A stretch of DNA of 64,000 nucleotides from an uncultured Verrucomicrobiae bacterium (GTDB lineage Bacteria > Verrucomicrobiota > Verrucomicrobiia > Limisphaerales > Palsa-1400): positions 388,347 through 452,346 of the forward strand of contig CAVPOM010000009.1 in assembly GCA_963707025.1 (NCBI GenBank), in the 5' to 3' direction. A model generated the notes under the pieces. It saw nothing but the letters and a program-made list of their open reading frames with translations. It searched no databases and was not told the DNA's origin. This document shows, one piece after another, positions 1 to 64,000 of the stretch (position 1 is the stretch's first letter; every line of letters begins with the position of its first letter). Position numbers and translations under genes: made by a program.

Positions 1-101
1 TCTGTTGTTCATTCCGCGCTTCCAAACCCTTTCGAAAAGAGAGAACGAGCCGCGCCTGGCACCGCCCGTCCTCCCTCTCCGTTTTCTTAGGGTTTCCAAC
101 C

Positions 102-1007
102 TTACCGCCGCAGGCGGTCTGATTTCAAGTTTTTCCGGCCTGCCGAGCCCTCCTTGGGCTGCATCGCTTCCCATCGGGCCGGTTGGGTTCCGTAGGCCCC
201 GGGATCAGAATACACGGCCGCGGGCGTCGCATAGTGCAAAGCCGCGTGCGGACGCAACCGGTTGTAATCCTCAAACCAGCGCGCCAGCCCGCGCCCGGCC
301 TCGATCCCGTCCAGGTAATCTTGCAGATATATGTCCTCATGCTTGACGCTCCGCCACAACCGCTCGATAAACCGGTTGTCCATCCACCGCCCCCGGCCAT
401 CCATGCTCACGTCCACCCCCGCCGATTCCACCGCGTTGATATACAGCGGCGAAGTGAACTGCGACCCCTGGTCGGTGTTGGCGATCAGCGGGGCCTTCCG
501 CCCGCTCTGCAGCGCCGCTTCCCAGGCGTCCACGCAGAAGGCGCTCTCCAACGTGTTGCTCAAGCGCCACGCCAGCACATACCGGCTCCACCAATCCATC
601 ACCGCCACCAGATACATAAACCCCTGTGCCATCGGCACATAGGTGATGTCCGCGCACCAAGCCTGATCGGGCCCGGTGATCTCCAACTCGCCCAACAGAT
701 ACGGATAGATCTGATGGCCCGGCCCCGGCAGGCTGGTCCGGGGTTTGCGGTAGATGGCCTCGATGCCCATGACCCGCAACAGCCGCACCACCCGCTTGCG
801 ATTGACTTCCCAGCCCTCCCGGCCCAACAGCACCCGCAACTTGCGGCTGCCATAGACCGGATGGTCCAAGTGCAACTGGTCCAAACGCCGCATCAGCGCC
901 AGATTCTCCGGCGTCTCGGGGCACGGTTGGTAATAGTAACTGCTCCGGCATAAATCCAGCAGGTCGCACTGATGCCGCACGCTCACCTGCGCATCCGGGC
1001 CGACCAA
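102..1007 (-). CDS. IS3 transposase OrfB (DDE integrase core), expressed by -1 frameshift from OrfA
   Basis: Motifs WCADITY, NTDQGSQFTS, DNRFIERLWRSVKHE, YNRLRPH. Confidence 0.95.
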   Translation of the reverse strand: MVGPDAQVSVRHQCDLLDLCRSSYYYQPCPETPENLALMRRLDQLHLDHPVYGSRKLRVLLGREGWEVNRKRVVRLLRVMGIEAIYRKPRTSLPGPGHQIYPYLLGELEITGPDQAWCADITYVPMAQGFMYLVAVMDWWSRYVLAWRLSNTLESAFCVDAWEAALQSGRKAPLIANTDQGSQFTSPLYINAVESAGVDVSMDGRGRWMDNRFIERLWRSVKHEDIYLQDYLDGIEAGRGLARWFEDYNRLRPHAALHYATPAAVYSDPGAYGTQPARWEAMQPKEGSAGRKNLKSDRLRR

Positions 1008-1021
1008 CTCCGCCAGGCTCT

Positions 1022-1312
1022 TTAAAGGCCCAGTTGTTTGGATTTTTTTTTCAGCCAGTCCAGGTCCACCGTCAACTGCCCGATCTTCTGGTGCAATTGC
1101 CCGATCAACTCCTCCTGGTCTGCGCTGCCCGCATGCCCCGCCTCAAACAGGTCGGGCAACCGGTCGCGAATCGTCGCTTTCCATTGCGTGACCTGGGTCG
1201 GATGCACCGCGTACTCTCGCGCCAGCTGCGCGACCGTCTTAAGCCCCACCAGGGCTTCGAATCCCACTTTGGCCTTGAAGGCCGCACTGTGCCGCTTCCG
1301 TTTTGTTTTCAT
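1022..1312 (-). CDS. IS3 transposase OrfA (HTH)
   Basis: KRKRHSAAFKAKV...LAREYAVHP...IGQLTVDLDWLKKK. Confidence 0.93.
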   Translation of the reverse strand: MKTKRKRHSAAFKAKVGFEALVGLKTVAQLAREYAVHPTQVTQWKATIRDRLPDLFEAGHAGSADQEELIGQLHQKIGQLTVDLDWLKKKSKQLGL

Positions 1313-1390
1313 CAGTCTGCTTTCTCTCATTTCCAGCAGACCAACAAAAGTCTATCTTCTTCAGCAGTGGTCTAGTTTTTGGGGACCCCC

Positions 1391-1666
1391 TCAAACTTTC
1401 ATTCTTCGCAATGCCTTAATTCCTAAAACCAGCCCGCCTACAAAGAACAAAGAAGAAACTGCGTAGATGGCAATCAGGCTTGGTAAACCAACGTCCTCCC
1501 GATTCCCTACCAACGCTCCGAGCAAGATCATCAGAAAAAAACCGAGAAAAGGCGACCACAACGTCAATTTGGCCGCCCGCCTTCCAACCGGATTTACGGT
1601 TCCGGCCTGTGGTGAGATGCCTGGGGTTGGTGAGGAATCCGAATTTGACGGCACAGGTTCTTCCAT
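1391..1666 (-). pseudogene. Membrane protein truncated at its 3' end by the IS3 element
   Basis: Two hydrophobic segments; the stop codon TGA is supplied by the IS terminal repeat. Confidence 0.6.
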
Positions 1667-1782
1667 GCCCCGAATGTCACACCATACGCCCTAAATGACA
1701 ACAACTAACTGGCAACTAACTGGCAGACAAAAGCCCCGCCAGTTTGCCATATCCGCCGCTGACCGGGCGGAGGGGAAGCCGC

Positions 1783-2253
1783 CGGTGGATGGACAACCGG
1801 TTTATCGAGCGGTTGTGGCGGAGCGTCAAGCATGAGGACATATATCTGCAAGATTACCTGGACGGGATCGAGGCCGGGCGCGGGCTGGCGCGCTGGTTTG
1901 AGGATTACAACCGGTTGCGTCCGCACGCGGCTTTGCACTATGCGACGCCCGCGGCCGTGTATTCTGATCCCGGGGCCTACGGAGCCCAACCGGCCCGATG
2001 GGAAGCGATGCAGCCCAAGGAGGGCTGGCTGGCCGGAAAAACTTGAAATCAGACCGCCTGCGGCGGTAAGGTTGGAAACCCTAAGAAAACGGAGAGGGAG
2101 GACGGGCGGTGCCAGGCGCGGCTCGTTCTCTCTTTCGAAAGGGTTTGGAAGCGCGGAATGAACAACAGACAAACAAAAATACAAATGACAGCGGACCTCC
2201 AGAGTCTATCTTATTCTCCGCGCTCCGTGGTCTAAAGGATGGGGTCCACCTCA
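1783..2253 (+). mobile_element. Truncated IS3 variant 1 (3' end of orfB, tail and right IR), inverted relative to the element at 1-1393
   Basis: Near-identical reverse complement of 1-390; ends in GTGGTCTAAAGGATGGGGTCCACCTCA. Confidence 0.92.
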
Positions 2254-2893
2254 GGTAGTCCTGCATGTCCCCCACGGTGACGATGCCCGCCTGGCCCAGT
2301 GTCTGTTCGGTGACTTTGCCGACCCCGTAAATCACCCGCACTGGCAGCGGCCGCAAAAATGAAACCTTCTCATGTTCAGAAATGATCGTCAGACCGTCAG
2401 GCTTTTTGTGGTCGCTGGCGATTTTGGCCAGCAGTTTGTTGGAGGCAATGCCGATGGTGGCGGTCAACTGGCGCTCAGACAGAATCCGCTGTTTCAAATG
2501 TTGTGCCAACCGCATTGCCTTGAGCAGCGACGCATCGCTGTCCTCCGCCTGACTGAGGGCGGACGCGTCGAGATACGCCTCGTCAATAGACATGGGCTCC
2601 ACGACTGCTCCGGTTTGGGCGACAATCCGCATGATTTGCCGTGATTCCCCCCGGTAATGATCCATTCGCGGACGCACGAAAATGCCATTGGGACAAAGCC
2701 GCCCCGCTGTGGCGCTGGGCATGGCGGAGCGGACCCCAAACTTGCGCGCCTCATAACTGGCGGCACACACCACCCCGCGTTGGGTCGGGGGCGCGCCGAC
2801 GATCACCGGCCGGCCTCGCAGACCCGGGTCGTCGCGCTGTTCCACGGAGGCGAAAAACGCGTCCATGTCCAAATGGAGGATGACGCGAAACAC
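2254..2893 (-). pseudogene. dinB: DNA polymerase IV, N-terminal ~213 aa only, truncated by the IS right end
   Basis: ILHLDMDAFFASVEQRD, AASYEARKFGVRSAM, SIDEAYLD, KLLAKIASD..KPDG. The reading frame runs into the IS IR before the little-finger domain. Confidence 0.92.
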
Positions 2894-3043
2894 GAAGGGA
2901 GATTACCACGGACGATTGAAAGGCAGAAGTCTTCGCTTGGGATCAGTGTCCGGTGCCGACACCCGCCGCGGATCTCCTGAAATCCCTGGGCACCACAGAA
3001 TCTTTGAGATTGCCTTCCTCCGATCAAAGGGGCAGATAGAGGC

Positions 3044-3325
3044 ATGGGCAAAACACCTAAAAAAGCAAAACGAACACCGAGCGCAGCATTCATGAAACCG
3101 GTCACGCCAGACGACAAGCTGGCCCTGGTCGTGGGTGACAAACCCCTTCCCCGGACCGAGCTGACGAAAAAGCTTTGGGCCTACATCCGCAAGAACGGGT
3201 TGCAGGACGCCAAAAAGAGGACCCTGATCAATGCCGATGAAAACCTGAAGGCTGTGTTCAATGGCAAAAAGCAGGTCAGCATGTTCGAGATGACCAAGCT
3301 GGTTTCCGGGCATGTCAAGAAATAG
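3044..3325 (+). CDS. SWIB/MDM2 domain protein
   Basis: AFMKPV...LPRTELTKKLWAYIRKNGLQD...INADENL...VSMFEMTKLVSGH. Confidence 0.92.
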   Translation: MGKTPKKAKRTPSAAFMKPVTPDDKLALVVGDKPLPRTELTKKLWAYIRKNGLQDAKKRTLINADENLKAVFNGKKQVSMFEMTKLVSGHVKK

Positions 3326-3373
3326 GGGCTGGTGTATGCGGTTGGGGTGCTCATGGTTCTGGGAGTGCGAGTC

Positions 3374-4108
3374 ATGAAGGAGAAAATCGTCTTTTGCTGG
3401 AGCGGCGGAAAGGATTCCGCTCTGGCTTTGCATCGCTTGCTGGTAGAGGGCCGGTATGAGGTCGTTTCCCTGCTGACAACATGCAACGAACATTTTCAGC
3501 GCGTCTCCATGCACGGCGTGCGTGTTGAACTGCTGGAGCAGCAAGCCCGCGCCATCGGCCTCCCGCTGCAAAAAATGTTCGTCAGCCAGCGCAGTTCCAA
3601 CGACGAATATATGGAAAAGTTGAGGGGCCATTTGCTCGCTTACAAGGCGCAGGGCGTAACCCGCTTCGCTTTTGGCGATATTTTCCTGGAGGATCTCAAG
3701 CGCTGGCGCGAGGAAAACCTGGCACAACTCGACCTTCGCGGTGTTTTTCCAATTTGGAAGGTGGATTCACGCGAATTGATCCGTGAGTTTATTGCACTTG
3801 GCTTTGGTTCGGTCATCTGCTGCGTCAACGACGCTTATTTGGATGAAACGGCTTTGGGCCGGAACATTGATTCGGATTTCATCCATTGGCTGCCCGCTGA
3901 TGTGGATCCCTGCGGTGAGAATGGCGAATATCATTCGTTCGCATTCGCCGGGCCGATCTTCCAACGGCCGGTGCGAATCAAGGTTGGCGAAACAGTCTAT
4001 CGCCCGGTCGAAGAAACGCACCCAGGCGTAACGTTGGCTGCATGTCCGTTGCCAGGCACGCGGCAAACCAAAGGATTTTGGTTTTGCGATTTGCTGCCTG
4101 CTCTGTGA
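3374..4108 (+). CDS. PP-loop ATP-binding protein (diphthine-ammonia ligase / MJ0570 family)
   Basis: WSGGKDS, MHGVR, FGDIFLED, DPCGENGEYHSF. Confidence 0.9.
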   Translation: MKEKIVFCWSGGKDSALALHRLLVEGRYEVVSLLTTCNEHFQRVSMHGVRVELLEQQARAIGLPLQKMFVSQRSSNDEYMEKLRGHLLAYKAQGVTRFAFGDIFLEDLKRWREENLAQLDLRGVFPIWKVDSRELIREFIALGFGSVICCVNDAYLDETALGRNIDSDFIHWLPADVDPCGENGEYHSFAFAGPIFQRPVRIKVGETVYRPVEETHPGVTLAACPLPGTRQTKGFWFCDLLPAL

Positions 4109-4276
4109 ATCGAAAGCGCCTATTTTTGGCGGGCCGGAAAGCTTTGTTGGGCCAACCCAGTGTGCCACAGGATCGTCTGCGAAAAATCGAAGACTGACCC
4201 GGTTGATACGCTCCATTTTCAGGTTTTGACGGAGAAACGGAGTGCGTTTTGGGCGAAGTTGTGGCAAGGAGGGGGG

Positions 4277-4609
4277 ATGGATATAAAGAACCTTGGAACT
4301 GTGGCGGCGTTTGTCACGAAGGACGGATCGGAGATTCGTGAGCTGCTGACGCATCGAAATTCGGCGATCCGCAATCAGAGTCTGGCGGAGGCACGATTGG
4401 CCCCCGGCATGAGCACCCAGGAACATTATCACGTCATGACGGAGGAGATTTATTACATCACGCACGGGGTGGGACGAATTCGCATCAATGGGGAAGTCCG
4501 CGAGGTGGTCAAAGGGGATGCGATTGCGATTTTGCCGGGGCAGAGGCACAAGCTCTGGAATACGAGTTCGGATGTGATTGAGGAATTCAACTATCGTGCA
4601 GAGAAATGA
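4277..4609 (+). pseudogene. Cupin-domain N-terminus fused in frame to the start of a PAS domain, interrupted by IS3
   Basis: TKDGSEIRELL, QSLAEA, HYH..TEEIYYI, HKLWNT, then VIEEFNYRAEK; the stop comes from the IS. Confidence 0.75.
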
Positions 4610-4684
4610 GCTGGACCCCTATTTTTAGACCACAGGTAAGTTTCGATTTTTGCCGGTTTGCTGTAGATAAGAAAGAGCAGACTT

Positions 4685-4975
4685 ATGAAAGCAAAACGGA
4701 AAAGACACAGTGCGGCCTTCAAGGCCAAAGTGGGATTCGAAGCCCTGGTGGGGCTGAAGACGGTCGCGCAATTGGCGCGAGAGTATGCGGTGCATCCGGC
4801 GCAGGTCACGCAGTGGCGGGCGACGATTCGGGATCACATGCCCGAATTGTTTGAGCCCGGGCAACCCCGCACGGAGGATCAGGAACAGTTGATTGCCCAA
4901 CTGCATGAGAAGATTGGCCAACTGACGGTGGACTTGGACTGGCTTAAAAAAAAGTCCAGGCAACTGGGGCTTTAA
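4685..4975 (+). CDS. IS3 OrfA
   Basis: HTH transposase subunit ending in the A-AAA-AAG slippery motif (~4946-4954). Confidence 0.93.
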   Translation: MKAKRKRHSAAFKAKVGFEALVGLKTVAQLAREYAVHPAQVTQWRATIRDHMPELFEPGQPRTEDQEQLIAQLHEKIGQLTVDLDWLKKKSRQLGL

Positions 4976-5007
4976 CATGTTTAATCGCTCCCGATCCGCA
5001 GCTCAGC

Positions 5008-5862
5008 GTGCGGCGCCAGTGCGAGCTGCTGGCGGTGTGCCGTGGCAGTTATTATTACCAGTGCTGTCCGGAGACAGAGGAGAACCTGGCGCTGATGCGG
5101 CGGTTGGACCAGATGCATTTGGACCACCCGGTTTATGGCAGCCGCAAACTGACCGTGCTGTTGCGCCGGGAGGGTTTGACCATCAATCGCAAACGGGTGG
5201 TGCGGCTGCTGCGGTTGATGGGGATCGAGGCGATTTACGCCAAGCCCAAGACGAGTCTGCGGGAGATGGGGCACCAGATTTATCCGTATCTGTTACGCAA
5301 TTTGGCAGTGACGGGACCGGATCAGGTTTGGTGTTCGGACATTACGTATGTGCCTATGGCAACTGGGTTTATGTATTTGGTGGCGGTGATGGATTGGTGG
5401 AGTCGTTACGTGCTGGGATGGCGCTTGAGCAACACGTTGGAGGCGGACTTTTGTGTGGACGCTTGGGAGGCGGCGTTGCGGGCGGGGCGTCAGGCGCCGT
5501 TGATTTCCAATACCGACCAGGGATCGCAGTTCACCTCCCCGATGTTTATCGATGCGGTGGAATCGGCGGGGGTGGACGTGAGCATGGACGGACGGGGTCG
5601 CTGGATGGACAACCGGTTTATCGAGCGGCTGTGGCGGAGCGCCAAGTATGAGGACATTTATTTGCAAGACTATGGCGACGGGTTGGCGGCAGGGCGCGGA
5701 CTGGGCCGGTGGTTTGACGGCTACAACCGGGAACGACCGCACCAGGCGTTGGGCTATGCGACGCCGGCGGACGCGTATTTTGATCCCGGCACGCATGGAG
5801 CCCAACCGGCCAAATGGGAAGCGATGCAACCTGCCAGAGGCAGGAGCGATCGCAGCACTTGA
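5008..5862 (+). CDS. IS3 OrfB (DDE)
   Basis: WCSDITY, NTDQGSQFTS, IERLWRSAKYE; the -1 frame from the slippery site is open into this ORF. Confidence 0.95.
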   Translation: MRRQCELLAVCRGSYYYQCCPETEENLALMRRLDQMHLDHPVYGSRKLTVLLRREGLTINRKRVVRLLRLMGIEAIYAKPKTSLREMGHQIYPYLLRNLAVTGPDQVWCSDITYVPMATGFMYLVAVMDWWSRYVLGWRLSNTLEADFCVDAWEAALRAGRQAPLISNTDQGSQFTSPMFIDAVESAGVDVSMDGRGRWMDNRFIERLWRSAKYEDIYLQDYGDGLAAGRGLGRWFDGYNRERPHQALGYATPADAYFDPGTHGAQPAKWEAMQPARGRSDRST

Positions 5863-6100
5863 CAGAGAGGCAGGCGGCAGGAAAAGGCTTGAAATCAGAC
5901 CGCCTGCGGCGGTAGAGTTGAGAACCCTAAGAAAACGGAGAGGGAGGACGGGCAGTGCTCCGCATCGCTCGTTCTCTCTTTTCGAAAGGGTTTTGAAACA
6001 CGGAATGAACAGTAGTCAACTACAATTAGTAATGACAGCAATCGGCAAAAGTCGCGCTTATTTCATGCGCTCCGTGGTCTAAAGGATGGGGTCCACCTCA

Positions 6101-7155
6101 AAACTGTGGGGACGCAAGCCAGCGGCAGGGGATTCCAATGAGCGGTTCTGCGGCGCGTATAAGTTGTTCCACCCGAACGGCAGTTTCATGCCCCACGACA
6201 AATGTCCGATGGCCGATGTATTGCAGGGCAAGGTAACGGCGGTGCAGAACGCGGAAGTGGTCATCGAGCGGCAGGACGGCTCACGGATTACCGCGCTAGT
6301 GGATATCCATCCACTGAAGGACAAAAGAGGACAAATCACTGGAGCAATCAATTGCTTTTACGACATCACTCAGCAAAAGCAGGCTGAAAGGAGGATGCAG
6401 ATGTTTACTCAAGAAATCGTCGCGGCGCGAGAGGAAGAAAGGAGACGGGTGTCGGCCGTTTTGCACCACGACGTTGGTTCGTTGGCGGTGGGGATCTCAG
6501 CCTATCTTGACGTGATCGAAGATGATGTTCGCTCCGGGAAACCCGGAGGCGCGCTTAAGTCAATTAATCGGACGCGGAAGGCCTTCGACAAGTCGGTCGC
6601 GCGCCTGAAGCGGTTGGCCATTGAAATTCGGCCGACCGAACTTGATCTCCTCGGACTCAGCGCCGCCTTGAGGCAACATTGCTCTCGGATTACAAAGCAC
6701 AGGCGAACCCGGATTCGTTTCAACGAGACACTGCCATGCTCCCGATACCAGCAAACGCCGCCACGATCCTGTTCCGGGTTGCGCAGGAAGCGATGACCAA
6801 TGCCATCAAGCATGGTCACGCGAAGCTTGTGGACGTGGCCCTCAGAACATCGAACGAAGAAATTAGTCTGACAATTCGTGATAATGGAAAGGGATTCGAT
6901 CCGACGGAACAAAGGAGGCGGGAAACGTCCCATTTGGGCCTCCGCATCATGAGGGAAATGGCAGTTTCCGCCGGAGGCACATTCACCGTTGACTCCGGGC
7001 GAGGGAAAGGAACCACGGTGCGTCTGGGCCTGCCAGCCCAAACAGCGGGTTTGGAGTTGACCGAATCCGCCGTGCAGAAAGAAACGATAGCGCGAGGAAG
7101 GGCGCTCTGTTTCACCGGCCGAGGTTCGCGGACGCAGAAAGGCGGGCGCGCATGA
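6101..7155 (+). pseudogene. PAS + HisKA_3 + HATPase sensor kinase (NarX/UhpB-like), IS-interrupted, frameshift near 6735
   Basis: LWGRKP...GAINCFYDITQQK, EEERRRVSAVLHHDVG, LFRVAQEAMTNAIKH, DNGKGFD, LGLRIMRE spread over two frames. Confidence 0.85.
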
Positions 7156-7808
7156 GCATTCGCGTCGTTATCGCCGATGATCATCCGGTGGTCCGGGACG
7201 GGTTGCGCATGGCCATCGAACGACGCGGAAAGGACATCGAAATCGTCGGCGAGGCTTCTGACGGCATGGAAGTCCTGGAGATTGCGAGGACGAAACCATT
7301 CGACGTATTCATCCTCGATATCACCATGCCCAATATGAACGGGATCGAAACCGCCAGAGAACTGCTCAAGAGGTACCCAGGCGCGAAGATTATCATGTTA
7401 AGTCTGAACGACACGAAAGCCATTGTGGAGGAAGCGTTGGCGGTCGGGGTGCGGGGATTCCTGACAAAGGAGACGGTGACACGAAACGTGGTTGACGCCG
7501 TCGTCGAGGTCCACGCGGGACGATACTATCTCAGTCCAACGATCGCCCATTTCGTCGTTGAGGCGGGACTTTTGGGGAGAAAGGGGGGGCGGGAGCGCCG
7601 AGACGCTCCAGTTGCCCTTACCGGGCAGGAGAGGAGAGTGCTGCAACTCATAGCAGAAGCGCACAGCAACAAGGAAGTCGCCGCTATGCTGGACCTGTCC
7701 GTCAACACCGTCCGCGTCCACCGGCACCGCATAATGGCCAAATTGAATATGCACAAACAGGCCAACCTCGTCCGCTATGCCATCAAGGCAGGGATTGCCA
7801 AACTTTAG
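7152..7808 (+). CDS. NarL/LuxR-family response regulator
   Basis: IADDHPVVR, LDITMP, LTGQERRVL...SNKEVA...TVRVHR. Confidence 0.95.
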   Translation: MSIRVVIADDHPVVRDGLRMAIERRGKDIEIVGEASDGMEVLEIARTKPFDVFILDITMPNMNGIETARELLKRYPGAKIIMLSLNDTKAIVEEALAVGVRGFLTKETVTRNVVDAVVEVHAGRYYLSPTIAHFVVEAGLLGRKGGRERRDAPVALTGQERRVLQLIAEAHSNKEVAAMLDLSVNTVRVHRHRIMAKLNMHKQANLVRYAIKAGIAKL

Positions 7809-7823
7809 GCCATCCCATCCCAT

Positions 7824-7907
7824 TCCAGATTAACCTCAAACTCCGCCTCATCTAAGCCTTTTAGACTATCCAGATTAGTCTCAAAATCTTCCTCAGATAG
7901 TCCTTTT
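7824..7907. repeat. Imperfect tandem repeat, 45-bp period, 2 copies
   Basis: TCCAGATTAACCTCAAACTCCGCCTCATCTAAGCCTTTT vs TCCAGATTAGTCTCAAAATCTTCCTCAGATAGTCCTTTT. Confidence 0.75.
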
Positions 7908-8158
7908 GAGTTATTTGGCCCTGCCCTTCGTCCTCCGATAGTAGTTGGATGCAGGACAACAAGAGCACACCGCCGAGATGGGCTGGAGCCTTGGGAAAGA
8001 AGCCCAGGAGAACCTCTGGGGGCCGCTTCATGGTTTACGAGTATGAGCGCGGGAAAGAAACCACTTCTAAAACTCCGTCCAAAACGCGGAAACCACGGTG
8101 AGTTTCCGAGTATCACCGAACGTGCTCGCCGCAAAATAATTTCGAAACAACGAAACTT

Positions 8159-10864
8159 TTGATCAAACAACCCACATCAGAATCGAAACCCCCGTCAATG
8201 CTGCTGGGCGATGAAAACAGTTTCCGCCTTCTGGTGGAAAGCATCAAAGACTGCGCAATCATCATGCTTGATCCTGACGGACATGTCGTGACCTGGAACG
8301 CAGGGGCCGAAAACTTCAAGGGCTATCGTGCCGAGGAGATAATCGGGAAGGACTTTTCCTGCTTTTATCCTCCGGAGGCCATTGAACGTGGCCTGCCCGA
8401 ACAGGAGCTTAAGAAGGCAGCAAAGGACGGCCGATTTGAAGATGAAGGCTGGCGAATGCGGAAGGATGGGAAAAAGTTCTGGGCCAGCGTCATAATTTCG
8501 GCGCTACGCGACAAGGACGGCACGCTGCAAGGCTTCTCGAAAGTAACGCGGGACCTGCGACTCACGCTGGAGCGAAATAAGGCGGAAAAAGCGCTGCAGG
8601 ACACCAAGGAGCGGCTGGCGAGCATCATTATTTCCGCGATGGACGCAATCATTACGGTGGGGAACGATCAACGGATCGTGCTTTTCAACGGCGCTGCGGA
8701 AAAAATGTTCCGCTGTCCGGCGCAAGAAGCAATGGGCGAGAAGATTGACCGCTTCATTCCGACAAGATTTCGGCCAGCCCATGGCGAGCACCTCCGCGAG
8801 TTCGGCGAGACCGGTGTCACTTCACGCAACATGGGAGCGCTGGGCGTCATTTCCGGGCTCAGGGCGGATGGCGAAGAATTTCCGATCGAGGCTGCAATCT
8901 CACAAGTTGAGGTTGCGGGCGAAATACTTTTCACCGTCGTGTTGCGCGACATCACTGAGCGTAAAAAGGCGGAAGAGGCTCTCCGGGAATCAGAGTCACG
9001 TTTCCGCCAAATCGCCGAATCGTTGCCGCAACTCGTGTGGACCTGCCAACCCGAAGGCCCGTGCGACTACCTAAGCCGCCAGTGGGTTGAGTTCACAGGA
9101 TTACCCGCGGCGCAGCAGTTGGGTTTCGACTGGTTCAACCAGGTTCATCCTGAGGACCGAGCCGGGTTGTCTGGCAGTTGGAACCTCGCCGTCTCGCGCG
9201 GCGGCGCGTTCCAATTCGAGTTTCGCTTGCGCCGGCACGACGGCGTCTTTCGTTGGTTTGATACGCGCGCGGCACCGTTGCGCGATGCGTTGGGAAAAAT
9301 CGTAAAGTGGTTCGGCACGAACACCGACATCACCGACCGCAAACGAGCGGAGGAAGAGCTGCGAACGGCGCATGATCACCTCCGGAGGTTTATTGATTCG
9401 AATATTGTGGGGATCATTATTACGAACGCGGCAGGAGAGATTCTCGAAGCTAATGACTACTACCTCAGGATGATCGGAGCCACGCGCGAGGAGCTACAGG
9501 AAAGCAAGATTGATTGGCGGGCCATCACTCCGCCGGAATGGCTGCCGGCTGACGAGAAGGCGATCATGGAATTGCGGGAGCGGGGGACATGCACCCCCTA
9601 CGAAAAGGAGTACATTCGGCGAGACGGAACCAGGGTACCTGTATTCCTGGCCGATACAATGTTGCCCGGACCAGATGAAAAGATTGCGGCCTTTGCCCTC
9701 GACATCACCGAGCGCAAGAAGGCTGAGCCGGCACTGCGGGAGAGCGAGGAGGGCTTCCGGACGATGGCGGACACCATTCCTCAGCTCGCCTGGATCGCCA
9801 AGGCCGACGGCTACATTTTCTGGTATAACCAGCGCTTTTATGAGTACACGGGCATGACGCCGGCCCAAATGGAGGGCTGGGGCTGGCAGAGTGTGCATGA
9901 TCCCGAAATGCTCCCGAAAGTCATGGTAAGATGGAAAGACGCGATCAACACCGGAAAACCGTTCGAAATGGAATTCCCTCTGCGTGGGGCGGACGGGCGG
10001 TTCCGCACTTTCCTGACGCGTGTGCATCCGCTCAAGAACCCGGCGGGACAGGTATTGCAATGGTTTGGCACAAACACGGACGTGGATGAGTTGAAGAGAA
10101 TCGAGGAAAAAGTTCGGCTGCTTAACGCGGACCTGGAGCAGCGTGTGCATGAGCGCACGGCCCAGCTTGAAGCTACTAACAAGGAACTGGAAGCCTTCTC
10201 CTATTCCGTTTCGCATGATTTGCGCGCTCCGGTGCGGTACCTCGCCGGTTTTGCCGATCTTTTGGCCAAGGCAGCGGGGCCCGCCTTGGCGGGCAAGAGC
10301 CTGCATTATCTGAATGAAATCCAAGACTCCGCCAAACAGATGGGTTGCTTGATTGACGATTTGCTGCTTTTCTCCCGAATGGGGCGGGCCGAGATGAGAT
10401 TTCAGCCGGTGGACATGAAACGGTTGGTGGAGGAGGTCCAAAAACAACTCGCCCCGGAAATCAACGGCCGGGATATTCGATGGAAACTGAGATCCTTGCC
10501 CGAAGTGCAGGCAGATGGGGCGCTGCTGCGGCAGGTGATGCTCAATCTGCTTTCGAATGCGGTGAAATTCACGCGGCCGCGCCAGCCCGCCGAGATTGAA
10601 ATAGGATGCGATAACAGCAGCCGGGAGGAAACAGTTATTTTCGTAAGGGACAACGGAGTCGGTTTCGAGATGGAATATGCGAACCAGCTCTTTGGGGTTT
10701 TCCAGCGTCTCCATTTAGACGACGAGTTTGATGGCACGGGCATCGGCCTGGCCAGCGTGCAGCGCATTGTCAACCGGCATGGCGGACGGACCTGGGCTGA
10801 AGGCAGGATCAACGCGGGCGCAACTTTTTATTTCTCATTACCGAAAAACCCATCATCCACCTGA
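8159..10864 (+). CDS. Multi-PAS sensor histidine kinase (start may be ATG 8198)
   Basis: Five PAS/PAC units; [13 protein letters not shown]-box; [21 protein letters not shown]. Confidence 0.95.
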
Positions 10865-10869
10865 TATTT

Positions 10870-11370
10870 ATGATCGTCCTTAAACGCATTCTCCTGGTTG
10901 AAGACAAGGCCAAAGACGCCGAACTGACACTTCTGGCTCTGGAAGGACATGCCCTGGCCAACGAGGTCGTCGTCGTCCGCGACGGCGTCGAAGCGCTGGA
11001 TTTCCTCCACGCCCGGGGCAAATTCTCCGGACGGAGCGATGGCGATCCGGTTGTGGTGTTGTTGGACGTTAAAATGCCCCGGATGGGCGGGCTGGAAGTG
11101 CTGCGCCACGTCAAAGCCGACCCGCGGTTGAAGAAGATTCCGATCGTGATGTTAACGTCCTCGCGTGAGGAGCCCGACCTGACGCAAGCCTACGAACTGG
11201 GCGCCAATGCCTATGTGGTGAAGCCCGTGGGATTTCAGCAGTTCACCGACGCGGTTAGCCAAGTGGGCGCATTCTGGGCCGTCCTCAACGAAGTGGCGCG
11301 GCCTTCAGGGAAAGAACAAACTTCGGCGCGAGCCGGCGAGGTCATTTCCTCCGTAAAAAAGAGAGTTTAA
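10870..11370 (+). CDS. Single-domain response regulator (Rcp1-like)
   Basis: ILLVED, LLDVKMP, LTSSREE.D...AYELGANAYVVKP. Confidence 0.93.
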   Translation: MIVLKRILLVEDKAKDAELTLLALEGHALANEVVVVRDGVEALDFLHARGKFSGRSDGDPVVVLLDVKMPRMGGLEVLRHVKADPRLKKIPIVMLTSSREEPDLTQAYELGANAYVVKPVGFQQFTDAVSQVGAFWAVLNEVARPSGKEQTSARAGEVISSVKKRV

Positions 11371-11371
11371 A

Positions 11372-12940
11372 ATGAAGCCCCCAATCCACATCCTGCACTT
11401 GGAGGACAATCGAAAGGACGCCGAGATCGTTCAATCCACCCTGGAAGCCGCGGACATCTATTGTGCGACCATTTGGGTACGAAGCCACGATGAATTTGTG
11501 GCGGCGCTCGAACAAGGCGGCATTGACTTGATCCTTTCGGATTACACTCTGCCTGGTTTCGACGGGCTGTCGGCGTTGAAAATCGCGCGGGCCAAATGGC
11601 CAGCAACACCCTTTGTCTTTGTGTCCGGGACAATGAGTGAGGAGCGGGCCATCGAGTCGCTCAAGAGCGGCGCGACAGATTATATCCTGAAGGAACGGAT
11701 GGCCCGGCTCGCTCCGGCGGTACGCCGTGCCATGCAGGAAGTGGCGGATCGGGCTGAACGCCTGAGGCTGGAGGCGCAGTTTGTCGAAGCACAAAAAATG
11801 GAAATACTCGCAAGGCTTGCCGGCGGCGTGGCCCATGACTTTAATAACATCATCGGGGTCATCATGAGCTATAGCGATTTGACGATTCAGGCGCTCGGTC
11901 ATGACGAGGTCCTGAAGAGATATGTGGCGGAAATTCACTCGGCGGCCGAGCGCGCGGTCGGGTTGACAAGGCAATTGCTGATCTTCAGCCGCAAACAGAC
12001 GATCCAACCCAGCGTCCTGGATCTCAATGTCGTGACGCAGGGATTGGGGAAAATGCTTCGGCGGCTCCTTGACGAGAACATCGAAATGACGATTGTTCCC
12101 GGCAAGGAAATCGGACGCATCAAGGCCGACGCCGGTTACATTGAGCAAGTGCTGATGAACCTGGTCGTCAATGCCCGCGACGCCATGCCCCATGGTGGCA
12201 AAATCACCATCGCCACCAACAATGTCACGCTGGATGAGAGTTATGCACGCACGCACCCTGGCGCAAGCCCCGGCAACAACGTCATGTTCAGTGTCAGTGA
12301 CAGTGGAAGCGGCATGACCGACGAAGTCAAATCGCGCATGTTTGAAGCTTTTTTCACAACGAAACCCGAAGGCAAAGGCACCGGCCTGGGGCTGGCGACC
12401 TGCCAAACCGTCGTCCAACAATTTGGCGGTCACATCTGCATTGAGAGTGAGGTTGGCCAAGGAACGACCTTCAAGATTTATTTTCCGCGGGTCGAGCTGG
12501 CGCTTGATGTTAAACCCAAACCGCAGCGGGCCGGGCCATTGCCGCGGGGGACGGAAACTTTGCTGCTGGTGGAGGATGACCCCGCCTTGCGCCATTTGAC
12601 CTGTGATGCCCTCAAAGCCCAAGGCTACGACGTACTGCGGGCGAGCAACGGCCAGGAAGGATTACGGGCGGCACGGGAACTCAATGGTCAGCCCATCGCG
12701 CTGGTCATCACCAACGTCGTTATGCCGATTATGGGCGGCAAAGTCATGGCGGAGTGGCTGAAAACAAGCCATCCCGATCTCAAATTCCTCTTCACCTCGG
12801 GCTACCCGGATGACGCCCTCACCGGCATGCGAATGCTCAAGGCAGGATCAGAGTTCCTGCCCAAGCCTTACACGGCCGCTGCGCTGGTCCGCAAAGTGCG
12901 CCAAATGATTGATGCGTCCCCGACTCAAGTTGCCTCGTGA
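11372..12940 (+). CDS. Hybrid kinase REC-HisKA-HATPase-REC
   Basis: [31 protein letters not shown]-terminal receiver. Confidence 0.95.
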   Translation: MKPPIHILHLEDNRKDAEIVQSTLEAADIYCATIWVRSHDEFVAALEQGGIDLILSDYTLPGFDGLSALKIARAKWPATPFVFVSGTMSEERAIESLKSGATDYILKERMARLAPAVRRAMQEVADRAERLRLEAQFVEAQKMEILARLAGGVAHDFNNIIGVIMSYSDLTIQALGHDEVLKRYVAEIHSAAERAVGLTRQLLIFSRKQTIQPSVLDLNVVTQGLGKMLRRLLDENIEMTIVPGKEIGRIKADAGYIEQVLMNLVVNARDAMPHGGKITIATNNVTLDESYARTHPGASPGNNVMFSVSDSGSGMTDEVKSRMFEAFFTTKPEGKGTGLGLATCQTVVQQFGGHICIESEVGQGTTFKIYFPRVELALDVKPKPQRAGPLPRGTETLLLVEDDPALRHLTCDALKAQGYDVLRASNGQEGLRAARELNGQPIALVITNVVMPIMGGKVMAEWLKTSHPDLKFLFTSGYPDDALTGMRMLKAGSEFLPKPYTAAALVRKVRQMIDASPTQVAS

Positions 12941-15900
12941 ACGAACGCAAACAACTGTCTGCTCTCACGTTGGTGTTGTTCGCCTTTGCAACACTATGCG
13001 CAGTTCTTCTGATCATCGGCGGACTGTTTTTCTTCGGCCTGGGCTCCATTGAGCGCAGCAATCAACGGGAACAATCGCGCGCCCTGAAAAAGCTGGCCGT
13101 TATTGACGACATCGGCCAGGACGTGGGGGAGATGCAGGCTTCCGTGGCTCGGGAGGTGCTCGCCTCCAACGTCAACGAAATAAACCTCCTCGATCAAGAG
13201 ATACGTTCCATTGAGGCAACCAACGGTTCGGAGTTTCGCGACTTTCAACCGTATCTTGACCACGAAACGGAAAGGCAACTCTATGACGGCGCAGCCCGGG
13301 CCCGGAAATTATACTGGGAACAGACCCAGGTGGTTATGGCGCTCAGTCGTGCCAATCAGGATTCCGCAGCGATCAAGCTCGTCAATGCAACCCAAGCCCC
13401 CGCCTACGACCAATACCGGGAAGCGATCAATAAATTGATCGATCATATGGAGGGTGACGCCAACGACTCGACGGCCGCGACCACGGTGCTCATTTCCAAG
13501 ATCAGAATCCTTGGCAATATCCTAGTCCTATTGGCGATCTTGGTTGTCCTTGGAACAGGCTTTGCCGTCAAGGCAGTTGCCCGGCGGCTGAACGAGGACA
13601 ATCAGCGTTTGCAATTCGAAGTCACCGAACGCAAGAAGGCAGAATTGGAAATCCAGCTCTTGGCGGCCTTCCCCCGCTTCAATCCCAATCCGGTGCTGGA
13701 ACTGTCCGTGGCCGGCGAAGTCAAGTTCTTCAACCAAGCCGCTGTGGTGATGGCCCGCGAGCTGGGGCAGGAAACAATTACGGAGATGCTGCCGCCAGAT
13801 ACCGCGGCGATAGTCCGCCAATGCGTAGCCGCCGGCACACCGAAAGTTTGCGTGGAGACACAGATCGGTCCGCGCGTCATTTCGTGGTCGTTCTTCCCCA
13901 TCAAGGCCACGAATACGGTGCATTGTTATGGGGGCGATAGCACCGAACGGAAGCGGACGGAAGAAGCGTTGCAGGCATCACAGCAGATCGTCACAGAGAT
14001 TATCAACGCGATACCGGTGCGGGTGTTCTGGAAGGACAAGAATCTCGCCTACCTGGGTTGCAACGCGGCCTTCGCGCGCGATGCGGGGTTTGCCGATCCC
14101 AAGGACATCATCGGGAAATATGATTACCAAATGGTTTGGCGTGATCAGGCAGAAGGCTATTGCAAGGATGACCGCCAGGTCATCGAGAGCGGCCGCTCCA
14201 AACTTCTGGTGGAAGAATCCCAAACGACCCCGGACGGGAACAGGATCACACTTCTGACGAACAAGGTGCCTCTGCATGATTCCGAAGGGAAGATCGAAGG
14301 CGTCATCGGGACGTATATGGACATTACGGAGCGCAAGCAATCTGAGGAGAGACTGCGATTGCATAGCGCCGCCTTGGAAGCAGCGGCCAACGCCATTGTC
14401 ATCACCGACAAGTCGGGCAGCATCCAAACGGTTAACCCCGCGTTCACGGCGCTGACTGGCTACACCGCGGAGGAAGTTGTGGGCAAGACCCCGCGGATCC
14501 TGAAAAGCGGCAATCACGATGAGTCGTTCTATCGAAACCTCTGGCAAACGATATCTTCCGGCCGGGTTTGGAGCGGGGAAATGAGCAATCGGCGCAAGGA
14601 CGGCAGCCTCTATGCCGAAGAAATGACCATCACCCCGTTGCTCAATGCCCAAGGTGAGATCGTCCGCTACATTGCCATCAAACAGGACATTACCCGGCGC
14701 AAGCGGGCGGAGGAGAAACTGACATTATTCCGCGCGCTGATTGAGCGCTCCCAAGATGGCATTTACATTGTCGATCCCGATACGGCACGTTTCCTGGACG
14801 CCAATGAGAGCGGGTGCCATGCGCTGGGCTACACCCGCGACGAACTGCTCAAGTTCACGGTGTGTGACGTGGTGCCGGGGCCTGACCGTGCGGCGTTCGA
14901 GACAGGTAACGCAAAAATTGAAAAAAAGGGCCATGCCTTGATGGAAATCCTGCACCGGCGCAAGGACGGCACAACGTTTCCGGCGGAAGCATCCCTGTCA
15001 TTCGTCAAGCTCGACCGCAAGTATCAGGTGGCCATCGTGCGCGACATCACTGAGCGCAAGCAGATGGAGGCCGCTTTGCGCGAAAGCCAGGAGAAATTCA
15101 AGGGGCTCTTCGATGGCTCCTGCGACGCCATTATGACCGCTGAAGGTTCTTCCGGGAAGTTCACCTCCGGGAATCCAGCGGCGGTGAAGATGTTCGGGGC
15201 AAAAAGTGAGGCGGAATTTATTTGCTACACGCCAGCGCAACTTTCTCCCGATCGCCAGCCGGACGGGCGACCTTCTGCCGAGAAAGCTAGGGAAATGATT
15301 GAGACGGCCCTGCGCAAAGGCTCCCACCTCTTCGAGTGGACACACCGGCGGATCGGCGGCGAGGCGTTTCCCGCAACCGTGCTCATTACCAGGATGCAGT
15401 CCGGCGACAAGGTGTTTCAACAGGCAACGGTTCGTGACATCACCGAGTCCAAACTGGTTGAAGCGGCCCGGGACCGTTTGGTGGCCATCCTGGAATCCAC
15501 CACAGACTTAGTGAGCATCGCCGATCCCCTTGGGCGTCTCATCTATCTCAACCGCGCCGGCCGCAACCTGCTTGGCGTGGGTCTCGACGACGATATCACC
15601 ACTGCCGCTATTCGCGACTTTCTTCCCAACCCCGACAGCCATCCCGACTTTACGGAAGGAATTCCCGCAACCATCCGCCACGGCAATTGGAAAGGGGAAG
15701 TGGTCATCCTAAGCCGTGGTGGACAGGAAATCCCAGTCTCCCAAGTCATCCTTGCCCACAAAAACCCCGACGGGAAGATCGAGTTCATGTCCACCACCAT
15801 GCGGGACATCACCGAGCGCAAGCGGTTCGAAGCCAAATTATTTCAAGCTCAGAAAATGGAAACTGTCGGCAACCTGGCCGGTGGGATTGCGCACGAGTTC

Positions 15901-17058
15901 AACAGCATTTTGACAACCATCATCGGCCAATGTGAATCGCTGCTGGGCAATCTTCCCACAGGCGGGCTGCCGGCCAAAAGAGCGATCGAAATCAGCCAGG
16001 CCGCCACCCGCGCCGCCACGCTGACCCGCCAACTTCTTGCCTTTGGTCGCAAACAATTTCTGCAACCCGAAATCCTCGATCTCGACCAGATTATCGCTGG
16101 CCTGGAAGGGGTGTTTCGCCCTCTCCTGGGCCGCAATGTGGCGACACAAATCGTCTCTGCCCCCGGTCTGCACCCGGTCAGCGCGGACGCCGGACAAATT
16201 GAGCAGGTCATCATGAACCTCGTCATGAACGCGCGTGATGCCATGCCCAACGGCGGCAAACTCACACTGGAAACCTCCAACGTTTCGTTTGACGAAGAGA
16301 CTGTCCAGCTTGAGCCAGGATTGGAGCCGGGCGACTATGTGATGCTGGTCATCACGAACACGGGCGCAGGCATGAGCGAAAAAGTGAAGGCGCATCTGTT
16401 CGAGCCATTCTTTACGACCAAGGGAGTGGGCAACGGAACCGGTTTGGGATTGTCCACCTGTTTTGGCATCATCAAACAAAGCGGCGGTCACATCAGCGTC
16501 TTGAGCGAACCCGGCCAGGGCACCACCTTGAAGGTTTATCTGCCCCGAGTTGAAAAGCAGGCGCCAGCTCCCCTTCAGCTTGTTGCATCAGAGGAGTTCC
16601 CGCGCGGGACGGAAACCATTTTGCTGGTTGAAGCGGAACCAGCCCTGCGCGAGATGGCGACGGACTTGTTAAGACAACTCGGCTACTCGGTTTTGGCAGC
16701 GGCCAACGGTATCGAGGCCTTAAATGTGAAACAGCCGGGTGAATTGGGGCGCATTGATTTATTGTTTACTGATGCCGTCATGCCGCACATGAGCGGCATG
16801 GAATTGGCGGACCGCGTAAGGGCGCTGTATCCTCATGCCAAGATTCTTTTCTCTTCTGGGTATACAGAGAATGCCATCCTCCAGCAAGGCGAGTTGGACA
16901 AGGGGGTGGCGACTCTGCAAAAACCGTTCACCCCTTCCGCGCTGGCGCACAGGCTGCGGGAAGTGTTGGATCAACCAAGTGCTCTGGAACCAGACACCGC
17001 GCAGCCGTCCTTTACCTCCACGAAAAACTTCGCCGAGGCCGGAACATCAACGAACTGA
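12937..17058 (+). CDS. Membrane-bound hybrid sensor kinase (four-helix periplasmic sensor, multiple PAS, HisKA, HATPase, REC)
   Basis: Two TM segments flanking a helical domain; repeated DITERK PAS ends; GGIAHEFN; GTGLGL; LFTDAVMP. Confidence 0.95.
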   Translation: MNERKQLSALTLVLFAFATLCAVLLIIGGLFFFGLGSIERSNQREQSRALKKLAVIDDIGQDVGEMQASVAREVLASNVNEINLLDQEIRSIEATNGSEFRDFQPYLDHETERQLYDGAARARKLYWEQTQVVMALSRANQDSAAIKLVNATQAPAYDQYREAINKLIDHMEGDANDSTAATTVLISKIRILGNILVLLAILVVLGTGFAVKAVARRLNEDNQRLQFEVTERKKAELEIQLLAAFPRFNPNPVLELSVAGEVKFFNQAAVVMARELGQETITEMLPPDTAAIVRQCVAAGTPKVCVETQIGPRVISWSFFPIKATNTVHCYGGDSTERKRTEEALQASQQIVTEIINAIPVRVFWKDKNLAYLGCNAAFARDAGFADPKDIIGKYDYQMVWRDQAEGYCKDDRQVIESGRSKLLVEESQTTPDGNRITLLTNKVPLHDSEGKIEGVIGTYMDITERKQSEERLRLHSAALEAAANAIVITDKSGSIQTVNPAFTALTGYTAEEVVGKTPRILKSGNHDESFYRNLWQTISSGRVWSGEMSNRRKDGSLYAEEMTITPLLNAQGEIVRYIAIKQDITRRKRAEEKLTLFRALIERSQDGIYIVDPDTARFLDANESGCHALGYTRDELLKFTVCDVVPGPDRAAFETGNAKIEKKGHALMEILHRRKDGTTFPAEASLSFVKLDRKYQVAIVRDITERKQMEAALRESQEKFKGLFDGSCDAIMTAEGSSGKFTSGNPAAVKMFGAKSEAEFICYTPAQLSPDRQPDGRPSAEKAREMIETALRKGSHLFEWTHRRIGGEAFPATVLITRMQSGDKVFQQATVRDITESKLVEAARDRLVAILESTTDLVSIADPLGRLIYLNRAGRNLLGVGLDDDITTAAIRDFLPNPDSHPDFTEGIPATIRHGNWKGEVVILSRGGQEIPVSQVILAHKNPDGKIEFMSTTMRDITERKRFEAKLFQAQKMETVGNLAGGIAHEFNSILTTIIGQCESLLGNLPTGGLPAKRAIEISQAATRAATLTRQLLAFGRKQFLQPEILDLDQIIAGLEGVFRPLLGRNVATQIVSAPGLHPVSADAGQIEQVIMNLVMNARDAMPNGGKLTLETSNVSFDEETVQLEPGLEPGDYVMLVITNTGAGMSEKVKAHLFEPFFTTKGVGNGTGLGLSTCFGIIKQSGGHISVLSEPGQGTTLKVYLPRVEKQAPAPLQLVASEEFPRGTETILLVEAEPALREMATDLLRQLGYSVLAAANGIEALNVKQPGELGRIDLLFTDAVMPHMSGMELADRVRALYPHAKILFSSGYTENAILQQGELDKGVATLQKPFTPSALAHRLREVLDQPSALEPDTAQPSFTSTKNFAEAGTSTN

Positions 17059-17063
17059 TCACG

Positions 17064-18719
17064 ATGACACCGCCACAGAATCAAAACCTGACAATCCTCG
17101 TGATTGACGATGAAGCGTCGTTTCGCCAACCATTGCGCCTCTCTCTTCAGGCGAAGGGGTTCGCCACGCTGGAAGCGGCCACTTGCCAGGATGGCATCCA
17201 CACAGCCAAAGCCCAGAAACCGGACTTGATCGTTTGTGACGTTGATCTGCCCGACGGTACCGGCCATAAAGTGCTCGAAGCCCTAAAGGATGATCCTGCC
17301 ACGTCCGCCATCCCGTTCATCTTTATGACGGGGATGGACGACCCGAAGGCCTTGCGTCGAGGCATGGATCAAGGGGCGGACGACTTCCTCCTAAAACCGT
17401 TTCCCATGAATTCCATGCTTGCAGCAGTGGAGGCCCGTCTCCACCGGAGCGCCATGTTGCGGTCCCGAGCGGAACAGACCGAAAAGCGGCTTCAAGCCAT
17501 CGTCGAGACGAGCCCCGACCTGGTAGCGATGGCAGACATCAACAGCCGACAAATCCTTTACCTAAACCGGGCCGGTCGAGAGTTGCTTCAACTTGGCGCG
17601 TTGGAGGACTTCTCGACCTTGGACCTGTGCGACATCCATCCGGTCGAAACCGTGGCGCGCATTGTAGGGGAGATCATTCCGACGGCCATCGAGAAGGGCT
17701 CTTGGACTGGCGAAACGACCTTTCTCAACCGGGCCAAGGTCGAGGTGCCGGTGGTTGAAGTCGTCGTGGCGCATAAATCACCGGAGGGCCGCGTCGAATT
17801 CCTCTCCATGCTCGCGCACAATATAACGGTGCGCAAACAAGCCGAATTGGAGCGGCATCAAATGGAGATTCAGTTGCGCCACTCCCAAAAACTGGAGTCC
17901 ATCGGCCAACTGGCTGCTGGCATCGCTCACGAAATCAACACCCCCACACAATTCATCGGCGACAATCTCCACTTCCTACAGGATGTCTTCAACGACCTGC
18001 TCGGTTTGTTGGGGCAATTCAGTCTGCTGCTGGAAGCCGCTCGCGGCCAAGCCTTCGCTCAGAGTCTGACCGAGGAAATTGAAAATACAATTCATGCGAT
18101 CAACCTACCCGACTTGGAGAAAGAGATACCGAAATCCATTACGCAGGGGCTTTCCGGGGTGCAACGCGTGGCCAAAATCGTACAAGCCATGAAAGACTTC
18201 TCGCACCCGGGCACGGAAACTAAAATACCAGTCGATCTCAACCGCGCCATCGAAAGCACTCTGACGGTGTGCCGGAACGAGTGGAAATACGTGGCCGATT
18301 TGCAGACCGACTTTGATCCGGTCCTGCCTCTGGTGTCCTGTCTGCCAGGAGAGTTCAACCAAGTCATCCTCAACATCGTGGTCAACGCGGCCCATGCCAT
18401 CGCGGACAAGATGGGCGGGAAGGCCAAGGGAGTCATCGGTGTGAGCACGCGCCGCCACGGCGACAAGGTCGAAATCCGCATCAGTGACACTGGCACGGGC
18501 ATTCCTGAGTCGGCGCGCGGACGAATATTTGATCCTTTCTTCACCACCAAGGAGGTGGGCAAAGGCACCGGCCAGGGTTTGGCCATCGCCCGTTCGGTCG
18601 TCGTGGATAAACATCAAGGCGAGATTTTCTTTGAAACGGAAATGGGCCAAGGCACGGCATTTGTCATCCGGCTGCCTTTAGCCCAAAACAAAAACGGCAA
18701 CGCCGTTCAAGACAAATGA
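17064..18719 (+). CDS. REC-PAS-histidine kinase
   Basis: IVCDVDLP, AGIAHEINTP, NAAHAI, GKGTGQGL. Confidence 0.95.
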   Translation: MTPPQNQNLTILVIDDEASFRQPLRLSLQAKGFATLEAATCQDGIHTAKAQKPDLIVCDVDLPDGTGHKVLEALKDDPATSAIPFIFMTGMDDPKALRRGMDQGADDFLLKPFPMNSMLAAVEARLHRSAMLRSRAEQTEKRLQAIVETSPDLVAMADINSRQILYLNRAGRELLQLGALEDFSTLDLCDIHPVETVARIVGEIIPTAIEKGSWTGETTFLNRAKVEVPVVEVVVAHKSPEGRVEFLSMLAHNITVRKQAELERHQMEIQLRHSQKLESIGQLAAGIAHEINTPTQFIGDNLHFLQDVFNDLLGLLGQFSLLLEAARGQAFAQSLTEEIENTIHAINLPDLEKEIPKSITQGLSGVQRVAKIVQAMKDFSHPGTETKIPVDLNRAIESTLTVCRNEWKYVADLQTDFDPVLPLVSCLPGEFNQVILNIVVNAAHAIADKMGGKAKGVIGVSTRRHGDKVEIRISDTGTGIPESARGRIFDPFFTTKEVGKGTGQGLAIARSVVVDKHQGEIFFETEMGQGTAFVIRLPLAQNKNGNAVQDK

Positions 18720-19930
18720 AAAAGCGCATCCTTTTCGTTGACGACGAGGCCATGGTCCTGGAAGGCCTCCAGCGCATGCTTCGCTCGATGCGCGCCGAAT
18801 GGGAAATGGAGTTTGTCGAAAGCGGGGAGGCAGCTCTCGGTTTACTCGACCAAAAGCCCTTCGATGTGATCGTCTCCGACATGCGCATGCCCCGCATGAA
18901 CGGGGCTGAACTGCTGGCCGAGGTCATGAAGCGGCACCCCTCCACCGTGCGCTTGATCCTCTCCGGCTACGCCGATAAGGACCTGATCCTCAAATGCGTC
19001 GGTTCGACCCATCAATATCTGGCCAAGCCCTGCGACGCCGAGTCTCTGAAAGCCACGATCGAGCGGGCTTCCAACTTGGAAGACTCCCTCCACAACGAGC
19101 GCCTCAAGACCTTGGTATGCCAGATGAACCATCTGCCCAGCATCCCAACACTCTACATGCAGGTGGTCGAGAAGACCAGCCGGGCCGAGACCTCGCTCGA
19201 AGAAATCGGCCGCCTCATTGGCCAGGACATCGGCATGACCGCCCAGATACTCAAAATGGCCAACTCTGCCTTCTTCGGCTTGCGTCGGCAGCTTTCCAGC
19301 GTGGAGGAAGCCGTCGCCTATCTTGGTTTGGACACCATCAAGTCCCTGGTTTTGTCCATTCACGCCTTTTCCCAGTTTGAGAAAGCTGAAAGAGGCGCGT
19401 TTAGTATCGAGGCGTTGTGGGGCCACAGCCTGCAAGTGGCAAGTTTTGCCAAACGCATCGTCAAACTCGAAGGCCAGGAGGCCAAAGCCGCCGAAGAGGC
19501 TTTCACCGCCGGCATGCTGCACGACATCGGAAAACTGGTCCTGGCGGTCAATTTGCCCAAGGAATACGCCGAAGCCACGCGCCTGGCCCTATCCGGCCTG
19601 GAGCTTCCCCTGGCCGAACATCAGGTCTTCGGCTCCAATCACGCCGACGTCGGCGGATATTTGATCGGTTTGTGGGGACTGCCCGTGCCCGTGGTCGAAG
19701 CCGTGGCTCTCCATCACTGCCCGTCCCGGGCCACGCAACCAGCTTTCAGCCCGTTAACCAGCGTCCACACCGCAAATGTCCTTGCATGGGAACGACCCAA
19801 CTCCGCCAATGGCGAGCCGGCACCGCAATTGGACGCCAGCTATCTCGGCCTCGTGGGTGTTTCGGCACGCCTGGCCGCCTGGCGCTCGGCCCTGCAGGAG
19901 AACTCAACTCAACAACTAAACCATTCATGA
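18716..19930 (+). CDS. REC + HDOD domain protein
   Basis: VSDMRMP; LPSIP, ILKMANSAFFG, GMLHDIGKL, LWGLP. Confidence 0.93.
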   Translation: MKKRILFVDDEAMVLEGLQRMLRSMRAEWEMEFVESGEAALGLLDQKPFDVIVSDMRMPRMNGAELLAEVMKRHPSTVRLILSGYADKDLILKCVGSTHQYLAKPCDAESLKATIERASNLEDSLHNERLKTLVCQMNHLPSIPTLYMQVVEKTSRAETSLEEIGRLIGQDIGMTAQILKMANSAFFGLRRQLSSVEEAVAYLGLDTIKSLVLSIHAFSQFEKAERGAFSIEALWGHSLQVASFAKRIVKLEGQEAKAAEEAFTAGMLHDIGKLVLAVNLPKEYAEATRLALSGLELPLAEHQVFGSNHADVGGYLIGLWGLPVPVVEAVALHHCPSRATQPAFSPLTSVHTANVLAWERPNSANGEPAPQLDASYLGLVGVSARLAAWRSALQENSTQQLNHS

Positions 19931-21078
19931 ACCCAGAAATTCTTTTTGTCGATGATGACCAGGACATCCTGGCCGGATTCCAGCGCAGCCTTAGAAAGCA
20001 CTTTAAACTCGATACCGCCATCGGCGGCACGACCGCGCTGGCCATGCTGCGCGACCGCGCCCCTTACGCCGTCGTCGTGGCGGACATGCGAATGCCGGGC
20101 ATGAACGGCATCGAGTTCTTGATGGAGTTGGAGAGGTCGGCGCCGGACACCATTAGAATCATGTTGACAGGAAACGCCGACCAAAAAACGGCGCGCGATG
20201 CTGTCAACCAGGGCCATATTTTCCGCTTCCTGACCAAACCCTGTCCTCAGGAGGAGCTGGTTCTCGCGCTTCGCGCCGGACTCAAGCAGTACCAACTGGT
20301 GACAGCCGAACGCAACGTCCTGGAGAAAACACTCAACGGCAGCGCCCGGATGCTCAGTGATATTCTGGCCACACACGACTCCCATTCCTTCGGCAAGTCC
20401 CAGCGCCTGCGCGAGTACATGCGGGCCTTCGCCAATCATTTGGAACTGAAGCAAACCTGGGACTTGGAATTGGCCGCCTTGCTTTCGCAGATCGGCTGCG
20501 TCACCATCCCGCAAGCGGTGCTGGCAAAATCCCGTGCCGGCCGCCCGCTGGTTGGAGCGGAGGCCGACATTGTGTTGCGCGTCCCTCAGATCGGCTACAA
20601 TCTTCTGTCCCACATTCCGCGCCTGGAATCCGTCGCCGCGGTGATCCTCTACCAGAACAAGAACTTTGATGGCACGGGCTTTCCTTCGGACAAGATCGCG
20701 GGCGAGGACATCCCGATCGGCGCCCGCATTTTGCGCGTGCTGCAGGATTTGCTGGCGTATGAATCCGCCAAAACGTCCAAAGACAAAGCATTGGAGAACA
20801 TGACACACTTTCCTGGCCGCTATGATCCCCGGGTGGTGGAGGCGGTGGCGGCGGTGTTTGATATCTGTTTGGCACACGCCACTCCGACTGAAAGCCAAAG
20901 CCGCCCGGTCTGGATCAAGAACTTGCGGGTCGGTTGGACCCTGGCCGCTGAAGTGCGCACCCGGGATGGGGTGATGATCATTCCGGCAGGCACGCAAATC
21001 TCGCCGTTGTTGATGGAAAAACTCCGCAACTTCGCCGAACTGGGCGACTTGGAAGAGCCGATGCTGGTGACGGGATAA
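19927..21078 (+). CDS. REC + degenerate HD-GYP-like domain protein
   Basis: Start MNPEILFVDDD overlaps the previous stop; VADMRMP; LSQIG, IPRLE, FDGTGFP, IPIGARIL. Confidence 0.88.
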   Translation: MNPEILFVDDDQDILAGFQRSLRKHFKLDTAIGGTTALAMLRDRAPYAVVVADMRMPGMNGIEFLMELERSAPDTIRIMLTGNADQKTARDAVNQGHIFRFLTKPCPQEELVLALRAGLKQYQLVTAERNVLEKTLNGSARMLSDILATHDSHSFGKSQRLREYMRAFANHLELKQTWDLELAALLSQIGCVTIPQAVLAKSRAGRPLVGAEADIVLRVPQIGYNLLSHIPRLESVAAVILYQNKNFDGTGFPSDKIAGEDIPIGARILRVLQDLLAYESAKTSKDKALENMTHFPGRYDPRVVEAVAAVFDICLAHATPTESQSRPVWIKNLRVGWTLAAEVRTRDGVMIIPAGTQISPLLMEKLRNFAELGDLEEPMLVTG

Positions 21079-21136
21079 GCACGCTCTACTGCGAAGCGAA
21101 TGGAGCATCCCATACACCCTGGTGAATCCACCACAA

Positions 21137-23920
21137 TCATTCATCCAGGGAATGGCGGATGGCTCCCAGGAGTTGATCGGGCGAAAATGGCTTTTGGACG
21201 AAGTTGTCCCCGCTGCGCAACTGGAGGTCCTGTCCAGCAATCTCGGCGCTGTATCCGCTGATATATATGACCTTAAGTCGCGGTTGGTCCGCCTGCAGGC
21301 GTCGGGCAAGTTCCTGGCCGCTCAATCCCTCCGGCATCACTAGATCGGTCACAAGCAACGCCACCGTTCCGCGATGTACCTGCCAGAGCTTTAGAGCTTC
21401 GATGCCGTTGGGGGCTTCCAACACTTTGTAGCCGTACCGTGTGAGAATTGCGCGCGTCAGGGTGCGCACCGCCCATTCGTCCTCGACCAAAAAGATGGTT
21501 TCCGTGCCTTCGCGCGGTTTGGGTCGTGCCTCAGCCCCAGGCAGCTCAGCGGCGGTCGCGATGCCAGCAGGAAGGAATATCTGGAAGTTCACACCTTGAC
21601 CCGGCTTGCTATCCACCTTGAGCAAGCCGTGGTGTTGTTTGACGATGCCAAAGACCGTCGCCAGCCCAAGACCCGTGCCTTTGCCTGGCTCTTTGGTGGT
21701 GAAAAATGGTTCGAAGATCCGAGGCAATACCTCAGGCGGGATACCGCAGCCTGTGTCACTGACAATCAAGCAGACGTAGCGTCCCGGCGCGGCGTCGGGA
21801 TTTAGTCGCGCGAGGCTTTCGTCCACGGTTTTCTCTGCGGTTTCGATGAGCATCTGCCCACCCTTGGGCATGGCGTCACGCGCGTTTACGGCAAGGTTCA
21901 GCAGCACCTGACCAAGCATCCCCTCGTCGGCGCGGGTCATTAGCGGCGTGGCGTGCAGGTGCAATTGCAAACGCACATCCTCGCCGATGATGCGCTGGAG
22001 CATCTTGGCAAGGCTGGTGACGACTTCATTCAAATCAAGTTCCCGAGGCTGAATCACCTGCCGACGGCTGAACAGCAACAACTGGCGCGTTAGAGTGGCC
22101 GCCCGCTCGGTGTAGGCACGGATCTCCCGAAGGCAGTCCCGGGCTGCCCCAGGCAAATTCTCGACCAACTCAGCCAGTTCGGCCTGCATGAGCATCGCGG
22201 CGAGAATGTTGTTGAAGTCGTGCGCCACTCCGCTGGCAAGCTGGCCGATGGATTCCATTTTCTGCGCCTGCCGGAATTGTGCCTCGAGCAAAATTTCGCG
22301 CGTTACATCCCGTTTGACGGCAACGTAGTTGATGACCCGGCCGGCCCGGTCGCGTACCGGTGAAATGGTGGCTTGTTCCTCGAACAAGGTCCCGTCTTTG
22401 CGCTTGTTAGTAAGCCGGCCCGACCAGACTTCGCCTCTGGAGAGAACGGCCCACATCCGCTGATAAAAGCCGGCGTCATGCGTGCCGCTTTTTAATATGC
22501 GAGGATTCTGGCCGGTCGCCTCCTCGCGCGAGAAGCCGGTGATGGTTGTAAAGGCTGGGTTCACATAGAGGATTGTCCCGGCACTGTCAGTGATGAGGAT
22601 GGTTTCCGCGGCTTGCTCCACCGCCGTGACCAGTCGCAGGTGGGCCTCTTCGGCCCGCTTGCGTCCGGCGATGTCCCGGGATACGCCCACGACGCTGATG
22701 CCGCCGTGGTCGTTCCGAAAGAAAGTGGTCGCCATTTCGCTCCAGACCGGCGAATCATCCTTGCGGGTCAATTCCACCTCGTGGACTTGGGTGACCGCAG
22801 CGGGGTCTGATGTCTGGAATGACTTCACCCGTTCCTCGATCATCTTGTTCACCATGGTCAGCGATTCCTCTGTCAACATTTGATCCAGCGATTGAGCCAT
22901 CGCTTCCTCGGCCGTGTAGCCTCGCAACCGGCTAACCGATGGGCTGACATAGGTTAGCCGCCTGGTTTCCAGATCGAAGGTCCACAGCACATCGGCCGCG
23001 TGACTGGCCAGCAGCCGGTATCGCTGTTCGCTCTCCCGCAGGTTTTTTTCCGCTTGGTTGCGTTCTTCATCTTGTCCAATCGCGGCGGCAAGAATCCCCA
23101 GGATGCGAAGGTCATCGCTGGTTGGTTCGCAATCCCGAGTAAAGACCGCGCACAGCGAACCGTGGATGGTCCCGCCGAAGCGCACCGGTTGGCCCCAACA
23201 GGTCTGGAGCCCGTAGGGAACCACGTTCGGATCCGTTTTTGCGTAGAAACTTTCTTGCAGGCGTCGGATGACCAATGCCCCTTCCGAATGGCCCTGGATC
23301 ACTTCAAAACAGATCTGGCCCTCGGCAATATCCTCCGCCGCCATGCCGGACGGCGCCTTCCAACGCCCCTTCACACACAACCGGTTGCCCTCCAAACGAC
23401 TGTACAAGGCGTAATCCGCCTCCAACAGTTCACCGCACAACGCCGTCAACGCCTGCACGTTCCGGTCATTGTCATGCCCGAGGTTGAGCAGGAAGGCGTG
23501 GACTTTGTACAGGCGTTCTTCCGACCGCTTGCGCTCGGTGATCATCCTTAATTCGCGCATTGCCCGATGCACGGCCGGTCCAAGGCGCGTCATCCCCTGT
23601 TTCAGCACGTAGTCCGTGGCTCCGAAATGGAGCGCCTCGATGGCCTTCTCTTCGCCCAAAGAGCCGGAAACGAAAATGAAAGGCATCTCGGGATGGGTTT
23701 TGCGCACGAAAGCCAACGCGGCAAGACCGTTGTAAGAGGGAAGAGAGTAGTCGGAGAGGATGATATCGGGCTGGAAGGTGACCAACTGCTCCAGAAACTC
23801 GGCCTGGTTCACCACTTGCTTGGTGGTGCAGCGGATTCCTTGCCGGTCCAGCTCGCGGAGGATCAGTTCGGCGTCCGGCTGAGTGTCTTCGAGCATCAGG
23901 ATTCGGAGGTCTTTGTTCAT
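21137..23920 (-). CDS. Hybrid kinase REC-GAF-PAS-PAS-HisKA-HATPase-REC
   Basis: [11 protein letters not shown]-like segment, [23 protein letters not shown]. Confidence 0.95.
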
Positions 23921-24234
23921 TGTCGTTAAAATCCCGGCTTTTTCTAATCATCTGCCAATCAGCTTCCTAAAAATGTTCCCCCCCTGAAAAGCTGCTGTGC
24001 GAAGAATCGCACAACAGCTTCTCTCCCTCCCAGCAATACCAGCACGACCGCCAGCCGTTTTATGTCCTTCCCTTTCGCCCGGACGAATCAGAGCCGACAT
24101 TGAATCGTGCCGGTGCCTCAGCTCCGAAACTGACCTTCGCTGTCGCACGTTCAGGCATGACCAACGGCGTGGGTGGTCCCTGAAAGAGCGGGTATTATCG
24201 CGATTAAAGTGTACACAATGCCCCTCTACACATT

Positions 24235-24263
24235 TATACGTGCGCGAATTCCGAATCTTTCAA
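24235..24263 (-). promoter_or_regulatory. Putative ECF sigma promoter TTGAAAGATT-N13-CGTATA, upstream of the hybrid kinase
   Basis: Same bipartite motif and spacing as 29846-29874. Confidence 0.6.
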
Positions 24264-24437
24264 GAAAGACTAAAACTTGGATCAATTGCAGAAGGAGGGG
24301 TCAAAATGGCGTTGCTCATTACGATATTGAGCAGCACACGCCTGAGCCTTTATTTTGGATGCAAGCCATTATTGCCCTGATACTTATGACAGCACCGGAC
24401 GGGCAGGAGGCGGCAATACTCATGGAGGGCCAAAGGT

Positions 24438-25073
24438 TCAGGCCATTGAGTTTTTCAGCCTTTCGACTTCTTCCTTGATCCCTTCCGAGACGCGATGTTT
24501 CGTCAAATACACCTGGCCGACAGCGATCCCAAAAGTTTTGGCAATCCTGCCTGGCGCCCACTCTTTATTCACATACAAGTCAAAGACTTGATAATGCTGG
24601 GGGTTGAGATTGCGTTTCACTTTCACCATTGCGGCTTCAAGGAGAGTTTCTTTCCATTCCAATTCCCACAACGCTTCCAGGTCCAGTTTCGTCCGCTCAG
24701 GGATATTGTCCAATGTGTCGGCAGTGCTGGAATTGGAATTATTGTCGGAATGCGAATATGCCCGGCACACCGGGTCACGCTTTCGGAACTGGTCCGTGAT
24801 GCGCCATCGAGTCATATTCATGAGCCATGTTTTGAACGAGCCAATTCTTCGGTCATACTTGAAATTGGGCATGTGTTTGGCAACCGAGATCATCGTTTCC
24901 TGCACAACATCCTGCGCTTCAGTCCCGGTTAAACCGCTTTTGACCGCGACGCCATAGATGAGCTTCCAGTAGGTGTCAAAGAAGTCCTGCCAGCTTGCCT
25001 GGTCCTGCCAATCTTTGAGGCGTTTGATCAGAGTTGTACGGGTGCGGATCAACTCATTATTCCGTTTTTGCAC
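24438..25073 (-). CDS. ECF sigma-70 factor (PVC type, kinase-associated)
   Basis: TRTTLIKRL..W.D..SWQDFFDTYW.LIY, EAQDVVQE, GSFKTWL, QVYLTKHRV. Confidence 0.92.
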   Translation of the reverse strand: MQKRNNELIRTRTTLIKRLKDWQDQASWQDFFDTYWKLIYGVAVKSGLTGTEAQDVVQETMISVAKHMPNFKYDRRIGSFKTWLMNMTRWRITDQFRKRDPVCRAYSHSDNNSNSSTADTLDNIPERTKLDLEALWELEWKETLLEAAMVKVKRNLNPQHYQVFDLYVNKEWAPGRIAKTFGIAVGQVYLTKHRVSEGIKEEVERLKNSMA

Positions 25074-25466
25074 GAATCAATTAAGCACGCTTCCGGGTCG
25101 AATGGCAAATGAAATGAAGTGGGCCCTGTGGGGCCAATTCATGAACCCCCGGGTCGTAGTGCGCTTTTCACCCCTCCGCGCTCCTCGATGCAGTCGCAAG
25201 CAGGAGAATCTCGCACAATTCACGATCCTGAACAAAGTTGGAGTCCGTCCGAGTTCATGAAACGGTAAACCGTTGAGGATCAACAGCTTCATCGTGACCA
25301 TCCATTGGCGCCATCGCGCCGTTGGCCGGTTGGCCGGCTGGCCCTTTTGACCATTATTTCATTGACGGGATTTGCATAAAAGTGGCTTCATCCATCCAAC
25401 AGCAGTGTTCGGGAAAGGCCGGCTCCAAGAATATGATTCGCAGTCTCAGTAACGCTTCGTTAAGCC

Positions 25467-28400
25467 ATGCGCCATCAAACACAGGAACATAACCAGTTGA
25501 ACCCGTGTTCAAACGGCGGCCGGGCAGTATTGACCGCCACAATCTTGTGCTGTTTTTTGACCGGCGTTGGGAAGTCTCTCGCTCAGGATGTAACGGCCGG
25601 CCCGATGAAGAACGAAATCCGCATCGTAGAAATCCAAGGCACAGTGGAAACTTCCCCTGTCGGCACAACGACCTGGATGCTCGCACAAACCAACCAGACC
25701 CTGCATCCGTTCGATCGGTTGCGGACAGGAACAGACAGTCGTGTCGCTTTCCGTTGGTCCGATCAAAGCGTTATGCAATTCAACGCGTCAACGGAGCTTG
25801 AAGTTTTGCCACCGGACTCGCCCGATGCGCAAAGTGGCCTCCATTTAATCCGGGGGATGATCTCCTTTTTTCATCGTGACGAACCGGGCCGCATCCGGGT
25901 CATAACTCGCGGCGCGGTCGCCGGCGTGGAAGGGACTGAATTTGTCCTGGCTGTGAATGATACGGATCGCACGACGGTGTCTGTGATTGATGGCAAGGTT
26001 AGATTTGGCAACGGAGAGGCCACGATCCTGCTGACCAACGGCCAGCAGGCCTTTGCCGATGTTGGCAATCCGCCCGTTCGCACCCCCAGTTTTGTTGCCA
26101 ACAACATTCTGCAATGGTGCTTTTATTACCCCGCCGTGCTCGACCAGGCTGATCTGGCGCTCACGCCAGACGAACAAGCCGTCCTCAAGGAATCACTCGA
26201 CGCATATCGTGCGGGTGATTTGCTAGTTGCGCTGGCAAAATACCCAGCCTCACGCCAGACCGCCTCTGGCAGCGAGCGCATTTATCATGCTGCGTTGTTG
26301 CTCTGTGTCGGCCAAGTCGAGGAAGCCGAAACTTTGCTTTCTTCCTTGCCCAACGCCGATAGTTCCGGGCGTTCTCAACGTCTGGCCAGCGCGATCCGCC
26401 AACTCATCTCCGCAGTAAAACGACAATCAAATCCTTCGATCCCGAACCCGCAACTTGCCACCGAATTCCTTTCGCAGTCCTATTATGAGCAATCGCAGGC
26501 AACCCCTCAAGTTTCTTTGGAGGCCGCGCTAAAGTCGGCAAGAGAAGCGGCCGCCAAATCACAGGAATTCGGCTTTGCCTGGGAGCGGGTGGCCGAACTG
26601 GAGTTCAGTTTTGGACATACACAGAGCGCGCTGGATGCCCTGGACAAAAGTATTGCGATATCACCCCGCAACGCCCAAGCGCTCGCATTGAAGGGATTCC
26701 TCCTCGCCGCACAAAATCGAACCGATGAAGCCATCGTCTGGTTCGACCGCGCGCTTGCGGTGGATTCCGCCCTCGGCAACGCATGGCTGGGACGCGGCCT
26801 TTGCCGCATCCGTCGTGGAGATGCGGCTGGCGGACGCGAAGATTTGCTGGTGGCTGCCGCGCTTGAACCGCAACGCGCCGAGTTGCGCAGTTATTTGGGG
26901 AAGGCTTACGCCAATGCGGGTGATTACCCGCGCGCCTCCAGGGAACTTCAACTGGCGAAGGCATTGGACCCCAATGACCCGACGGCATGGCTTTACACCG
27001 CATTGCTTAATCAGCAAGACAGCCGAATTAACGAAGCCATCCGGGATTTGGAAAAATCAGAATCCTTGAATGACAACCGAAGCGTTTATCGCTCCCAGTT
27101 GTTATTGGATCAGGACCGTGCGCTTCGCAGCGCCAATCTGGCTGCGCTGTATCGAGACGCCGGCATGACGGATGTCAGTGTGCGCGAGGCTTCACGGGCA
27201 GTGAACTACGACTACGCGAATTATTCCGCTCACCTCTTTTTGGCGAACAGCTATAATCAACTGCTCGATCCGAACGAGATCGCCTTGCGTTACGAGACGG
27301 CGGCGGAAAACGAATACTTGCTCGCCAACCTGCTTTCTCCGGCGGCTGCCGGGCCATGTCGCCGGCCATATCACAGCAGGAGTATTTCAGACTCTTTGAG
27401 GGCAACCGACCCGGTATTTTAACGGACACGGAATATCTCAGCCGGGGAGCGTGGAATGAAGTGGGCGCTCAATACGGCACTGATGGCAATTTCAGCTATA
27501 ACCTTGAGGAGGACTACAAGACGGATCCCGGTCAACAAGTGAACAATGATTTCGAACGACGGGGTTTGAGCCTCACGCTCAAGCAACAATTCACGCCTAA
27601 GGATGGCATCTATGTGCAGGCGGTGGGGTATGACGCCGATGGCGGGGACTTGCACCAGTATTACGCTCCCTACATGGTCAGCCCGGATTATCGCTTCAAG
27701 GAAACGCAAGACCCAACCGTCGTTCTCGGCTACCACCACGAATGGAGTCCGGGCGTTCACACACTGCTTTTGCTGGCCAGAATTAACGACACTTTTTCAT
27801 TCGCCAACCCAACGCAGCCAACTCTGGTCGCGTTCCGGCCGGAACTCAATCCCATCTCCATGCCCGGCGTTACAACACTCACCTCGGTGCAAGGCCTTAC
27901 GATGGCTCAAAGTTTTGAGAGCCAACAGACGATCTATTCCGGTGAACTCCAACAAATCTGGCAGACGCCCTTACACAACACGATCGTTGGCGGACGCCTG
28001 CAATATGGCGATTTTGAGACCGCCAACCTGCAAAACCTTCCTTCGGGCTTATTTGGCTTATTTCCAATGTCTCCCGCTCCGGCCGCGCAGCAGGATTTCG
28101 ATTCCTATTTCAACCGTGTCAGTTTTTATGGTTATCACTCGTGGCAAATACTTGATCCGTTGCAACTGTTTGGGGGACTGACTTATGACTGGATGCAATT
28201 CCCGGCAAACATCCAGACCGCGCCCATTTCCAACGAACAACAAACCTCCAGCCGGTTTTCTCCCAAAGCGGGCTTGATCTGGACGCCGCTGAAAGACACG
28301 ATCATCCGTTTCGCCTATACACGCTCGCTGGGAGGCACGAGTGTGGATCAAAGCTACCAACTGGAGCCATCACAAGTGGCGGGTTTCATCCAATCTTTCC

Positions 28401-29074
28401 GCAGTCTCATCCCTGAATCCGTGGCAGCAGAAAGTCCAGGCGCAAAATTCGAGACTTATGGGATTTCCCTTGAACAGAATTTCGCGACTCGGACTTACTT
28501 GGGACTTTCCGGAGAGATGTTGAATTCCCTGGACCGGCAGGTCGTCGGCGCGTTCGACGTGCTGCCTCTTCAATTAACTTACGCCATCCCTTCAGGATTG
28601 CCTGAAGATTTCGACTATCATGAAAAGACGCTCCAATTCACGGCGAACCAGTTGCTGGGGACGGAATGGTCCATTGGCGCGCAATACGGCGTCAGCCAAG
28701 CCGTGTTGAACAACAATTTCATTGGCGTGCCAGATGGCCTTCGTTTCGTGAATTTCGTGCCACGCCAACAGACGGAAGCCACCCTTCAACAAGCGGAATT
28801 GTTCTCCATCTACAATCACCCGTCCGGTTTCTTCCTCAGGGGCGAAGCATTGTGGAATGCCCAAAACAATACCGGTTACAGTCCGAACTTGCCAGGTGAT
28901 GATTTCTGGCAGTTCAACGCGTTCGCCGGCTACCGATTTCTCCACCGCAAGGCGGAACTAAGCCTCGGAGTGCTCAACATCTCCGGTCAGGATTACAACC
29001 TAAATCCGCTCAACCTCCATGAAGAATACCCCCGCCAACGGACGTTCACCATGCGCTTGCGGCTGAACTTCTAA
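25467..29074 (+). CDS. FecR + TPR + C-terminal outer-membrane beta-barrel protein; single gene split by a frameshift near 27353
   Basis: FecR motif (DRLRTG..SR, AGVEGTEF); TPR array; barrel-type C-terminus ending MRLRLNF. ORFs 25467-27422 and 27356-29074 join at GCCGGG^CCATG. Confidence 0.85.
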
Positions 29075-29109
29075 AAGCGTCTCTCGTCTCCCAATTTTCC
29101 CCGGCCCAA

Positions 29110-29799
29110 TCAGGGATTAAATCCACTCAATGTAATGGGATAATTAGTGGATGGAACATTGTTGGTAAAAGTGATGGTAAACCTATATGCCGGGCTGAAT
29201 GTTGGATATGGAATGGTAACGCTGGTTTTGCTGCATCCGCTATCACCATAATCTCCCACATATTCAACCTTTGTATTTGTCCGGGTGGTGTCACTCGCGG
29301 TGTATATGGTGGTATTGGTGGAAGGTGTCCAGCCCCAACCCTGCGCCGCTGTTTTAATATAGTTGACATAGCCCGTGTATGACCCGGGACAAGTCCCTTG
29401 CGAACCAGAATACGTTATGGGTTGGGCATACACAACAACCAAAAAATCAGGATTGATGGTATAAACCTCCAAGGAAGCCGAAATGGTCGGTGTGACATCT
29501 GCACCACTGGCAATGTCGCAGGAATAATACCCCGCGTCGCTGATCTGAGTGTTCTCAAAGGTCAAGGTGCTATTCGTCTGGCCAGCGATTGGAGCCCCGT
29601 TGCGCAGCCATTGATAGGAATCGCCGTCCACCGCGTTCACCGAAAAAAATGCGGTGTCGCCCAGTTGCACCAACTGGTCAGACGAGCCATCCCCGGTATC
29701 CGGAACTCCGATCTGTTGCGGATAAGCACTGCCTCCAGCGGTTATAAACAATGCTGCACTTGCCGCGACCGCATAGATTCTTACTTTTTGTCTTTTCAT
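29110..29799 (-). CDS. Secreted immunoglobulin-domain protein
   Basis: Signal peptide; YQWLRNGAPIAGQTNSTL...DAGYYSC Ig motif; Cys-containing C-terminal domain. Confidence 0.8.
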   Translation of the reverse strand: MKRQKVRIYAVAASAALFITAGGSAYPQQIGVPDTGDGSSDQLVQLGDTAFFSVNAVDGDSYQWLRNGAPIAGQTNSTLTFENTQISDAGYYSCDIASGADVTPTISASLEVYTINPDFLVVVYAQPITYSGSQGTCPGSYTGYVNYIKTAAQGWGWTPSTNTTIYTASDTTRTNTKVEYVGDYGDSGCSKTSVTIPYPTFSPAYRFTITFTNNVPSTNYPITLSGFNP

Positions 29800-29845
29800 A
29801 ATAATTACTTGAGATTGACGATTGACGGTCGTTGTTTCTGCAAGC

Positions 29846-29874
29846 AATACGTGGTTTTTGAAACAATCTTTCAA
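29846..29874 (-). promoter_or_regulatory. Putative ECF sigma promoter TTGAAAGATT-N13-CGTATT, upstream of the Ig-domain gene
   Basis: 46 nt upstream of ATG 29799; matches the 24235-24263 motif. Confidence 0.65.
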
Positions 29875-29960
29875 AATTTTCCAAGAGCGCGCGTGTCTCA
29901 CTGAGACCAGGGCCGCAATGGCCGATTGCCGGCGTCGCCTTCCATGTCGCTGCCGTCACC

Positions 29961-32097
29961 ATGGCGCTCCGGCTCTTCTGGCACCGCGTCGAGGCAAATC
30001 AGCGCAAAAAAGACGTGCTTTTTCCTCCAATCCTTTCCATACTTCCAATACGTTTAGCCGTGAAAGTCAAAGCCATCAGCCGAAGAGGAATCCTCAGGTC
30101 CGTGCAGGGCGCGGCGCTGGCGGCGCTCTGCGGCCTGATGCTGTGGAATCTGCCGCTGGGCGAGGCGTGGATAAACGCGAGCTATGATTATTTATTTCGC
30201 TTTGGCACGCGCGCCATCACGAACAACGTCACCTTCATCATGATGGACAATGAGGCGTATGGTTATTTCCATCAAACTCGCGGCCAGCCATGGGATCGGA
30301 CGTTGCACACCCGGTTGTTAAATAAGCTGGCCGATGATGGTTGTCCTCTCGTAGTGATGGATTGTTTTTTTCGCGAACCCCATGATCAGGCGCAGGACGC
30401 GGCATTGGCAAACGCCATGCGACGCCAACATCACATCGCTTTGATGGCCGAGCAGTCAGAGGTAACACATCCGACACTGGCCGGGCATGCGTCCGCTGTT
30501 TCCGGCAGAACCATTTTATAGCGCATCCGGAACAAATTGGGGCGTCGCCTGGCTCGTTCCGGACCCGGATTTAATCGTTCGCCGACATTGGCCATTTCCT
30601 GCGCCCGGACCATATCCGAGCTTGCCCCAGACCGCCGCGCGCTTGGAGGGGGCGCGATTGAGTGAATTCCCTCACAAACAGTGGCTGCGCTACTACAGCC
30701 GGGACGGCGCCTGGACGAGATTGAGCTACCGTTTCGCGCTGACACAACCCACGAATTATTTCCGCGACCGAATTGTCTTCATCGGCACTCAACCAAAAAC
30801 ATCCATCTTGGACGGGGAACCCGATAAATTTTGCACGCCTTACACGTGCTGGACCAGCGAAACAACCGGCGGCGCGGAGATTATGCTGACCTCCTTTCTG
30901 AATCTGGTGAACGACGACTGGTTGCGGCGGGCAGACCGGTGGATGGAAGGGTTGATCTTGGTGTTCACAGGAACCTTGCTTGGCGGCGGATTTTGCCGGA
31001 TGCGTCGGCTCACAGCCTCCGTTTGCGCCGCGGTGGCCGCCGTAACAGTTATGCTCGGCGCGGTCTTGTGCAGTTATTTCACCAACTACTGGTTTCCGTG
31101 GCTCGTGATTGCTGGCGGACAAGTGCCGTGCGCTTTATCGTGGGCGCTGGTGGTCGCAAAAGCCAGTCGCCCACCAGGATCACTCGTCCGCGGCCGGGAC
31201 ACACACGCGCCGACTGCCGTGGTCGAGGAATTGCCGGACATTCCTGGCTACAAACTGCTCCCCTCCCCGTTCGGACAGGGCGCGTACGGAAAGGTTTGGC
31301 TGGCACGGAACACCACCGGTCAATGGCGAGCAGTGAAAGTGGTTTATCTTATAAATTTTAACAATGACGCCGGCCCTTATGAACGCGAGTTCAATGGCAT
31401 CAGCCGATACCAAGCTATCTCCGACAAACACCCTAGCCTGTTGCGTGTTGATTTTGTCAGCGAGAAATTCCCGGGACATTTTTATTATGTGATGGAATTA
31501 GGCGATCCTTTTGAGCCAGGATGGGAGCGGGAACCAATAACCTATAAGCCGCGTGATCTGGCCAGTGAGCGGGCGCGGGCGCAAGGAGGAAGGCTGCCTA
31601 CCCGGGAATGTTTGCGTATCGGCCTTGAATTGACCGATGCTCTCGATTTTCTGCATCGTCAGGGGTTGACCCATCGTGACATCAAGCCGCAAAACATCAT
31701 CTTCGTGAACGGCCGCCCCAAACTGGCCGACCTCGGTCTCATCGCTGAAATCCGGCCACCCGATCAAAAGCGAACCCTGGTGGGCACGCCCGGTTATATG
31801 CCCCCCCCGCCGGAACTTCCCGGCACCCCGCAGGCGGACATTTACGCATTGGGGGTTGTGCTTTACGTGCTGAGCACCGGACGCAATCCAGCATTCTTTC
31901 CGGAGATTTCGACCACTATCGCGGAGAGCATAGAGGCAGAGGAGTTTTTTGTGGTGAACACCATTATCCTCAAGGCTTGCCAGCCTGACCCCGCGCAGCG
32001 TTACGCATCGGCTTTGGAAATGCACCGCGCTTTGCAAGGAGCACAAGAAGCTCTTGAAAGCGGAACGACAGGGAACGCTTCGAGGCCAGTTCAATGA
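29961..32097 (+). CDS. CHASE2 sensor + 3 TM + Hanks-type Ser/Thr kinase; frameshift near 30485
   Basis: SYDYLFR, PWDRTLHTRLL, FRDRIVFIG (CHASE2); GQGAYGKV, HRDIKPQN, LADLGL, GTPGY. Confidence 0.87.
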
Positions 32098-32124
32098 AAC
32101 CCGACCACGGAACGGACCACGGTT

Positions 32125-32414
32125 TTAATGTTCTTTGCCGGGGATTTCAGCCGCGGCCTTCACCATCTCATCCACGATCTTGCGGAAATCGTCCAATCCG
32201 GTGGCGGGGATGATCACATTATCCCGACGGCCATTCACGATCTCTAAATGCGCAGGAAATGCCCGCGCGGATTCTCTTTCAATGTAAAGATGAAAGTCTT
32301 TCATTCGATCTGAATGGTTTCAGCTTTTAAGGTGTCCTCTTCAACCCGTGGCCTGGGCGTCCCGTAGCGGTAGGGCCGGCGGCCAAAGGGTGAGAGACGT
32401 TCGTTCGAGATCAT
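32125..32414 (-). pseudogene. PUR-repeat (PurA-like) ssDNA/RNA-binding protein pseudogene
   Basis: Reads MISNE...EEDTLKAETIQIE*KTFIFTLKENPRGHFLRI/EIVNGRRDNVIIPATGLDDFRKIVDEM; nonsense codon at 32301-32303 and frameshift near 32245. Confidence 0.8.
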
Positions 32415-32569
32415 AGATGGATGAGGACGGCGACCATTCGTTCGGTCCCATGTGAATCTGTGCTTTGGCCGTCCGTGTTCCGCCTTGCGCTTTGCGCTTA
32501 CCCTTCACCCCGCAAGCCACGGCTCTCCGTGATTGACTCCAAACCCCTCCCGGCATTAAACCATCACCA

Positions 32570-33786
32570 ATGACCAATCTCTCAAGTTTAACGACAGCCC
32601 AACTCAACCGCATCATTGTCATCAAGGAGCAGATCGAGGCGCTGCAAAACCAGATCAAAACAATTGTTGCCGGCCGTGGTGGTAAAATCCCAATCCCCTC
32701 TGCCGCGGAAGCCCCAGTGCCCGCCAAGCGCAAATTATCTGCCGCCCATCGCCGCAAACTTGTAAAGGCTCTGGCGAAGGCACGGAAAATACGCCGGGCC
32801 AAGATCAAAGGTGAAGCAGCAACGGATTCCAAGCCGGTCAAAAAGAAGGGTCGGCGCAGCAGTCGAGCGGGCAATAAAGGCAGGGAAGCAGAAGTCCGTG
32901 AAACGGGCCGTGGATTGGTGGAGCATTTGGATGAGATTGGCAGCCAGCAAGGTCATGCCCAACTCATCCCGTATTTGATGAAATTCAGGATTCATTACAG
33001 GGATGATAGCCGCGGACAGGGCGGAGGACATTGCTTCCGGGTTAAAGTCCGCGATCCATTCCATCCCGACACGATGCCGGATTGGCTGAAACTTTCCCAT
33101 GAACAATTCCCGGAACTTGGAGAGGCGATTTACAGTTTTGCAGACCGACACCGGGACAGGGTGTTGCGCCGGCATGAACGCAATGCCAGCGTCAACGGGC
33201 TGTCGAACTTCATTGATGTCGTGGTCGCAACGAGCAAGGTGCTGTTTGTTTATCTGCGGCGCGGGGTTTTGACACAGCCCCAGGTCACTGCACGATTGCG
33301 GGAGTATCTGAACATCTTCACGGGGAGCATTCCGGAATACAGAGACGAGGAGGCAACCGGATACCTGGCCCGGATATATTCCAATGGCAATGGAAACCCA
33401 GGGCAACTGCAGAAGACATTTGAGGAGCACAACGTATCGGGGCATCTGCACGCCTTGCTGCGGGTTGCGCAAGTGGTGCGGGGCAGCGCGGATGGTTCCG
33501 ATGCAAGCCAGGCGGGAAGCCAGCTTCCAATGCTGGTGGATCAGGTCGAGGGCTTCGAGAATAGGATTGGGCTTGGCAGGGCAACGCCGGCGCAGATTGG
33601 CAGGGCGCTGGAGGATTACGAAATGCTGACCAAGCAGGAACTGGCATTGTGGACCAAAGATTTGAGTGAAGCAGGGAGTGAAGTTAGTGTTGAAATCCGT
33701 CAATCCGGGCGGTGAGGGCCAAACTTTCAGCGGCGGCCAGAGCGAGATGGGCGAAGGTGAGGGCGGAGGGGAAGACGACGTTGTAA
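32570..33786 (+). pseudogene. Lys/Ala/Arg-rich histone-like protein gene split by an ~0.84 kb insertion, giving chimeric ORF 32570-33715
   Basis: N-part ends KKKGRRSSRA; C-part VRAKLSAAARARWAKVRAEGKTTL* resumes at ~33712; GCGG repeated at both junctions. Confidence 0.7.
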
Positions 33787-33955
33787 TCGGCAAAAGAACT
33801 CGGAAAGCCGGAAAACGCGCTTGACATCGGCTCCCGCAGGCAGAAAATTATCCGAAATGAACACGGCACAAAAAGGCATTCCCTACCAGTACTACGCGTT
33901 CAAACAGCCCAATGCTGCGAAATGAAATGGCCAAGGTTTCAACAAAGGAAAGAAA

Positions 33956-35901
33956 ATGAATTGTCCAAGATGTAGTTCAAATATGGAGAATGTGCAGATC
34001 GGGCAAGAGCAGATTGGCCGCTGCACACAATGCGGCGGTCTGTGGTTTGATGAATTTGAGCTGGACGATTTGCGCGCCCAAAAGGATTCGGAAAGAATTG
34101 ATACAGGAGAGCCAAACGCAGTAAGCGATCCGAACGCGAAACTCGAGTGTCCCAAATGCACAGCGCCCATGCTCCGAATGGTTGAGCTGGACCCCTATTT
34201 TTAGACCACAGGTAAGTTTCGATTTTTGCCGGTTTGCTGTAGATAAGAAAGAGCAGACTTATGAAAGCAAAACGGAAAAGACACAGTGCGGCCTTCAAGG
34301 CCAAAGTGGGATTCGAAGCCCTGGTGGGGCTGAAGACGGTCGCGCAATTGGCGCGAGAGTATGCGGTGCATCCGGCGCAGGTCACGCAGTGGCGGGCGAC
34401 GATTCGGGATCACATGCCCGAATTGTTTGAGCCCGGGCAACCCCGCACGGAGGATCAGGAACAGTTGATTGCCCAACTGCATGAGAAGATTGGCCAACTG
34501 ACGGTGGACTTGGACTGGCTTAAAAAAAAGTCCAGGCAACTGGGGCTTTAACATGTTTAATCGCTCCCGATCCGCAGCTCAGCGTGCGGCGCCAGTGCGA
34601 GCTGCTGGCGGTGTGCCGTGGCAGTTATTATTACCAGTGCTGTCCGGAGACAGAGGAGAACCTGGCGCTGATGCGGCGGTTGGACCAGATGCATTTGGAC
34701 CACCCGGTTTATGGCAGCCGCAAACTGACCGTGCTGTTGCGCCGGGAGGGTTTGACCATCAATCGCAAACGGGTGGTGCGGCTGCTGCGGTTGATGGGGA
34801 TCGAGGCGATTTACGCCAAGCCCAAGACGAGTCTGCGGGAGATGGGGCACCAGATTTATCCGTATCTGTTACGCAATTTGGCAGTGACGGGACCGGATCA
34901 GGTTTGGTGTTCGGACATTACGTATGTGCCTATGGCAACTGGGTTTATGTATTTGGTGGCGGTGATGGATTGGTGGAGTCGTTACGTGCTGGGATGGCGC
35001 TTGAGCAACACGTTGGAGGCGGACTTTTGTGTGGACGCTTGGGAGGCGGCGTTGCGGGCGGGGCGTCAGGCGCCGTTGATTTCCAATACCGACCAGGGAT
35101 CGCAGTTCACCTCCCCGATGTTTATCGATGCGGTGGAATCGGCGGGGGTGGACGTGAGCATGGACGGACGGGGTCGCTGGATGGACAACCGGTTTATCGA
35201 GCGGCTGTGGCGGAGCGCCAAGTATGAGGACATTTATTTGCAAGACTATGGCGACGGGTTGGCGGCAGGGCGCGGACTGGGCCGGTGGTTTGACGGCTAC
35301 AACCGGGAACGACCGCACCAGGCGTTGGGCTATGCGACGCCGGCGGACGCGTATTTTGATCCCGGCACGCATGGAGCCCAACCGGCCAAATGGGAAGCGA
35401 TGCAACCTGCCAGAGGCAGGAGCGATCGCAGCACTTGACAGAGAGGCAGGCGGCAGGAAAAGGCTTGAAATCAGACCGCCTGCGGCGGTAGAGTTGAGAA
35501 CCCTAAGAAAACGGAGAGGGAGGACGGGCAGTGCTCCGCATCGCTCGTTCTCTCTTTCGAAAGGGTTTTGAAACACGGAATGAACAGTAGTCAACTACAA
35601 TTAGTAATGACAGCAATCGGCAAAAGTCGCGCTTATTTCATGCGCTCCGTGGTCTAAAGGATGGGGTCCACCTCAGGTTGACATCGAGCACCCTCACATT
35701 TGGTATGAAACGTGTGACGTTTGCGGCGGAAGCTTTCTGGATGCGGGTGAATTCAAAGAAATGAAACGACACAACCTTGTCGAAAAGATCAAAGACCTCA
35801 TGGCGGAATTGAAGGGCGGCAGGACCCCCCGTTACGAAAAAATTGTCGCCGGCGGTTCTTTGAAAAATTCTTCAATAATCAGGTCGTCACCCGACTGCTA
35901 A
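33956..35901 (+). pseudogene. Tandem Zn-ribbon (zf-TFIIB-like) protein interrupted by IS3 copy B
   Basis: CPRC..CTQCGGLWFD..CPKC; removing the IS restores MLRMVDIEHPHIWYETCDVCGGSFLDAGE...*. Confidence 0.88.
34183..35675 (+). mobile_element. IS3-family element, variant 2, copy B (1493 bp; orfA 34261-34551, orfB 34584-35438)
   Basis: Near-identical to copy A; target duplication GGT (34180-34182 / 35676-35678). Confidence 0.97.
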
Positions 35902-35933
35902 AAAAAGAGCCCGCCCGCAGGCGAACTCTTTTT
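35900..35933. terminator. Probable bidirectional intrinsic terminator
   Basis: AAAAAAAGAGCCCGCC-CGCA-GGCGAACTCTTTTT between convergent genes. Confidence 0.7.
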
Positions 35934-35942
35934 CCACCCTCG

Positions 35943-37502
35943 TCAGGCGGCAATTCTCCTGAGACCTCCTCCCGCCTCCTGCGTTGATGTGGCCAGCCGC
36001 GCCCGCCCTTTTGCCCAATTCCTCAACCCGGTGATTTGCTCTGCCATCAGTTTGGACAACGGCACAAAATCGGTGAGAATCCGTGCCACGTCCAAATCCA
36101 CCGGCTCCCGGTCACTGTCAAAGGCCAGGAACAACGAATCGGCGAACACGCTTTCGATCTCGCTCCCTGTCAACCCTTCCGTCGCCCTGGCCAATTGCAC
36201 CAAGTCAAAGTCGGAAGGGTTGCGGCCATATTTCCGGATTTGAATGCCCTAAATCGCTTCCCTTTCATTCTGGTTCGGCAGGTCCACAAACATCAACTCG
36301 TCAAACCTGCCCTTCCTCAGCATTTCAGGCGGGAGCTGGGACACGTCATTGGCTGTGGCCACCACGAAGACAGGACTTTTCTTTTCCTGCATCCAACTGA
36401 TGAAGCTCCCGAACACCCTGGCCGAGGTGCCGCCATCGGTTGATCCTGAACTTTTGCTCCCGGCAAAACCCTTCTCCAATTCCTCAATCCAGAGACAGCA
36501 CGGGGCGATGGCTTCTGCGGTTTGGATCACGGAACGGAGGTTGGATTCACTTTGACCCACCAGACCAGCAAAGATCCGGCCGGCGTCCAACTTCAGCAAA
36601 GGGACTCCGAAGACCCTGGCCGTGGCTTTGGCCGTGAGGGACTTTCCGGTTCCGGGAATTCCGATAATGAGCAGGCCCTTGGGTGTTGGCAGACCGTATT
36701 CGATGGCTTTTTGGCTGAAGGCATTTCTCCTCTTTAACAACCATTCCTTCAACACATCCAGCCCGCCAATGGATTCCAGCGATTCTTTGGCTTCGACAAG
36801 TTCCAGGAGCCCGTTTTTCTTCACCGCCTGGGCTTTCTCCCTGGCCACAATATCCGGGTTTATCCCCTTTGATTCCACCACCGACAGGGCGAAGGCGTTC
36901 TCCGCCTCAATGGTGGTCAGCCCGGAAGCAGCATCAATCGCCTTCTCCCTGGTTTCCTGCTCCATTGATTTGATGCCGGCCGATTCCATGATGCCGCTCA
37001 GGACAACCCGCAGTTCCTCCTTCCCAGGCAGGGCGATTTCGATGACCGTCAGTTCGCGCTCCAGTTCAGGCGGCAGGCACAACCGGCAACCCAGAATAAT
37101 CAGGGTCTTGTATTTGGTCTTGGCCTCCTGCAACACGTCCTTCAATTGGCGGATCAGTATGGGGTTGGGATCCTGGAGGAACAGATGAAAATCCCGCAAC
37201 AGGATGATCGTCTTCTCCTTCATATCCCGGATGGCCAACAATGCTTCCAGGGGATCATTGGCGGCGGTGGCGGTGTTTTTTGCGGTGTCAACCAGGCCGT
37301 CCACCGCGCTCCAGAGGACCAGGTTGTATTTGAGTTCCCGGGCGATGGATTTCATTTCGAGGTTGACCCTTTGCTCCTCATGGGAAACCAGATAAAGCCC
37401 TGGGTAGCCGGCTCGGATGTGGTTGATGATTCTTCCCTTCATCTCAGACGGCGATTTTGCGATGTCCGAGCTTGGGGATTTGGCAGATGTGATTTTTGGC
37501 AT
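35943..37502 (-). pseudogene. AAA+ ATPase (Ycf46-like, integrative-element associated) with an in-frame stop at 36249-36251
   Basis: GIPGTGKSL Walker A; LWIEELEK Walker B; LRKGRFDE; frame continues after TAG (likely TGG>TAG) to 35943. Confidence 0.85.
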
Positions 37503-37616
37503 GGTGTATTTGCTCCTTTTGTTGGGGTTGTGGTTGGTGACTTCGGTAATCGTGTGTGGCTGTGCAGTTTTGATCCGCCGTGCCCATGTCCACAAAACGT
37601 GTATGTTTGCACGAGC

Positions 37617-37860
37617 GGCTGAGAATGAGAGCCGGCAACTCTTTGCCACGCTCCAAAGCAACGTGGACCGGGATATTCAGAACTCGGGATTCCTGCCCGG
37701 GACCAACGGCAATGGCAATCGTAACGCTGGCGACGGCAACGGCCGCCGGTCAACCTGGCTGATGTCACTCACCTCTTTGCGGACGGTCAGCGAGTACTGG
37801 TGTGACGAATAACCCGGCAAGCCGAGTTTTTTGCAATAATTGGCTTCGAGCACAATCATG
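37617..37860 (-). pseudogene. Integrative-element hypothetical gene broken by an internal micro-inversion
   Basis: Minus strand MIVLEANYCKKLGLPGYSSHQYSL...SQV; its continuation ENESRQLFATLQSNVDRDIQ lies on the plus strand. Confidence 0.65.
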
Positions 37861-37951
37861 GTGTGATTCTCCTTTCGTTGAAACGAAAACACCCGGTTCA
37901 TCACCGGGCGCTTTGATCCGTGTTTGTTGATTTACGAGCAGCCGCCATGGA

Positions 37952-38779
37952 TCAAGAGGCGGCCTCCGTTTTGTTTGGTTGGAAATGCAGTTGCAGGGTG
38001 GGATTGGCTGGCACGACGGCCTCGCTGGCGAACTTCACGTTGATCGCCGTGAATTTGCCCTGCCCCCACCGGCCCTCATTCTCCAGCCAGCGCCGGACGA
38101 ACTCCGCCACCGATTGTCGGCAGGTATGGCGCACCACCTCCAGCCGCCGATGATCGTTGGCGTATTGGGACAGCACCGGCGTCAAATCCCGGCGCAGTTC
38201 CTCCAGAAGGTCCAAGGGCGTGCCTCTGGCCCAGCCGCGTGCCGTTGTCTCCTGAATTTCATCGGTGTGAATGGCGGGCGGCAAACTGCACCTTATTTCA
38301 GGGGCGCAAACAATCAGCGTGCCGCCGCCAATGTGAAGTTTCCAGGTGTCGTAGAGCCGAATGTGATACCGGTACGTTACGGGAACGGTCATCCGCGCCT
38401 GGTTGGTTCCCAGGTTGATGCCCAAAAACCGCCTGGCGTTGCTGCGTTCCAGCACTTCGGTCTGCTTGGAACTGGCCACTTCCAGGTTCATTTCCCGGGT
38501 CAGGGTGGGCAGGGCGGCGATGAAGGTGTGCGTGATGTTTTCCTCGTTGAACCGGGGATCCGGCAGCAAATCCTTCACCGTCGGAATCTTTCCCGATTTG
38601 CACAGGGCAATGATTACGGGAATTGCCAGTAACGCCAGGAGCGCCAGCACGACCGGCGCCGCCAGGATCAACGGGTTTGGCAGAAGGGATGCCGGTGTGC
38701 AGCCGCAGAAAAACAGTGAAAACAACGGGATGCCCAAATGAATTAAATATTTGCGGTTCAAATTTCCTTTCGAAAGCAA
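37952..38779 (-). CDS. Membrane-anchored hypothetical protein (DUF4230-like)
   Basis: N-terminal TM; LEVAS..TEV, VPVTYRYHI, LPPAIHTD. Confidence 0.6.
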   Translation of the reverse strand: MLSKGNLNRKYLIHLGIPLFSLFFCGCTPASLLPNPLILAAPVVLALLALLAIPVIIALCKSGKIPTVKDLLPDPRFNEENITHTFIAALPTLTREMNLEVASSKQTEVLERSNARRFLGINLGTNQARMTVPVTYRYHIRLYDTWKLHIGGGTLIVCAPEIRCSLPPAIHTDEIQETTARGWARGTPLDLLEELRRDLTPVLSQYANDHRRLEVVRHTCRQSVAEFVRRWLENEGRWGQGKFTAINVKFASEAVVPANPTLQLHFQPNKTEAAS

Positions 38780-38812
38780 AACGCCCCGGTTTAAGGCCGG
38801 GGCGATTGCGTG

Positions 38813-39025
38813 TTATTGTGGGTGACATGGCGGCGGAGCGTCATGGAGAACCATGGCATCCGCGCCATGGTCGGTGGGGCGTTGCGGTTCCGATTCGCGC
38901 AACGCCCTTTCCAGAATTTCGTTGGTGAGATCGGTCATCGGGCGGCCCTGTCTTTTGGCTTCATGGTACAGCGCCGTGACCAAATGCCGTTTGATGGCGG
39001 GTGAATAATGTCGTGGTCTGGACAT
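38813..39025 (-). CDS. Small ribbon-helix-helix-like hypothetical protein of integrative elements
   Basis: YSPAIKRHLVTALYHEAK..GRPMT; followed by hairpin CGCCCCGG-TTTAAGG-CCGGGGCG at ~38782-38804. Confidence 0.65.
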   Translation of the reverse strand: MSRPRHYSPAIKRHLVTALYHEAKRQGRPMTDLTNEILERALRESEPQRPTDHGADAMVLHDAPPPCHPQ

Positions 39026-39192
39026 GGATTCTCCGGGTTGAAGGGTTCATGTGAAACGGCGCGTCCTTGGAAAGCGCCGGGAGTGAACAGGAAACAGTCT
39101 CCTGTTCATCTTTATATAACACGAAATGGGGGCTTATTGCTCCGGTACCGGTGGTCAGAATCCCGCGCGGATTCCGGGGGATTCGAGCAGAC

Positions 39193-41526
39193 ATGACTAA
39201 AGAACGAAAAACGAAATTGCTGCAAGGAATGCTCGACACGGTTCGAGAGCTTCTTGACCCCGTCTCGGGTGGAGCCACCGAAACCAAAACGTGGAATTGG
39301 TGGAATCCTGGCATTAAGCGATTTCGCGCCAGTTGGGCATTCCGTGGAATGGATGAGGATTATCCTGATGTGGAAACGAAACTCCAGCGAATGGGAGATA
39401 ATCACGGCAAAGTGGTGGAGTTGTTCATGCTCAGAAACTTCAAGAAATACGCGGACCCAAGCGCGGTTCAAGGGGAATCCGACTGGCATTGGCTCTCGGT
39501 CATGCAACACCATGATTTGCCAACCCGCTTGTTGGACTGGACCAACTCTCCGATTGTCGCCCTCCATTTCGCAATCCAAGATCTGAAAAAATACGACAAA
39601 AACGTCGTTGTTTTGATGGTAAACTTTGCGGAAGCACATAAGCGGAATCGAAAGAAAGGTGGCATATATCTCACCGAGCACGACCAAAGGCACGCCTCCG
39701 CATATACGGTGGATGAACTCGCACGAAAATACGTAACATTAAAGTCCTTCGATAGACACTTCCCAAAGGACGGCATCGTGTTTTTTGAGCCTCCCTCTAT
39801 TGACCAACGGATCGCCAACCAATACGCATTGTTTTCGGTCATGCCAGGCCCACACTTGAAGCCACAAAGTTGGTTAAAGGCCAACCCGGCTTGCTATCGC
39901 AAAGTCATAATTCCCAGTCACCTCAAGCCGATGATAAGGGATTTCTTGGACCAGATGAACATCACCGAACGTGTGCTTTGAGGTGGACCCCATCCTTTAG
40001 ACCACGGAGCGCATGAAATAAGCGCGACTTTTGCCGATTGCTGTCATTACTAATTGTAGTTGACTACTGTTCATTCCGTGTTTCAAACCCCTTTCGAAAA
40101 GAGAGAACGAGCGATGCGGAGCACTGCCCGTCCTCCCTCTCCGTTTTCTTAGGGTTCTCAACTCTACCGCCGCAGGCGGTCTGATTTCAAGCCTTTTCCT
40201 GCCGCCTGCCTCTCTGTCAAGTGCTGCGATCGCTCCTGCCTCTGGCAGGTTGCATCGCTTCCCATTTGGCCGGTTGGGCTCCATGCGTGCCGGGATCAAA
40301 ATACGCGTCCGCCGGCGTCGCATAGCCCAACGCCTGGTGCGGTCGTTCCCGGTTGTAGCCGTCAAACCACCGGCCCAGTCCGCGCCCTGCCGCCAACCCG
40401 TCGCCATAGTCTTGCAAATAAATGTCCTCATACTTGGCGCTCCGCCACAGCCGCTCGATAAACCGGTTGTCCATCCAGCGACCCCGTCCGTCCATGCTCA
40501 CGTCCACCCCCGCCGATTCCACCGCATCGATAAACATCGGGGAGGTGAACTGCGATCCCTGGTCGGTATTGGAAATCAACGGCGCCTGACGCCCCGCCCG
40601 CAACGCCGCCTCCCAAGCGTCCACACAAAAGTCCGCCTCCAACGTGTTGCTCAAGCGCCATCCCAGCACGTAACGACTCCACCAATCCATCACCGCCACC
40701 AAATACATAAACCCAGTTGCCATAGGCACATACGTAATGTCCGAACACCAAACCTGATCCGGTCCCGTCACTGCCAAATTGCGTAACAGATACGGATAAA
40801 TCTGGTGCCCCATCTCCCGCAGACTCGTCTTGGGCTTGGCGTAAATCGCCTCGATCCCCATCAACCGCAGCAGCCGCACCACCCGTTTGCGATTGATGGT
40901 CAAACCCTCCCGGCGCAACAGCACGGTCAGTTTGCGGCTGCCATAAACCGGGTGGTCCAAATGCATCTGGTCCAACCGCCGCATCAGCGCCAGGTTCTCC
41001 TCTGTCTCCGGACAGCACTGGTAATAATAACTGCCACGGCACACCGCCAGCAGCTCGCACTGGCGCCGCACGCTGAGCTGCGGATCGGGAGCGATTAAAC
41101 ATGTTAAAGCCCCAGTTGCCTGGACTTTTTTTTAAGCCAGTCCAAGTCCACCGTCAGTTGGCCAATCTTCTCATGCAGTTGGGCAATCAACTGTTCCTGA
41201 TCCTCCGTGCGGGGTTGCCCGGGCTCAAACAATTCGGGCATGTGATCCCGAATCGTCGCCCGCCACTGCGTGACCTGCGCCGGATGCACCGCATACTCTC
41301 GCGCCAATTGCGCGACCGTCTTCAGCCCCACCAGGGCTTCGAATCCCACTTTGGCCTTGAAGGCCGCACTGTGTCTTTTCCGTTTTGCTTTCATAAGTCT
41401 GCTCTTTCTTATCTACAGCAAACCGGCAAAAATCGAAACTTACCTGTGGTCTAAAAATAGGGGTCCAGCTCACTTTTCCCAGGGCAGGATGGGTTGAGCA
41501 AATGGCTCGCCCGGTATTACGGATGA
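39193..41526 (+). pseudogene. FRG domain protein interrupted near its 3' end by IS3 copy C
   Basis: AFRG, MQHHDLPTRLLDWT.SP.VALHFA, RIANQ; removing the IS restores ITERVLFPGQDGLSKWLARYYG*. Confidence 0.9.
39979..41472 (-). mobile_element. IS3-family element, variant 2, copy C (orfA 41104-41394, orfB 40217-41071)
   Basis: Reverse complement of copies A/B; target duplication CTT (39976-39978 / 41473-41475). Confidence 0.97.
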
Positions 41527-41619
41527 ACCTATCACGAACCATGAACAGCAAAACAACTTTGTTTCGGGGGGATCACTTGATATTTCTGCGCCTCCAAAGT
41601 GGCTGGGAATATGTAAGCC

Positions 41620-41950
41620 ATCCATCACCAACAAACGCAGTTGCCGGTCAAACGTGTAACGTCGCCGTCCTTTGCTTGGTTCCACGAATCGGTTCCCTGA
41701 TTGAGATGATCCCGGATTTTTCGGGCGACAGCCTCAAGCTCGCGCGCTTTCGAGCATATTTGGTTGGCGATGCCGTGGATGACATCGTTGAAACCTGATG
41801 ACCGTCGTGTCGAATTGCTTTACTCTCCCGTCTATTGCTTCGATGGTGGTCTTCGACTGAGCCGCAATCTTGTTGGCGATGGTCGGCCTGGTCAGCGTCC
41901 AGAAGCTTCAATTCTCGATTCCCGTTGAGGCGGCAATTTTGGTTCGGGCA
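41620..41950 (-). repeat. Deletion-riddled paralogous copy of 52737-53796
   Basis: Three collinear blocks match ~52737-52782, ~53193-53430 and ~53763-53796. Confidence 0.85.
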
Positions 41951-41998
41951 CTGTGGTCCTGTTCATGGATATCCCCGCGATCCCGGTCCACAATTTCC

Positions 41999-42027
41999 TT
42001 GCAAGATCCGTGGCGTGTCCGGCTTAC
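41999..42027 (+). promoter_or_regulatory. Putative autoregulatory ECF promoter TTGCAAGATC-N13-GCTTAC
   Basis: 11 nt before the sigma ATG; matches 45711-45739. Confidence 0.6.
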
Positions 42028-42038
42028 TTTCCAATGAA

Positions 42039-42686
42039 ATGGCTGAACCTTTGGCAGAACCTGGCACCGACTCGCTGTTGCCAACCAGGCAAAGCCTGCT
42101 TTCCCGATTGCGGGACTGGCAGGACCAGGCGGGTTGGCGCGAGTTTTTCGACACTTATTGGCGCTTGATCTACAACGTTGCGCGAAAGAGCGGCCTCAAT
42201 GACAGCGAGGCGCAGGAGGTGGTTCAAAACACGTTCATCTACTTGACTCGACGCATGCCCAGGTTCCGCTACGACCGGACGCGGGGCTCGTTCAAATCAT
42301 GGCTACGCGTGGTGGCGCGCTCGCGGATCAACGTTTACTGCCGAAGGGAAAAGGCCCGCGAGGAATTGCTCCGTGAACCAGTTTGCGACGACCCCAGTGA
42401 CGATGCTCTTCGCGACGCGTTTCCAGACAAGGCGGACGAGAGCCTGGACGAAGTGTGGCAGCGCGAATGGGAGCAGAACCTCGTAGCCACCGCTTTCCGG
42501 CACTTGCGCGCCAAAGTCAGTTCGCAACAATTGCTGATCTTCCGGCTGACGACTGTGGAAGAATTGCCTCTAAGCCAAGTGGCCAAGAAGCTCGGAGTGA
42601 GCCTGCCGCAAGTCTATCTGGCGCGGCATCGCGTCGGCAAAATGTTCAAGGCCGAAGTGCTGCGGTTGCGGCATGAGTCGGAGTGA
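42039..42686 (+). CDS. ECF sigma-70 factor (paralog of 24438-25073)
   Basis: PTRQSLLSRLRDWQDQAGWREFFDTYW, GSFKSWL, QVYLARHRV. Confidence 0.92.
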   Translation: MAEPLAEPGTDSLLPTRQSLLSRLRDWQDQAGWREFFDTYWRLIYNVARKSGLNDSEAQEVVQNTFIYLTRRMPRFRYDRTRGSFKSWLRVVARSRINVYCRREKAREELLREPVCDDPSDDALRDAFPDKADESLDEVWQREWEQNLVATAFRHLRAKVSSQQLLIFRLTTVEELPLSQVAKKLGVSLPQVYLARHRVGKMFKAEVLRLRHESE

Positions 42687-42731
42687 GTTGCCTTTGACGC
42701 GCGGATTGTTGATTCTGATTGTATTGACGTC

Positions 42732-45695
42732 GTGAGCGTGGCACTCGCAATACCCGATCACACCTTGCTCAGGCCCATTGGCCGCGGGGCGTACGGCGAG
42801 GTGTGGCTTGCGCGAAACGTGATGGGCGCGTTGCGGGCCGTGAAGATCATCTGCCGGCGGCAATTCGACACTGCACGCCCCTTTGAGCGGGAGTTGGCCG
42901 GCATCGAGCGCTATGAACCGGTTTCGCGCACTTCGGGCGGCCTGGTCCACGTTTTGCACGTCGGAAAAAACGACGCCGAGGGATACTTTTATTACGTAAT
43001 GGAGCTGGCCGACGATGCCTCGGCATTGGGAAGTGGAGACGGACTTTCGGATTCATACGCGCCTCGAACGCTTCGCTCCGACCTTAAACGGTGGGGGCGC
43101 CTGCCAACGGCCGATTGTTTGCGATTGGCCATCGAGGTGGCCAGCGGATTGGGACAACTTCACCGGCATGGGTTGGTCCATCGCGATGTCAAACCGGGGA
43201 ATATTATCTTCGTCAACAATAGAGGCAAACTCGCGGATATCGGGCTGGTAACCGCCGAGGGCGAGGGGCGGACATTCGTTGGCACCGAAGGCTACATTCC
43301 GCCGGAAGGTCCAGGAACGCCGGCGGCTGATTTGTATGCGCTGGGGATCGCTCTCTACGAAGCCAGCACTGGCTTTTCAGCGGACCGTTTGCCGGATGTC
43401 CCTTCGGAATGGCTTGCCGATAACGCCGGGGATGAAGAGCTGGAGTTGCACGAAGTCATTCTCAAAGCTTGCGAGGGCCAGCGCGAACGGCGTTACGCGG
43501 ATGTGGAAAGTCTCCAGGCCGACCTTGCCCTGCTTCAAAGCGGCCAAAGCGTCCGGCGCGTTCGGGCGCTGGAGAAACGCTATGCGCGCCTGCGACAAGC
43601 CGGCCTCCTGGGAACCGTTCTTTTGATGGTTGCATTGGTTGCCGCGTTTTTTGCCAGCTATCGCGCGCGCGTGGCTGCGGAAAGCAACGCCAGAGAAATT
43701 GGTCTCCGGCATAGCGCCCAGGAATCGCAGGCGCGCGCGGAAAGCGCGGAGCGGCTAGCCCGCCAGCAACTCTACGGCGCTTTGCTCGAACAGGCCCGCG
43801 CCACGGTCCGCAGCGGTGAACTGGGCCAGCGCGTGCGCGCCCTGGACGCCATTCGCCGGGCGGCGGCAATTTCAAACACAGCCGAGTTGCGCGGCGCGGC
43901 CATGGCGGCAATGGCCCTGCCTGATTGGCGCTTTGAACGGCAATGGCCGAAAACGGCCGATACAACCTTGGTTCAACTTGATCCCACGTTTGGACGATTG
44001 GCGTTTTGCCGCGGGAGCAGTCCAACGGAAATTCGCGCGGTTTCGAATCAACAGCTCCTGGCGACGTTGCCGGCCAGCACGAATCTGCCCGTTTACGTTG
44101 CGCGATGGAGCCCGGATGGCCAATTCCTGGCAGTGAAACGCGATTGGGGTAGCTCAGGCGACGTGGCGGACCTGGAAGTATGGAATGTCGCCCAACACCG
44201 GCGCGTCCTTCTGGCACCGGCAATCAACTACTCGCTGGCATTTCACCCGCGCTTGCCGCGGATCATGGCTGGTTTACGAGATGGTGGGGTCGCTGTTTGG
44301 GATTTGCAAAAAGGCGCGGAGCTTGGGCGATTCAAATTGCAGGAGGTCCCGATCGTGCTGGCGTTTTCTCCCGACGGCGAGCGTTTCGCCGCCGGCTGCA
44401 TAAGCAGCAATATCTCGATGGTTTGCATTTATCGCGCTGCGGATGGGTCTCGGCTGATGTCACATAGACTCGAAGACGTGGTGGGTGGAATCGACTGGCA
44501 TCCGGACGGACGGTGGCTGGCCGTTGCCGATTTCAGCGGCGCGGTGCAAATGTTCGACACCGAGACGGGCGTGTCGCGCCAGCTTGGCCGTCACAAAGTG
44601 CAGGCGGTCTTGGCGCAATTCAGTCCAGACGGCAATTATCTGCTCACGGCTGGCTGGGAACGGGAGTTCATTTGCTGGGACGCGCGGCGGATGGAGCGCG
44701 CTTTTGAAATCAAGTTGGACGGCTACAGGGCGCAGTTTCGGGCGGACGGCGGCGAGTGCGCAATCCTAACCGATACCAATGTTCAATTGCACGCCATCGA
44801 ACGGCCTGAGGCCTGCCGCGCGTTTTCCGAAGAACTGGGACCGCGCCTGCTTCATGCGGTCTTTTCGCCAGATGGCCGCTGGCTTGCGGCGTCTGGCAGC
44901 CAGCGCGTGGCGGTGTGGGACCTCTCCCGTCGTGATGACGGCGCGACCTCGCAGCAGGGCGCCGACAGCCGCCTGTTCTTTTCCCCACAAGGGGACCTGT
45001 TTGCCAGCACCGATGACCATGGATATCGATGGCGTTTGACGCCCGCATCGAGGCCCGGCTTGGCGTCTGGACTTGATCTAGTGACCGCTTACGACCTGCC
45101 CGAGTTCGCGTCGCTGTGCGTGGCTTCAAATCAAGTCGTGCTGACGGCTCAAAAAGGCAGTTGCGTTGTCTTGCCGGATGGGTCGTCAACGGCTCAACGA
45201 AATTGGACGCCGACCGTTCAGGGATTTAGCGGCATCTCTCCCGATGGCAAATGGCTGGGGATTTATCCGTCTTATTCGTCGTGTTTGAGTGTTTATAGCA
45301 TGCCAAGCTTCAAGCCAGTCGCAACACTCGCGAACACGGGCAGCATTGCCGCAGTGGAGTTCTCGCCTTGGAGCGATGAAGTGGCGGTTTGCACATCCAA
45401 GTCGGTGGAAATCTGGAGCACGTCAACCTGGAAACCGTTGCGCCAGTTGAATTTCATTCGGCTGCTCTATGCGCCCAACTCTCCGACCCTTTGGCTGACG
45501 GCCAACTACAGCACGGCTGGTCTCTACGACGCCAAAAGCCTAAAGCTTTTGCTGCCTCTGCCATCAGGGGAGCGGCCCATAGCCATCAGCGCGGATGGCC
45601 GGCTGTTGGCGACAAGCGTGGATACGCGGCGGTTGCAGCTTTGGGATTTGGTGGAAGTTCGGAGACGGCTGAAGGATATGGGGTTGGATTGGTGA
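42732..45695 (+). CDS. Ser/Thr protein kinase with TM segment and WD40 beta-propeller
   Basis: GRGAYGEV, HRDVKPGN, LADIGL, GTEGY; repeated FSPDG..LA WD40 units. Confidence 0.93.
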   Translation: MSVALAIPDHTLLRPIGRGAYGEVWLARNVMGALRAVKIICRRQFDTARPFERELAGIERYEPVSRTSGGLVHVLHVGKNDAEGYFYYVMELADDASALGSGDGLSDSYAPRTLRSDLKRWGRLPTADCLRLAIEVASGLGQLHRHGLVHRDVKPGNIIFVNNRGKLADIGLVTAEGEGRTFVGTEGYIPPEGPGTPAADLYALGIALYEASTGFSADRLPDVPSEWLADNAGDEELELHEVILKACEGQRERRYADVESLQADLALLQSGQSVRRVRALEKRYARLRQAGLLGTVLLMVALVAAFFASYRARVAAESNAREIGLRHSAQESQARAESAERLARQQLYGALLEQARATVRSGELGQRVRALDAIRRAAAISNTAELRGAAMAAMALPDWRFERQWPKTADTTLVQLDPTFGRLAFCRGSSPTEIRAVSNQQLLATLPASTNLPVYVARWSPDGQFLAVKRDWGSSGDVADLEVWNVAQHRRVLLAPAINYSLAFHPRLPRIMAGLRDGGVAVWDLQKGAELGRFKLQEVPIVLAFSPDGERFAAGCISSNISMVCIYRAADGSRLMSHRLEDVVGGIDWHPDGRWLAVADFSGAVQMFDTETGVSRQLGRHKVQAVLAQFSPDGNYLLTAGWEREFICWDARRMERAFEIKLDGYRAQFRADGGECAILTDTNVQLHAIERPEACRAFSEELGPRLLHAVFSPDGRWLAASGSQRVAVWDLSRRDDGATSQQGADSRLFFSPQGDLFASTDDHGYRWRLTPASRPGLASGLDLVTAYDLPEFASLCVASNQVVLTAQKGSCVVLPDGSSTAQRNWTPTVQGFSGISPDGKWLGIYPSYSSCLSVYSMPSFKPVATLANTGSIAAVEFSPWSDEVAVCTSKSVEIWSTSTWKPLRQLNFIRLLYAPNSPTLWLTANYSTAGLYDAKSLKLLLPLPSGERPIAISADGRLLATSVDTRRLQLWDLVEVRRRLKDMGLDW

Positions 45696-45710
45696 ATTCC
45701 CTGCGTTTTG

Positions 45711-45739
45711 TTGAAAGATTTGGCGCAGCGGGGGCTTAC
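45711..45739 (+). promoter_or_regulatory. Putative ECF promoter TTGAAAGATT-N13-GCTTAC for the giant surface protein
   Basis: 7 nt before in-frame ATG 45747. Confidence 0.6.
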
Positions 45740-45746
45740 CAAGTGC

Positions 45747-48700
45747 ATGAGCATCTCGCCACACCAAGCCACGCAGTCGTTCGTTTTGCACGCATACAAC
45801 GCCGTTCGCCAAGGAGTTCTCAAACGATGGTTTCAATCATTGCTGGTTGGCGCGCTGATTCTGATATGCGGGTCGCAGGCCGCGCGGGCCGACTATCGTT
45901 ATTGGACGGACGCTGCCGGCGATCACTTTTGGAGCACGGCCGCCAACTGGACGCCGAATATTGCACCAATCTCCGGCGATATACTCGTATTTGGCGATCC
46001 CAACAATGACAATGGCAAAACGAGCGGAACTACAATCGATGATATCACAAATATCAACGTGCAGGAGCTGCGCGTGGGAGCAAATGCCACCAGTTTTACA
46101 CTGATATCAACGGCGGGAACGTTGCATATTTATGGCCGGTTGTGGCTTGACGACTCGAGCGACCAGCCAGGTCTGTCCGTGAACTGTCCGCTAGTGATCG
46201 AAAATGGTGGCAACATCTTGGTCCAAAGCGTCTACAACTCAACGGGAATAGCTTTTAACGCGCCGGTTGTGTTCGCCGCCGGCGGAGCAATCACTGCTTA
46301 TGGCCCAGATGCGACTGATATAGGTGTAACAGTCAACCGCATTAGCTTCAACGCCGGGTTAGTTTGCACCAACGACCTGCACGTGGAGGGCCAGTCCCTC
46401 AACTTTAGTGCGCAAATCGTGTTTAATGATCTTACTGTCTATGGGAACATGTTCTGTGACGTGTTCTCCGCAGGAGGAAGCGAGGGTCAAAGTTGGATTC
46501 AGTTTGCTGGCACCAACGACAACTATATTCAAGAGACCCTCTATTTACAGGCCTCGGACGGCGAGTATTATCGTTTTTCCAAGCCTTCCAATCGGCTGGT
46601 CGCTCAGCAAATCGATGCCGCCGCGCCGATCTCCATCCAATTGGACAATCCCGGTAATTTCGGCGCCGCCTCGACGCTCATCATCGAGCAGGGGGCGGTG
46701 GTCAATTTAAGCGGAAACAACCCAATAATCGGGGTCGTGCGCCTTGAACATCAGTCCGCTGATGCGACCCCTCCGGTTCTTAACGTGGGAAACACCGTGC
46801 CCGAATTTGGCCCTGGCTCGGCCATCTTCGTTATCCACGACAGCTCACAGGGGAATCCTCAGATCCAAGGCAATATTCGTCTTGACGGGACCCAGATCAA
46901 TGTTGACGGGGCGGTTCCAAGTTTCCTGGAAATGGATGGAAATATCCAGGGGTCAGGATTCAACAAAACCGGACCGGGTACGCTTCTACTCAACGGCGCC
47001 AACAATTTTACGGGCGGGGTGACCAATTCGGGCGGCACTCTGCAGCCGGCCAACACAGCGGCGCTCAACATCGCAAGCAGCGGCTCGCTCCACCTCAACG
47101 GCGGATCGCTTTCGGCGAAATACCTCAATCTTGCGAACGTTCCGCTCTATGTTGACGGCCCATTCTCGGGATTGCAGGCATACACTCCGTGGAACTGGAG
47201 CGGGCCCGTGTTTCTTAATTCCACCCTGGCCGTTACACCCATTGATTTGAATGGGACCAACGCCGCGATCAACTTTTCCGGCCCAATCACGGGCCCGGTG
47301 GCTCGTCCTGCAAGGCGCGTTCTTGGCGACCGGCTCAGTCGTGCTTTCCGGTCCGGACGCCAACACGTTCACCGGCCCGATCACACACGGCTGTCTCCTC
47401 CTGGAGTTTGACAAGCCAGCGAACGTTCCGGCCTTTAGCGGTCCGCTAATCGTCGGCGGCGGGGGCCCTTATAATGTTGAGTTCGCCGAGGCGCGTTGGC
47501 TCAACTCGGAGCAAGGGGCGACGCCGAATGTGACCCTTTACAGTAACGCCATCGTCAACTTGAATAACTTCAATGAGAATTTCGGAGCCATAACATTCAA
47601 CGGCGGCTTGATCGAGACGGGCAACGGCCAGCTTTCCCTGGCCGGGGATGTCACGGTCAATCCCACCGGCGCCACGGCAACCATCACTGGTAACGTGGCG
47701 CTCGCGTCAGTCGGTAGCGCGATCTTTGACGTCGGAGCCGGCGGTGTTGATCCCGACTTATTGATCCAGGCTTCCGTAACCGGCACAGCGCCGTCGGTGT
47801 TTAAAACAGGGCCGGGCATCCTGCGGTTTGCCGGAACCAATACTTTCACAGCTGACATCGGGGTGAGCCAAGGGACGCTCGAGGTGGGGAACAATCAAGC
47901 GTTGGGAAATCCGCTCAACGTTTTGGCTGTTGACTCAGGAGCCGCCCTCCAGGTCGAGCCGGGCCCGACTGTGCCGAACCCGATCAACTTGTCCGGCAAT
48001 CTTGCTGTCCCGGCCGGTCAATCAGTCGCGTTGACCGGCCAGCTCACGTTGCAAGCTGACACGACGATAAACGTCCAGGGAAATAATTTATTGCTTGTTA
48101 ACGCGGCCATCACCGGCAGCGGCTCGCTGACCAAAGCCGGCACTGGAACGCTGTTCTTCGGTGGCACCGCCCCAAATACCTACAGTGGTGGCACTCAGGT
48201 CAGCGAAGGCACGCTCGTTCTCAACAAACTCAGCGGCGCCGTGGCTGTGCCCGGGCAATTGACCATAGGCGACCAGAACCCGTTCAGCCACGGCGGCGCC
48301 TCCAGTGTCGTCCAATACGGCAGTAATTGCGTCGGTGGCAATGTCACGGTTAACGGGAGTGGCAATTGGAGTCTGTCCGGAGGTTCGCAAAGCTTCAGCG
48401 CTTCCAATGCCGCCCTCGGCCCGGTCTTGACGCTGCGCGGCGGTGGCAGTGTTCAAACCGGGACAGGAGTCATCAATATTCCAACAAATGGCGATATTCA
48501 GGTCATTCCCGGCAACTCGTGGACTTCGATCATCAGCGGAAATATCGGGCTCGATCCGGGGCCGCACAATTTCGATGTAAGCCAGAGATTGTACACGGTC
48601 GCGGGGCCGGAGTGCAACATCACGGCCAACATCAGCCAGAACTCCGACGCGGCGCAACTGATCAAGACCTCGTCCGGAACTCTCTTATTGACAGGGACCA

Positions 48701-51700
48701 ACAACTACACTGGCAGCACGATCGTCTCAAACGGAACCCTCGAAATCGACGGGTTGCAACCGGCAAGTGCGGTTCAGGTCTATGCCGCCTCGTTGCAAGG
48801 ACGCGGGTCCCTTGGACCCTTGGAACTGGACGATCCCAATGCCGTCCTTATTCCGTCTGGTATGCTTTGCCCCGAATTCAATGAGGGCGCGACTCCCGGC
48901 GGGACGCTACAAGTGAATCTATCGGGCGAAACCCCGGGCGTCCTATACAGCCAGCTTCACGCCACGGTAAGCGTGAGCCTGGCCAACCTCAGTCTCAGCC
49001 CAACCTGAACTTTCCCTCGCAATACGGGGATCAATTCACGATAGTCAAGAATAACGGAGGCGCGGCGCCAACCGGCGCTTTCAACGGCCTCCCTGAAGGT
49101 TCCCTTTTTCCAATCTCCGGCGAAATGTTTCAGATTACATATCACGGTGGTTCCGGCGGAGACGTTGTCCTGACTCACCTTTCTCCGACAAATCAACCCA
49201 ACGTTGCTACATGGATCAACACCTCCGGCGGTGATTGGAATAACGGCGCCAATTGGACCACCGGCGTCGTTCCCAATGGGGCCGATGCTGTGGTGGCTGT
49301 CAGCACCGCGTGCATAATCTCCGATAACGCGAACGTCTCGCCTGCCCAAATGCTGTTCAACAGCCCGCTAGCCACCGTCGGCGGAAGTGGTAATCTTGCT
49401 GTAAGTGGTTTCTTTGAGTGGGAAGCCGGGACGTTCAACGGCTCAGGAAGCCTGATGGCCAATGGCGTCCTTCACCTATACTCCCCAACGTCCAGCACGC
49501 TTTCTCTCATCGGTGAGTCCCTGGTTAACTCCCTCTATGCAACGTGGGGCGCAAATACCCCCATAGTTCTGAGCAGCGGCGCCATGCTTTCCAATACCGC
49601 CAGTGGCACTTTTGATTGCGAGTCGGATGGGACGATTCAAAACGGTTCGGGGACGAATCTGATCGCCAACAACGGCGTGTTCCGCAAGATTGAGAGCATC
49701 GGGACGACGAGGATTGTACCGCCGTTTAATAACTCGGGTATCGTGAAAGTCGTGACGGGCACGCTCGATTTGGGGGGCGGCGGAACCTCAACCGGCCAGT
49801 ATGAGGTTAATTCGGGCGCAGCGCTTTCATTCAGCGCGGGAATTCACACCGTTTATTCCTACATCAGTGGCGCAGGCGACCTCTATCTGCTTGGCGGCAC
49901 GGTAAGCCTGTATGGACCGGTGAGCACCCTCGGCGCGCACAATTTCACCGGCGGCACTGTCAATCTGGGTGACAATTACGATCCCGGCAGCAACGCCGTG
50001 AGCATTGGCGCTTGCACGGTCAACTTCGTCGGCACCAACCCGGTTACGACCGGCTCGCTGACGATGGGCGGTTACGGCACTTTGGGCGGCTCCAACATTG
50101 TCACCGTCACCGGCCCGATGGTTTGGAACAACAGCTTCACGGTCTCTGGCAGCAACAGTTTGATCGCCAGCGGCGGACTAGCGATCGCACAGGGAGGAGG
50201 CTTGCTCGGGCGCACCTTGTTGAACACCGCTTCTGCGCTCTGGTCCAACAGCAGCTTCGGCGGTCTGACACTTGGCTTCGGCGCGACTATTTCCAACGCG
50301 CCGGGAGCAACGTTCGACTGCATTGGCTCTAACAATATCAATTTTACTACGGGCGGTGGAATGGTCGCTAACGGCGGACTGTTTCGGCTCATCGGCCCGC
50401 CGGCGACGATGACCATTTCGACACCGTTCAACAACAGTGGCGTCGTCGAAGTGCAGGCTGGAACGCTGAGTCTTTCCGGCGGGGGAACGAACACGGGCAC
50501 CATCACTGTTTTTGCCAACGCGGCGCTCTCTTTGGGCAGCGGCTCGCCCAACCAGTCTTTCGTCCAAAGTGCGGGAGCGAGCATCACTGGTCCCGGCCAA
50601 CTCATGGTCACCTCCTCGCTGGACAACGCCAATCTTGGCGGCACGGTGAATCTCGGCGGCAGCAATATCTTCATCGGCGGCGCTGCCAATCTTACCGGCA
50701 ATTATGTCTGTTCCAACGTAGCACTCGTGATCGGCGCATGCGCGGCCAACTTCAACAGCAGCAATGTCATTTCTCCCTCATCACTGACGCTTGGCGGTTA
50801 CGGCTCGCTGGGCGGGTCGAATCTCGTGACGGTCAGCGGGCCGATGATTTGGAACAGCAGTTTCGGCATCACCGGCAGCAACAGCGTGATCGCCAATGGA
50901 GGATTAACGATTAATCCGGGCGTCAGTTTAATTGGCCGGACCTTGGTGAATATGGCCTCAGGGCTATTGAGCAATGACGTCCTTCACGGCATAATCCTTG
51001 GTGGAGGCGCGATCCTCTCGAACGCACCGGGGGGCGCGTTCGACTGTGTAGGGCCTAACGACATCGGTTTCACAACCGGCAGCGGAACGGTCGCCAACGC
51101 CGGAGTCTTACAGGTAAGCGGTCCATCGGCGGGCACGACCATCGAGGTCCCGTTCTTCAACACTGCCGTCGTGGAGGTCCAATCCGGCGTGCTGAGTTTG
51201 GCCGATGGCGGAAGCTCCATTTCCACGAGCAACTCAATCGCGGAGATCGCCGTGTTTTCAAACGCGACGATTGACTTCCATGGAGGTACATTCTTGCTGG
51301 ATTCGTCCGCTATTATTGACGGGCCGGGAAATTTGAGCGTCAGTGGCGGAACCGCGAACTTTGCTGGAGAAGTGGACTTGCTGGGCACTCACACTTTCGG
51401 CGGGGGCACTGCCAACATCACCGGGTTCTATAACTGCCACAGCAATGCCTTGGTCATTTCCGGTGGGACTGCTAACTTCAACGGCTCCGGCGTCGTCGCG
51501 CCCTCGTCCCTGGTTCTTGGAATCGGCGGAACGCTGGGCGGGTCCGATCCAGTGACGGTCAACGGCCCAATGGCGTGGAACGGAGCTAGCGCCATCAGCG
51601 GCACAAACAACGTCACAGCCAACGGGGGACTGACCATCGGTCCGGGAGGCGTCTCCATCTCAGGACGAACTTTAGTCAACGACGGCGCGGCGCTTTGGAC

Positions 51701-52613
51701 CAACAACGGCCCTGGCACGATTGTCCTTTACGGGGGCGCGATGCTTTCCAACGCGCCAGGGGCGACATTCGATTGCATTGGCAACGCAACGATCAGTTTT
51801 AGCACCGGCGGCGGCGCTGTCGCCAACAACGGATTGTTCCGAATCCGCGGCGCCGGAGCGGGAACAACCACCGAAGTCCCCTTCACCAACTACGGCACCG
51901 TCGAAGTGGACGCCGGGGCCTTTGGCGTTTCCGGCGCGCCTTACATTCAGACCAGCGGTTCGACTTTCCTCAACGGCGGCAGCATCGCCAACTCGACGGC
52001 ACCGCTGCAAATCCTGGGCGGCGCGTTAACGGGCAGCGGATCGATTTCCGGTTCCGTGACGAATGCCGCCCTGCTGAATCCCGGAGCGCCCTTTGGCCAG
52101 GCGACGATTGGCGGTTCCTACACTCAAACAACCGGCGGCGTGCTGGCGATTACTCTGGCAAGTGCAACTCCTGGAACTGGTTTCAACAGCCTTGTTGTCG
52201 GCGGCGCGGCGAATCTTGGCGGCGTGCTTGCCGTGAGCGTCACCAACGGCATTCAATCCCCAATCGGAACCCAGTTCCAAATTCTATCCTGCGCCAGTCG
52301 CAGCGGCGTCTTCAGCGCTGTGAACGTTCCGGTCGGGATATCTGTCACTTATAGCAATAATGGTGTTTTCCTCGTCATCACCGGGCCAGTGATTACGCCG
52401 GCCGTGCTCCAATCTCCGCAGGCGTCAACCGGCCAATTCGGTTTCTTTTTTCAGACCGCGTCGAATCAAAGCTACACGATTCAAGAGACCACCAATCTTC
52501 CACCGACGAATTGGTTTTTTGTCACCAACTTCACCGGTAATGGTTCGGTTTTTCCATTCATCACCTCCCTCAGCAACACGCCACAAGGTTTCTTCCGAGT
52601 GCGCCAGCCGTAG
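45747..52613 (+). CDS. Giant (~2290 aa) secreted adhesin-like protein with autotransporter-associated beta-strand repeats; frameshifts near 47298 and 49000
   Basis: Repeated K.G.GTL.L.G.N.YTG motifs; three ~180-240 aa internal repeats; C-terminus YTIQ.TTNL...NW...FFRV. The three ORFs join seamlessly across short homopolymers. Confidence 0.85.
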
Positions 52614-52619
52614 AGAAGG

Positions 52620-52810
52620 CCCGCAAACTCAGGACGGAAATTCCTGGCATCTCGATACCCAAGCGGCCCATATTTCCGGGCGTGGCGTTCCACCATCATC
52701 GTTCGCAATACGGCCGCTTCGACCCGCTTGATAACATCCATCACCAACAACCGCAATTGGCGGTCAAAAGTGTAGCGATGCCACACTCTGTCCAATGTCG
52801 TGCCTGGCAG
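52620..52810 (-). pseudogene. Abi-family (Abi_2/AbiF-like) gene fragment
   Basis: GTTLDRVWHRYTFDRQLRLLVMDVIKRVE..LRT motif. Confidence 0.65.
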
Positions 52811-53044
52811 CGAAGGATTCATCCGGTCGTTTGGCCTCCCCACCGCAATCGTGGCAATAAAAACCCCGCCACATTTGAGCTTGGCTTGCGCCAGAGGCTT
52901 GGCAGGTATGCTGGTAACAACAATACCCAACAGTTGGGTTTCGTCAACTCTCATTTTGTCTGCATTTTTCATTCGACCAAGGGGCACTGTGCCATCAATG
53001 GATGGGGAATGTCATCAATGGAACGACAGGGGTGGCGATCTCGC

Positions 53045-53716
53045 CTATCGCCGGAGGACGATGCCCAACATCAGCCCGAACGAAGTGAGCAGGGACGCAA
53101 CCAAAAGGTAGGTGAACCAGTCCCGCTTGGTCAGGCGCTGCTCCAACCGCTCCCGTTCCTTGTTCATTTTTTCCCGCGCCATATTGAAATCCTCCTTTGC
53201 CTGGTTCCACGATTCGGTTCCTTGATTGAGATCGTCCTGGATTCTTCGGGCGACAGCCTCAAGCTCCCGCGCTTTCGAGCATATTTGGGTGGCGATACCG
53301 TGGATGACATCGTTGTAACCTGACACCGTCATGTCGTATTGCTTTAATCTTCCGTCTATTGCTTCGATGGTCGTGTTGGACTGAGCCGCAATCTGTCGGC
53401 GGTGGTCGGCTTGGACGGCGTCCAACAGTTTTTTGGAGTCACTGGCAAGCCGACGCGCATCATCCAGTGCGCTGTTGAATTGCTCCGAAAAACGGGCGCG
53501 GTGACTGGCTTGGTCTTGCTGCCAAACTTTTTGAGAATCCCTCAGAATATGAGGCAACCGTCCGATGGCCCACCATTGGGCCTTGGTCAACAAGGCCAGT
53601 TGCACCGGAAACGAGTTTTCATCGCCGCTGCACCATTCGGCCAGAATTTTTCGCAGGCGCTTCGCCTCTGCCGGATTGACGCCGTCACACAACAAATCAA
53701 AGTCGGTGTTGATCAT
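53045..53716 (-). CDS. Coiled-coil protein with C-terminal TM helix (integrative-element gene)
   Basis: Heptad-rich sequence; hydrophobic C-terminus. Confidence 0.6.
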   Translation of the reverse strand: MINTDFDLLCDGVNPAEAKRLRKILAEWCSGDENSFPVQLALLTKAQWWAIGRLPHILRDSQKVWQQDQASHRARFSEQFNSALDDARRLASDSKKLLDAVQADHRRQIAAQSNTTIEAIDGRLKQYDMTVSGYNDVIHGIATQICSKARELEAVARRIQDDLNQGTESWNQAKEDFNMAREKMNKERERLEQRLTKRDWFTYLLVASLLTSFGLMLGIVLRR

Positions 53717-53719
53717 AAA

Positions 53720-54254
53720 TCATTCTCCAAAATTAAGTTGCGGTTGCGGCCTCTCGGTTTTCCATTCCCGTTGAGGCGGCAATTTTGGTTCGGGCATGAG
53801 CGCCGTTGGCAAAAGCGACTCGGCAATCGAGTCGTACTGTTGAAACATCCGTTGCATGGCCCACTGGATTTCCCCGGCCAGCAAGCGTTCCAAGTGGCCC
53901 GCTTCGATGCGGGACAATTCGGCGAAGCTTAAACCGTGCTTCGCGTTGGCCTCGGCCTTCTCAGCGGCGAGCAACGTCGTTGGCGTGATGGTCGGTAGGG
54001 TTATGGTTTTCGACCCGAATTCCGCCAATTGCTGTTCCAGCGATGAGCCTTTGAACAGGTCGCCCCGCGCCTTGGCCGGATTATGGACAACAACATAATC
54101 CACGCGGTCGCCCGCGTACAGGAACATTGCCGTGCCATCCTGAATTAGCTCCTGGGCGTCCTCGCAGCCGATGCAATTCACGGCGGCCGGGACGGCGGAT
54201 TGGAGGCGGGGAACAACTTCTGTGCATAATACGTCTCCTGCATGTGGGCTCATA
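53720..54254 (-). pseudogene. Probable deletion chimera of two integrative-element genes
   Basis: N-part MSPHAGDVLCTEVVPRL...EDAQELIQDG switches abruptly to an unrelated C-part. Confidence 0.4.
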
Positions 54255-54543
54255 ATCATTGTCCTTTCTGGTGGGGAAACAAAAACGCCCGTCCCGGGAA
54301 GGAGCAGGCGTTTTACGCTTTGGGTTTTATTTGAGGTCTGGTTCCGGGTCTCAGGGAGGCGGAACCAACAGCGGCTCGGGGCCTCTGTCAATAATTTATA
54401 GCACAGGAATGAGGGCTATTGCAGGGGATGGCCGTTGCCTGCCAGTTGGACCGAGACGACCCGGTGCTAATGGACGTAAAGACGCATAAACCCCGCTCTG
54501 CAAAGGGTTTTGGTGGCATTCACCAGTCAAGATTTGTCGCCAT

Positions 54544-55776
54544 TCAGGCGGCACGCCGGGCCTGGGCGGTCGTAACTTTGATGATCTTGCCGGCGGTGGC
54601 GGTCCCGATCTTCCAAAATGCGGCCGCTTCTGGATCCGTCACCAGCCCTTTGTAATGGCGGTGAATGACATCGGGCGAATTGCCCGCCCATTCCGCCGTC
54701 TTGCCCTCATGCTTGTGGAAAGCGAAATGGTGAGAAACGCCAGTGTGCCGCATAACGTCCGGTCCCCACGGCTTGACGGCTTCCGATCCGCCCGCGCGCC
54801 CGCCATAGCCCGCCCGGCGCTTCACCGCATCAAAGTCCCGGCGCCAATTTGAGCCGCGGATCGGTGTCTGACTCAAAGCGTGCGGCGCCAGCAAAGCCGC
54901 CGCGTTTTTGGAAATTTCCACCACCCGCCGCTTGCGCATCTTCGCCGCGCCGCCCTGGATTGTGACCGTCCGGGCCTTCAAATCCACGCTTTCCCAAGTG
55001 AGCCGCGCCAATTCCGCCGGGCGGATCGCGCAAAACAGCCCCAGCGCCACGTAGGGCAGGCAAACCCCATCCTTGTAGCCTTGCGCCTCACCTACCAGCT
55101 TACGGACATCGGGCAGGCTGAGAATGGCTGGCTCGCTATCGTCAACCTTGATTTTTTCGATGTATTCAACCGGGTTATTCTGGCAAAACTGATTCTTGAC
55201 ACACCAGCGGAAAAACCCGGTCAAAACGCTGCGGTCGCTCACCCGCGCATAAAGCCCCTTGCCCGGCTGATTGATAAACGCCTCGATGTCCAGCTTGAGA
55301 ATGTCGCTCGCCATTTTTTCGGCGTGATCCTTGCAAAGCCGCCCGATTCGATAGCTCAAGTTTTGAAGTGTGGCGGGCCGCTTGTTTGCCGCCTTCTTCT
55401 CCTTTATGAACCGCGCGAAGGCGTCAACCAATGGGATTTTCACCAGCGGTTCACGGTAGTTTGCCTGGTAAAAGTCCACGGCGGCCGTCAGCGTTTTGCC
55501 GGCCGTAAGTGGCTTGCCGGCCAGGCGGTGCAAGGCGGATTCAGCGTCCGCGATTTGATCCGCCGTAAGCCGCGTGGACACCATGCTCGCGGACGGCTGC
55601 GGGATGCCCTGGCGCTCCAATTCAAGATAATGCTGGCGGACGGTAGCCTCGCCCATTGTCTTGAAATTCTGCCGGATTTGCTTGCCGTCCGCCCGGCAAC
55701 CCGTCACGCGGAATACCTCTTTGCCGCTTGGATTTTTGAATGGTTTGATCTGAAAATGAAGTCTGCTGGCTTTCAT
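54544..55776 (-). CDS. Tyrosine recombinase/integrase 1
   Basis: LFCAIRPAEL, AKMRKRR, DVMRHT, WAGNS..VIHRHY; abuts the tRNA fragment. Confidence 0.92.
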   Translation of the reverse strand: MKASRLHFQIKPFKNPSGKEVFRVTGCRADGKQIRQNFKTMGEATVRQHYLELERQGIPQPSASMVSTRLTADQIADAESALHRLAGKPLTAGKTLTAAVDFYQANYREPLVKIPLVDAFARFIKEKKAANKRPATLQNLSYRIGRLCKDHAEKMASDILKLDIEAFINQPGKGLYARVSDRSVLTGFFRWCVKNQFCQNNPVEYIEKIKVDDSEPAILSLPDVRKLVGEAQGYKDGVCLPYVALGLFCAIRPAELARLTWESVDLKARTVTIQGGAAKMRKRRVVEISKNAAALLAPHALSQTPIRGSNWRRDFDAVKRRAGYGGRAGGSEAVKPWGPDVMRHTGVSHHFAFHKHEGKTAEWAGNSPDVIHRHYKGLVTDPEAAAFWKIGTATAGKIIKVTTAQARRAA

Positions 55777-55786
55777 CTTGGCGTTG

Positions 55787-55815
55787 AAAGTAGCAACGAT
55801 TTGCTAAAACGTCAA
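55787..55815 (-). promoter_or_regulatory. Sigma70-type promoter of integrase 1
   Basis: TTGACG-N17-TACTTT, 10 nt before the ATG. Confidence 0.6.
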
Positions 55816-55864
55816 GCCCTATTTTTAAAAAACCCTTTAAAATAAAGGGTTTTGTCAATCATAC

Positions 55865-55916
55865 CACTGCTTTCGTAAAGCATGGGTCGCCGGTTCAAGT
55901 CCGGCAACTGGCTCCA
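55865..55916 (+). tRNA. 3' fragment of tRNA-Thr(CGT), an att site; the 5' acceptor strand and D-arm are absent
   Basis: TGCT-TTCGTAA-AGCA anticodon arm, GCCGG-TTCAAGT-CCGGC T-arm, AACTGGC-T-CCA; no complementary GCCAGTT upstream. Confidence 0.88.
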
Positions 55917-55964
55917 TTTCCAATGTGTTGTAACACAATGGGTTGGAGGAGGAGAGGGCGGCGG

Positions 55965-56040
55965 TGGACACCAAAATGGACACCACTTTGGCAAGGATGT
56001 CAGAATCCTGCCAGAATGCTGTCAGTGTTACGCCAGTACC
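55965..56040 (+). repeat. Direct repeats typical of an att arm
   Basis: TGGACACCA x2 (55965, 55977); YGYCAG hexamers at 11-bp period (55998, 56009, 56020, 56031). Confidence 0.7.
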
Positions 56041-56082
56041 CGCTAACGCGAACGCTCGCACTTCATTTACGATCATACCGTT

Positions 56083-57105
56083 ATGAAGCGCTATCGTCTA
56101 ATCTATCGCGGAATCCGCGATGCCTATTACTGTTTCGACACCCTCACCAAAAAGCGGGAGAGCCTGGGAATCAATGACGCCGGCGAAGCCCAGCGCCTGA
56201 TTGAGGCCCGGAACGAAGCCGTCCGCCATGTGGAAATGAATCTGCAAATCGCCCAGGTCTATTTGCAGCACAGCGACCCGACCATGGCAACCCGCACATG
56301 GCAGAATGTCATGGACGCAATGGGTCCACTCAAAACCGGCCCGACACAGGCCCGCTGGACATCGGCCATGCGAGACAAGGCATTTGATCTCATCCGCAAC
56401 CGGAAACTCATCGAAACAGCCTCAGAGCATTTCATGCAGGTCCTGACGACAGGCACGATCTCCACCAACATGTTTTTGCGCCGGCTGCACAACTACGCGA
56501 GCGGGATGCACTGGCTTCCCTGGCCGGTGCTGCCGAAACGCCTCTGGCCTACCGTGAAGCACAAGGAACGCCGGGCGATTACATTTGAGGAACACCTGAA
56601 AATCATTGACCGCGAACACAACCCGGAAATCCGGGCGTATTATCAATTTTTGTGGCACTTGGGCGGCTCGCAAACGGACATCGCGGAGTTGACCGCCGGG
56701 GACATTGACTGGAAAGACCATACCATCTCCTACCAACGCTGCAAAACCAGCGTGCCGGTGATTATCACCTTTGGCGCGGAGGCTGCGAGCTTGTTGGAGT
56801 CGCTTCCGAAGTTTGGCCCGTTGTTCCCACGCATGGCACGAATCAAAGAAAACCATCGCGCCAAGATGTTCATTAAGCGGCTCAAGACCGTGGGGATTAC
56901 CGGCATTTCCATGCACAGCTACCGTTACGCATGGGCGGAGCGGGCCAAGACCGTGGGGATGCCCGAACGGTTCGCGCAGCAGGCGCTTGGGCACAGTTCC
57001 AAAGCTTTTGCGCGAGCGTATTCCAAAAAGGCCAAAGTCATCGTTCCCTCATTGGAAGACTACGAAAGGAAAATCGTGCCGATGCAGCTGGCGGTGAATC
57101 AGTGA
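56083..57105 (+). CDS. Tyrosine recombinase/integrase 2
   Basis: KRESL arm-binding N-terminus; MHSYRY, ALGHSS, ARAY. Confidence 0.88.
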   Translation: MKRYRLIYRGIRDAYYCFDTLTKKRESLGINDAGEAQRLIEARNEAVRHVEMNLQIAQVYLQHSDPTMATRTWQNVMDAMGPLKTGPTQARWTSAMRDKAFDLIRNRKLIETASEHFMQVLTTGTISTNMFLRRLHNYASGMHWLPWPVLPKRLWPTVKHKERRAITFEEHLKIIDREHNPEIRAYYQFLWHLGGSQTDIAELTAGDIDWKDHTISYQRCKTSVPVIITFGAEAASLLESLPKFGPLFPRMARIKENHRAKMFIKRLKTVGITGISMHSYRYAWAERAKTVGMPERFAQQALGHSSKAFARAYSKKAKVIVPSLEDYERKIVPMQLAVNQ

Positions 57106-57190
57106 AGGCGAACGCCAAGACCGGTGACGGCGTGCCGTGGCGGATTCTATGGCACCAGGGCGGCACTCTGAGGTTATCGGTGGTTACGGT

Positions 57191-57219
57191 TTGCAAGATT
57201 TGGCCCACCGCTCCGTAAA
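57191..57219 (+). promoter_or_regulatory. Putative ECF promoter TTGCAAGATT-N13-CGTAAA
   Basis: Same spacing as the other four motif copies; 43 nt before ATG 57263. Confidence 0.5.
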
Positions 57220-57262
57220 GGAGTGGACCCGAGATTCTTATCAGTTAGCATGTGAAAAATTT

Positions 57263-58210
57263 ATGAGCGACCAAATGTTTTCATGCCTCGCCAGCGGCTC
57301 TGGACTCGCGGGCATTTCCGTTGATGAGGCGCTATTGTTCGGAACCGGTGGCGCGATCTATCCCCGCCTCATGATTCCCGTTAAGCTCGATTACTATCCT
57401 CTGCACGAGAAGCTCGCAGATTATGTTTTCACTGGGCTTGACGCGCAATTGTCGCGCGATAACGTTGGAAAATTGGCGGACGCAATTCCTTTAAGGCTGG
57501 TTCGTGTTCAGCGCACCCACGCGCATTATGTCGGCCCTGAATACCTGTCCCTGGAGTTTCCCATCGATGCGAAGCGTGTCACGGCAATGGAACGGCAGCG
57601 TGATGGCAAAGACTTGGCTCTGAACATTGATTGTCAACTGACCGTTGAGGAACATCGGCCCATCGAAGGAGATCCAAAGACGCAGCGCCCGGCAATATGG
57701 GGAGTTCGCAGTGTGCTCCGCCTGACGGCAAAATTATCCATCAGGATTCCTCGGTCAACCTGGATTGAACGTGTTTTACCAAACACGGGCTTTGGGGTGG
57801 TTCACCTGGTTGAACTTCCCGCAGTGCCAATCGAAAATTGCCAAGCCCTTAATCGGTCCTACGAAGCTCTGCGCCAGGCACAATCACTCCACGCAGAAGG
57901 CTTCTATGATATGGCCGTAGCCAGATGCCGCACGGCGCTCGATCCGTTTTTCACGTCAGTTCCCGTGGACCCAAAAAACAAAGACTCGGCCCGGCAGCCC
58001 GAATTAAAGCGAAGCTGGCAAACGCGGCTTGGTTCCGCTACCTCCACCTGGTTGAACAGCGCACTTACCGCGATCAAAACTGCTGCGAACCCCACGGTTC
58101 ACCTTCCCGAACCGCACTACGACCAATTTGAGTCGCAGATGATCCAAGCCATCACCACCACCGTCATCGCCTACGCTGCGCGGACGATGCAACCAGACGA
58201 CAAAAAATAG
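57263..58210 (+). CDS. Hypothetical cargo protein; beta-rich N-terminus and helical HEPN/Abi_C-like C-terminus
   Basis: YDMAVARCRTALD...KTAANPTVH helical pattern; located between int and xis. Confidence 0.55.
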   Translation: MSDQMFSCLASGSGLAGISVDEALLFGTGGAIYPRLMIPVKLDYYPLHEKLADYVFTGLDAQLSRDNVGKLADAIPLRLVRVQRTHAHYVGPEYLSLEFPIDAKRVTAMERQRDGKDLALNIDCQLTVEEHRPIEGDPKTQRPAIWGVRSVLRLTAKLSIRIPRSTWIERVLPNTGFGVVHLVELPAVPIENCQALNRSYEALRQAQSLHAEGFYDMAVARCRTALDPFFTSVPVDPKNKDSARQPELKRSWQTRLGSATSTWLNSALTAIKTAANPTVHLPEPHYDQFESQMIQAITTTVIAYAARTMQPDDKK

Positions 58211-58286
58211 TCACGTCCGCTCCCGCGAACCAACGCCATGTTTCTCCACCCTGTGCGGGACTGCAATTCGGACGCGCCTTTCACGC

Positions 58287-58649
58287 TCAACCGTTTTCGC
58301 CAGCGGTGGTCGCTAAACTTGCTCGTTCTAAATTCGGGGACAAACCGTGCCGCGCTCCATTTGGAGAATGACTTTTCTGGCGCACATTTCTTTTGTGCCA
58401 GTGCTGGCTGATGGTGTTCGTCATCTTTGCCAGCCATGCCCGGTCTTTGGTCAATTCCGTAACCTCTGCCGTGGAAAAGAACTTGACGGCGTTTTGTGGC
58501 GGGTTTCCGAGGGGTTTCAGCAGACGAGTTGAAATGAGGATCGGCATGTCATGGAACTGGCAACCGAGCACCCAGGCCGCTTGTTCGACAGTCAGCCGGG
58601 CCGGGAGCTGCCCAACCAACGACAGAAATTGATGTTGCTCGTCTTTCAT
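58287..58649 (-). CDS. Excisionase-like winged-HTH protein
   Basis: LPARLTVEQAAWVLG...LLKPLGNP...KFF; convergent with the integrase. Confidence 0.7.
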   Translation of the reverse strand: MKDEQHQFLSLVGQLPARLTVEQAAWVLGCQFHDMPILISTRLLKPLGNPPQNAVKFFSTAEVTELTKDRAWLAKMTNTISQHWHKRNVRQKSHSPNGARHGLSPNLERASLATTAGENG

Positions 58650-58684
58650 TTGAGTTTGTAATCCTTGATTACCGGATGCCGGTT

Positions 58685-60215
58685 TTAGTACTGCCGGGGG
58701 GAACCGCCCACAATCACGCCACCGGAACGGAGAACGGCCGGTGGCGTTGCCATTGCGCCAGGCTTCGTGAACGCCGGATAAGGCGCCGTGCCGGCTTCCC
58801 GCGCCATGTCCTCGTACGACCGCCAGGCATACATCACGCCGCCCACGATGCAGTACTTGGCCGTCACGCTCGTAAGCTCCTTGTCCACGCCCAGGACATA
58901 AACCGACTTGTCTGACAAGACTACCGTTGTGACCAAGCGTCCGTTGCGGTCCGGCGTGGTCATCACTCCCACGAAAAACACATCATGGGAAACGGTCGGC
59001 ACAGACTCAGACGCCGCAAACACAGATTCCGCGACGGTCCTGGCATCCAACCGCGGAGCCGCGGGCAGCGGCCTGCCAATCAGATTTGGCTTTTGCGCCG
59101 GCGCAACGGCCCCGATCTGGCCGGCAGGCAGGCCCGCCACGGCACCCGCCGACGGAAGCATCATTCGCGCCCCCTGGCACAACCCGCGCCACCGTCCCGC
59201 CATCCACACGATTAGTCTGATGTTGCACCGCCGCCAAAGCGTCCACCGATTGCCCGAAGAACTTATGCACGACATGCTTGGAAATCATCCCATAGGCCGG
59301 AAACAACGACGCCAGGATTATCGGAAACAGCAACGCCCACCGCCACGAAATGCCCCGCGCCGCCGCCTCTTTGTCCGCTTTCATGGCTTCAATCCCGATG
59401 CCCTTGGCCGTCTCGTAACAATCCGCCAGCCGAAAATCCATCCGAAAACTGCGCGACCATTCCGAGGCTTGCCCAGGCGCTCCCGTGAACACGTCAGGGT
59501 AAGCCGCCATGCGGAAGAACCTGGGAGGCTGGAAGATGCCGATCTTCTTCTTCCCCACGTTGGTCAGGTATATGTATTCCTGGGTGAAACTCCGCAGCAT
59601 CTTGTCCACGTTTTCCGGCTTCTGCGTATAAACGTAAATGTCGTCACCGAGCTTGCGATGCTGCGACAGGTAAAAGGGCATTTCCTCCGGGGCTTCCGCA
59701 TACTTGCGCACGTTGTAAAACAACTGGCATTCGTCCAGGTGGTAAACCACGCCCTCTCCGGCAAAGCGGCCCTTTGCGCCCCACGGCGAGAAATCCAGGC
59801 ACACCGGATGCGACGGCCCCTTGTCGCCCGACGCCCGTTGATTCACTTTCGCCACCAACTCCGCGCCGGTTTGCCGGTAACGGTAGAACTCCTTCAACTC
59901 ATCATCGCCCAGGATGCGAATGCGCGAAGGCACCAGCACCATCGCCACGCCGTCCACCACCTTGCCGACCAGGCCGGACGCAAATACCCCCGCCCCCGCT
60001 GGACACTCGAAATCGGTGGCCGGCCGCCAATGGTCGTAAAGGCAAACATCATGGGATGGGTAATGCTCCGCCAGGTAATCCGAGAACTCCGGCAGCTTGA
60101 TCGGGAGATTGGTCACGATCAAACGATGGCCGTGCAGGATTTCGTCCCGGATGTTCACCATCCCGCGATAGGACTTGCCCGACCCGATTTTACCGCTGAC
60201 AAAATAGAGACTCAT
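58685..60215 (-). CDS. Inovirus pI / Zot-like morphogenesis ATPase; probable frameshift near 59170-59240
   Basis: VSGKIGSGKSY Walker A; IVTNLP; LDECQLFY; SQHRKLGDDI..YTQ; CYET; TM helix. The C-terminal part continues in ORF 58685-59275. Confidence 0.88.
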
Positions 60216-60408
60216 AAAGGGAGAAAAGATCGCGCTCCAAATACGGGAGCGGTTCGTCAAGAAGATCAATCACGCCATCCAGCCGGCACATCATGTGCGC
60301 GTAGTCCAAGCCGCCGGCCCAGGTCCGAACCAAGCGCCGCCCCCGTGTCACCACGACGCAGGTGTTCTCAAAACGCCTCATACCCAATCCTGGAGCGTTT
60401 CTTTTCAC
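60190..60408 (-). CDS. Small hypothetical phage protein
   Basis: GTG start overlaps the upstream stop (ATGTGA); fills the gap in the operon. Confidence 0.35.
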   Translation of the reverse strand: MKRNAPGLGMRRFENTCVVVTRGRRLVRTWAGGLDYAHMMCRLDGVIDLLDEPLPYLERDLFSLYESLFCQR

Positions 60409-61082
60409 ATTGTGGGCGCCTCCCCGCCGATGTTGCGGACTTGCCGCCAAATCAGTTGATAGGCAATCCCGGTGCAGGCCAGGGTGAAACCCGCGATAAA
60501 CCACGGCCAGAGGAACTCTTGCGCCTGGTCAGGCCGGATGTAGCCGTAATTCACGACCGAGACGCCGCCAAACCCGCCCGCCGCCAACGAACCGCTGTCG
60601 CAAACGAACGTCACGACGTTGACATTGGTTCCGCTCAAATCCATCGCCGGACTGAACGTGTCCCCTTCGTGAGTGTCCGACGGGCAAAACGCCTGGAAAT
60701 AACACCCGCCTGGAGGCACCAGAACCCAGGACAGCGCCGAAACGCCCTGCACCGGCCAAAGCGTGTAGTAAATGCCGCTCCCGCCAGGCCTGGTGCAATC
60801 CACCTCGACAGCCGCGCCCGTCTCATTGTCCCAAATCACCGGGACCATGACAGATCCGTCAGACAGCACGCCGACCGGCCCGGACCCGATCCCGACGCCC
60901 GTAACTGTGTAACCATCGGCCCGCGCCGTCGCACACAGGAGCAGCCCCGCGCCGCAGATGCCCCAAAACAACGCCCGGCGCCGTCCCGCCTCCCCATCCA
61001 CGACCGCAATCAGAGTCGCGCCGCCAAGAACTATCGCCGCCGCAAAGCAGCCAAACACGCGCAAAGCCAGGTAATCAATCAT
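60405..61082 (-). CDS. Inovirus membrane protein of unknown function
   Basis: N- and C-terminal hydrophobic helices around a beta-rich, Cys-containing domain. Confidence 0.6.
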   Translation of the reverse strand: MIDYLALRVFGCFAAAIVLGGATLIAVVDGEAGRRRALFWGICGAGLLLCATARADGYTVTGVGIGSGPVGVLSDGSVMVPVIWDNETGAAVEVDCTRPGGSGIYYTLWPVQGVSALSWVLVPPGGCYFQAFCPSDTHEGDTFSPAMDLSGTNVNVVTFVCDSGSLAAGGFGGVSVVNYGYIRPDQAQEFLWPWFIAGFTLACTGIAYQLIWRQVRNIGGEAPTM

Positions 61083-61085
61083 AAG

Positions 61086-63161
61086 TCAGGAGATTAGGGA
61101 TTTGAGCACCAGCATGGACATGGCCCAGATCGGCCCCGCCGTGAGGCGGATGAAGACTTACCAGAGCACCGAGCAGATCAGGAAATTGATGGGGAGAAAT
61201 TGATCGGCCAGCCAGTAGGCTTGCTGCAAAGCCGATGTCAGGCCGTCAGGCCGAAACGGGATCACCCCGCACGCCCCAAACCAGGTGGAACCGACGCCCG
61301 TTGTCACCGCGACCCCGATAAACAACGGAATGGCCCCGGCCAGGGCCACCATCAGAGGCAAATACACCGCGCCCGACAATTGACCCACCGAGTTGCCCAG
61401 AACGCTCATGCGGTTGGCTTGCAGTTGCGTGGTCCCGGCCAGGCCCGCCGAGTATTTCTCAAACAGTTTCATCACCAGCAGGATGAAAACCACGCACGCG
61501 ATCCACTGTTCACAAGTCCGGCTCACCCCGGCCAGGGAAGCAATCCCGGCATTGTCCATTGGGTTGAGGTCAAACGAATAGGTCTTGTCGCCCATCACAC
61601 AGTTCAAATTCCAAAAACTGCTGTCCAGCGACGAAATCGGCCCTGTCCCCAAGTCGTTTGCGCCTGCTTGCGCCAGGGACCCTTGCAAATTCAAATTGGC
61701 GAACTGCGAAGCCGCGAACCCGGCCAGGTGATTGGTCATGCCCGCCACATTCGCCCCGTCTGACCAGACCCGCGACAACCCCCCAACCGCGTCATTGGTG
61801 GCAGCCAGCGACGCCGCCGCGAAATTGGACACGATCCCAAACTGGCCCGCCATGTCCCCGGTATTGGAAACGATTTGTTCTACACCGTTGGACATGCCCG
61901 CCAGCGTCCCGTCAGCGATCCAGAGCAAATTGGAGATTCCCCCAAGCCCTTGAATGGTATTGCTGCCCACGCCTGCCGCGTTATTCGACATGCCGCCCAA
62001 TGCGCCCTGGATGCTCCCCAAACTCGCATTGCCGGAAGAAATGCTGGAATTGATGGCCGCCAAATCGCCGTTGGCCGCTGTCAGCAATGCGTTTCCGGTC
62101 CCCTGGCCGCTCAAAATGCTGCCCTCGATACCCCTGATGGCTCCCAGGCCCGCATTATTATCTACATCCAGCTTGCCTACCCCGTTGGCCACATTGACCA
62201 ATTCCGCAAATACCGCGTCAAACCCCGTTATCAGGGTCGCATTGGACGCCAAGCCGGAACCCGCCATGCCGGCATAGTTGATCGGTGAATTTGTCCCGCC
62301 AGGATAGACGCTGTCGCCGCCTGCCCAGGGAATGGTGGCCCCATTGTTATTGACCACCGAGCCGGACGAAGCCCCCGGAGGAATGGCCGTCCCGACCAAA
62401 TTCGTTGAGGCAATGGTCCCCGTGAAATTGGGGTCATACCCCGCCATCGAACTGCATCCGCCCGCCTTGCGGCCCCCATCCCCAATCAACGGCAAACTGA
62501 CTTGCGTGGACTGCGAACCCATGCCGCCGCCTGTTTCCGTGACCAAAGCCAGGTTGTTTGTCGGCCCCGCCGTCGTGCAGATCTGCGCCGACCCGCCCGC
62601 CGGCACATAAATCTCATTATCCCCGCAGGCGTCAATACTCAGCAAAACGCCGTTGTCCACGTTGGCAATCCCATAGGAGTTGCCCACGCCGGAAGTATTG
62701 TTGATCGTGACGCAAAACAGGGAATTGGTTGAAATCGCCGGCCCGGCCCCGCCGCCACTGCCACCCCACATATACACGTCTATTGTGACCGGACTCCCGG
62801 CGGATGTTCCAGGCAGCGTGTAGGTTGTCCCGCTGGAGAATTGGACGCTCGTAACCGCGCTCCCGTCCAGCCAGGCGCAGTTGTTGGCCCCGCCCACGAA
62901 CGAAATCGTGTCGCCCTGATACACCGGCCAGGCGCTTCCCCAACTGACTTTTGTGTAACTGGCCCCTGCCGCCAGGTACGGCGCCGGAAAATTGACACTG
63001 ATGTTGAAGCCCGTGTAGGAGTCGCGCAGCGTGCAATACTGTATCCCCTCAGACGTGCCGTTGTTGTGGAAAATGAAGGTGTTGTAAAGGCTCACCGGAG
63101 GTTGCGCTTGCACCGCCAACCCGCCCAGTACCATCAGCCCGCCAAGTAACAGTTTTTTCAT
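61086..63161 (-). CDS. Inovirus pIII-like attachment protein with an extended multi-TM (pVI-like) C-terminus; in-frame TAA at 61158-61160
   Basis: Signal peptide; Gly/Ser/Asn-rich domains with Cys residues; several TMs; frame continues VFIRLTAGPIWAMSMLVLKSLIS* to 61086. Confidence 0.75.
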
Positions 63162-63164
63162 AAA

Positions 63165-63236
63165 TCACCATTTGAACAGCCAGAACAGAGCCAGGGGGAT
63201 GGCCATGCCGGCACAGAAGCAAATTAGTTGAGGCAT
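63165..63236 (-). CDS. 23-aa hydrophobic minor coat protein (pVII/pIX-like)
   Basis: MPQLICFCAGMAIPLALFWLFKW; AAAGGA ribosome-binding site upstream; between the coat and pIII genes. Confidence 0.6.
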   Translation of the reverse strand: MPQLICFCAGMAIPLALFWLFKW

Positions 63237-63322
63237 AAATCCTTTTTGTGAGGCTATCGGGAGCCAGCCACCCTTTTCATCGGCCCATGACCGGCCCCCG
63301 ACGTTTGCAGGAGCACTACAAA

Positions 63323-63535
63323 TCAGCCGCGGATTTTCTTCACCAGACGGAAGATCACCCAGAAGCCCAACACGCCGACCATGAAGGTCGCGATTGCCGT
63401 GAACGCGGTCGTTGCCGCCGCCGTGATGGTGGACGGGTCAGCAAACACCGGAGTATAACCCCCGTCAGCCAGAGCCGAATTCAGACTGATAACCAGAACC
63501 GCCAGGAGGCACAGAATCAACTTCATCTTTTTCAT
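63323..63535 (-). CDS. Inovirus major coat protein (pVIII-like)
   Basis: Signal peptide ending ALA; amphipathic then TM helix; basic C-terminus FRLVKKIRG; AAGGA ribosome-binding site. Confidence 0.85.
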   Translation of the reverse strand: MKKMKLILCLLAVLVISLNSALADGGYTPVFADPSTITAAATTAFTAIATFMVGVLGFWVIFRLVKKIRG

Positions 63536-63659
63536 ACTTACTTATCCTTTCACTTCATTGTTTTTCCCCAAGTGAACAGCCCGCAAACGCGAACCACGAA
63601 CCCTTGGAAATCCCTCTTCCAATCCCTTCCCCATCAGGGCAGAAGGTTTCTACAAGGAG

Positions 63660-63701
63660 CCTTACCAGGGGGCGGCCTGAAGGCCGCCCCCCTTGGTAAG
63701 G
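63660..63701. other. Long GC-rich hairpin; candidate rolling-circle origin or packaging signal
   Basis: CCTTACCAGGGGGCGGCC-TGAA-GGCCGCCCCCCTTGGTAAGG. Confidence 0.55.
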
Positions 63702-64000
63702 AATCCATTGTAACTTTGACACGCGCCACAATAGCTTTGGCATTTTATCCCTGACATCTGATGGCGGATTTTCGCCGCTCCGTCCCACACCGTGGCTCAC
63801 AAGGAGCTCTAGGCCGTGGCGGATGCCGGACTGCCCGCATTCAGGGAGGATGTCTCATCGCAAAGCGCGTCCCGGCCAGCGCCTTCGCCAACCGCCCTCG
63901 CACCATCCTGTTTTCTCATGTGTCCATCGCCGCCGCGTCTTTCCCCACTCGCGTCAATACCCGCTATCAAACGGATAACAGAAGCGGAAAGCGTCACGGA

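Follow-up and report, generated by a model that had tools for sequence, protein, structure and literature searches.

A 64,000-nucleotide window of DNA from an uncultured Verrucomicrobiae bacterium, likely a soil organism, ends within a filamentous-phage operon that, in the reading toward which we lean, belongs to a large att-bounded element: the element would excise as a whole, replicate as a rolling circle, and be extruded as long filaments. The initial annotation had recognised a filamentous-phage module joined to a host-lineage integrase and excisionase, and had left a choice between an integrase-encoding inovirus and an inovirus nested in an element. The module and its partners stand; the choice falls away. 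Because many elements that lack pI have the int/xis, regulator, and end modules too, the two alternatives merge into an integrative chassis with a phage mobility module, and the phage genes are a recurring module of this kind. The chassis would comprise int/xis, a two-gene regulator, and a distal h113/DUF6573 module, with the phage operon as one of several plug-in mobility modules.

Known systems suggest how such an element could move. The integrase and the Xis-like protein would excise the whole unit; an HUH Rep would nick the origin, possibly at a hairpin at 63660-63700, and start rolling-circle copying; and an SSB-like protein would coat the single strand. pI would then drive filament assembly with pVIII and the tip proteins, and one host secretin would stand in for pIV during extrusion.

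The phage operon lies on the minus strand, and its marker is the pI/Zot morphogenesis ATPase (58685..60215). The protein scores 50.1 bits against Pfam Zot PF05707 (cut-off 20.3), matches PHROG 197 (E 5e-18) and the M13 pI family PHROG 1675 (E 2e-12), and, as a 508-aa query, is covered in full by its five best database homologues. It carries a hydrophobic (transmembrane) segment at 294-312, a feature that the inovirus survey asks of a pI protein (PMC6813254). The first identification of this ATPase was correct and its reading frame was not: a single gene of ~509 aa is broken by an extra base at 59156. Single-sequence pI scans of viral and genome collections gave nothing, and an alignment-based pI search did give matches. 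GenBank phages yielded 9 weak pI matches, with coverage of at most 22%, and nothing meaningful for the pVI-like part of the tip. As had been reported, no secretin (pIV) gene was found after pI; the host genome holds six secretin matches.

Upstream of pI are a conserved 63-aa ORF that had been overlooked (60190..60381), present in relatives too, and the membrane protein noted earlier (60405..61082). The latter has 225 aa, is exported or membrane-bound, ends in an aromatic, hydrophobic C-terminus, and is likely a virion-tip protein. The pIII-like adhesin follows (61086..63161). The gene is present as annotated, and its shortened frame is peculiar to the window, where a stop falls at 61158-61160; the C7 and C16 copies run on to 691 aa. 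The model of this protein places a hairpin, a helix, and a ~110-aa helical block in one chain; this terminal block may represent pVI joined onto pIII. The arrangement resembles the Ff tip, where a beta-hairpin and a membrane helix terminate pIII and pVI has 112 aa in three helices (PMC10175506). Unlike the separate pIII and pVI genes of Ff, the pIII-pVI-like region is one ORF in 20/20 aligned relatives, and its C-terminal 200 aa gave no significant fold or profile match (best Z 6.7).

Two short coat-like genes complete the operon, both as first read. The 23-aa hydrophobic minor-coat-like ORF (63165..63236) differs from its C16 copy by four changes, all synonymous (4/4), and a similar ORF occupies the equivalent place in 6/8 relatives examined. 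The pVIII-like major coat precursor (63323..63535, 70 aa) has a signal-like and one more hydrophobic stretch; its match to the PHROG major coat family is weak (E 0.027). Short single-transmembrane structural proteins, which PMC6813254 lists among inovirus features, are represented by both, the 23-aa ORF falling below the 30-90 aa range given there.

The integrase end carries the features of a Pf4-type phage: its own tyrosine integrase, a xis-like gene, and an att site derived from a tRNA 3' end. The element had been placed at tRNA-Thr(CGT). The window has no more than 49 bp of that gene, a copy of its 3' part (55868..55916, plus strand), adjoining a neighbouring element's integrase that lies outside the phage unit (54544..55776, minus strand); the whole tRNA gene is on contig C17, and a tRNA search of the window gave none. 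The last part of the copy is a 21-bp att core (55896-55916), repeated at the element's far end, and two GGACACC repeats beside it (55966..55984, plus strand) are likely integrase arm sites. The integrase (56083..57105, plus strand, 340 aa) belongs to a host-lineage family by its paralogues and motifs, and exceeds the PF00589 cut-off at 43.8 bits. Where the canonical motif has its first catalytic Arg, this family has Ser/Ala-Gln, and this counts against mobilization of the whole unit.

The order reported between integrase and operon is borne out. A plus-strand cargo gene (57263..58210) encodes 315 aa, or 357 aa from an upstream GTG, and shows no family match. The co-oriented xis-like gene (58287..58649, minus strand, 120 aa) is separated from the phage genes by 35 bp (58650-58684). 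Its family is present in 24/31 genomes of the host family, and its nearest Pfam-bearing Atlas clusters are Phage_Cox and HTH_17 (at 0.90-0.91); we predict from this lead and from its position that it is an excisionase, or directionality factor. A 642-aa pI-xis read-through protein was considered and rejected: it occurs only in the C16 copy, and the window, one C17 copy, and three independent runs keep the stop.

At its other end the window coincides with the end of contig C9 and falls inside an HUH rolling-circle Rep gene (219 aa), whose last 63 codons occupy 63809..64000 on the minus strand. The initial annotation saw no Rep or ssDNA-binding gene in the window; the Rep residues were missed, and the SSB-like gene does lie outside, on the overlapping ends of contigs C16 and C7. 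These ends match the window end with 99.7% and 98.0% identity across a shared 3.2 kb, and they supply the remainder of Rep, the SSB-like gene, the regulators, cargo, and a matching distal att, so that both features proposed beyond 64000, a Rep gene and a second tRNA-Thr 3' repeat, were found there. In the Rep family, HxH and YxxK are conserved and 17/20 members match PF23343; this element's Rep reaches E 0.0017, under the curated cut-off. A rolling-circle initiator is a further inovirus feature in PMC6813254. The single-sequence fold of Rep (pLDDT 41) was left out of the analysis. The SSB-like gene (93 aa) precedes Rep and is conserved in relatives; it has no Pfam or PHROG match, which counts against the whole-unit reading. 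Two regulator-like genes of 329 and 402 aa are also present. In this genome's copies, neither they nor the cargo gene belong to a family in Pfam, PHROGs, NCBIfam, or PADLOC; weak HTH matches appear in one homologue, and the Atlas clusters are unnamed. Between Rep and pVIII, a 273-nt intergenic stretch (z-score -4.3, with 0/200 shuffles equally stable) contains a GC-rich hairpin at 63660..63700 on the minus strand, a candidate origin, packaging signal, or terminator.

The att-to-att unit was assembled from overlapping contig ends, not from one contig, which weighs against treating it as a single unit. C9, C16, and C7 all terminate within the phage module, and near-identical int/xis copies lie on C17, as would be expected if the pI-xis join and the long unit were artefacts of repeat collapse at long-read contig ends. 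We consider this very improbable: contigs from 3/4 independent runs bridge the pI-xis junction without a gap, the same join occurs in 9 other pI clusters, and one relative, G029, holds the long plan on one contig.

A different concern is whether the phage genes still make virions, or are instead a decaying or host-retained membrane secretion module that travels as a passive passenger of the island. The extra base at 59156 interrupts pI relative to the C16 copy, the pIII stop at 61158-61160 is open in the C7 and C16 copies, and the C16 copy has other frameshifts; two C17 elements retain int and xis and only ~160 bp of the 3' end of pI, and the G015 copy is broken. These lesions differ among copies, however, those of the window being confined to it, and open states recur in independent runs (the C16 state at 59156 in one, the C7/C16 base at 61158 in 4/4). 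The coat genes also show a synonymous excess (30 synonymous vs 10 other changes in pIII between the window and C16), and whole operons with Rep exist in L061, L075, L138, and L140. Loss of virion formation is accordingly an improbable account of the module; the window copy itself may no longer work, given its frameshift and stop, which also weigh against the whole-unit reading.

In the whole-unit reading, the extent of the unit is set by its two att cores. The distal core lies at C16:161561 (21/21 bp) and C7:515777 (20/21 bp), giving 27,681 bp by the C16 path and 39,980 bp by the C7 path. Two observations had been named as fatal to the first interpretation: a missing distal repeat, and an independent phage boundary at ~58660-58685. 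The repeat exists, and no att- or dif-like site lies at that position or around the phage genes. No inner direct repeat or match to a dif pattern was found inside either path. Relaxase and type IV secretion genes were absent from the scanned proteins of the att pair, which include part of the cargo ORFs; a TrwC relaxase on C7 sits past the distal att.

These data must be weighed against an ordinary integrase-carrying inovirus of ~10-11 kb that would span int through the 402-aa regulator and form a tandem with an older cargo island; the distal att of this phage would have decayed or be atypical, and the far att would be another element's. The C7 and C16 copies are 97-100% alike in the phage part and 73-94% in the cargo, and L075 homology breaks off ~290 bp upstream of the start assigned to the 402-aa gene, with different cargo beyond; both fit a smaller phage exchanged separately. 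Tandem arrays of elements are frequent in this genome, and other att-bounded or circular relatives are short (5-12.5 kb). Att-bounded distant relatives of 6.9, 9.1, and 12.5 kb count directly against the whole-unit reading. In its favour, 10/111 related loci look circular: these contigs carry direct repeats at their termini and have unit lengths of 5.2-11.1 kb. All 10 of them are distant relatives outside the pI clade, and no circle junction or particle was seen within it; low-depth contigs of independent runs gave no circle-indicating joints, an uninformative result at such depth.

Several observations speak for the long unit and against the short one. No further copy of the att core, with up to 2 mismatches allowed, occurs inside either path. 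On both C16 and C7 the distal core follows three GGACACC repeats, which match those beside the integrase-end core, and 0/22 PF00589 matches fall inside either path beyond the unit's own integrase. In G029, a 19.2-kb unit on one contig is bounded by a perfect 29-bp repeat and holds a single integrase and a 1628-aa cargo gene along with the phage operon and the h113 module; past the cargo, ~11 kb away from the coat genes, is an open Rep frame, and no other Rep was found between the att repeats. On C7, C16, and G029 the unit finishes at its far end with the h113/DUF6573 module, and cargo and h113 likewise lie past the phage genes in G065. We rate the short inovirus as a serious but rather unlikely alternative. 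G029 had also been considered as a Rep-less relative, a candidate discarded on account of the second Rep family inside its att pair; other loci without Rep are truncated contigs.

Relatives place the whole-unit reading in a wider setting. In the pI clade of 20 rows (from a quick version of the pI tree), xis and/or integrase follows pI in 13/15 rows with enough sequence, which bears on the earlier question of whether this pair adjoins pI in other genomes. Relatives differ at the pI-xis point, a seam that in some of them takes up an SSB-Rep cassette or another integrase. L035/L138 repeats the gene order beside a whole tRNA-Thr(CGT), although its pI is no more than 31-34% identical. The C9:21-38 kb element carries the h113 module and an integrase, SSB-like gene, and Rep 89-91% identical to those of the phage relatives L061/L075; neither pI nor coat genes were found there.

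Comparison with described inoviruses separates what is known from what is new. Pf4/Pf5-type inoviruses of Pseudomonas aeruginosa share with this element their own tyrosine integrase, an HTH excisionase, a tRNA 3' att, accessory genes, a structural operon that can be paired with any of several integrase types, and the absence of pIV from the listed core genes (PMC7549136). They differ in size, with att-delimited loci of 7.9-17.9 kb (~8-18 kb) against 27.7 or 40.0 kb here and 19.2 kb in G029; in this element, unlike Pf, the gene next after pI toward the integrase is xis, and non-phage elements of the host lineage have the same int, xis, and regulator families. Pf att copies can also lie up to ~140 kb apart without delimiting a phage (PMC7549136), a point against the whole-unit reading. 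Vibrio inoviruses with hypervariable cargo regions depend on the host's XerC/D at dif and have a mean size of 8.6 kb, with ~1.9 kb of cargo; integrase-encoding inoviruses elsewhere measure 9.7-20.7 kb (PMC12715192). The Vibrio phages have in common with this element tandem arrays, cargo next to the morphogenesis gene, and lysogeny modules that pass between unrelated elements (PMC12715192), whereas the element's own integrase and the lack of a dif-pattern match inside the paths set it apart from XerC/D-dependent inoviruses (IMEX).

Filamentous phages of this host group had been called barely characterised. This holds for experiments, none being found in the literature searched; computationally, Roux et al. 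2019 catalogued four Verrucomicrobia inovirus species of 5.7-11.9 kb (Opitutaceae, Verrucomicrobiaceae, and one unclassified), and noted that inoviruses trade genes for replication and integration widely with other mobile elements (PMC6813254). Those phages come from the same phylum of hosts and likewise have the pI marker and short coat proteins with one TM segment; the portion of that catalogue used here gives no large cargo island for them (PMC6813254). The candidate subfamily for the present phage in that scheme, which clusters phages by gene content, is Vespertilinoviridae Sf_20 or Protoinoviridae Sf_1. Verrucomicrobial and integrase-carrying inoviruses are thus already known, and the basic finding is an extension; the novelty lies in the unit size, in a chassis that capsid-less sisters also have, and in what may be a fusion of pIII and pVI. 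No description of these elements was found in the titles and beginnings of abstracts of the open-access papers searched.

Inoviridae are defined by a filamentous virion that contains circular ssDNA and leaves the cell without lysis, and filament length follows genome length. Packaging of the whole att-bounded unit thus predicts 19-40 kb circles and filaments that exceed Ff in length several-fold, and would let large cargo move with neither conjugation nor lysis among members of an abundant soil group. Tentatively, and with less confidence than in the whole-unit reading, we suggest that 20-40 kb islands of soil Verrucomicrobiota, with cargo such as glycosyltransferase clusters and large exported proteins, are moved as ssDNA in extra-long filaments, with phage extrusion replacing conjugation, act also as helpers for capsid-less sisters that have SSB, Rep, and end modules in common with them, and build a one-chain pIII-pVI tip. 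If true, this would explain the spread of many capsid-less rolling-circle elements in these genomes, and a natural fusion would bear on how the tip ends assembly.

Gene content, gene order, an att pair and recurrence in other genomes establish an integrated element that joins a filamentous-phage operon to an int/xis cassette. The phage and integrase gene positions in the initial annotation agree with the gene calls in the window. The gene read as a Zot/pI ATPase scores above the Pfam Zot cut-off and hits the PHROG M13 pI family, and 35 bp do separate its stop from the xis-like start. The pVIII-like coat gene encodes a 70-aa product built, as major coat proteins are, of a leader plus a helix; its PHROG match is weak (E 0.027). 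The proposed 23-aa minor coat gene (63165-63236) holds up as well: all 4 of its differences from the copy on contig C16 are synonymous, and 6 of 8 relatives examined have a counterpart. Between the membrane-protein gene and pI lies a previously overlooked 63-aa ORF that recurs in relatives. Two claims require revision. The tRNA-Thr(CGT) site stands insofar as a 49-bp 3' part of that gene is copied at 55868-55916; within the window ARAGORN detects no tRNA, and the entire gene sits on contig C17, followed by a near-identical integrase. The window (C9:388347-452346) was said to lack Rep; its final 192 bases encode the end of one, and its right edge coincides with the end of contig C9.

The ends of contigs C16 and C7 overlap the window (98.9% identity over 6.9 kb and 99.7% over 3.2 kb, respectively). 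Upstream, both contigs prolong the operon by a Rep (219 aa), an SSB-like gene (93 aa), a promoter region rich in repeats, and two genes of 329 and 402 aa. HxH and YxxK are retained across the Rep family, in which PF23343 matches 17 of 20 members; the stretch separating Rep from pVIII contains a hairpin (z -4.3). Past the 329/402-aa regulator-like pair there follow a prepilin-motif gene, GT2, GT87, and GtrA genes, more cargo, and a module of h113 (a 113-aa gene) and DUF6573. The distal att repeat anticipated by the initial annotation is present: a 21-bp att core ends the two paths at C16:161561 (21 matches) and C7:515777 (20 matches). It is preceded by three GGACACC repeats resembling two beside the window integrase, and followed on both contigs by the integrase of the next element. 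The att-to-att lengths are 27,681 bp (C16) and 39,980 bp (C7).

We lean, by a modest degree, towards a reading in which the whole att-bounded unit is mobile and leaves as a phage. Int and the Xis-like protein, whose nearest Pfam-bearing clusters are Cox and HTH_17, would excise it; Rep would copy it by rolling circle; and pI would assemble it with pVIII and export it through a host secretin. The host genome has six secretin matches, all outside the element. A small phage in tandem with an older island is a possible, if weaker, explanation; it draws on the identity between C7 and C16, which is 97-100% in the phage part versus 73-94% in the cargo. Within either att-to-att path, we found no inner direct repeat or dif-like site, and 0 of 22 Phage_integrase matches fall inside.

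Relative to the overlapping copies, the window pI has one extra base at 59156 and the window pIII a stop at 61158-61160, each either a true lesion or a miscall. The C16 copy carries different frameshifts, plus one extra base that fuses the pI reading frame into xis. That the phage genes are a non-packaging remnant is improbable, and that the arrangement is an artefact very improbable indeed. The best five of 41 database homologues span the full 508-aa pI. Across four independent runs, the C16 state at 59156 appears in one contig and the C7/C16 base at 61158 in all four runs; the pI-xis junction is spanned gap-free by contigs from three. On account of this homologue coverage and these states, the lineage has open pI and pIII genes and a genuine pI-xis join. 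Between the window and C16, pIII shows 30 synonymous and 10 other changes.

Among host-family genomes, 5 of 31 carry the pI gene, and 19 of 401 do so across the host order. NCBI names its homologues Verrucomicrobiae, and 14 of 15 records with a pI relative are titled as Verrucomicrobiota, the other (L027) as another phylum; the host is accordingly a likely member of Verrucomicrobiota. We clustered 117 loci with pI relatives at 97% into 98 clusters; in a quick tree, this pI falls in a 20-row clade (support 100). The pairing of int/xis with pI extends to other genomes of this clade: pI is immediately followed by xis in 7 rows, the copy in the window among them. Elsewhere in the clade, pI and xis are separated by an SSB-Rep cassette whose Rep is of another family (2/20), a second-family integrase follows pI (4/20), nothing recognised follows (2/20), or the sequence is too short (5/20). 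Outside it, only 3 of 78 rows have xis after pI; one of these three (L035/L138, pI 31-34% identical) shows the same gene order at a whole tRNA-Thr(CGT). Integration cassettes have thus joined pI on several occasions or been exchanged.

Genome G029 holds a complete unit of 19.2 kb, flanked by perfect 29-bp copies of a tRNA-Pro 3' end; it contains a single integrase, the phage operon, a 1628-aa cargo gene, and h113, and its far end has an open Rep frame. In G065 the order is integrase, xis, operon, Rep, cargo, h113, with no att seen. Distant relatives are small, with att-bounded units of 6.9, 9.1, and 12.5 kb; terminal repeats occur in 10 of 111 loci, giving units of 5.2-11.1 kb. Two distant pI relatives (L032 and L077) adjoin a glycogen-synthase-like gene; no integrase was recognised near them.

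The chassis extends beyond phage elements. Of the 31 host-family genomes, 24 have the xis family and 17 have h113; in the host order, 46 of 301 genomes have the 329-aa gene. None of 10 other 329-aa loci examined (~1.5 kb flank each) has a pI, coat, SSB, or Rep match, and, across the order, unrelated early operons also begin with the 402/329-aa pair. Short direct repeats and one inverted copy follow the 329-aa gene (L006:12060-12330, L075, L061, L029, L067); their sequence varies with the protein (TTTTGACC, ATGAAC, GTGACC), and they may be its binding sites. Two near-identical elements, C17:1-9341 and C17:223366-228081, carry the same int and xis with only a ~160-bp remnant of the pI end; one sits at the whole tRNA-Thr(CGT), the other occupies a secondary site within a host ORF, and the first has DUF5131 and AAA_25 primase-helicase genes. 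At C9:21067-37885, a sister element without coat genes is bounded by a 46-bp repeat covering the 5' part of tRNA-Arg(TCT); its integrase, SSB-like, and Rep genes are 89-91% identical to those of L061/L075, and it has an h113 module and cargo. The phage-bearing element is a candidate helper for such capsid-less sisters. A small element at tRNA-Cys (L023:10258-15079, genome G015) encodes HTH genes, an SSB-like gene, a short-family Rep, xis, and an integrase, again without coat genes; its att repeat lies 11.7 kb from the tRNA.

Judged by its pI, short coat proteins and Rep, the element falls among the inoviruses on genomic criteria and would work much like a Pf-type integrating inovirus. Pf prophages show tRNA sites, HTH excisionases, and integrases of five types, with att-delimited lengths of 7.9-17.9 kb (PMC7549136), and integrase-encoding inoviruses elsewhere span 9.7-20.7 kb (PMC12715192); the present element is larger, and its chassis is common to non-phage elements. 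Roux et al. report four inovirus species from Verrucomicrobia, 5.7-11.9 kb in size, and free exchange of replication and integration genes (PMC6813254). No description of this element appeared in the titles and abstract openings of the literature searched.

The pIII-like ORF extends ~110 aa past its hairpin and anchor helix in 20 of 20 aligned relatives; its last 200 aa hold 2-4 hydrophobic segments, with at least three in 11 of 20. The predicted C-terminal model (pLDDT 66) has a hairpin, a helix at 47-85, and helices at 100-140, 152-164, and 167-199. In f1, the pIII end and a three-helix 112-aa pVI are encoded separately; the modelled hairpin, helix, and helical block parallel these in one ORF (PMC10175506). 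We hypothesize a pIII-pVI fusion in one chain, and go no further because profile and fold searches with the C-terminal part gave no significant match.

In the integrase family (56083-57105 and homologues), all 12 full-length rows read G-[GA]-[SA]-Q-x-D where tyrosine recombinases usually carry the first catalytic Arg, whereas nearly all retain HxxR, LGH, and Tyr. Left of att, an island at 42108-55776 encodes an integrase, an ECF sigma factor, a Ser/Thr kinase-WD40 protein, repeat-rich exported proteins, and two 223-aa genes also on C7; its far end was not found. An insertion sequence with more than 30 near-identical genomic copies occupies 40000-41472. Dense tRNA arrays at C2:106545-112159 and C8:72468-81806 (10 and 11 predicted genes), likely on mobile DNA, each hold one further tRNA-Thr(CGT).
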